Shown here in pieces: positions 1 to 28,448 of a stretch of 28,448 nt of DNA. The translations under genes were made by a program, and so were the position numbers. The notes beneath the pieces were generated by a model, which made no database searches, was not told the origin of the DNA, and saw only the letters and a program-made list of their open reading frames with translations. Numbering within the stretch: the first letter of the stretch is position 1; every line of letters starts with the position of its first letter. The stretch comes from Candidatus Thorarchaeota archaeon (GTDB lineage: Archaea; Asgardarchaeota; Thorarchaeia; Thorarchaeales; Thorarchaeaceae), in the NCBI GenBank assembly GCA_048882325.1, contig JBHLRS010000041.1, positions 1 to 28,448 on the forward strand, read 5' to 3'.

Positions 1-474
1 CTCGATGATGTAGAAAACTCAATGACTGAGGAACAAGCTTCAAGTGGAACAATAAGTGAGTCGCAAGGGACAGCAATCACGATAGGAATGGCTCTAATGG
101 CAATGGCACTCCTATTAGCTGTAGTTTGGAATATAGTATCGATCAGTACAAGTGAACGAACTCCTGAGCTAGCACAGCTGGAAGCAATTGGTTGGTCGCG
201 GAACTCACTCTCAAAGCTGTTGTTCCTTGAGGTCCTCATTGTAAGTCTATTTGGGACAATCCTCTCTATTCCAATTGGTCTTTTCTTCACTCAGCTCCTG
301 AATGACTTCATGAAAACATACATCCCCTTCTATACACCCATTGTTGATGTGACGGTCTTTCTTAGTGTAGGTGTCCTAACTTTCTTCACAGCCTTCCTTG
401 CAACTCTACCAGCTGTTCGTAGACTGAGAAGAATCAACATTGATAGAGTAATCAGAGACAGACTAATGACCTAG
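1..474 (+). CDS. ABC transporter permease (FtsX/MacB-like), C-terminal part; 5' truncated by window
   Basis: Frame is open from base 1. Motif 'SISTSERTPELAQLEAIGWS..L..L.FLE' matches the FtsX-family ER.E...L.A.G signature, followed by TM helices and 'LPAVRRLRRI'. Confidence 0.85.
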   Translation, partial: LDDVENSMTEEQASSGTISESQGTAITIGMALMAMALLLAVVWNIVSISTSERTPELAQLEAIGWSRNSLSKLLFLEVLIVSLFGTILSIPIGLFFTQLLNDFMKTYIPFYTPIVDVTVFLSVGVLTFFTAFLATLPAVRRLRRINIDRVIRDRLMT

Positions 475-506
475 AATTGAGGTCCATTATCTGATAATCT
501 GATTCC

Positions 507-539
507 AAAAAAAAATAGATAGGGAGAGCCAGAGGCTCT
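507..539 (-). terminator. Hairpin plus oligo-T terminator of the 538..1671 gene
   Basis: On the minus strand, AGAGCC-tct-GGCTCT (525-539) is followed by a T9 run (A9 at 507-515 on +). Confidence 0.55.
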
Positions 540-1671
540 ACCTTCCACGTCTAACAATCACAACAATTACAACTACAACTAGAAGTCCACCAACAACAGC
601 ACCAATTAGAAGTGTTTGATCTATACCCGGTGGCGGCGTTGTTGGAGTTGTTGGAGTTGTTGAAGTAGTTGAGCCTGTTGAAGCTGTAGGAGATGATGTT
701 TGAGCAGCAGGGATACTCAATTGGAATGTGCTGGGAGTTGAACCACCAGCAATAAAGTGGTTGAAGTCTCCTGAGTTATTATGAACAGCAAGATAAAATG
801 GCGTCGAACTACCAGCTATAAAGGCAACATCATCATCAGTGTTTCCCGTGTCCAACGCTCGCTTGAGCTCAACATTCCATGCTGTACCGTTATGGATTGA
901 TTCTGCAGCAACATCTCCACGGCTGCCTGTTGGTTTCACTGACCTGTATCCATTGATGAAGTCACCTACTGGTGTTGCGTTTACTCCAGCAGTCCAGGTG
1001 ATTTCCACTCCATTGTTATCCCAAAATGGGCGGTCTTGGTCACTAAATGCAGCAACAAGTGTGCTGTTCCCAAGAGCAGTTGTGATGACCGAGGAATTCT
1101 CAGCTTGAGCTACGACTGAGTTATCTGAGTAACCGCCAGCACTCTTTGCGTCTGATTGCCTTCCTGTGCCATTCCAATACTTATCGTCAGCCCACCCTTC
1201 TGCTGCAGTTGCTGTGCGAGCTGCTTTCCAATGCCATACATCAAAGAGCATTGGATCAGTAGTACCTGGATTGTGACCACATACTATACTTGAACCTAAA
1301 CTCCAAGCAATATCAAGGCGATCTTCATTACCACCCACATTACTCCAATATGACCCATTGTAAGACCATCCCTTTCTCGTGTTGTCCATTGAGCTATCAT
1401 TCCATGCTGCAAAGATGTAGATGTTATTATCATCAACGAGAGCTCTTAAAACCACGTTTATTCCAGAACCATCAATGTTTGGAATAATTAGCGACCCTGC
1501 GCCATCCCATGCTGATTCGATGAGTTGGCCATCAATAGTGATGGTATCAGTGGTGTAGCTTGATTGCAGTGTTACACCGTCTGCAAGTGCAATAACGTTC
1601 TGAGACGCAAAAAACACAGTAACCATGAATCCCATCACTGCTAGTAGACTGATTAGTTTCTTTGTCTTCAA
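538..1671 (-). CDS. Secreted, C-terminally membrane-anchored DOMON-like / ethylbenzene dehydrogenase gamma-subunit-related (putative heme b-binding) protein
   Basis: N-terminal signal peptide (KTKKLISLLAV...). Motifs 'IDGQL.E..W', 'IYIFAAW.D', 'EDR..I.W', 'DVWHWKAART', 'GSRGDV', 'W.VELKRAL.TG..DDV.F'. Thr/Pro linker, then TM helix and RRGR. Start placed at TTG 1671 behind GTGAGG; the ORF track start at 1752 is probably too long. Confidence 0.7.
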   Translation of the reverse strand: MKTKKLISLLAVMGFMVTVFFASQNVIALADGVTLQSSYTTDTITIDGQLIESAWDGAGSLIIPNIDGSGINVVLRALVDDNNIYIFAAWNDSSMDNTRKGWSYNGSYWSNVGGNEDRLDIAWSLGSSIVCGHNPGTTDPMLFDVWHWKAARTATAAEGWADDKYWNGTGRQSDAKSAGGYSDNSVVAQAENSSVITTALGNSTLVAAFSDQDRPFWDNNGVEITWTAGVNATPVGDFINGYRSVKPTGSRGDVAAESIHNGTAWNVELKRALDTGNTDDDVAFIAGSSTPFYLAVHNNSGDFNHFIAGGSTPSTFQLSIPAAQTSSPTASTGSTTSTTPTTPTTPPPGIDQTLLIGAVVGGLLVVVVIVVIVRRGR

Positions 1672-1760
1672 ATGTATGAACCTCACTTTTCCCAGCGAAT
1701 ACATTTCCGCAGTGTTCATTGCATGTATGTTGTGATTATAAGCTACTAGCAAAACGTGAG

Positions 1761-1781
1761 TATAGTACTAAAGTTACTATA
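1761..1781. promoter_or_regulatory. Inverted repeat TATAGTA-N7-TACTATA, candidate operator
   Basis: Perfect 7-bp inverted repeat upstream of the DOMON-like gene. A related AGTATA-N12-TATACT lies at about 1956-1978. Confidence 0.35.
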
Positions 1782-1814
1782 GTAAAACTATTCGTGATTA
1801 AAAATGGAAAGTGT

Positions 1815-1856
1815 GAGGAAGCATGACCAGTGCTTCCTCTGTAACGGTGTACTACA
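1815..1856 (-). repeat. Copy 1 of hairpin + GGTGTACTACA element
   Basis: GAGGAAGCA-N7-TGCTTCCTC-N6-GGTGTACTACA on +. On the minus strand the hairpin is followed by ACACTTTCCATTTTT, which is terminator-like. Confidence 0.55.
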
Positions 1857-1985
1857 TTACATTTTTCTTTCGCTCGAGGAGAGTGCCAACAATGACATCC
1901 TTCTCAATTCAGAATAAACGTCTGAAATTGAATATAAACACCTATCACCAAATCAGTATAGTCAATTTCTGATATACTAAGATTT

Positions 1986-2846
1986 TCAGACAGTTCCTTT
2001 TCCTAATAGTAATGTGATATGGACAATCCTTCTTTCCTCTATCTTCTTGAAGAAGCCATTCATCTTTGCTTTAAGAATCTCTGAACTCAGTGATCCATCG
2101 CTTTCCACTCGTGGGTGCTCTCGCTGTTCTACGAACTCTCCAATATCAAGAGGGTCTTCATATGTAGTAATAGTTGCTGTCGGCGTTACAATAGCTAGAA
2201 CACCATCTTTCGATAAGACACGTCGCCATTCTGATAAACAATCATCCAAGCAATCATTCTTGATATTACCAGAGACAACTAGTAGATTTAGAAATCCATC
2301 CTTCATGGGTAAATCATCGAATGTTCCTTCAACAATCAGTACATCCTCAATTCCAAGATCCAATCCATTTGCCTGCTCAGCGATTACATATAATCTGCCC
2401 TTAGACACTTTCTTCCTTATTTGATCAATAAATCTCCTGATAGGTCCTGAGAATCTTGATCCTGCAATGCCTACATTTGAAGTAACTGCTAGTTTCTTTG
2501 TCAATGATTCTCCGATGAGACTGAAAACACTATGTTTTGGTGGAAGATTGATCAAGTATTCAGTGTAGAAATCATGCACAGTTCTAATTGCTTCCATGAG
2601 GATTTTCTCTCGTTCCTTCAATCCCTTCTTGCTAATTTTGTAGACTCGTCGTTTGGGTCCCGAGTCACTCTTCTCCCATCGATCTTTCAATAGTCCTTCG
2701 GCTTTCATCTCCGAGAGAACAGAGTATAGTCGACCAATGCCAATCTTGACATTTCTTTGTTCAAGTTGTTTATGCGCCTCATAACCATAGAATTCATTTT
2801 TACCTGTCATCTGAAGGATGGTCTTCTTGAGTTCTGGAGTACGCAT
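1986..2846 (-). CDS. PadR-family winged-helix regulator fused to a class I SAM-methyltransferase-like domain
   Basis: 'YGYE...L......IGIGRLYSVL..M..EGLL...WE.S.SGPKRRVY.I...G' is a PadR domain. C-terminal 'VEGTFDDLPMKDG..NLLV...CLSEWRRVLSKDGVL.I.TP' is Methyltransf_11-like. Start at ATG 2846 preferred over TTG 2891. Confidence 0.8.
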   Translation of the reverse strand: MRTPELKKTILQMTGKNEFYGYEAHKQLEQRNVKIGIGRLYSVLSEMKAEGLLKDRWEKSDSGPKRRVYKISKKGLKEREKILMEAIRTVHDFYTEYLINLPPKHSVFSLIGESLTKKLAVTSNVGIAGSRFSGPIRRFIDQIRKKVSKGRLYVIAEQANGLDLGIEDVLIVEGTFDDLPMKDGFLNLLVVSGNIKNDCLDDCLSEWRRVLSKDGVLAIVTPTATITTYEDPLDIGEFVEQREHPRVESDGSLSSEILKAKMNGFFKKIEERRIVHITLLLGKGTV

Positions 2847-2905
2847 TGACTTCAAATTCCCCGCATTGCACTGTGTTTTCTCTACCACCAATGATTGCAG
2901 TGGTG

Positions 2906-2949
2906 GGAGGAAACAGACGGATCTGTTTCCTCCAGGAAGGTGTACTACA
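2906..2949 (-). repeat. Copy 2 of hairpin + GGTGTACTACA element, upstream of the PadR gene
   Basis: GGAGGAAACAGA-cgga-TCTGTTTCCTC(C), with the same 6-nt spacing from TTCCTC to GGTGTACTACA as copy 1. Confidence 0.55.
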
Positions 2950-2987
2950 CTTAATTAACTTCCCAAAAATTCTTTAACCAAAAACAC

Positions 2988-3005
2988 TATTAACCATTGT
3001 TAATA
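2988..3005. promoter_or_regulatory. Palindromic operator-like site TATTAACCATTGTTAATA (1 mismatch to consensus)
   Basis: Near-identical to the perfect palindromes at 24417 and 26100. Lies between the divergent PadR and TPR genes. Confidence 0.6.
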
Positions 3006-3033
3006 CGGATAAATGAAAGAGTGAGTGATATTA

Positions 3034-3543
3034 ATGATTGACGCAGAGGAAATCGCAAACCATGCTGTGGATCTCAGAAAGGAGAAACGGTATGATGAGG
3101 CTGAATCTCTATTGAGGGATGCCCTCTCGACAGACAAAACAGCATGGCAGTTATGGAATCAACTTGGACATGTCCTAGTGGCAATAGAGAGTTTTACTGA
3201 TGCGGCAGATGCGTTTGAAAAAGCAACAAAGTTGAATCCAAATGGATTTTGGCTCTGGCTCAGTCTCGGTTACGCGAGGAAAGAAATCACGCAGATCGAT
3301 GGTGCTATTGAAGCCACTCTCAAAGCAACTGAATTGAGCACTAAACCAAATGAAATCGGTTCAGCTCTCTACAATCTAGGATGCTACAACTGCCTTGCTG
3401 GTCGGCATCACGAGGCCCTGGATTATCTTGAAAAGGCTTTCCAAAAAGATAAATCCATTAAAGAATGGGCGCTTGATGATTCGGATTTGGACTCTCTGAA
3501 AGAGAATGAACGATTTCAGCAACTTCTGAAGGATGACACGTAA
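3034..3543 (+). CDS. Tetratricopeptide repeat protein
   Basis: TPR repeats (W.QLG..L......A...F.KA..L.P) and a C-terminal 'YNLGC...L.G...EAL.YL.KA...D......A..D.DL.SL.....F..L' capping module. Start is ATG 3034 or GTG 3025. Confidence 0.85.
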   Translation: MIDAEEIANHAVDLRKEKRYDEAESLLRDALSTDKTAWQLWNQLGHVLVAIESFTDAADAFEKATKLNPNGFWLWLSLGYARKEITQIDGAIEATLKATELSTKPNEIGSALYNLGCYNCLAGRHHEALDYLEKAFQKDKSIKEWALDDSDLDSLKENERFQQLLKDDT

Positions 3544-3620
3544 AAAGAGGGAGTGAGGTCGTACGCGTGGCACGACCATTGTGGTTGGTTCTATCTCTGG
3601 AGAGATGTATGACATAGTTT

Positions 3621-3734
3621 TTACCTCTGGAAGGAGGTCCTGTAAACATCGGTCCTGACCTGTGACTTCAGTCTATGAAGCTCCTTTAGATCCGGTTCGG
3701 GCTTTACCTTTTCCCTAAGTTTTGCGAATGCCAT
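3621..3734 (-). CDS. Putative small protein, 37 aa (MAFAKLREKVKPEPDLKELHRLKSQVRTDVYRTSFQR), missed by the ORF track
   Basis: ATG 3734 to TAA 3621, preceded by GTGGTG and an A-run. Followed on the minus strand by hairpin GGTCGT-N9-ACGACC and CTCTTTTT. Fills an otherwise empty intergenic gap. Confidence 0.5.
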   Translation of the reverse strand: MAFAKLREKVKPEPDLKELHRLKSQVRTDVYRTSFQR

Positions 3735-3938
3735 TTTTTTCAAGCACCACGTTTTTGCACAGGAAATTTGGATATCTATCCGCGTGTACACGCTGGTATC
3801 ATTTCAGACCTACAACCAATTGCGATATGTAGAAATCTGAATCATAAGGTTACGAAACTTGCACTATTGGTTGAGATAGAATAGGAGAAGCTTTAATAGG
3901 TCCGGCCAGTACCACAGAATAACGGATGGGGTTCTGTT

Positions 3939-4178
3939 ATGACAGAGGAAACAGAAATTCAAGTCATCAACACCCTGAATGGGCGTAGAAATGTTGTAAT
4001 TGCATCTGACAAGAACATCACATACGGTGAGTTGGTCAGGAGTTACTCTCTTGCACCACCTGAAGTGATGTGGACAGTTCTTGATACTGATGGTAACGAT
4101 ATCACTGATCTTCCTATTGGCGAGCGTGAGTGCGTAGCTCACATCACTCCTGGTCAGGACATCGCTGGTGGGGCGTAA
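3939..4178 (+). CDS. Ubiquitin-like (beta-grasp) modifier with C-terminal GG-A
   Basis: 79 aa with a beta-beta-alpha-beta-beta pattern (EIQVIN / RNVVI / TYGELVRSY / WTVLD / VAHITP), ending DIAGGA*. First gene of an E2-E1-JAMM cluster. Confidence 0.8.
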   Translation: MTEETEIQVINTLNGRRNVVIASDKNITYGELVRSYSLAPPEVMWTVLDTDGNDITDLPIGERECVAHITPGQDIAGGA

Positions 4179-4229
4179 TCTAGCTTTCCAGCCTGCAATA
4201 CACACCTGAAAGAGAAGGGGTGAATTAGG

Positions 4230-4634
4230 ATCTGTCCTATTCACATAGAGCAACTAGAAGAGGCCAAAGAGCTATTTCCTACGCTTAAACCTGTAGCACA
4301 GTCAGGTGACTTTGTATTTGCGGTGACTGTTATTATCGATGGTGTTGTTGGAAAGGGCGACAAGTCGAAAATACCATACCACACGTTCATCGATCTCTCA
4401 AACTACCCAAACATAATGCCTGATATCTTCATTCTGAATATTGAGGATAAGGATATCAAACATGTCAATGTCTTCCATCCGAAGCTGTGTCCTAAGCTCA
4501 ACAAGGAGTATCCCTTCATGTGTTTGGGCAACCTTCGGGATGAACTTCAGAAGTACAGGCACGTCATGGCATTCCTCCAGGGAGTGAAGAGGATTTTGAA
4601 CAATGAGAATTTCAACAGTCCCGCCAGAAAGTGA
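4230..4634 (+). CDS. E2 / UBC-fold ubiquitin-like conjugating enzyme
   Basis: 'NYPNIMPDIF' (YP..PP.v), 'KHVNVF' (HPN-like), 'FMCLG' (catalytic Cys), 'ILNNENFNSPA' (LL..PN..SP/DP). The frame is open from 4224 and adds the helix 'HIEQLEEAKELFP'. Start uncertain: ATC 4230 after GGGGTGA; the ORF track uses GTG 4323. Confidence 0.8.
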   Translation: MCPIHIEQLEEAKELFPTLKPVAQSGDFVFAVTVIIDGVVGKGDKSKIPYHTFIDLSNYPNIMPDIFILNIEDKDIKHVNVFHPKLCPKLNKEYPFMCLGNLRDELQKYRHVMAFLQGVKRILNNENFNSPARK

Positions 4635-4689
4635 AGGCTTATTCTGTCCGAGGCAATCGTGATATTTAGCATGACACAACAGAGGAGAT

Positions 4690-6561
4690 GTGGTTCAAAT
4701 GGTGAAATATTCAGAACGTGTGGACCGTCAAGTGGGACTTGTGTATCAGGAACGAATTGAAGACATGCGTATCTTCATTGATGGATCGGGTCCAGTTATT
4801 GACTATCTCGTAACACACCTTGCGTTCCTGGGCTTTGGTACATCACAGGGATTCATTGCGTTCAAGAAGGATCGGAAAGTCAATGATGAGGATGTGAAGG
4901 GTCAGATTCTGTTAAAGGAAGATGACTTGGGACATCCACTCTGGGAGGCAATCAGAGACCGCGTCAAGGATGAAGTTGCTCCTGACATTAATGTCATTGG
5001 CATAGATGATTTAGAAACTTACAACTATGATGCAGTTGTAGCAACACGAAGTGCAAATAGTGAGCCCGAAGACTCTCTAATACTGCCTCAGAGTGAAACT
5101 CCAATTTGGGCTGTCTGCTCCAAGACCGCTGCATATATGGGTAACGCGAAACCGATTTTTGAACCACATAAGTTTGATGTTCTCACCCCCTCTTTAGCTG
5201 CTGTAGCAGCTGGTTTTGCTGTAACAGAAATAATGCGTCGAAACATGTTGATTCGGCCATCCGAACTGATACAGAGAGACTTGAATCTCAGGGTTGTAAT
5301 CCAGCAACGTGGAATTCTTCAGAAAGTTAGAGAGTCTCAAAAGAAGCGGGAGGGTCTCCCATTCAAGGTCAGAATGAAGATTGGCGGGGAGATGCTAAGA
5401 ACTGAGGTGGAAGAGTTCACGTCCACTACCACCCGATATGTGGGAGGAAAAGTCGAGGAAACTGTGGATGTCGACCCAGACCGAATCATTCTGAAGTGTG
5501 GCTTTCCAAGTGGGTCCTATCTCACACGAATGCTTTCTGACCAGATTGAGATTCTGGATGAAGTTGCACCTGACATGTTCAAACCAACAACTTCCCTTCT
5601 CTTTTCACCCATAGCTGAAACCCGAGTGGAGATGAAGGATGACGCCCTCTACATAATAGACAAGGACGTCGATGTTCCTACTGAGCTGAAGGACAAGACA
5701 GTCTTCTTCTTGGGCGTGGGTGGAATCGGGTCCTGGAGCACTGCATTGTTCAACCTATCTAATACTGAGACCTGTACACTGATTCTCAACGACCATGATG
5801 CAGAGGTTGAGGAACACAATCTGAATCGTCAGATTCTTTTCACACGTGAGTCCATCGGAAAACCAAAAGCTGTTGCTGCTCGCAAAAAACTGATGGAAAT
5901 CAATCCAAACAATCATGTCGTATCGTTGCCCTGGGAGACTGAGATTGGCACTGCAAACAGTATTGTGATGAAGGACTTCATGACTCTGGAGGAGTACGAA
6001 GAGAAGAAGAAGGTCGGAGCTGGAAAGACTCAGGTCGTTGATGGTATTGAGATTCCTCTAGACATCATCCGTGAAGAAGCGGTCCTCGCAGATGCTTTAG
6101 CGAAATCAGACCTACTGATATGCGGACCTGACAACATCAGAACACGATATGTTTCCACACTTCTGGGTAAACTTCTCAAGATTCCTGTCATTAGCGCTGG
6201 GGCTGAGCGTTTCGAGGGGAAGGTCGATCTATTCATGCCGGATGCTGATTGCTATGTATGCAGGTATGGCGAAGGGACTAAGGAACAGAGGGAGGTTGTC
6301 AGTTGCACGGGAAAGATTCCAATTCCCTCCATTGTTTCAACAATTGGAACCATTGGTGCCATGCAGACTGCAGTCGCCATCGCAAGCCTTGCTGAACTAG
6401 ATGCAGAAGTCACTCATTTTGTCCAATACTACCCAAGATATCAGATGTTGGCAAAGTGCGAACCTGGAAAAGACTGTAGACACAAGATGAAAGATTCCTG
6501 TCCCCAACACCTAAACTTACCACCTGAGGAGAGCACATTCGAATTCTTTCCGACCAAGTAA
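4690..6561 (+). CDS. E1 ubiquitin-like activating enzyme (ThiF/MoeB family) with N-terminal degenerate and C-terminal intact adenylation domains
   Basis: N-terminal domain: 'YSERVDRQ...RIFIDGSGPV...LAFLGFG...GQILL...DLG' (degenerate). C-terminal domain: 'VFFLGVGGIGS', 'DHDAEVEEHNLNRQILF...IGKPKA', 'ICGPDNIRTR', 'CYVC', candidate catalytic 'VSCTG', and terminal Cys/His residues. Start GTG 4690 or ATG 4699. Confidence 0.9.
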   Translation: MVQMVKYSERVDRQVGLVYQERIEDMRIFIDGSGPVIDYLVTHLAFLGFGTSQGFIAFKKDRKVNDEDVKGQILLKEDDLGHPLWEAIRDRVKDEVAPDINVIGIDDLETYNYDAVVATRSANSEPEDSLILPQSETPIWAVCSKTAAYMGNAKPIFEPHKFDVLTPSLAAVAAGFAVTEIMRRNMLIRPSELIQRDLNLRVVIQQRGILQKVRESQKKREGLPFKVRMKIGGEMLRTEVEEFTSTTTRYVGGKVEETVDVDPDRIILKCGFPSGSYLTRMLSDQIEILDEVAPDMFKPTTSLLFSPIAETRVEMKDDALYIIDKDVDVPTELKDKTVFFLGVGGIGSWSTALFNLSNTETCTLILNDHDAEVEEHNLNRQILFTRESIGKPKAVAARKKLMEINPNNHVVSLPWETEIGTANSIVMKDFMTLEEYEEKKKVGAGKTQVVDGIEIPLDIIREEAVLADALAKSDLLICGPDNIRTRYVSTLLGKLLKIPVISAGAERFEGKVDLFMPDADCYVCRYGEGTKEQREVVSCTGKIPIPSIVSTIGTIGAMQTAVAIASLAELDAEVTHFVQYYPRYQMLAKCEPGKDCRHKMKDSCPQHLNLPPEESTFEFFPTK

Positions 6562-6581
6562 TAAAACTGGAAGGGTAAAAC

Positions 6582-7964
6582 ATGACACAAGGCTATGACA
6601 TCCCACAAAGAATCACAATTGACGAGTCCGTCTATGAGCAATTCAGAGTCTATACAAAACTCTATGGCGCATCTGAATGGGGCGGTGTTTGCGTAGGGTT
6701 TCAAGAAGGCGATACATTCAATGTTCGAGGTATTGTGCTTCCACCACAGAAGATCCAATCTGGAGCATATTGTGAGTTTAGAAAAGAGGTTTTTCCACTT
6801 GTGACCAAACAGATAATCCGCTTGACATCCGATAAGAAGGAGTTATTCAACTTCAGATCCGGAGCTTGGATTCATACGCATCCCGGTTTTGGAGTCTTCT
6901 TCTCGGGTACTGACTTCAATAGTTTCAGAGACCTGACCAGACTATCTCCTGACTTTCTTGGAATTGTCGTCGATCCCATTAATAATGCAATTAAGGCCTT
7001 CAATGGCAATTTGGTTTCAACCACAGAAGCGGTAACACCAGAAGAACCAAGTGAAGACGCTGAATTAGAGGAGGTAGCGACAAAGTCCACCCCGAAGGAA
7101 GAATTTACTGAAGTTGAGGTCGAGATTGTTCAGCCAGATATCAATGACCCCGTCGAGATGGAGTTCCTTCACGAGTTTCGTAGTGTGATGCAGTCTCCTG
7201 CTTCAGCAAGGGAGATTGGTGACACAGAGCTCATAAACACCTTCATCCCGATGGAAGAGAACGAGTTCAAGCTGAGCACGATGAGCATGAAGGTTGATTA
7301 TCTAGAGGACCTCCTTTCCAGAATGGAATCTCGCCCAGTGTACTCCAAAGACTTGGCTGCTGACTGGAGACGACAATTGATGATTGTTAGAGAGCGTTTT
7401 GGTCTACGTGATGCACTGATACCAACCAGTTTCGTTATCAAACCTGAAGGGATTCTCTACATTTGGCATGAAACAATGTCGCACCTATCTGCTGATCTTG
7501 TTGAGTGGAACACCATTTCTAGCATTGAGGTCAAGATTCGCCTTGAGCAGGATTATAGTAACTATGGCTATGCAACAGTGATCAAAGTCATTGAGTTGGT
7601 GGCAAAACGGAAAAAGTCTGGGTTCTTTGGGAGACGGCCAAAAGACCTCAAATTATTGGTATTAGTGTCTGATAGCCGAGACCTCTACCGTACCGTTGTC
7701 GAGTATTTTCCTAGGGCTACAATGTATCGAGACCTTCCTGTTCTGGAAGAACCCGAAGAGGAAGAGGAAGATGAGACTGAGGCTGAAGAAACAGACGCGG
7801 TCGAATCAGATGATGAGGATAAGGATGAGGACCTTGAGGATGATGTTGATGAGGAAGTAGAAGATGACGAATTCGAGGGTCCTGATGACGATGAAGATGC
7901 TGAAGACAAAGCTGAGTACGAAGAAGATGAAGATAACGACATTGATATGGAGATAGATGAATAG
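6582..7964 (+). CDS. JAMM/MPN+ metalloprotease (Rpn11-like) with C-terminal possible PH-like domain and acidic tail
   Basis: 'EWGG' Glu, 'GAWIHTHPGFGVFFSGTD' (HxH-x7-S-x2-D) and 'GIVVDPI'. C-terminal about 70 residues are mostly D/E. Confidence 0.9.
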   Translation: MTQGYDIPQRITIDESVYEQFRVYTKLYGASEWGGVCVGFQEGDTFNVRGIVLPPQKIQSGAYCEFRKEVFPLVTKQIIRLTSDKKELFNFRSGAWIHTHPGFGVFFSGTDFNSFRDLTRLSPDFLGIVVDPINNAIKAFNGNLVSTTEAVTPEEPSEDAELEEVATKSTPKEEFTEVEVEIVQPDINDPVEMEFLHEFRSVMQSPASAREIGDTELINTFIPMEENEFKLSTMSMKVDYLEDLLSRMESRPVYSKDLAADWRRQLMIVRERFGLRDALIPTSFVIKPEGILYIWHETMSHLSADLVEWNTISSIEVKIRLEQDYSNYGYATVIKVIELVAKRKKSGFFGRRPKDLKLLVLVSDSRDLYRTVVEYFPRATMYRDLPVLEEPEEEEEDETEAEETDAVESDDEDKDEDLEDDVDEEVEDDEFEGPDDDEDAEDKAEYEEDEDNDIDMEIDE

Positions 7965-7999
7965 CAAATCTCGAACTTCTAGATGGGAGATATTGCCTC

Positions 8000-8896
8000 T
8001 TGTCACTACCACGTTGGAATAACATGGTGATAATCCATACTCTAATTGATCATCTAGATAGTGAATTTGATACACTGCGTCTATTCATTAAAAGTCCTGC
8101 AACTGATCCCAGACAAAAAGTAGAGCTCATAGGAGTCAATCATCCCTTCAAGGTCACTCATGAGAGGTGGTCTACACTATACAACCTCGAACTCACTCGA
8201 AACGCCTTCAATCCTCATACTCGACAGGCTCATGCAAACATAATTCTAAACATTGATTTTGAGCGGCGCAACCCATACAGAATAAGCGATTCCTCAACTA
8301 TCTCAGATCTTGATGCAATCTGGGAAGAGAATCCTGAGGTGAAAGACTATCTAGAGCCACATGACTATGTTCAATCTGATGCTGAGGAAATTCGGAATTT
8401 GGCTAACTCAATTGTGGACGATGACCAAGGATTCTGGTCTGCTGTCAGAGCAATTGCACAATGGGTGACTACATACATTGCATATAGCTACGACCTGCAA
8501 CACACAAAGTACAGAGGTGCACTTGAAACACTCAAGTCCCGTCGGGGCACTTGTAGCGATTTCGTACATCTCTTTCTCGCTCTCACACGAAGCAAGAATA
8601 TTCCATCCCGCGCAATAGTCGGGCTGCAACAGCACCGACGGTCATGGAAGATGCACTCATGGGCTGAGGTCTACGATCCCCAGATTGGGTGGGCACCACT
8701 TGATCTTGTGGCACAACCTGTGAACCTGACCCTTGGAAACAGTTACATAGGAATCTCTGCCGGGTATAACTGTGAAGTCCGTTTCTATGCATACTACAGC
8801 AGTGACATGGATGAGTCCAACGCTAAGGTCAATCTCAAGCTCAAACAACACTATTTCATCCGGAACCAGCCTATTGAGATTGAATTCTATGATTGA
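8000..8896 (+). CDS. Transglutaminase-like (papain-fold) enzyme
   Basis: 'RGTCSDFVHLFLAL.RS..IPSR.IVG', 'HSWAEVY' and 'GWAPLD' give an intact Cys-His-Asp triad. Start TTG 8000 or ATG 8024. Confidence 0.9.
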   Translation: MSLPRWNNMVIIHTLIDHLDSEFDTLRLFIKSPATDPRQKVELIGVNHPFKVTHERWSTLYNLELTRNAFNPHTRQAHANIILNIDFERRNPYRISDSSTISDLDAIWEENPEVKDYLEPHDYVQSDAEEIRNLANSIVDDDQGFWSAVRAIAQWVTTYIAYSYDLQHTKYRGALETLKSRRGTCSDFVHLFLALTRSKNIPSRAIVGLQQHRRSWKMHSWAEVYDPQIGWAPLDLVAQPVNLTLGNSYIGISAGYNCEVRFYAYYSSDMDESNAKVNLKLKQHYFIRNQPIEIEFYD

Positions 8897-8902
8897 TTGA
8901 AA

Positions 8903-9604
8903 TCATTCACTAGGTGCTTCTGGTTCTGCCTTTTCCTTCTTTTTCTCCTCGAGTGACCCGCCACACCTTCCACATGTTGTCAACTTTGGTTCCTTGAACA
9001 TCATGATACCGCATTGTGAGCATGTGACAACAACATCGCTGTCCTCACCAACCTCTGGAGAGATTTCGATTTCCCTGTGTTTCATTCTGACCCAGGATGT
9101 TCTTCTACTCAATCCACAAGATGGACATGAGTCTGCCTCCTCATAGAGATCGTTCTTACATCTTGGGCAGGTCCCAAGCTTGTTCTGACGTCCTCTCTGG
9201 ACTCTTCTGAGTCTCGAGAGCTCATCATCATAGCGGCTTGTCAGAGCGCGACCTCCGCTATCTGTAAGGGCTGGGAAGTTGATCCTGGAAAAGATCATAG
9301 CATAGACTGGATTCTTGAAGTCAAAGCAGAGATAGTTAGTTTCAGCCCAGATTCGAGTACTTCCAGAAATATTTCTTTTTGACCAGCCAGAGCTACACTC
9401 TCTATGAGTGGAGATAGGAATCGTCAACCTCCAGATTCCAACGATGAACGGTCCAAAGTGCTCCATCGTATTACCCGGTAACAAACAATGCGGACAAATC
9501 TTCAGGGTCTTAGCACCTAACAGACTTGTACCTCTAAATTTCACTGTTCCTTTTGGATAGATAGGGTGTAGCAAACCAAAGTCTTCTATCTTTAAGTTCA
9601 TCAT
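8903..9604 (-). CDS. Multi-zinc-ribbon protein of unknown function
   Basis: CPHC...HREC module followed by 'FDFKNPVYAMIFSRIN', then CPRC-x10-CPSC and CSQC-x12-CGRC ribbons. Starts 3 bp after the stop of the 875-aa gene. Confidence 0.7.
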   Translation of the reverse strand: MMNLKIEDFGLLHPIYPKGTVKFRGTSLLGAKTLKICPHCLLPGNTMEHFGPFIVGIWRLTIPISTHRECSSGWSKRNISGSTRIWAETNYLCFDFKNPVYAMIFSRINFPALTDSGGRALTSRYDDELSRLRRVQRGRQNKLGTCPRCKNDLYEEADSCPSCGLSRRTSWVRMKHREIEISPEVGEDSDVVVTCSQCGIMMFKEPKLTTCGRCGGSLEEKKKEKAEPEAPSE

Positions 9605-9607
9605 TTC

Positions 9608-12235
9608 TTATTCCACCTCCAGTCCACCACTACCTCTTGGTGGAGTACTCGGACCTCCGTCAGATACATCAAACCCGAGTGCTGACATATCCACTTCGAC
9701 CTCTTCTGGTGCAATGGTCGAAAGGTCAAACGCTTTCACAGGTTTCTCACAGTTGGGACAGACCTGCGCATCCTTTGGGAGTTCAAACGAGCAATAGACA
9801 CAGTAGTCTTTCTCCTCGATGATCTTGTTAGCGATGGCAGTATCCCATCCTCCAAACTCTAGAGCTATGATAACCATCTCTCTTGTGATTACTCCTTGGA
9901 GGAAATGCAGATCCATGAGTTGTTTGAATGCTTTGACAATCATATTCTCAGCAGTCAAGTTCGGGTCCACTCTGACAAGCACCTTTCCGATTGGTTCCTC
10001 TGCCCGCTTCACTGCCAATGCTGCAACCTTCAGATATTCCTGAATGAAGTAGTTACTGTATGTCTGTTCTGTCATCACCGCCATCGGTACAAGTGCTAGA
10101 CTTATTGCAGCCCCAAACACCCAGAACATCGGATTAATCAATACGCCGGTCTGTTTGCTTCCGACGAATGGTAATCTGATTGGGTGGCTCAGAAACTCTT
10201 GCATCACAATCAACGCTGGCAATGGGAATCCAGCAAAAGGTTCAGGAAGTATAACAAAGAGTGACTTCTCGACCGTGCTTTTCAGCAAGTGCCCTGCATC
10301 TATCACATCGCCAATGTCCACTGGGAAGTGCTCCATTCTTTCTAGGAAGTCCTGTCGTCTGATGTTGATTACCAAACCAAGAATCTCCTTCGCAACCGCA
10401 CGCATGTAATCGCGGTCCTCATTAGAAAGCGATAACCCCTGATTATCAGCCATGAGTGTAAGCTTATAGTAAGCATGCTTTGCTGACTCTAGTACTGCCT
10501 TAGCAGCCTCCGTCTTACGTCGATAGGTTATGTTGTCGAATCCTGGGGTGCCTTTGAAGATTCTTATAGTCCTCTCAAAATCATCATCTATGATTGTGAG
10601 TGCCTGTTCAGTGATTAGTCTTGGTTCGAGCGTTCCCTTGGTTTCCTTGATCACATCGAGTAGTGCTGCCACATATGCATGATGTTCTTTTGCACCTTCA
10701 GTAGTCCTGTTGACCAGACTCCACTTCTTGAGCCAATCAACAATCTTTCTCACACTCTTCTTATCACCATCGGTTTCCAGAAGCTCTGCTTGCAACGTCA
10801 GCATGAACTGCTGCAGGTTCTTGTCATTGCCATGTGTGACGAGAAGCTTGTTAATCGTCTTCTCCATGTAATTAATCACAAGATCAAATGGTGCCCGATA
10901 GAGCTTCAGTAACGGGCTCACAGCGCCAAATTCTTTTTTCCGAATCTTCTCCATGATGACCGTGCTGAGCGCATATCTGAAGATACCTCGAGTGCCAGGT
11001 TTGGAATGAAGCTTGTCCTGAATCTCCTCTGGGACCTTATTTACAAACGACATTATTGTAACAAGATCGATCTTCTTCTCCTGATATTCCCTGAGAACAC
11101 TCATCACACCAACCTGATTGATGCTGATGTATTCAGGGGTTTCTCGGATGCGACTCTTCAGTCTGTTCATACTGTAAGTCAAGATGCCCTGTGGAATTTC
11201 ATAGTCGTAGAATTTCTTGTGGTCCTTCTTTTCCACGAAGAGTAGTTTATTGAAGGTCTCCTCGTCCTCAAGCTTCGTCTTGTTCTTCTGAATGAGTGCA
11301 GCCATGTTGAAACGCTTGTCAAACTGCACACTCTCGAGACCATCAGTGTCCAAAGGCATCGGTCTGCTGGCATACCCTGCACCAATGAGAGAGATGATGA
11401 TTTTCTCCCATTCCTCCTCCGGTCTCTCAATAATCTCTGTTATCTTAATCCCACTGAGTATGCCATCGAACAACAGCATCTTCTCATAGCCTTTACCGAC
11501 ATTCCGTAGTTCTATGAAGAAGTCCATCTTGTACTCGAAGCTGAATGTTTTGAAGAGGGCTGCAATCCAAGACCGAGACATCGCTGAGTTGTCCCACGAG
11601 CTCATTAACACCTGGGATAGATACGTGATGAACTCTTCATGTAGCTTGGTCTTGGGCTCTAGCTCCTGAATAAGATTTGACATCTTGTTTCTGTCTTCTT
11701 GAATTAACCCCCTTGAGGTATGAGCTTGGGTTCCAAGCCACGCGACTTGCCAGCACATCATTCTGAAATCATTGTCTTTAAGTTTAAGAGCGAACTGCTT
11801 TGACTCCATTCTCTGCGTGACGGCATCACTCAACCATGAAAGGAATGGAAACTCCTTGTGCTCAGCCAGTTCCAAGCACATGCCCATCAGGGTCTTCTCC
11901 GCCCCCTTCTCGAAGCTCTCTGGGAACTCGTTCTCGACGAGGTGTAGGAGGATTGGAGCGGGGTCTCTACGTTTGCCTCCCTTCTTCTTGTATGAGGCAA
12001 AGATTGTGGCGATATACCAGAGTGGTGAGTTCTCCTCGACCTCATAGTCCTCTACGTCACCCTTTTCCTTACTTTTCGCAATGAATCGTTTTACAACCTC
12101 TCTCTTCCTTTTGATTTGCCCAGGAAGGTATATTTTTTGTCGATAGATGAGGATGATTATAACAACAGCAATAGCAGCTAGAGAAATACCTAGATTTACT
12201 AGACTTCCAAAGATCGGAATTTGCATCATTAACAT
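9608..12235 (-). CDS. Large membrane-anchored alpha-helical protein with C-terminal zinc ribbon
   Basis: N-terminal TM helix (LGISLAAIAVVIIILIY), long helical body, a second hydrophobic segment (FWVFGAAISLALVPMAV), and CVYC-x10-CPNC near the C-terminus. Confidence 0.7.
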   Translation of the reverse strand: MLMMQIPIFGSLVNLGISLAAIAVVIIILIYRQKIYLPGQIKRKREVVKRFIAKSKEKGDVEDYEVEENSPLWYIATIFASYKKKGGKRRDPAPILLHLVENEFPESFEKGAEKTLMGMCLELAEHKEFPFLSWLSDAVTQRMESKQFALKLKDNDFRMMCWQVAWLGTQAHTSRGLIQEDRNKMSNLIQELEPKTKLHEEFITYLSQVLMSSWDNSAMSRSWIAALFKTFSFEYKMDFFIELRNVGKGYEKMLLFDGILSGIKITEIIERPEEEWEKIIISLIGAGYASRPMPLDTDGLESVQFDKRFNMAALIQKNKTKLEDEETFNKLLFVEKKDHKKFYDYEIPQGILTYSMNRLKSRIRETPEYISINQVGVMSVLREYQEKKIDLVTIMSFVNKVPEEIQDKLHSKPGTRGIFRYALSTVIMEKIRKKEFGAVSPLLKLYRAPFDLVINYMEKTINKLLVTHGNDKNLQQFMLTLQAELLETDGDKKSVRKIVDWLKKWSLVNRTTEGAKEHHAYVAALLDVIKETKGTLEPRLITEQALTIIDDDFERTIRIFKGTPGFDNITYRRKTEAAKAVLESAKHAYYKLTLMADNQGLSLSNEDRDYMRAVAKEILGLVINIRRQDFLERMEHFPVDIGDVIDAGHLLKSTVEKSLFVILPEPFAGFPLPALIVMQEFLSHPIRLPFVGSKQTGVLINPMFWVFGAAISLALVPMAVMTEQTYSNYFIQEYLKVAALAVKRAEEPIGKVLVRVDPNLTAENMIVKAFKQLMDLHFLQGVITREMVIIALEFGGWDTAIANKIIEEKDYCVYCSFELPKDAQVCPNCEKPVKAFDLSTIAPEEVEVDMSALGFDVSDGGPSTPPRGSGGLEVE

Positions 12236-12528
12236 CTTATCAACCCTCTAATTTAATGAAACCTGACTTGCAGTGTAGTATACGAATATGCCTGAAATCG
12301 CCCGAAAGCATATCCCAACCCCAATTGCGTATCAAAGATAACGCAACCATTAGACAACAAAGCCGACTATTAAGGTTTGACGCTTCCCTTTTCACCGGTC
12401 AAACCCTCTTCTCCAATTATATTCCTGTCCTTACTAGAAAAATAATAAAGGGAATCAAACCACGCCCGAGTGTTCCAGGGGTCCTAAGAGGGAACTAGAA
12501 CCCCAAAGTGACTGGGTAGTGACAACAT

Positions 12529-15500
12529 ATGTCGGAACTTCCATGGACAAGCACCCTTCAGGTGAATAGAATGTATGACCTTCTAGACGAGGGTCTGGTA
12601 GTACTGGATAACTTGGGTGTTATTGTCCACTCAAACCAAGCATTCGCAGAATCTCTACAGTATTCGACCGGGGATCTGTTGGATTACCGCTTTGATGATC
12701 TCGTTGCAGATGAACAGAAGGGTGTTTTTTCCCCACATCTGATAGCGGATGCAAGTCGATCAATTCAACTGACCTTGATGAGCAGGGATGGTGAACGGCT
12801 AGGAAAGAAAGTGAAGGCTTTAGGTCTCATTGAAGATGAGTTGCCTAAGGGATTCTTCCTCATAATAACCGACAGTGAAGAGGTTCATCCTGACTTTGAG
12901 AAAATTATATCGGGCGCACATCTCAAAATGGTTACGATTGACCGCGACCTCAACATTACTTATGTAAATCCAGCCTTCAGCGAAACTGCTGGTAAGATTA
13001 TCGGTACTCCAGTTTTAATGGGTGTCGAGTCTCAATTTCGCGAGGAGTTCAGATTAAAACTTGAGAAAGTCATGAGAGAGGGCACAAACCAACAGATGGA
13101 GTTCTCTGAAACTTTGGAGGGACGAAGAACCACTTGGCATGAGCTCAGGATTGGCGCAATTCGTGATGGTCCGGATATTGTTGGTGCAGTGATTGCAGGT
13201 TATGAAATAACGGACAGAGTCTTGGCTATGCGAGCACTGGGAGAGAGCGAGGGGAAGTTTAGAGGTGTTTTTGAACATGCAAATGATGGAATCATACTAG
13301 CAGATGAAGAAGGTCGAATAATTGCAATTAATGCCGCTCAAGAGAAGTTCTTTGGCATTAATCGTGAAGATGTAATTGGGTTGCCTCTCTGGGAAGTTCA
13401 AGCTTCGATCTTATCAGAGAATAAACAAACCTCCGAGCATCAGATGTATCTCCAAGAGGCCCTCTCCTCATTCTTCAAGATGGGGACAGCACCATGGTTA
13501 GAGAAAACGATACATGGTAAATTCACCCACCCTCATGATGGGACTCAGAAGACTTTCAGCCAGACAGCATTCCGGATACCCTCTACTAAGGGCTTTATGC
13601 TCTGTTCCTTTACCTGGGATACAACCGAACAGACACGTCTTGAAGAGGAACGAAAGGCATCTGAACACAGATACAAGGCTCTCTTTGATGAAAACAATGA
13701 TGGCGTTTTCATTCTGAGTCTAAGTGGAAAATTCCTCGAAGTAAATGCAAGAGCATCTGAACTACTTGGCTACGACCGTCCTGAGGACCTTGTTGACCTC
13801 CCATTCTCAGAAACTATTGTTGAAGGTGAAAGAGCTGAAAGCATCAAACAGTTTGAGAGGATAATGGGCGGAGCTAAAGTGCCCATTTTTGAACGCACGC
13901 TTCTGAAACGTGATGGTACTCATGTCCTTGCTGAGCTGAGTGTTTCACTTGTCTTGGACAGGGATGGTAATCCGCAACATGTTCAGACCATTGTGAGAGA
14001 TATCACTGAGAGAAAAGTAACTCAAGCAGCTCTGGATGAATCTCGTGAAAGATACGAGCTCGCATTGCAAGGCGCAGACCTTGGTGTATGGGATTGGAAT
14101 GCTGAAGCTGACGAGATGATCTTCTCAAAAAGATGGGCTGAGATGCTTGGTTATTCAATTGAAGAAATCGAGCCCAACTATGCTGGGTGGGAAAAACTAG
14201 TTCATCCTGAGGATCTTAAACTCATGGAAGAACGATGGAACTCGCATGTTGATGGCATTACTCCTTTCTATTCCTCCGAACACAGAATGCGTACAAAGAC
14301 TGGTGGATGGAAATGGGTTTTGGAACGCGGAAAAGTAGTAGAGTGGAATGAGAAGGGAGGAACGAGGCGAGCTACTGGGACTCTACTTGACATCACTGAA
14401 CGAAAAGTGATTGAGAAAGCACTTGAACAGAGTGAGCAGAAGTATCGTAACCTATTGGAGAACATTCCTCAAAGGGTATTTTACAAAAACCGAGAATCGA
14501 TTTACGTTGCATGTAATCCAGCATTTGCAAGGGACTTAGAGAAGGTTCCAACTGAAATCATAGGGAAGACGGATTTTGACCTGTATCCGATGGAACTAGC
14601 TGAGAGCTTCAGAACCACAGACAAGGAGGTTCTAGAAAACTTACAAACATGGGAGAGTGACCAAGAATACATCACAAGCGGGGAACCTCGGATTGCACAC
14701 ATTGTGAAAGCTCCGGTGAGAGATGACGAAGGCACGATAGTTGGTATTCTTGGTATATTCTGGGACATTACTGAAAATACCCTCTCAGCACAAGCTTTGA
14801 GGGCTTCAGAAACGAAGTATCGTAATCTCGTAGAACAGTCTTTGATGGGTATAGCCATCGTTCCTCGCGGCTTTGAGAGTATTGCTTTTGTCAATCCTAC
14901 ATTGTGCAATTTACTGGGCTATTCGGAAGAAGAAATCTTGGCAATGAGTCCTGAACAGGTCAGTGCATTAGTTCATAAAGATGATGTGGTTCTCATTGAC
15001 GATTACCTGAACAATCGACTACAAGACAAGCAACCTGGTGAGGCACTCCAAGTGAGAATGATCCATAATGATGGTTCAGAGATTTGGGTTGACTTCTCTG
15101 CTGGTGCCATCGAATATGGTGAAACTCAAGCTGTTCAGGTTACGGTTGTTGACATCACGAAAAGAATCGAAGCCGAGCTTGAGGTTCTTCGGGATCGCCA
15201 AGTGTTCCGCACAATAGCTGAAGGTGCAATCCAGGCAAAGGACACGGGAGAGTTAAGTCAAGAGATTTTGAAAGGACTTGTCAGTTCGCTCGAATTTGAT
15301 TTCGGAACTTTCCGGCTTTATGACGAGAAAACGAATACACTCCGATATTCTGCTTTGTTTGGTGTTGAGATATCTGATACTCGTCCTGAACTTCCAGTGA
15401 CTCAGGAATTCAGCGAGGAATACATCATTGTCAGAACCGCTCTTACAAAGATACCAGAATTCATCTCCGATATAGAGGTAGAGATTGGGGATAAACCCTA

Positions 15501-16821
15501 TTTGAATCGACTCAAGAAATTCAATGCTGCATCAGTGGTCGCATATCCAATCTTAGATGACGCAAACGACCTTCTTGGGATTCTAAGCCTAGTGACACGT
15601 ACTCAACGAACGTTTACTGATGGTGACAGAGAGATTTTTTCTGCCATTGTGAATATGCTTGGATCTGTGCTTGAACGGAAAAAAGCTGAGAAAGCACTGC
15701 AAATCAGTGAACGCAGATATCGTGAACTTCTCAGGAACATCTCTGAAGGTATGGCTATCATCGATTTGGATGAGAAGATCCTCTTTGTGAACAAAGCCTT
15801 CGCTGAGATGTTGGATTACACGCAGAGTGAACTTGTCGGGATGAATATCCTTGATATAATCGCGGAAGAAGATAAAGAGTTGATCCTTGATCAGACCAAA
15901 ATACGACGAGAAGGGGTGAGCTCGTCGTATACACATCGTTTTGTCAGAAAGGATGGAGAACATAGAATTGTCAGAGCATCTGCAGTTCCCTCTAGAGATG
16001 ATGATGGACAGGTTGACGGGACCATCGCGGTTGTTACTGACATTACCGAAAGAATTCAGAAGGACCGCGAAATCAAGAAACTCAATGAGGAGCTCGCACA
16101 AAGGGTTGAAGAAAGAACTGCAGAGTTGGCTGCAGCAAACAAAGAGCTGGAAGCATTCTCATACTCCGTTTCTCACGACCTCCGGGCACCTCTCAGGACT
16201 ATAGACGGATTTAGTCAGGCATTGTTGGAGGACTATTCTGATTCTATTGATGATACAGGACATGATTTTCTTAGAAGAGTGCGGTCTGCAGCGACTCATA
16301 TGGGTTCATTGATTGAGGACCTGCTTGTATTGTCGAGAGTTACTCGAACGGAGATGGAGCGAGTTGATGTTGACCTCTCATTAATCGCAAGTGAAATCAT
16401 TGGTGATTTGCAAGAAATAGACCCAGACCGACAGGTGCACATCAGAATCTCTGATGAGGTGCATGTACGTTGTGATCAACGATTGATCAAGCTTGTTCTC
16501 CAAAATCTTCTCGATAATGCTTGGAAATTCACAAGTAAGATTCCGGATGCCTTAATTGAGTTTGGCTGTCAAGATCAAGATGGAGAATCTGTCTTTTATG
16601 TCCGAGATAATGGTGCTGGATTCAATATGGACTACAGTGACAAACTATTCGTTCCATTTCAGCGACTGCATCAAGCTGAGGAATTCGAAGGCTCTGGAAT
16701 CGGACTGGCTACTGTGCAACGTATTATAAACCGTCATGGTGGTAGAGTATGGGCAGAGAGTGTTGTTGACGGAGGCTCAACATTCTACTTTACCATCCCT
16801 GAAAGGAGGAGCAAGGAATAA
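12529..16821 (+). CDS. Cytoplasmic sensor histidine kinase with about 8 PAS domains and a GAF domain
   Basis: Repeated PAS/PAC motifs (SE.KYR.L.E ... DITERK), a GAF-like segment, H-box 'LEAFSYSVSHDLRAPLR', N-box 'NLLDNAWKFT', and G boxes 'DNGAGF', 'GSGIGLA'. No TM segments seen. Confidence 0.95.
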   Translation: MSELPWTSTLQVNRMYDLLDEGLVVLDNLGVIVHSNQAFAESLQYSTGDLLDYRFDDLVADEQKGVFSPHLIADASRSIQLTLMSRDGERLGKKVKALGLIEDELPKGFFLIITDSEEVHPDFEKIISGAHLKMVTIDRDLNITYVNPAFSETAGKIIGTPVLMGVESQFREEFRLKLEKVMREGTNQQMEFSETLEGRRTTWHELRIGAIRDGPDIVGAVIAGYEITDRVLAMRALGESEGKFRGVFEHANDGIILADEEGRIIAINAAQEKFFGINREDVIGLPLWEVQASILSENKQTSEHQMYLQEALSSFFKMGTAPWLEKTIHGKFTHPHDGTQKTFSQTAFRIPSTKGFMLCSFTWDTTEQTRLEEERKASEHRYKALFDENNDGVFILSLSGKFLEVNARASELLGYDRPEDLVDLPFSETIVEGERAESIKQFERIMGGAKVPIFERTLLKRDGTHVLAELSVSLVLDRDGNPQHVQTIVRDITERKVTQAALDESRERYELALQGADLGVWDWNAEADEMIFSKRWAEMLGYSIEEIEPNYAGWEKLVHPEDLKLMEERWNSHVDGITPFYSSEHRMRTKTGGWKWVLERGKVVEWNEKGGTRRATGTLLDITERKVIEKALEQSEQKYRNLLENIPQRVFYKNRESIYVACNPAFARDLEKVPTEIIGKTDFDLYPMELAESFRTTDKEVLENLQTWESDQEYITSGEPRIAHIVKAPVRDDEGTIVGILGIFWDITENTLSAQALRASETKYRNLVEQSLMGIAIVPRGFESIAFVNPTLCNLLGYSEEEILAMSPEQVSALVHKDDVVLIDDYLNNRLQDKQPGEALQVRMIHNDGSEIWVDFSAGAIEYGETQAVQVTVVDITKRIEAELEVLRDRQVFRTIAEGAIQAKDTGELSQEILKGLVSSLEFDFGTFRLYDEKTNTLRYSALFGVEISDTRPELPVTQEFSEEYIIVRTALTKIPEFISDIEVEIGDKPYLNRLKKFNAASVVAYPILDDANDLLGILSLVTRTQRTFTDGDREIFSAIVNMLGSVLERKKAEKALQISERRYRELLRNISEGMAIIDLDEKILFVNKAFAEMLDYTQSELVGMNILDIIAEEDKELILDQTKIRREGVSSSYTHRFVRKDGEHRIVRASAVPSRDDDGQVDGTIAVVTDITERIQKDREIKKLNEELAQRVEERTAELAAANKELEAFSYSVSHDLRAPLRTIDGFSQALLEDYSDSIDDTGHDFLRRVRSAATHMGSLIEDLLVLSRVTRTEMERVDVDLSLIASEIIGDLQEIDPDRQVHIRISDEVHVRCDQRLIKLVLQNLLDNAWKFTSKIPDALIEFGCQDQDGESVFYVRDNGAGFNMDYSDKLFVPFQRLHQAEEFEGSGIGLATVQRIINRHGGRVWAESVVDGGSTFYFTIPERRSKE

Positions 16822-17276
16822 TGTCTTCAAAGAAGATTTTACTTGTCGAAGACAATACTGATGATGTTCTATTGACATTAAGAGCTCTTCAGCGCGCAAA
16901 CATTCTAAATGAGGTTGTAGTTGCTCGGGATGGAGCAGAGGCCTTCGATTATCTCACCTCTGAGGGACAATATGCTGGAAGAGATTCAGCTGATATCCCA
17001 GTAGTGGTTCTTCTTGACTTGAAAATGCCGCGAATGGGTGGTCTAGAGTTTCTTGGTAAGATACGTAAAATCAATTCTCTCAAGTTTCTCCCAGTCGTAA
17101 TCCTAACCTCAAGCAATGAGGACCGTGACATCTGTGAGAGCTACAATTTGGGAGCCAATTCTTACATTCAGAAGCCTGTTGATTTTGACCAATTTGTACA
17201 AGCCATTCGAACACTTGGCCTTTACTGGTTAGTTCTGAATGTATGCCCCAAAGGAGGTCCCGAATCCTGTGAGTGA
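16821..17276 (+). CDS. Single-domain response regulator (Rcp1-like)
   Basis: 'ILLVEDN.DD..LT', 'LLDLKMP', 'VVILTSS', 'GANSYIQKPVDF'. TAATG stop/start overlap with the kinase. Confidence 0.95.
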   Translation: MSSKKILLVEDNTDDVLLTLRALQRANILNEVVVARDGAEAFDYLTSEGQYAGRDSADIPVVVLLDLKMPRMGGLEFLGKIRKINSLKFLPVVILTSSNEDRDICESYNLGANSYIQKPVDFDQFVQAIRTLGLYWLVLNVCPKGGPESCE

Positions 17277-18696
17277 AGAGGTTCGGATTCTTCTCATTGA
17301 AGACTCTCAAGATGATGCGATTCTCATTGAACGTGTTATCACAAAGGGAGAGCTTGATGCTAGTATCAGGAGGGTCAGTACAGGGGAGGAGATGAAACAG
17401 GCTCTAAATGAAGGGGATTGGGATGCAGTCTTATGTGACTACATGATGCCCAAGTTCAGTATCCCTGATGCAATGAAGGAAATTGAACTTAGAGGTCTGG
17501 ATCTGCCATTCATCATTGTATCAGGTACAATTTCCGATGAAGTCGCAGTGGAGATGATGCAGGCTGGTGCTCATGACTATCTGACTAAGAACAATCTAAG
17601 TCGTCTTGTACCTGCTATCAAACGTGAGATTGGTGAAGCTGAACAGAGAAAGAAAAGACGGACTGCAGAACAAGCACTCCGTGAGAGTGAAAGGAAACAT
17701 CGAACATTGGTTGAGTCTCTGAGTGATACTGTGTTTATTCTTGAGGAAGATGGAGAGGTCTCAGAGTTTTTCTCAAAATCCGGTATCATTCCTGGTGTTA
17801 GTTCAGGGAAATATGTTGGAAGAAAGATATTTGATCTCTTGCCAGCTGAAACTGCTCGCAACTACACTGATGCTGTAAAGTGGGTTCTAGAAACCGGTGA
17901 AATTCAAAGTTTCGAACACCCTCTCAACTTTGTGGATGATCGGACGTGGGTTTCAGTAATCTTCAGTCTTCATGAGGATGGAAAACATGTGGTTGTTGTC
18001 ATGCGTGACGTGTCTGCGCTCAAGAAAGCTGAAGAGGATGCTCGGGCGGCCCATAATGTGGCTTTACTCTATCAAGACATAACTGGGCATGATATCCGAA
18101 ACTACTTGCAGGCAATTATGATTGCATCGGATTTACTGTACTCTGATGAAACAGACACAACACGAGTTACTCTTCTCGATCACATCAATGACTCGGTGGT
18201 AGAATGCAGTGAACTCATTGCCTCTGTACAGTCAACAGCTACTCTGCTGTCGACACCACTTGAGAAAGTTTCTCTTGATTTCTCACTCAAAAGCTGTATT
18301 GATGTTTTCAAGAAGGATCACATGACCGTAAAAATAGAACAGAAGTTAGCAAAGACTCAAGCAGTCATCCTTGCAGATCGGTTTATTCACCATCTGATCC
18401 TGAATATCCTTTCTAATGCTGAAAAGCACAATGAGAATGAAACGAAGACCATCTGGATTCAGCTCACTGAAGAAGATGGAGGATATGTGCTAACAATCGC
18501 AGATAATGGGCCTGGAATCTCTGATGACATGAAGCGGAATCTCCTAAATCCTGAACGCCGTTCTGGAGGTGTAGGTATACATCAGTGTATGCAGATTACT
18601 AGTAAGTATCGCGGGACATTCGGGATTTTTGACCGAGTTGAAGGAGACTACACCCAAGGTGCAAAGTTCAGAGTCTGGCTTCCGAAAGGGAGTTGA
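17269..18696 (+). CDS. Hybrid REC-PAS-histidine kinase
   Basis: REC domain 'ILLIEDS...CDYMMP...GAHDYLTK', PAS, H-box 'GHDIRNYLQ', 'NAEKH', 'DNGPGI'. GTG 17269 after AAGGAGGT is preferred to 17239. Confidence 0.9.
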   Translation: MSEEVRILLIEDSQDDAILIERVITKGELDASIRRVSTGEEMKQALNEGDWDAVLCDYMMPKFSIPDAMKEIELRGLDLPFIIVSGTISDEVAVEMMQAGAHDYLTKNNLSRLVPAIKREIGEAEQRKKRRTAEQALRESERKHRTLVESLSDTVFILEEDGEVSEFFSKSGIIPGVSSGKYVGRKIFDLLPAETARNYTDAVKWVLETGEIQSFEHPLNFVDDRTWVSVIFSLHEDGKHVVVVMRDVSALKKAEEDARAAHNVALLYQDITGHDIRNYLQAIMIASDLLYSDETDTTRVTLLDHINDSVVECSELIASVQSTATLLSTPLEKVSLDFSLKSCIDVFKKDHMTVKIEQKLAKTQAVILADRFIHHLILNILSNAEKHNENETKTIWIQLTEEDGGYVLTIADNGPGISDDMKRNLLNPERRSGGVGIHQCMQITSKYRGTFGIFDRVEGDYTQGAKFRVWLPKGS

Positions 18697-18820
18697 TTAG
18701 GTATCCCTCTATCAAGGGTAATAACCGCTTGATATCCTGTTTCTGGGCATCTTTTGCCTGCAGCTCTTGGGACAAAAGTCTTTACTCGTTGGTGATGCCG
18801 TAAGGAATGGTGGTCCTGAT

Positions 18821-20485
18821 ATGAAGGTAGCCATGGCTCAAATCAATCCAATCGTTGGTGACATTAAAGGAAATCTTGCCAAAATCATCGAGAACCTGAA
18901 TAAGAGCAAGGAACTAAACGTCGACATCGTGGCTTTTCCTGAGATGGTGATAACAGGCTATCCTCCTCAAGACCTGTTGCATGAACGTGCCTTTATTAGG
19001 GCTAATCATGATGCCATCAAATCTATTGCAGATTCCACACAAGGGATTGTCGCAATTGTTGGATTCGTAGACTCTGATGATGAAGGTCTACTGTATAATG
19101 CGGCCGCAGTATTTGAGAATGGGAAACTACAACATGTCGTTCACAAGACGCTTCTTCCAACTTATGACGTATTTGATGAGGAACGATATTTTGAGCCAGG
19201 TGAGAGCATTAATCCTGTCAGGGTGAAAGTCAAAGAACTAGAGATAGAACTAGGAGTCGAAATATGTGAGGACCTTTGGGATGAAGCTTATGATGAAAAA
19301 GTGACCGATGTTCTCTGTTCAAACGGCGCACAAATCATTATCAATATTTCATCCTCACCTTTCCATGTAGGAAAACAGTTCGAACGTGAAAGGTTAGTTC
19401 GTGAAAAGGCTACAAAGAACAAGACTCCCGTCTTTCTAGTGAACCTTGTCGGAGGTCAGGATGAGCTCGTTTTTGATGGTCGCAGTATAGCTGTTGACTC
19501 GAAGAATCGTATAATTGCTCTCGGAGCTCAGTTTGAAGAAGACTTAGTTCTTGCAGAATTTGATATCAATACTGGTGAAGGATCTCCCATCACAAAACCG
19601 AGTTATGATGAAGACGCAGAGATGTACAATGCCATAGTCTTAGGAATCAAGGATTACTTTAGAAAGACCGGTTTCAAGAGAGCTGTTCTAGGACTCAGTG
19701 GGGGAATTGATTCGTCTTTGACTGCATGCATTGCTGTGGATGCATTAGGTTCTGAGAATGTGATTGGGGTGTCAATGCCTTCCAAATACTCCTCCGACCA
19801 CTCAAAGAGTGATGCCGAGTTGCTTGCAGACAATCTCGGTATCAAGTATATCCAAGTACCAATCCAAGACATTGTCAATTCCTACCATACCGCGTGGGAT
19901 GAACCACTAGAAGAATTACGAGAGCATTTCGGAGTTGTCATCTCGCAAGACGACCCTGTTGCAGATGAGAATATACAGCCAAGAACTCGTGGAAACATAC
20001 TAATGGACATATCCAATCGACTGAAGGACCTCAGAATTCTTGTTCTCAATACAGGTAATAAGACTGAGATTGCTCTTGGCTATTGTACTCTCTATGGTGA
20101 TATGACAGGAGGAGTGGGTGTAATTGGAGATGTAAGCAAGCTCGAAGTGTATCGACTATCAGAATATGTGAATCGAAAAGCTAGCAAACAGGTCATCCCC
20201 AATGGATCATTTACCAAGAAACCCTCCGCGGAATTGAAGGAGGACCAATTTGACCCGTTTGATTTTGATATCGTAAGTCCAATGGTTGATGAGATTGTTG
20301 CAAATAGACGAGGTAAGCAGGATCTTTTAGACATGGGTTACCCCAAGGACATTGTCGAGGATGTATATCGGCGAATCCGTCTATCAGAGTATAAGAGGTG
20401 GCAGGCACCCCCTTGCATCCGCATTACTCGGAAGTCCTTTGGAATGGGATGGAAGATGCCCATTGTGAATCATTTCCGGGAGTGA
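18821..20485 (+). CDS. nadE: Glutamine-dependent NAD+ synthetase
   Basis: Nitrilase-type domain (FPEM..TGYPPQDL, K..LPTYDVFDE.RYF, ICEDLW) plus synthetase domain (LGLSGGIDS, ENIQPR.RG, TGNKTE...GY.TLYGD, PSAEL, EYKRWQAPP). Start ATG 18821. Confidence 0.96.
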   Translation: MKVAMAQINPIVGDIKGNLAKIIENLNKSKELNVDIVAFPEMVITGYPPQDLLHERAFIRANHDAIKSIADSTQGIVAIVGFVDSDDEGLLYNAAAVFENGKLQHVVHKTLLPTYDVFDEERYFEPGESINPVRVKVKELEIELGVEICEDLWDEAYDEKVTDVLCSNGAQIIINISSSPFHVGKQFERERLVREKATKNKTPVFLVNLVGGQDELVFDGRSIAVDSKNRIIALGAQFEEDLVLAEFDINTGEGSPITKPSYDEDAEMYNAIVLGIKDYFRKTGFKRAVLGLSGGIDSSLTACIAVDALGSENVIGVSMPSKYSSDHSKSDAELLADNLGIKYIQVPIQDIVNSYHTAWDEPLEELREHFGVVISQDDPVADENIQPRTRGNILMDISNRLKDLRILVLNTGNKTEIALGYCTLYGDMTGGVGVIGDVSKLEVYRLSEYVNRKASKQVIPNGSFTKKPSAELKEDQFDPFDFDIVSPMVDEIVANRRGKQDLLDMGYPKDIVEDVYRRIRLSEYKRWQAPPCIRITRKSFGMGWKMPIVNHFRE

Positions 20486-20487
20486 TA

Positions 20488-21180
20488 CTACGGAGCCAAA
20501 ATTAAGGTCTCGATGATGAAATAGAAGAAGGATGCATTACCCATATAGAATATCATCACAATAAATGCCGCTGTTAGGTTCATCCAGAGCTTTTTGTCTT
20601 TGATTATGTTGTAGCAGATGAACACAGATAGTCCCAGGAGCATCTCGGGAATGATGATATACCAAGCTAGGTTCCCAGTCATCCCTGTGACAGTAGCTGT
20701 CCATGATGGTAGATAGACCAAGGTCAACTCAGCGATACCGAATATCAGAAGTGATAGTATAGAAACTACAGCATACACCTGTATGATTGACCTTCTTTCT
20801 TGGATTTGTGATCCGATGAAGAGGATGATGAAAAATGGGATCGCCCAGAGCCCCGCCATGTATATGGGTATAGCCCCACCAATCATTGGGAATCCATCAG
20901 GCTGAAACTGAAGTGCCCCTAGTGTTGCAGCGAGGTACCAATCTGGGAAGACCATCAATATGCTTAGAATGAATGAGAATATCCAGATTCGCAACCAATC
21001 CTCATATCCAATCCGAAATCCTTGAAGCATGATCAATCCGTTGTAGATAATTACAACAATCAACATCCTTGCACTGATTGGAGCAGTCGCTGGTATTAGT
21101 AGCGTCATTGCAGTGAGAATCGCGAAGATGACATGAGTCACTAGAAACTCTCTGGTTGATTTGTCCTTCAACAAGTCCAT
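20488..21180 (-). CDS. Polytopic membrane protein of unknown function
   Basis: About 7 hydrophobic helices with a conserved-looking 'FPDWYL...G.L.F..DG...IG..IP.YMAGLW.IP' motif. Confidence 0.7.
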   Translation of the reverse strand: MDLLKDKSTREFLVTHVIFAILTAMTLLIPATAPISARMLIVVIIYNGLIMLQGFRIGYEDWLRIWIFSFILSILMVFPDWYLAATLGALQFQPDGFPMIGGAIPIYMAGLWAIPFFIILFIGSQIQERRSIIQVYAVVSILSLLIFGIAELTLVYLPSWTATVTGMTGNLAWYIIIPEMLLGLSVFICYNIIKDKKLWMNLTAAFIVMIFYMGNASFFYFIIETLILAP

Positions 21181-21413
21181 GAGCTACCTCTCCACACTTT
21201 TACACGGGTTGACGGCCTATAAACTATGAGGGCTGTAATTTTCTGAGAAATTGATCTAGCTCTGAACTCATATCAGAAACATGTTTTCTTATCCATACCA
21301 TGTCCATCTACTCAAAAGTGCTAAGACTTATCTTCACTCACGAAGGGAACTCGCGGAAGCTATTGTTCTTACTCAATTTGTGAAACCAATAGCACGCTAA
21401 AGAGGAGAAAAAA

Positions 21414-22307
21414 ATGTCAGAAAAAATCGGACAACTTGACTTAGTATTCGTCGTAGATAATACCGGGTCAATGGGACCTTATATTGCAAATGTCAAGTCA
21501 AAGATTCTAGAAATTATTCGTACAATCAAAAAGGAGGAGATGGTTCACAGACTTCGTGTGGGTCTTGTGTCTTATAGAGACCACCCGCCTGAGGAAACAA
21601 CATACGTCACCCAGAAATATGAACTGACATCGGATACATCCAAGATTGAGAGTTATGTTATGCAGATGGAAGCATCCGGTGGAGGTGATGGTCCTGAAGC
21701 AGTCTCAACTGCTCTTCAGGTCATGAACAGAATGGAGTTCCTCAATGAATCAGCAAAGATAGCCGTCCTTATTGGTGATGCACCACCACATGGTGTAGAG
21801 GATGGAGACTGTTGGCCACAGGGAACACCTGATGGTGCCAAATGGACCGAGGAGGCAAATAGAGCATTTGGCAAGGGTATTGTTATTCACACAGTTGGTT
21901 GCTTCCCTGAGATTGCAAACTATCAGAAAGGTGTTGAAACCTATGAGAAGATTGCAGCTGACTCACAAGGAAGATTCATTCCACTGGAAAAGGCAGAGCT
22001 CCTTGTCAATATCATCACTGGACTAGCTGTCGAAGAGATTGATAAACTAGCTATACAGAAGTCAATCCTCGAAGACTTGGGGGTCAGCATGGAGGACTTC
22101 CCTGCAGATGAGGAGTTCACTGAAGACAAGATCTCTGAAATCGTCGCAAGGGTTCAGGCGAAGGGCGTCAAGAAACGGGCCATGGCTGAGAGAGCCGCAA
22201 GTGCTCCTGCAGCAGCAAGCGAAGACGTTGTGATGGAAGAGCAAGATATTGATGAGGCAGACATCCGAGAAGCTGTTCGGCAGTTAAAGTCAAAGTCAGG
22301 CAGATAA
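21414..22307 (+). CDS. Stand-alone von Willebrand factor A (vWA) domain protein
   Basis: MIDAS-like 'DLVFVVDNTGSM', 'GLVSYRDH', 'ASGGGDGPEA', 'LIGDAPPHG'. Ribosome site GAGGAG. Confidence 0.9.
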   Translation: MSEKIGQLDLVFVVDNTGSMGPYIANVKSKILEIIRTIKKEEMVHRLRVGLVSYRDHPPEETTYVTQKYELTSDTSKIESYVMQMEASGGGDGPEAVSTALQVMNRMEFLNESAKIAVLIGDAPPHGVEDGDCWPQGTPDGAKWTEEANRAFGKGIVIHTVGCFPEIANYQKGVETYEKIAADSQGRFIPLEKAELLVNIITGLAVEEIDKLAIQKSILEDLGVSMEDFPADEEFTEDKISEIVARVQAKGVKKRAMAERAASAPAAASEDVVMEEQDIDEADIREAVRQLKSKSGR

Positions 22308-22401
22308 TCTCTATTGGTGCTGTATCAAGCAGCACCACCATTTCAATTATTCACAATTGTGAAGATTGATTAGGGTGAAATCCAATGATAATTTGGTTGG
22401 C

Positions 22402-22680
22402 ATGACTGAACGGATAAAGACACTCCATCCTGAAGGAAAGAAGGGAGTCAATATTAAGAAGGCAAAGTATGACAAGATGAAGAAAGCCATCATTTCTTCA
22501 TTGAAAGGTGTAGAATCTATTAGCTTCAAGAATCTTGGACAAGTTGTCCGAGAACGTTTAACCAAAGACTTTGAAGGTTCTATCGGCTGGTACTACACAA
22601 CGGTCAAGCTCGATCTCGAGGCTAGAGGTATTATAGAACGAGTACCGAACACCAGACCACAGTTACTCCGACTTGCCTGA
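22402..22680 (+). CDS. Small conserved hypothetical protein (DUF6958-like, probable winged helix)
   Basis: 'TLHPEGKKGVNI.K.KYD' and 'FEGSIGWYYTTVKLDLEARG.IER'. Family recognised from memory. Start ATG 22402. Confidence 0.65.
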   Translation: MTERIKTLHPEGKKGVNIKKAKYDKMKKAIISSLKGVESISFKNLGQVVRERLTKDFEGSIGWYYTTVKLDLEARGIIERVPNTRPQLLRLA

Positions 22681-22779
22681 AGTACAATTATTTTTCTTTG
22701 CTTATGCACACCAAACTCACCTTTATCTATTGCATAGTTTCATTTTTTCTATAGATGGAATCTCTCAGGGTTTCATGAT

Positions 22780-23664
22780 GTGTTTAGGAGGATGCAAATG
22801 AAAAATAAAAGGATTAGATTGTTCGTCGTCTTCTTGACGACTCTACTTTTCTTAACATGTATTTCCACGATAGAAGTCTCTGCAACAGTTGTCTTTCACG
22901 ACGATTTTCAGGATGGAAACATGGATGGATGGACGGTAGCTCTAGGAAACTTCACCATTGCTGAATATGCAACCGGTGAGTTTGCGTTATTGAGTGGACG
23001 CAGTAATACAATTGGTCAATATGTTTGGAATTCCACACCGGTCATGACTGAAGGAACTTGGAGTTTTGATTATTACCATTTTTCGTACTCCGATATCTGG
23101 ATTGATTTTCATTTCTTCATTAATGGGACCCTGATTGACAATGATATAGATGGCTATATGCTTGAAATTACCCATGAAACTGGCCCATATAGTCTACGAC
23201 TTATCAGGATTGAACAGGGAAGTGAAACTCTTCTTAAGTTTGGGATCATACCTGAAGGTTTTGCTGGTACTTGGACTCACTTTGATATCACACGTAATGC
23301 TACAAATGGAGAGATGAATGTGTGGATGAATGGAACATGGGCACTCGACGCAATGGACACAACCTTCAATCGTTCTGAGAAATTCGTATTTTTCAATTTT
23401 AAAGGTGGTCCCATGGGAAATCGTGTTGTACCGGGTATCATGCTGGACAACTTGATTATTGATGATCAAATCACGATTTTTCCGCCAGAACCAACTCCGA
23501 CAGTGTCAACTTCGACCGAACCATCAATATCCACAACGACTAGTGAAACTACAACACCAACAGGTAATGGAGAACCCTTTGTGTTGGACCCAATGCTCCT
23601 GGCTGTGGGTGGTGGAGTCATTATTCTGCTAGTTGTTATCGTTGTCATAATGAAACGAAAATAG
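22780..23664 (+). CDS. Secreted cell-surface protein with beta-sandwich (LamG/ConA-like) domain, Thr/Pro linker and C-terminal membrane anchor
   Basis: Signal peptide, 'FHDDF.DG..DGW', 'WTHFDITRN...G...VW.NG', 'LDNLII', T-rich linker, TM helix and KRK. Confidence 0.7.
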   Translation: MFRRMQMKNKRIRLFVVFLTTLLFLTCISTIEVSATVVFHDDFQDGNMDGWTVALGNFTIAEYATGEFALLSGRSNTIGQYVWNSTPVMTEGTWSFDYYHFSYSDIWIDFHFFINGTLIDNDIDGYMLEITHETGPYSLRLIRIEQGSETLLKFGIIPEGFAGTWTHFDITRNATNGEMNVWMNGTWALDAMDTTFNRSEKFVFFNFKGGPMGNRVVPGIMLDNLIIDDQITIFPPEPTPTVSTSTEPSISTTTSETTTPTGNGEPFVLDPMLLAVGGGVIILLVVIVVIMKRK

Positions 23665-23674
23665 CAAGATTTTT

Positions 23675-23706
23675 GGGAGGAGATATTCCTCCCACACCTT
23701 CTTTTT
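23675..23706 (+). terminator. Hairpin plus T-tract terminator
   Basis: GGGAGGA-gatat-TCCTCCC followed by ACACCTTCTTTTT, 10 nt after the stop at 23664. Confidence 0.6.
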
Positions 23707-23945
23707 CAATGATGTCATCTTACAGAGTCAGAATGAGGTTGGTGGGCAGTGCCGATCAGGCAAATGGTAGGAGGGGGGGAGTTATGAGGGCATGTTACAG
23801 AAAATGTTGCCCAATCAGCCGCCTGTCCACCGTTCTAGCATGGGACAATGTTCCTAATAAGCGTCACCATCTAACGCTCCTATTCGAGAAATTTCTGATT
23901 CCGGTAGCAAAAGGCTATTCAGTGTGCGAAATTCAGCAAAAAAAC

Positions 23946-24392
23946 ATGTCAGATAGTCACGAAGAGCACATTTATAGTATGAACAGTAACTGGGTGCGTG
24001 ACAAAATTGTCACCATTGAGATAGACGGTAAGGAAGATTTCCAGGTTGCTACACCGCCCGATTTCTGGGCTGAGAGCCCAAAGGATATTCTATCCCCAGA
24101 GGACCTCTTTGTGGCGTCCGCATTGTCCTGTTATGGCGTTTCTTTATCGGGCGTCGCTAAACGATTCCATGGGGAATTCAAGAATTTTCATTTGTCCGCT
24201 ACTGGAACACTAAAGCAGGGGGAGTTTGGCTGGGAGTTTGACCAGATCACTATCGATGCCAAAATAATTGTTGAGTCAAAACAAGATCAAAAGAGGATGT
24301 CAAAAGCTGCAGAGAGAGCGCATCAATATTGTTTGGTAGGGAACTCGATGAAATGTCCAATTCATCTGAATTATGAAGTAGTCATTCATTGA
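23946..24392 (+). CDS. OsmC/Ohr-family protein
   Basis: 'TPPDF......LSPEDLFVASALSC' and 'AERAHQYCLVGNS' supply the two conserved Cys. True start is ATG 23946; the ORF-track extension from 23673 is spurious. Confidence 0.85.
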   Translation: MSDSHEEHIYSMNSNWVRDKIVTIEIDGKEDFQVATPPDFWAESPKDILSPEDLFVASALSCYGVSLSGVAKRFHGEFKNFHLSATGTLKQGEFGWEFDQITIDAKIIVESKQDQKRMSKAAERAHQYCLVGNSMKCPIHLNYEVVIH

Positions 24393-24416
24393 TGAAACCC
24401 AAGCACTTATTAACTA

Positions 24417-24432
24417 ATTAACAATTGTTAAT
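24417..24432. promoter_or_regulatory. Perfect palindrome ATTAACAATTGTTAAT immediately upstream of the second OsmC gene
   Basis: 16-bp perfect inverted repeat ending 3 nt before ATG 24436. 24417-24435 is identical to 26101-26119. Confidence 0.7.
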
Positions 24433-24435
24433 AAT

Positions 24436-24870
24436 ATGGAAGAACATGTCTACCACCTAAACGCCCGAGTGGTCCGCTCCATGTTCGCAGGTGTGAAGCT
24501 TCCGGACATGGAAGAGTTTGAGGTTACAACATCCCCCGATTGGTGGCCTGATGCACCCGCGGGAGTCCACACACCGCATCAAATGCTGTTGGCTGCGTGC
24601 GCATCATGCCAGCTGGTGATGATGTTTAGAACAGCTCATTCACTGCATACTGAATTCAAAGATGCAACAGTCGATGCCACCGGGACTATGGGTGAGCACA
24701 ATGGAATCTGGAGATTTGATGAGATACTTTTGAGGGTCAAAGTTATCATCGATGATGAGTCGAATCGGCAGAAGGTGGAACGAGTTGTCAAGCTGGCTCA
24801 TGATACTTGTCCAATAAACAACTCACTCTCAACCAATGTTGTCATTGAGACAGAGATTGTAGTGGGATGA
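24436..24870 (+). CDS. OsmC/Ohr-family protein (paralogue)
   Basis: 'TPHQMLLAACASC' and 'AHDTCPINNSL'. Similar to the upstream gene. Confidence 0.85.
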   Translation: MEEHVYHLNARVVRSMFAGVKLPDMEEFEVTTSPDWWPDAPAGVHTPHQMLLAACASCQLVMMFRTAHSLHTEFKDATVDATGTMGEHNGIWRFDEILLRVKVIIDDESNRQKVERVVKLAHDTCPINNSLSTNVVIETEIVVG

Positions 24871-24872
24871 TA

Positions 24873-25247
24873 CTACAGCTGTGGAAGTGGTATCTCTGCA
24901 GAATACTCCTCACCGCATTCGCAGTTGAGCTTGACAGACCATTTCTTAGGCACCGGGACATTGAAGTCTTTGATATGATCTTTTAGACTATCACGTACTC
25001 CCCTTAGTAGATTCACATATACATCAGCGAGTGCTGTGATTTCCTCTGGAAAATCAAGATCTGAGAGATAATATCTGAATGCTGCCTCACACTTCGGACA
25101 AGCTGTTAGCAGTACGTGAGTAACGTCTTCACAACTCTCACATTTGATCTCATTCCTCTCGATCTTTGGTGCAAGAGGTATTTCCATCTCTAGGTCGTTC
25201 TTATGACCACAAACATAACAGAAATATCGCAATGGAAGCTTCGGCAT
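24873..25247 (-). CDS. Small Cys-rich zinc-finger protein
   Basis: CYVC, CESC, CPKC and CEC motifs. Confidence 0.7.
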   Translation of the reverse strand: MPKLPLRYFCYVCGHKNDLEMEIPLAPKIERNEIKCESCEDVTHVLLTACPKCEAAFRYYLSDLDFPEEITALADVYVNLLRGVRDSLKDHIKDFNVPVPKKWSVKLNCECGEEYSAEIPLPQL

Positions 25248-25367
25248 TGGCTAATCCTCATCTCATCATTGACCTGTTGATAGAGCATCTCTTGCTAAAA
25301 GTATAGTGTGTATCTTTGATTAGAGCAACTACAATCAAATGGGGGAACGAACCCACCATTTGAGTTG

Positions 25368-25598
25368 CTACTCAGCAATTGCGATTGACTTCGCTGTCAT
25401 TACAGTCATATCACCGATTGATTCAGCTACAATGTGGACTTTCTTTCCTATGTCTAATGTTTCATATTTGGTAAAGGCTGCCACTTTGATCTTCAATTCC
25501 CCTTGTCCATCTGTTTTGACTCCTATGAATCCGTATTTCTTGGAACCTATGTTTCCTAGCTGAGTCGAGATGATTGAACCAGTGATCGCTTTTTCCAT
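25368..25598 (-). CDS. Small beta-rich (OB-fold-like) protein, paralogue of 25823..26098
   Basis: MEKAITGSIISTQLG...KYGFIG......KIKV...T.YETL.IG..V aligns with the neighbour. Start ATG 25598. Confidence 0.7.
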   Translation of the reverse strand: MEKAITGSIISTQLGNIGSKKYGFIGVKTDGQGELKIKVAAFTKYETLDIGKKVHIVAESIGDMTVMTAKSIAIAE

Positions 25599-25822
25599 TT
25601 TGATTCGCCGCAACAATATCGATTGAATCGAGTATTATAGAATGCATCAATGCAACCGATATGCAGGTATTGCTAAGCAGTTGCTGTGATTTTGCGATGT
25701 GAAGAACAAGCCGATTCTATTCAGCGGGATAGCTTAACCTGGCAGTCATAGCCCTAATATCAGGAGTCATTTTTGCAATGGTATAAATCTGTGTGTGAAT
25801 AACGTCATCTATCCCCGCACCT

Positions 25823-26098
25823 TTAGGTTGCTACTGCAGCCTCTTTTGAAGTTCTTTCCTTACTCGATTTCAGTTGGATTTTCCGTGCAACAAGGATGTC
25901 AGTGTCCGCGAGAGTATGCACTTCAACAATGACCTCATCACCGATGGTTAGAGTTTCATACCATGTGTATGAATCAACCTTGACCTTGACATGAGTCTTG
26001 TCAGGTAGCTCTAGTCCGAGATAACCATAGATGATCTTCTTACTGGTTATTTCACCCAAGTTGGTCGATGCAATTCTTCCTTCGATATGCGCGCTCAT
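25823..26098 (-). CDS. Small beta-rich (OB-fold-like) protein
   Basis: IEGRIASTNLG...YGYLG.....KVKV...T.YETL.IGD.V.V.......LVARKI pattern. Confidence 0.7.
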   Translation of the reverse strand: MSAHIEGRIASTNLGEITSKKIIYGYLGLELPDKTHVKVKVDSYTWYETLTIGDEVIVEVHTLADTDILVARKIQLKSSKERTSKEAAVAT

Positions 26099-26099
26099 G

Positions 26100-26117
26100 T
26101 ATTAACAATTGTTAATA
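26100..26117. promoter_or_regulatory. Perfect 18-bp palindrome TATTAACAATTGTTAATA directly upstream of the 26098 start
   Basis: Perfect inverted repeat abutting the ATG of the minus-strand gene. Confidence 0.7.
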
Positions 26118-26151
26118 ATCCATATAGGCGTATGGGTAATAAACAAAACTA

Positions 26152-26682
26152 TTAATCGGCCTCTCGAAGGTCATTCGGATACACCTCTGTGTTTGCCACA
26201 TATGTGTCCAAATAGTCCTCTATGGCTTTTCTAGCCTCTCCCTCTGGGTCTAGGTTTCTCAGATACTTTGCTGGAACTCCTGCATAGATCTTGTATGGTT
26301 CTGTCTTTGTCTTGTTGTGAAGAAGAGCTGAATTTGCAATCATTGCCCCTTCTGCAACCTTGCTTCCTAACATAAGGACAGCTCCCATTCCAATTGCAGC
26401 ATTGTCTCCGATGTATTCAGCATGGATGGTAGCATTATGCCCAATATTCACTCTTCGACCAATCTTGGTGATAAAAGCAGAGTCTGAATGGATGACAACA
26501 CCATCTTGGACATTGGTTTCATCGCCTATCTCTATTCTCCCCCTGTCTCCCCTTACGGACGCCATGGGTGCCACAAATACACGTTCCCCTATCTTCACAT
26601 CTCCTATGACGGACGCTTGAGGGTGAACATAGGCTGTTGATGCTATCTCTGGTCTTTTGTTTCCTAGTTCATATATTGTCAT
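26152..26682 (-). CDS. Gamma-carbonic anhydrase family / hexapeptide-repeat protein
   Basis: 'IYEL...P.I...AYVHP.A.VIGDV.IG', 'RGD...I.IG..TNVQDG.VIH', 'IGHNATIH' (three His ligands), 'G.PAK..R'. Start ATG 26682. Confidence 0.9.
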   Translation of the reverse strand: MTIYELGNKRPEIASTAYVHPQASVIGDVKIGERVFVAPMASVRGDRGRIEIGDETNVQDGVVIHSDSAFITKIGRRVNIGHNATIHAEYIGDNAAIGMGAVLMLGSKVAEGAMIANSALLHNKTKTEPYKIYAGVPAKYLRNLDPEGEARKAIEDYLDTYVANTEVYPNDLREAD

Positions 26683-26687
26683 TATGC

Positions 26688-27404
26688 TCAACTCTTGGTC
26701 AGGATTCCCACATATTGCGATACTCCATCTATTTGTATTGTTTTCTCTAGCTGCCATCCTGCTTTCTTTGCGAGCAACTTCATCTCATCAGGAGTGACCA
26801 ACCATAGGTCTGACCACTCGCCTACAAGATCTTTGTACTTGACTCTGATCCTGACGAGACCTGGAGGTCTATTGCGTTCCCTATTCTTCTTTTGATACTC
26901 TAGATGACTAGAATCTTCTGTATTCAGCGGATCTAACGTTCCAGCTAGGATTATTGCATCCGGTGTGGTAATTCCATGGAGCTGTCGTAGCATCTTAACG
27001 ATATGGTCTTCATCGCCTGCAACACCGAAGTTGTTCCCAAACAAAACCACTGTGTCAAACACATCATCTTTGAAATGAAGATCGCTTGCAGACATGACAT
27101 ATGCTCTGCCAACGCCCATTATTCGACTTGCTTCGATCGCACCAGGTGCAAGATCGATTCCAACAACATCATGCCCAAGAATCTGCAGATACAAGGCAAC
27201 TCTTCCAGCTCCGCACCCGATATCCAAGACTTTGCCCTTTGCATGCTTTATTGCTATCTGCTCAATCTCAGACCACTCTGAAACTGGTTGAATGTAATCA
27301 CTTACCTCAAGGGTCTCGACTCGCCCATCATCTCTTTCGATGTGGTACTTCCCAGTGACGCCGTTTGCGGCATCTCTCATTATCTCACTCCATGTTTCAG
27401 GCAT
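26688..27404 (-). CDS. Class I SAM-dependent methyltransferase
   Basis: Motif I 'VLDIGCGAGR', 'VVGIDLA', 'FDTVVLFGNNFG'. Confidence 0.9.
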   Translation of the reverse strand: MPETWSEIMRDAANGVTGKYHIERDDGRVETLEVSDYIQPVSEWSEIEQIAIKHAKGKVLDIGCGAGRVALYLQILGHDVVGIDLAPGAIEASRIMGVGRAYVMSASDLHFKDDVFDTVVLFGNNFGVAGDEDHIVKMLRQLHGITTPDAIILAGTLDPLNTEDSSHLEYQKKNRERNRPPGLVRIRVKYKDLVGEWSDLWLVTPDEMKLLAKKAGWQLEKTIQIDGVSQYVGILTKS

Positions 27405-27519
27405 GCTTCAAACCAATCTCTACTAACGGAAAAGGGAATCGGTTTTGGGACTGACATGAGGAACTGTTATATCAAACTATATTCAATCGATACCATTCGG
27501 CTTTGGGAGATTGTTGTAG

Positions 27520-28233
27520 ATGAGTGAATCCGAACCCACTATGGAGATTTCTGTTTATGGTGGAAAACGCGACGAAGTGAAGGAGTCCATTGAGAAGAAT
27601 CTCGAGCTCTCAGACGAGAGCTTCTATCAGACTTGGTTGAGCATCAACGTGATGAAGCAATTGGGTTTTCTCTTTGAGGGTGGTGTTGAGAGCTCTGGTG
27701 GAATCATTGAGATGATCATCATGTTTGTGTTTGTGGCTCTCATACTTGCGGTCTTCGCATTTTGGCAGGTTGTTGTCTTCATCGCTGTTATACTTGTACT
27801 TGCAATATTCAGCGGCGGGGCATCGTTCAAGTTTATCCGAGGGACGTATATTGAGGCTGACCATACAAAGATGGATCTAGCTAAGCTGGACAATTTCATC
27901 AAGGAACAGATTCAGAGGGGTCGTTTTGTCAAGGTAGAGTCAACAGCAGCTAATGTAAATCTAAGTGATTTCACAAAGAGGTCTACAAGAGCAACCCGAG
28001 TGTTCCGGAATGGTATCAAGATATCTCTGGTCATATCAACAATTTTCCTGATTGTTGAAGTTGCATACCGGTTTGTAGTCGGTCATTGGCTTTCAGGTTT
28101 GGATCCTGTTACTGGTTCCCAAGAAATATGGGTACTCCTCGGATTTGGTCTTGTGTTTCTGATTGGAATTATCACTATGGATATCGGTGTGTTGATGCGA
28201 AGAGGTCTCAGCAAATCAATTGCGCAAACCTAG
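27520..28233 (+). CDS. Membrane protein of unknown function
   Basis: About 4 hydrophobic helices. Stop overlaps that of the convergent downstream gene. Confidence 0.65.
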   Translation: MSESEPTMEISVYGGKRDEVKESIEKNLELSDESFYQTWLSINVMKQLGFLFEGGVESSGGIIEMIIMFVFVALILAVFAFWQVVVFIAVILVLAIFSGGASFKFIRGTYIEADHTKMDLAKLDNFIKEQIQRGRFVKVESTAANVNLSDFTKRSTRATRVFRNGIKISLVISTIFLIVEVAYRFVVGHWLSGLDPVTGSQEIWVLLGFGLVFLIGIITMDIGVLMRRGLSKSIAQT

Positions 28234-28448
28234 ACAACATCAAAGACAATTGCCCAGAACTCACGCTCGGAGACTCCTGTCCTAAGTCCCTTCAAGTCTT
28301 CCTTCATCTTGTCAAAAGCGACCTTAGATTGAGTCTTCTTCTGCTCTTCGTGGGTTCGCTTCACACGTTCAGTTATCTCACGTGCCTGTTCAGGAGTGGC
28401 TTTGATTCCCCCCATCTTCAGAAGATACTCCACAAAATGTCTACCAAC
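28230..28448 (-). CDS. C-terminal fragment of a probable homocitrate/isopropylmalate/citramalate synthase-family protein (5' truncated)
   Basis: Frame is open to the window edge. 'VGRHFVEYLL..GG...T.EQ..EI..RVK' resembles the '(S)GRHAV...L...G......I...VK' post-catalytic subdomain of the LeuA/HCS family. Confidence 0.5.
   Translation of the reverse strand, partial: VGRHFVEYLLKMGGIKATPEQAREITERVKRTHEEQKKTQSKVAFDKMKEDLKGLRTGVSEREFWAIVFDVV

Follow-up and report, generated by a model that had tools for sequence, protein, structure and literature searches.

The canonical eukaryote-like ubiquitin operon of archaea is known from Caldiarchaeum subterraneum and from Loki-, Odin- and Heimdall-type organisms (PMC5654768, PMC6043591). 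Thorarchaeota have been reported as seeming to lack ubiquitin (PMC9192718). Two types (I and II) of Bacterial ISG15-like operons, BilABCD, have been described (Chambers et al., 10.1101/2023.09.26.559546; Hor et al., 10.1101/2023.09.04.556158), and the E1 of these operons, BilD, combines an inactive with an active adenylation domain (IAD+AAD; 10.1101/2023.09.26.559546). Asgard homologues of Ufm1 have also been reported from structure models, with nine major clades said to have them (PMC12962969).

Here, we analyzed a stretch of 28,448 nucleotides (the window) from a Candidatus Thorarchaeota archaeon, and found seven genes that probably form an accessory cassette for an E3-independent conjugation pathway of a ubiquitin-like protein (Ubl), which a JAMM protease would reverse.

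Seven-gene block and its distribution

Five plus-strand genes separated by gaps of 20-56 nt occupy positions 3939-8896 and encode, in this order, a beta-grasp Ubl, a UBC-fold protein, a ThiF-type E1, an Rpn11-like JAMM protein and a transglutaminase-core enzyme (Table 1). Two further genes, for a double zinc-ribbon protein and a membrane protein, are convergent with this operon (8903-12235). All seven share one phyletic pattern, being present in 3/86 genomes of the family. An earlier note had described a stand-alone Ubl-E2-E1-JAMM-transglutaminase set of five genes without a RING protein. This set was recovered as described, with all five genes on the plus strand, whereas the size of the unit was corrected to seven since the two convergent genes have the same 3/86 pattern. 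No RING gene was found in the cassette by pattern and Pfam check, and the zinc proteins nearby have only sequential CxxC...CxxC ribbons.

Table 1. Features of the cassette in the window
Feature	Position	Strand	Basis
Cassette (approximate limits)	3734..12526	.	8.8-kb segment present here, missing at the matching site of a same-genus genome
Ubl, 79 aa, pro-form ending GG-Ala	3939..4178	+	AlphaFold2 beta-grasp and structural matches
UBC-fold E2-like protein, 136-aa open frame	4224..4634	+	Exhaustive structural search, Foldseek, hhalign
E1, whole, 623 aa	4690-6561	+	Pfam ThiF
E1 N-terminal inactive adenylation domain, residues ~1-310	4690..5619	+	hhalign, degenerate motifs
E1 active adenylation domain, residues ~320-623	5647..6561	+	ThiF 1.8e-35, invariant residues
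JAMM/MPN+ metalloprotease, 460 aa	6582..7964	+	Invariant motif, Rpn11/CSN5 matches
Transglutaminase-core (papain-like) thiol enzyme, 298 aa	8000..8896	+	Transglut_core 3.5e-23, triad
Double zinc-ribbon protein, 233 aa	8903..9604	-	Pfam DZR 4.3e-5 (below cut-off), co-occurrence
Membrane protein, 875 aa	9608..12235	-	TM helix, co-occurrence

The genes flanking the block encode a PadR regulator, a TPR protein, PAS kinases and NAD synthase. In G013, a genome of the same genus, the PadR, TPR and PAS kinase genes adjoin and ~250 bp replace the cassette segment; nucleotide homology between G013 and the window ends at 3733 and restarts at 12527, and all seven genes are jointly absent at this syntenic site. 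Because a same-genus relative lacks all of them at the same position, the block is an 8.8-kb indel. Neither terminal repeats of at least 10 nt nor an integrase were found for the cassette.

Three complete cassettes and one truncated cassette were seen. Two of the complete ones come from one genus, so the co-occurrence is based on few independent events. Gene order is conserved in another genus, in which the JAMM and transglutaminase genes show 36-41% identity; the conservation of these two genes was seen within the Thor family. Homologues of E1, E2 and Ubl span MAGs labelled as Thor, Hel, Hod, Loki and Heimdall; their contigs are of the same length and, in two cases, the genes have adjacent locus tags or consecutive accessions. 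The E2-like family is present in 5/400 Asgard species genomes (~1%). Being so rare, the cassette tells more about how diverse and mobile such systems are than about the direct ancestry of ubiquitin in eukaryotes.

Modifier, enzymes and partner proteins

The 79-aa Ubl ends in ...IAGG-A, and its AlphaFold2 model (pLDDT 76.5) is a beta-grasp with beta-beta-alpha-beta-beta topology. Its Foldseek and VIA matches are all ubiquitin-like, including BilA, ubiquitin, ISG15, SUMO and UFM1 (Z 7.4-8.7). BilA is Foldseek's top match and among the closest structural matches (21-24% identity), and UFM1 ties with many other Ubls among the best (Z 7.8-8.1). All 17 Ubl homologues have the GG pair, with 0-2 variable residues after it, and share no invariant Lys. 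No match to the Ubl was found in Pfam, NCBIfam or PADLOC.

The E2 frame is open for 136 aa (4224-4634), and its first canonical start, GTG at 4323, comes only at residue 34. In three orthologous operons, the codons for a conserved P-I-H precede any ATG/GTG/TTG, and translation probably starts at an Ile codon, either ATC 4230 or ATT 4224. The AlphaFold2 model has a pLDDT of 74, with a poor active-site loop (below 50 at residues 81-103). In an exhaustive structural search, the best 50 of 48,161 chains were all UBC, UEV or RWD folds; as their Z values of 5.5-7.7 are middling, the fold assignment rests on the uniformity of this match list. Foldseek probabilities were 0.9-0.99. A UBC fold consists of an N-terminal helix, a meander of four strands, an active-site loop and a helix after it, and the E2 candidate is assigned to this fold. 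All 19 close homologues share H80, N82, K87 and C100. Across a wider family of 65 members, H80 remains invariant, at least 90% of the members keep N82 and C100, and K87 is not retained. Cys100 (codon 4521-4523) is probably the catalytic Cys: a weak hhalign match to canonical Asgard E2s (E 2.4e-4, probability 44%) places it on theirs. The active-site loop is ~10 residues longer than the classical UBC motif. No family match was found for the E2, and neither UQ_con nor prokaryotic E2 models matched the 19 close or 65 wider members, the sole exception being one weak UEV match (0.0049). Both the GG-containing beta-grasp of the 79-aa frame and the Cys-bearing UBC fold of the E2 candidate, which had been proposed from sequence, are thus borne out, the former by its model and uniformly ubiquitin-like matches and the latter by the structural search and the invariant Cys100. 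A second, unlinked paralogue of the E2 is also present.

The E1 matches Pfam ThiF at 1.8e-35 and is a single chain with one dead and one live adenylation domain, as in the IAD+AAD architecture. Its N and C halves align with each other (hhalign probability 93%, E 2.4e-7), the GxGGxG, NLNRQ and PKA motifs are degenerate in the N half, and the N-terminal part of its profile also aligns to the adenylation domains of Uba1. In the active domain, G342/G344/G345/G347, D368, R380, K393, D481, C521 and C539 are invariant and C524 is kept in at least 90%; C521/C524 form the CxxC of a zinc site. Cys539 (6304-6306), 15 residues past this CxxC, is the probable catalytic Cys and lies on a short crossover loop. 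The chain ends ~50 residues past the adenylation core and has a conserved C-terminal NPFxFF motif, and neither a helical CYS (CYS/SCCH) domain nor a UFD was found in the sequence. ThiF, MoeB, Uba1 and UBA5 are its best solved matches.

In the JAMM protein, E32 and H98-x-H100-x7-S108-x2-D111 are invariant in three orthologues. Its Pfam JAB score falls below threshold (0.0067, 16.7 bits vs a cut-off of 22.5) and its PADLOC JAB match is 1.2e-5; the closest solved relatives are Rpn11 (9e-6) and CSN5 (~1e-5), followed by the Caldiarchaeum Rpn11-like 6fjv (1.5e-4). The catalytic domain covers residues 1 to ~140. Residues ~223-387 may form a PH-like domain, as their Atlas model weakly resembles bacterial PH domains (TM 0.35-0.41), and the C-terminal 70 residues are an acidic tail with 69% Asp+Glu.

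The fifth gene product matches Transglut_core (PF01841) at 3.5e-23 (82.4 bits vs a cut-off of 23), and its triad of C185, H219 and D235 does not vary among three orthologues (Cys185 at 8552-8554). Among solved structures, its one relative is the putative cysteine protease 3isr, and its N-terminal domain of ~130 residues is of unrecognised type. Orthologues of the operon type occur only in the three carrier genomes, and other genomes have only a generic paralogue (280 aa). The enzyme is a real and conserved member of the cassette; as a guess, it might act as an amide- or isopeptide-bond hydrolase or transamidase on Ubl conjugates.

The 233-aa protein has two sequential zinc ribbons, with a Cys spacing different from that of RING. 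Its orthologues occur in exactly the 3/86 family genomes that have the operon and are syntenic in G005 and G121; it is a candidate adaptor or Ubl-binding partner. In the 875-aa protein, an N-terminal TM helix (residues 12-30) is followed by a large, helical body and, at the C-terminus, by a zinc-ribbon module; orthologues of this protein were found only in G000, G005 and G121. In G005 the homologue makes up the C-terminal portion of an ORF of 3889 aa, which also has an SBBP beta-propeller ectodomain. The C-terminal module is shared (44% identity over 54 aa) by two large proteins of the distant carrier G281, where their genes adjoin the Ubl-E2-E1 genes. This membrane protein is a candidate target or scaffold.

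Proposed pathway

The complete-looking catalytic motifs of the Ubl, E1, E2, JAMM and transglutaminase proteins suggest that the enzymes are active, and a cascade of chemical steps can be proposed from sequences and models. The JAMM protease would clip the one-residue tail of the pro-Ubl and expose Gly-Gly. The single-chain, pseudo-dimeric E1 would then adenylate the Ubl and form a thioester through Cys539, and the Ubl would be handed to Cys100 of the small E2, which may move it directly onto target lysines. Removal of the tag would also fall to the JAMM protease. The best candidate for an adaptor is the zinc-ribbon protein, and that for a target or scaffold is the membrane protein's cytoplasmic body; such roles would locate the pathway at the membrane. 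The earlier guess of membrane association gains support from the co-occurrence of the membrane protein with the operon.

Relationship to described systems

Defence against viruses, as by bacterial BilABCD, is a possible but doubtful role; upon infection, the Ubl would be conjugated to virus proteins and their assembly blocked. The parts list is the same, namely Ubl, E2, E1 and JAB/JAMM in one operon without an E3, with a BilD-like IAD+AAD architecture in a single-chain E1, a pro-form Ubl that the JAMM protease could trim, and BilA among the best structural matches to this Ubl. The very patchy distribution among the 400 Asgard species genomes and the fact that members of one genus have or lack the block at the same locus also agree with such a role. 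On the other hand, only the BilD model among the PADLOC BilA/B/C/D models matched, over 66 residues of the generic nucleotide-binding region (2.4e-5). The E2 had only an unrelated PADLOC match and the JAMM protein only generic JAB and E1-E2 models, and no model fitted the transglutaminase or the neighbour proteins. The 60 best solved matches of the E1 do not include BilD, from which the cassette E1 also differs in lacking a helical CYS domain and carrying its Cys on a short loop. The JAMM protein is nearest to Rpn11/CSN5 rather than to prokaryotic JAB and has a large C-terminal extension with an acidic tail, and the E2 can be aligned in register to the canonical UBC enzymes of Asgard archaea. 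The earlier suggestion of a Bil-like branch is therefore not borne out. In addition, the host is archaeal, the flanking genes are not a defence island, no cassette copies were found in IMG/VR viral contigs, and the transglutaminase-like enzyme and the co-occurring, dedicated zinc-ribbon and membrane proteins are absent from Bil systems.

It is unlikely, but conceivable, that the cassette is a receptor-coupled Ubl signalling module born in Asgard archaea. A private E1-E2-JAMM set would tag and untag the cytoplasmic body of a single-pass surface protein, the transglutaminase-fold enzyme would be a new type of E3-like transamidase or a second deconjugase, and extra E2 paralogues would reflect early diversification of E2 outside eukaryotes. 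That reading cites the 3000-residue beta-propeller ectodomain of one relative and dispersed or tandem extra E2 paralogues.

An origin as an archaeal relative of the UFM1 pathway (UBA5-UFC1-UFM1-UfSP), with the transglutaminase-fold enzyme as a papain-like UfSP, appears improbable. In UBA5, the Cys sits on a short crossover loop, a UFD is lacking and the C-terminus has a short conserved motif, all of which applies to the cassette E1; UBA5 is also among its better solved matches (1.4e-15), although ThiF and MoeB score above it. Other likenesses include the absence of a CYS domain from the E1, a short E2 without the last UBC helices, a modifier with a short removable tail that has UFM1 among its tied best structural matches, the participation of a papain-superfamily thiol enzyme, and the Asgard Ufm1 homologues reported from structure models (PMC12962969). 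However, the latter are placed in nine major clades and the cassette family is rare. Pfam Ufm1 (PF03671) had no match in carriers G000, G005 and G121 with an E-value limit of 0.1, the C-terminus of the Ubl is GG and not VG, and the E2 retains the H-x-N motif. Moreover, UBA5 is a homodimer and the cassette E1 a fused pseudo-dimer, a JAMM protease is present, and there is no UFL1-like E3.

It is very improbable that the cassette is a sulfur-carrier or peptide-modification system of the ThiS/MoaD/SAMP or MccB kind. The best sequence matches of the E1 (ThiF, MoeB, UbaA, PaaA and MccB) would suit it, but all NCBIfam scores are far under equivalog cut-offs, a separate 344-aa gene of ThiF/MoeB type exists elsewhere in the genome, neither a rhodanese domain nor a biosynthetic neighbour is present, and the cassette has as integral parts a JAMM protease and a UBC-fold protein whose Cys is invariant.

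Membership in the canonical Asgard/Caldiarchaeum system (ubiquitin, E1, E2, a small RING and Rpn11) is rejected: the JAMM protein is nearest to Rpn11, including 6fjv, and the E2 is in register with canonical UBCs, but the PF00240 (ubiquitin) and PF00179 (UQ_con) models have no match in G000, G005, G020 and G121 while they do match G281 and G065, the cassette has no RING, its E1 has an extra dead domain, Thorarchaeota are said to seem to be without ubiquitin (PMC9192718), and alongside the cassette-type system the Loki-type carrier G281 has a canonical operon of E1 (411 aa), UQ_con and JAB genes. The set is thus distinct from the canonical operon, as had been supposed before, since the Thor-family carriers have no UQ_con or ubiquitin match and the Loki-type carrier has both systems.

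In our preferred reading, an accessory E3-independent conjugation cassette, some Thorarchaeota hold a predicted complete Ubl pathway that standard models miss, and the cassette supplies E2 and Ubl families that no current Pfam model detects. A small self-contained protein set with a candidate built-in target would also bear on substrate choice in E3-less conjugation. Several traits are eukaryote-like, namely the fused dead-plus-live E1, the Rpn11-like JAMM protease and the UBC-type E2 with its paralogue. The transglutaminase-like enzyme shares the core domain and Cys-His-Asp triad of the transglutaminase-like cysteine protease superfamily (PF01841; 3isr), and its branch differs in having its own N-terminal domain and in being confined to the cassette within the Thor family. 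With the canonical operon the cassette has in common a GG-ending beta-grasp modifier, a ThiF-type E1, a UBC-fold E2 with a probable catalytic Cys, an Rpn11-like JAMM protease that could mature the modifier, and an Asgard host lineage. It differs in a modifier and E2 missed by the ubiquitin and UQ_con models, the lack of a RING, an E1 of 623 rather than 411 aa, and its rarity as against the widespread canonical operon, with which it coexists in one genome. Among archaeal systems of this sort, the cassette would be a third type, next to the canonical Asgard E1-E2 operon and the E2-less SAMP system.

Extent and gene content of the cassette

The window is the complete 28,448-bp contig C41 of a 3.6-Mb MAG (G000; completeness 93%), and homologues of its proteins carry Thorarchaeota labels. 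Five ORFs follow one another on the plus strand with intergenic gaps of 20-56 nt. Pfam recognized ThiF in the 623-aa product (1.8e-35), Transglut_core in the 298-aa product (3.5e-23) and, weakly and under the cut-off, JAB in the 460-aa product (0.0067); the 79-aa and 136-aa products had no match in Pfam, NCBIfam or PADLOC. A scan of the window for sigma-70 promoters and terminators gave background levels, as expected for a sigma-70 model applied to an archaeal host.

The gene context of the system was drawn from four genomes. In two further carriers, G005 (same genus) and G121 (another genus of the same family), gene order is that of the window: Ubl, E2, E1, JAMM and transglutaminase genes, then a convergent 233-aa zinc-ribbon gene and an 875-aa gene, with only 36-41% identity between the JAMM and transglutaminase proteins of G121 and those of the window. 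Of the 86 family genomes, exactly G000, G005 and G121 had orthologues of the 875-aa, zinc-ribbon and operon-type transglutaminase proteins; these three are the operon carriers also found by E2-family searches, and the remaining genomes had only a generic transglutaminase paralogue of ~280 aa. An E1 search of 24 other genomes of the same genus found an orthologue in G005 only. Since the carriers are related, this co-occurrence represents few independent events.

In G013, a genome of the same genus that lacks the system, PadR, TPR and PAS kinase genes are adjacent, and nucleotide homology with the window ends at 3733 and restarts at 12527. This break indicates that an 8.8-kb block with exactly seven genes is present or absent as a whole. 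No terminal repeats were seen at its borders and no integrase was found. The unit is therefore seven genes: the five-gene operon proposed in the earlier note holds for its members but not for its extent, as synteny, co-occurrence and the empty site add two genes.

The PAS kinase is a conserved flank also present in G013 and thus lies outside the cassette. Directly 3' of the cassette, the window encodes a multi-PAS/GAF histidine kinase of 1430 aa, together with a free-standing receiver and a hybrid protein of receiver-PAS-kinase type. Genes for a VWA-domain protein and two neighbouring OsmC-like proteins lie downstream, and no link between them and the cassette was seen. None of the scanned ORFs of the window encodes an SMC-like protein.

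Locations of the cassette, its neighbours and related features
Feature	Location	Remark
Ubl, E2, E1, JAMM, transglutaminase genes	window 3939-8896 (+)	
Zinc-ribbon and 875-aa membrane protein genes	window 8903-12235 (-)	
Kinase and receiver genes	window 12529-18696	
VWA-domain and OsmC-like genes	window 21414-22307; 23673-24870	
Probable Ile-codon starts (ATC/ATT), E2	window 4224-4325; L014:3841-3865; L025:9790-9830	conserved codons upstream of first canonical start
Probable Ile-codon start (ATC/ATT), G005 JAMM	L014:6209	conserved codons upstream of first canonical start
E2 paralogue	G000:C28:27534-27923 (L026:9538-9912); G005:C27 (L027:6604-6978)	TTG start
3889-aa ORF with 875-aa orthologue as C-terminal part	L050:1318-12987 (G005:C12)	in-frame fusion as assembled
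Partial paralogues of 875-aa protein	G000:C51:1-1050; G005:C15:953-2200	31% identity
Loki-type neighbourhood	L017:873-8754 (G281:C142)	

Modifier, E2-like and E1 proteins

The 79-aa protein ends in IAGG-A, and the GG is invariant in 17 homologues, in which it is followed by 0, 1 or 2 residues of any type. An invariant GG with a variable end is characteristic of Ubl precursors whose tail is removed. The homologues share no invariant lysine and the window's copy has a single one, so chain building looks unlikely. The AlphaFold2 model (pLDDT 76.5) has a beta-beta-alpha-beta-beta beta-grasp topology. Its top Foldseek match was BilA, the Ubl of the bacterial Bil system (8tyx_A, 22% identity), followed by ubiquitin, ISG15, SUMO and NEDD8, and in a second structural comparison BilA, UFM1, ISG15, ubiquitin, SUMO and Raf RBDs were tied (Z 7.4-8.7). 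The predicted fold is thus settled as a beta-grasp, and these ties leave the subfamily unsettled. Profiles of both the Ubl and the E2-like protein gave chance-level matches only against sequences of solved structures.

The E2 frame, open from 4224, encodes 136 residues (homologues, 125-152 aa) with invariant H80-x-N82, K87, C100 in a C-L/I-G-N context and an N-x-x-S-P-A-R end. Matches to its model (pLDDT 74, with loop 81-103 badly modelled) were confined to UBC, UEV and RWD domains (Foldseek probability 0.9-0.99, E ~1e-2), and exhaustive alignment against 48,161 chains placed members of the UBC/UEV/RWD superfamily in all of the best 50 rows (Z 5.5-7.7). Searching 1.84 billion representatives with the profile recovered 85 clusters with E of 1e-3 or lower; this wider family retains H80, N82 and C100 and has no Pfam match except one weak UEV match. 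The wider profile aligned with canonical Asgard UQ_con E2s over 113 columns (E 2.4e-4, probability 44%), with C100 coinciding with their catalytic Cys; this E value came from the wider profile alone, one canonical E2 against the narrow profile being not significant. We conclude that the 136-aa protein is a UBC-type E2 of divergent sequence whose active site is C100. Both small proteins were previously read as a GG-containing beta-grasp modifier and a UBC-fold E2 with a Cys; the model and Foldseek matches bear out the former, and the structural searches and conserved C100 the latter. Separately, a 2462-aa protein of the representative library (P0099) contains sixteen matches to E2 profile positions 22-70, the beta-meander (E 2.9e-21).

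In the E2 frame no ATG, GTG or TTG precedes GTG 4323, and a start there would remove helix 1 together with part of strand 1. Upstream of it, a P-I-H-(I/V/M)-(E/A)-Q motif is conserved in three orthologous operons, each with an ATC or ATT at most 2 codons before the motif, and Loki-type and paralogous E2 copies begin M-P-V at the same position. These codon patterns make an Ile codon the likely start of E2 translation. In G005 the JAMM gene, too, opens with an Ile codon at the position of the window's ATG, so such starts may be a habit of this lineage.

G000 and G005 each contain a second E2 paralogue (69% identity) unlinked to the operon. It is a solitary gene on the opposite strand, flanked by a lipoate-protein ligase gene on one side and a 2-oxoacid dehydrogenase operon (E2/E1beta/E1alpha) on the other. 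In a search of 400 Asgard genomes it was seen in these two and in G020, there on a 2.6-kb contig.

For the E1, GTG 4690 is counted as residue 1; a database entry of identical sequence begins at ATG 4699. Residues ~320-623 form a complete adenylation domain with invariant G342/G344/G345/G347, D368, R380 (in EEHNLNRQ), K393 and D481. In its zinc CxxC, C521 is invariant and C524 occurs in at least 90% of sequences. The invariant C539, in V-V-S-C-T-G, lies 15 residues past the CxxC, at the position that the thioester Cys occupies in ThiF, UbaA and UBA5. The first 310 residues repeat the adenylation domain in degenerate form (half-versus-half profile-profile probability 93%, E 2.4e-7), having lost the glycine motif, NLNRQ and PKA. 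In addition, strand 3 is followed by an insertion of ~50 residues, and an NPFxFF motif is conserved at the C-terminus. The C-terminal peptide of UBA5 binds E2, and by analogy NPFxFF may recruit the E2 here. The family comprises ~40 clusters at 90% identity, and all named clusters are Asgard (Thor, Hod, Hel, Loki or Heimdall).

JAMM, transglutaminase-like, zinc-ribbon and membrane proteins

Among solved sequences, the JAMM protein, in which E32, H98, H100, S108 and D111 are invariant, comes closest to Rpn11, CSN5 and the Caldiarchaeum Rpn11-like protein, not to prokaryotic JAB. Its residues 223-387 are also conserved, and a low-confidence ESM Atlas model of this region weakly resembles bacterial PH domains (TM 0.35-0.41); Asp and Glu make up 69% of the last 70 residues. 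Three orthologues of the transglutaminase-like protein, only 41% identical, all retain C185, H219 and D235, and its sole solved relative is 3isr, a putative bacterial cysteine protease. The earlier assignments of these proteins and of the ThiF-family E1 agree with the intact JAMM motif and its Rpn11/CSN5 neighbours, with the Transglut_core match and the invariant triad, and with the ThiF match and complete active adenylation domain.

The 233-aa protein gave only weak zinc-ribbon matches, under curated cut-offs (PADLOC, NCBIfam, Pfam). It is not a RING, having four sequential CxxC pairs and no His. The 875-aa protein had no match in the same three collections and has a single strong N-terminal transmembrane helix. 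Its C-terminal GG was dismissed as a meaningful feature, being unconserved in G121. Partial paralogues of this protein occur elsewhere in G000 and G005.

In G005, the 875-aa orthologue makes up the C-terminal end of an ORF of 3889 aa, whose first ~3000 residues contain eleven SBBP beta-propeller repeats (2e-103), DUF7948 and TSP3 repeats; a true fusion and an assembly artefact are both possible. Should this ORF prove real, helical body and zinc ribbon would both be cytoplasmic and reachable by the Ubl enzymes.

In G281, a distant Loki-type carrier, E1 is 45% identical to that of the window and the contig breaks inside it; a search there for operon-type JAMM and transglutaminase returned generic domain matches only. 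Just upstream are two paralogous ~730-aa proteins, both of which share with the 875-aa protein its C-terminal module (identity 33-44%, E 1e-11 to 1e-12). Ubl-E2-E1 are also accompanied by a RagA/Arf-like GTPase, two small TM-plus-zinc-ribbon proteins and a membrane protein that carries four AN1 zinc fingers (1.1e-34).

Proposed function and comparison with known systems

These parts support a putative conjugation cascade, in which the Ubl would be conjugated through E1 and E2 without an E3, and the JAMM protease would mature the Ubl and reverse conjugation. A Bil-like defence role for the cassette would suit its parts list, the BilD-type architecture of its E1 and its patchy, indel-like distribution. 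However, defence models (PADLOC) gave no matches, the window has no defence island, the viral contigs searched contained no Ubl or E2 relatives, and dedicated membrane and zinc-ribbon partners are present; we consider this role possible but less likely than not.

The E2 family was found in 5 of 400 Asgard species genomes, four loci were recovered in a scan of genome contigs, and a metagenome scan yielded two contigs only, of ~1 kb each. One Heimdallarchaeaceae MAG has two E2-like genes and an E1 with consecutive accessions. No paper describing the cassette was found in the literature searched.

UQ_con and ubiquitin models had no matches in G000, G005, G020 and G121, consistent with the report that Thorarchaeota seem to lack ubiquitin (PMC9192718). 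The same models found two E2s and four ubiquitins in G281, and further ones in G065. G281 also carries a canonical E1 (411 aa)-UQ_con-JAB operon, so the two systems coexist there. This coexistence, and the lack of matches in G000, G005 and G121, rule out the cassette as the canonical Asgard ubiquitin system.

The best solved relatives of the E1 are ThiF, MoeB, Uba1 and UBA5, and BilD was not in the best 60 solved matches. As in Uba1 and BilD, the E1 is a fused pseudo-dimer, but from its sequence it appears to lack the helical CYS domain and the UFD of those enzymes.

Follow-up and report, generated by a model that had tools for sequence, protein, structure and literature searches.

Introduction

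An inactive adenylation domain (IAD) followed by an active adenylation domain (AAD) in a single chain is treated as a hallmark of the canonical eukaryotic E1 enzymes. In UBA1, UBA6 and UBA7 the chain comprises about 1000 amino acids, an arginine is supplied by the IAD, and a UFD is present at the C-terminus. The type II BilD of Ensifer aridi (PDB 8TZ0 and 8TYZ; PMC10557695) is also a one-chain IAD-AAD pseudo-dimer, in which Arg9 from the IAD completes the AAD site, and an about 80-aa helical CYS domain lies in the crossover loop. Its BilABCD operon encodes a ubiquitin-like protein (Ubl), an E2 and a JAB peptidase, with no E3. BilD has been read as a sign of common ancestry (PMC10557695). The canonical archaeal E1s of Caldiarchaeum and Asgard (PMC5654768, PMC9192718) are single-domain enzymes that are encoded beside Ubl and E2 genes, with ubiquitin, a UQ_con-type E2 and a RING E3. 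Ubiquitin has been reported to be lacking in Thorarchaeota (PMC9192718).

Here we analyze a tandem E1 gene from a Candidatus Thorarchaeota archaeon, in a 28,448-nucleotide stretch of DNA (contig JBHLRS010000041.1, termed the window), to which coordinates refer unless another locus is named. From sequence comparison, a predicted structure and analogy with known enzymes we propose, with a probability of about 0.78, that it encodes a monomeric, pseudo-dimeric E1 that starts the Ubl-conjugation cascade of its own operon, and that the system is accessory, horizontally moved and convergent with Uba1.

The operon and its surroundings

The E1 gene is the third in a co-directional run that encodes a Ubl, an E2-like protein, the E1, a JAB peptidase and a transglutaminase-like protein. 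Other Thorarchaeota loci, and one more distant Asgard-type locus, have the five genes in the same order, and the GC content of the operon is that of the host. Promoter and terminator scans gave results no better than chance, and no known defence or mobility genes flank it within the window.

The Ubl (3939..4178, + strand) has 79 amino acids and ends in GG plus one residue, so that it needs trimming; a GG motif is found at or near the C-terminus in 14 of 16 operon homologues. Its fold is suggested by weak profile matches. The Ubl profile retrieves ubiquitin and SAMP2 from the PDB (polyubiquitin at E 6e-4, single domains at about 0.45) and four members match Ub-RnfH weakly; the profile did not align with canonical Asgard ubiquitin.

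The E2-like protein (4230..4634, +) comprises about 134 amino acids, with an HxN motif and Cys98. H78 and C98 are invariant in 24 homologues, and the profile aligns HxN and Cys with those of a canonical Asgard E2 (90%, E 1.6e-6). There is no ATG, GTG or TTG at the start position (4230-4232), and the first GTG is at 4323; the probable start is ATC. An ATC, ATT or ATA codon occupies this position in five Thorarchaeota-type loci (the window, L008 at 3847, L092 at about 1039, L110 at 4092 and L108 at about 7568), with a purine-rich site upstream, and the codon is ATG in L006. The non-AUG start is probably conserved, limiting the level of E2. Gene callers truncate the protein with the non-AUG start. 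An orphan second copy of the E2 gene, 69% identical, lies elsewhere in the host genome, beside a pyruvate-dehydrogenase-type cluster (L111 6505-6936; G000:C28:27537-27911), and a similar extra copy is found in two other genomes of the genus, with an internal stop in one of them.

The gene following the E1 (6582..7964, +) encodes a JAB/MPN+ peptidase in which the E, HxH, S, D motif is intact and which also has a C-terminal domain and an acidic tail (Pfam JAB, E 0.007; PADLOC JAB, E 1e-5). Generic AAD and JAB matches were the only ones returned by PADLOC. The last gene (8000..8896, +) encodes a transglutaminase-like protein with a Cys-His-Asp triad (Pfam Transglut_core, E 3.5e-23). It has the same position in L006, L008, L108 and L110, and has been observed only among Asgard versions of the operon.

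Two zinc-ribbon proteins of 233 and 875 amino acids are encoded at 8903-12235 (- strand), converging on the operon. L008, L108 and L110 keep them next to it, and L006 has, not far from its operon, a protein whose zinc-ribbon end is similar. The 875-aa protein has a paralogue on contig C51. These proteins are a possible target, adaptor or E3-like partner of the operon. Upstream there is a PadR-methyltransferase-like regulator (1986-2891, -) and a TPR protein (3025-3543, +), whose gene is likewise upstream in L008. A 1430-aa multi-PAS histidine kinase (12529-16821) and the further same-strand genes that follow it appear unrelated to the operon.

Domain organization of the E1 enzyme

An open reading frame for 623 amino acids beginning with GTG (4690-6561, +) holds all the motifs that were quoted in the initial annotation: YSERVDRQ, IFIDGSGPV, GQILL..DLG and SLAAVAAGFAVTE in the N-terminal part, and GVGGIG, HNLNRQ, CYVC and VSCTG in the C-terminal part. 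The start is more likely to be the ATG at 4699 than the GTG at 4690, because a GAGGAG site (4682-4687) lies 11 nt upstream of the former and only 2 nt from the latter. This gives a tandem IAD-AAD enzyme of 620 amino acids (P0001; 4699..6561, +).

The AAD lies in residues 323-620 (5665..6558, +) and matches Pfam ThiF with E 1.8e-35; the closest sequences in the PDB are ThiF and MoeB (E 7e-17). Conservation was counted in 58 diverse homologues. The ATP-binding glycine loop GVGGIG (residues 339-344; 5713..5730, +) has invariant G339, G341 and G344, and in the NLNRQ motif (residues 374-378; 5818..5832, +) N374, N376, R377 and Q378 are invariant, as are K390 and D478. A variable insert of about 45 amino acids occurs near residues 415-460. 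The cysteines C518 and C521 of a CxxC motif (6250..6261, +) are conserved in 50 and 48 of the 58 sequences, and by analogy with ThiF, MoeB and BilD they would bind zinc, with C601 and H604 as likely partners. The candidate thioester cysteine is Cys536 (6304..6306, +), the cysteine of VSCTG. It is invariant in all 58 rows and aligns with the crossover-loop cysteine of MoeB. In every row the next helix begins only 13-18 residues after Cys536, which leaves the family with no helical CYS domain. Nor did any of the 58 members match the SCCH domain (PF10585), and there is no insert after C536.

The N-terminal 190 or so residues had been annotated as a ThiF-like repeat, and this is borne out by profile comparison. 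Against a ThiF/MoeB profile built without family members, the family profile of residues 1-190 (4699..5268, +) reaches 98.2% (E 6.6e-14), and against that of its own C-terminal domain 96% (E 2.7e-9). With the single N-terminal sequence as query, single-domain Asgard E1s were retrieved with E values from 5e-5 to 8e-4. These sequence matches indicate a shortened repeat of the ThiF domain, beyond chance. The lack of nucleotide-binding motifs also holds across the family, as NLxRQ is found in none of the 58 N-terminal domains and any GxGxxG within the first 60 residues in only five. A point missed in the initial annotation is that the domain is not entirely dead: each of the 56 rows covering R10-Q11 retains these two residues. 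Arg10 (4726..4728, +) aligns with the arginine of the RYxRQ motif of ThiF and is equivalent to Arg9 of BilD. It is a putative arginine finger that would contact ATP. The RQ dipeptide is at the N-terminus of the chain in 55 of the 58 rows and directly precedes the AAD in just three. A homodimer of AADs would therefore be without an arginine finger, and the IAD would have to complete the site as Arg9 does in BilD.

Between the two domains is a family-specific region (residues 191-322; 5269..5664, +) of 86-146 amino acids across the family. The expectation of a beta-rich linker of about 130 residues is upheld by the predicted structure, with strands at 196-202, 234-248, 251-268 and 299-320 and helices at 206-215 and 274-281. 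What fold it takes had also been asked, and here no known fold was matched. Profile comparisons with regions of Uba1, BilD and ThiF were at chance; no Pfam or profile match was found, including FCCH and the four-helix bundle; a language-model search gave no usable match; and the rows of a wide structural search were taken up by E1 and Rossmann entries. The linker was poorly modelled on its own, and folding of residues 1-300 in the absence of an alignment yielded a pLDDT of 35, too low for use. A new fold is not implied, as part of the region may be the C-terminal strands of the IAD itself.

Predicted structure of the E1 and of its complex with E2

The structure of the E1 was predicted using AlphaFold2 with 40 sequences, giving a model with pLDDT 89 and pTM 0.89. 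BilD is the best-ranked structural match (Z 29.8, 385 residues, 3.0 Å), with residues 4-618 of the model lying on 5-500 of BilD. UBA7, UBA1 and UBA6 follow with Z of about 27 (26-28) over 393-413 residues, and ThiF and MoeB cover only 215-231 residues. Both domains fit in one rigid superposition, and in the model the N-terminal domain is therefore placed at the position of the IAD, a check that the initial annotation had proposed with BilD and Uba1. The rigid superposition and the profile match together speak against an N-terminal domain without a Rossmann/ThiF fold. The suggested Uba1/BilD-like architecture applies to no more than the two-domain scaffold; the CYS/SCCH domain is absent. The chain ends about 35 residues beyond the last strand of the AAD, with no beta-grasp in the model. 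The only stretch of low confidence (pLDDT under 50) is residues 535-538, around Cys536, as expected of a mobile loop.

The structure bears on whether the enzyme might function as a conventional AAD-AAD homodimer, the N-terminal domain being just a scaffold or an appendage for binding partners. The model puts that domain at the place of the second ThiF subunit, and the arginine-finger segment that the AAD lacks is invariant in the IAD. We regard such a homodimer as very improbable, and the intramolecular pseudo-dimer as the form in which the enzyme would act.

Prediction of the E1-E2 complex, proposed in the initial annotation as a check, gave a score of 0.55, compared with 0.00 for the best control. 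The mark used is reached by 58 of 80 solved complexes and by two of 110 mismatches; scores of 0.60 or under include only seven of the 80 solved complexes and both of those mismatches. The runs have at least 68% of contacts in common, with a partner pLDDT of at least 81. The score lends weak support to a complex, and may reflect likeness to solved E1-E2 complexes.

Distribution of the family and variants of the locus

The closest named homologues of the E1 are from Thorarchaeota. Full-length relatives are found in other archaea (Hod-, Hel-, Loki- and Heimdallarchaeota, Thermoprotei and Poseidoniales) and in bacteria (Actinoplanes, Dactylosporangium, Streptomyces, Pirellulaceae, Aminicenantes and Chloroflexota). 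The family is uncommon in every group sampled. It was found in 4 of 400 Asgard genomes, a count that includes 3 of the 86 from the host family, and in 4 of 121 genomes of the Poseidoniales order, and there were three strong matches in 201 genomes of the Micromonosporaceae family. These counts are lower bounds, because the genomes are incomplete and the queries were single.

Homologues of the Ubl, E2 and JAB proteins flank the E1 in Asgard, Thermoprotei, Poseidoniales, actinobacterial, planctomycete, Aminicenantes and Chloroflexota loci. All the loci examined in detail have a related E2 or Ubl, usually with a JAB gene too, and JAB homologues adjoin the E1 in nearly all loci. In nearly all, an E2 with the invariant HxN and Cys lies beside the tandem E1, often in two copies. 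The actinobacterial order is Ubl-E1-E2-E2-JAB-JAB, followed in Dactylosporangium by a double-AAA ATPase. At one Poseidoniales locus (L025 2625-10518) there are two Ubl-E2-like fusions with an identical Ubl part, and a Cdc48-like double-AAA gene between two paralogous tandem E1 genes.

A number of individual loci have further features. In the Poseidoniales-like L003 the gene preceding the E1 (7558-8001) appears by eye to encode a GG-ending Ubl with an in-frame fusion to a KOW (NusG/Spt5-like) tail, an arrangement that recalls the ubiquitin-ribosomal protein fusions, and in the next gene before it (6818-7504) a Ubl is apparently joined to a TRAM-like domain, again by eye. Two relatives have protein kinase genes next to the operon: L001, with a VWA-PP2C-kinase trio (4041-7485), and the Thermoprotei locus L009, with a kinase (6984-9290). 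Such a combination is characteristic of loci for stress or conflict.

The host genome is 93% complete and contains one other ThiF-family gene, encoding a single-domain enzyme of the ThiF/UbaA type. Canonical Asgard ubiquitin, E2 and RING used as tblastn queries gave no match in it; PF00179 (UQ_con E2) also gave none, in a search whose controls were likewise silent. This is in line with the earlier report for Thorarchaeota (PMC9192718).

The operon could stand in for the canonical ubiquitin system that is absent in Thorarchaeota, performing housekeeping quality control by tagging, Cdc48 unfolding and degradation. The failure to find canonical ubiquitin, E2 and RING in the host would suit such a role, as would the complete identity of the Ubl between the host genome and L008, and the Cdc48-type double-AAA genes within the actinobacterial and Poseidoniales operons. 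Yet no Cdc48 gene was found in the Asgard operons examined, and a housekeeping system would hardly be expected in only 3 of the 86 host-family genomes. We consider housekeeping a possible role and a less likely one. Because the family is rare and spread across domains, a conflict or stress cassette is, by a slight preference, the role that we favor.

Phylogeny and the origin of the tandem layout

The initial annotation held that an archaeal IAD-AAD enzyme would bear on the origin of the canonical eukaryotic E1. This is not sustained. The family is not specific to archaea, just about 1% of the searched Asgard genomes yielded it, it has no CYS/SCCH domain, and its AADs form a clade of their own near ThiF, MoeB and UbaA.

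A tree of AADs was calculated from 63 rows and 233 columns under a mixture model, with two rows for BilD, several 'canonical' rows of unknown origin and none for Uba2 or Uba3. The AADs of the family form one clade (100/99) that is sister to ThiF/MoeB/UbaA (96/86), and those of Uba1 group with single-domain archaeal E1s (85/98). A single AAD clade of the family with Uba1 was rejected in this set lacking Uba2 and Uba3 (AU test, p=0.015). BilD forms a long separate branch whose placement is unsure. A short IAD tree (125 columns) weakly pairs the Uba1 IAD with the Uba1 AAD (SH-aLRT 84), and not with the family IAD.

There is a second family of tandem ThiF E1s of about 470-500 amino acids, with no beta-rich linker, found in Nanoarchaeota, Woesearchaeota, Methanosarcinales, Fraserbacteria and Acetothermia (loci L052, L058, L060, L061, L064, L065, L071, L073 and L075). 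It forms a separate clade (100/98) beside single-domain Asgard E1s. A helical-type (CYS-type) insert after the PCTL cysteine is already present in some single-domain Asgard E1s.

These data can be set against the proposal that the eukaryotic single-chain E1s (Uba1/Uba6/Uba7) have this family as their sister or ancestor, with fusion of the domains occurring in Asgard and SCCH, FCCH and UFD being added later in eukaryotes. That would accord with the presence of the family in Thor-, Hod-, Hel-, Loki- and Heimdallarchaeota, with the domain order and relative orientation that it shares with Uba1, and with the match of its IAD to the Uba1 IAD profile (96%, E 1.9e-9). The IAD of the family is, however, closer to ThiF, to canonical archaeal E1s and to the second tandem family than to the Uba1 IAD. 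The AU test, the position of Uba1 with single-domain archaeal E1s, some carrying the CYS-type insert, the pairing in the short IAD tree and the low prevalence in Asgard genomes all argue in the same direction, and we find the proposal improbable. From the trees, the IAD-AAD layout probably arose several times, and that of this family independently of Uba1.

The sister relationship to ThiF/MoeB/UbaA raises a different alternative, that the enzyme activates a sulfur carrier for biosynthesis and is not an E1 for protein conjugation. Sulfur-transfer operons also contain JAB, Ubl and E1 genes, and the crossover-loop cysteine is MoeB-like. Against this stand the E2 with invariant HxN and Cys in nearly all loci, the separate single-domain ThiF/UbaA-type enzyme of the host, and the lack of any rhodanese, cysteine synthase or cofactor gene among those seen next to the E1. 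A sulfur-carrier enzyme is thus an improbable reading, and we retain that of a conjugating E1.

Comparison with known E1 systems

By the features tested, the family E1 is outside the Bil, Uba1, ThiF/MoeB and canonical Asgard E1 families. With BilD it shares the one-chain pseudo-dimer, the IAD-supplied arginine finger (here by alignment), the zinc site and an operon that has Ubl, E2 and JAB genes and lacks an E3. The two differ in that sequence identity is 15%, they fall in separate clades, and the family E1 is without the CYS domain and has the extra beta-rich inter-domain region. The IAD of type II BilD matches Prok-E2_C (PF14459), whereas none of the 58 family members does so at E 0.1, and the family IAD profile scores 0.5% with the two BilD IADs. 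BilB is an E2 of the CEHH type. In the family E2 the HxN is followed by the cysteine with no CEHH motif, none of the 24 members matches Metal_CEHH in Pfam, and there is just a weak language-model likeness to BilB (0.84). Transglutaminase or Cdc48 partners in the operon are a further difference from the Bil system.

The relation to UBA1, UBA6 and UBA7 is similarly mixed. IAD and AAD have the same order and relative orientation, with the arginine coming from the IAD, but the family E1 has 620 rather than about 1000 amino acids and is without the SCCH domain and the UFD, and no FCCH/4HB was recognized in its sequence. In ThiF, MoeB, UbaA and UBA5 we find the same adenylation motifs, the CxxC and the cysteine in a short crossover loop. 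Compared with these the family has a fused degenerate copy in place of the second subunit, an AAD without its own arginine finger, and a co-encoded E2. It also falls below all the ThiF/MoeB/UbaA equivalog cut-offs. The likeness to the canonical archaeal E1s lies in the neighboring Ubl and E2 genes; those enzymes are single-domain and group with Uba1, and the present operon is without ubiquitin, a UQ_con-type E2 and a RING E3. By analogy, its adenylation step would resemble that of BilD and Uba1, and its cysteine step that of UBA5 and MoeB; here the subject is the family E1 of the operon.

We found no description of the family in the literature covered, which did not include the 2009 E1-superfamily survey of Burroughs, so that an earlier mention is possible.

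A proposed conjugation cascade

We suggest the following sequence of events. The JAB peptidase would remove the last residue of the Ubl, exposing the Gly-Gly. The AAD would bind ATP and adenylate the Ubl, with Arg10 provided by the IAD across the internal interface; by its fold and conserved residues the IAD replaces the second subunit of the ThiF/MoeB homodimer. Cys536 would then form the thioester in its short mobile loop in the manner of UBA5, and not on a swinging helical CYS domain. The Ubl would be transferred to Cys98 of the HxN-type E2, and target lysines modified without a RING E3. Reversal would be carried out by JAB, perhaps also by the transglutaminase-fold protein. In the actinobacterial and Poseidoniales versions the co-encoded Cdc48-type ATPase probably unfolds the tagged proteins.

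Significance

It appears, by a modest margin of belief, that this cross-domain family of Ubl operons, with its minimal CYS-less IAD-AAD E1, HxN E2 and Cdc48 or transglutaminase partners, has been undescribed, that it provides a working tagging cascade in some Thorarchaeota, and that single-chain pseudo-dimeric E1s have evolved up to four times: in the family here, in a DPANN-centred family, in BilD and in Uba1. A prokaryotic tandem family lying apart from Uba1 in the tree suggests that the IAD-AAD layout is easy to reinvent, and architecture alone would therefore be unfit for tracing the origins of the eukaryotic E1s. The family offers a minimal E1 in which to study the asymmetry of the pseudo-dimer without a CYS domain, and since cultured Streptomyces and Actinoplanes carry it, bench tests are feasible. 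For a few Thorarchaeota, reported to be without ubiquitin (PMC9192718), the operon would provide a conjugation cascade.
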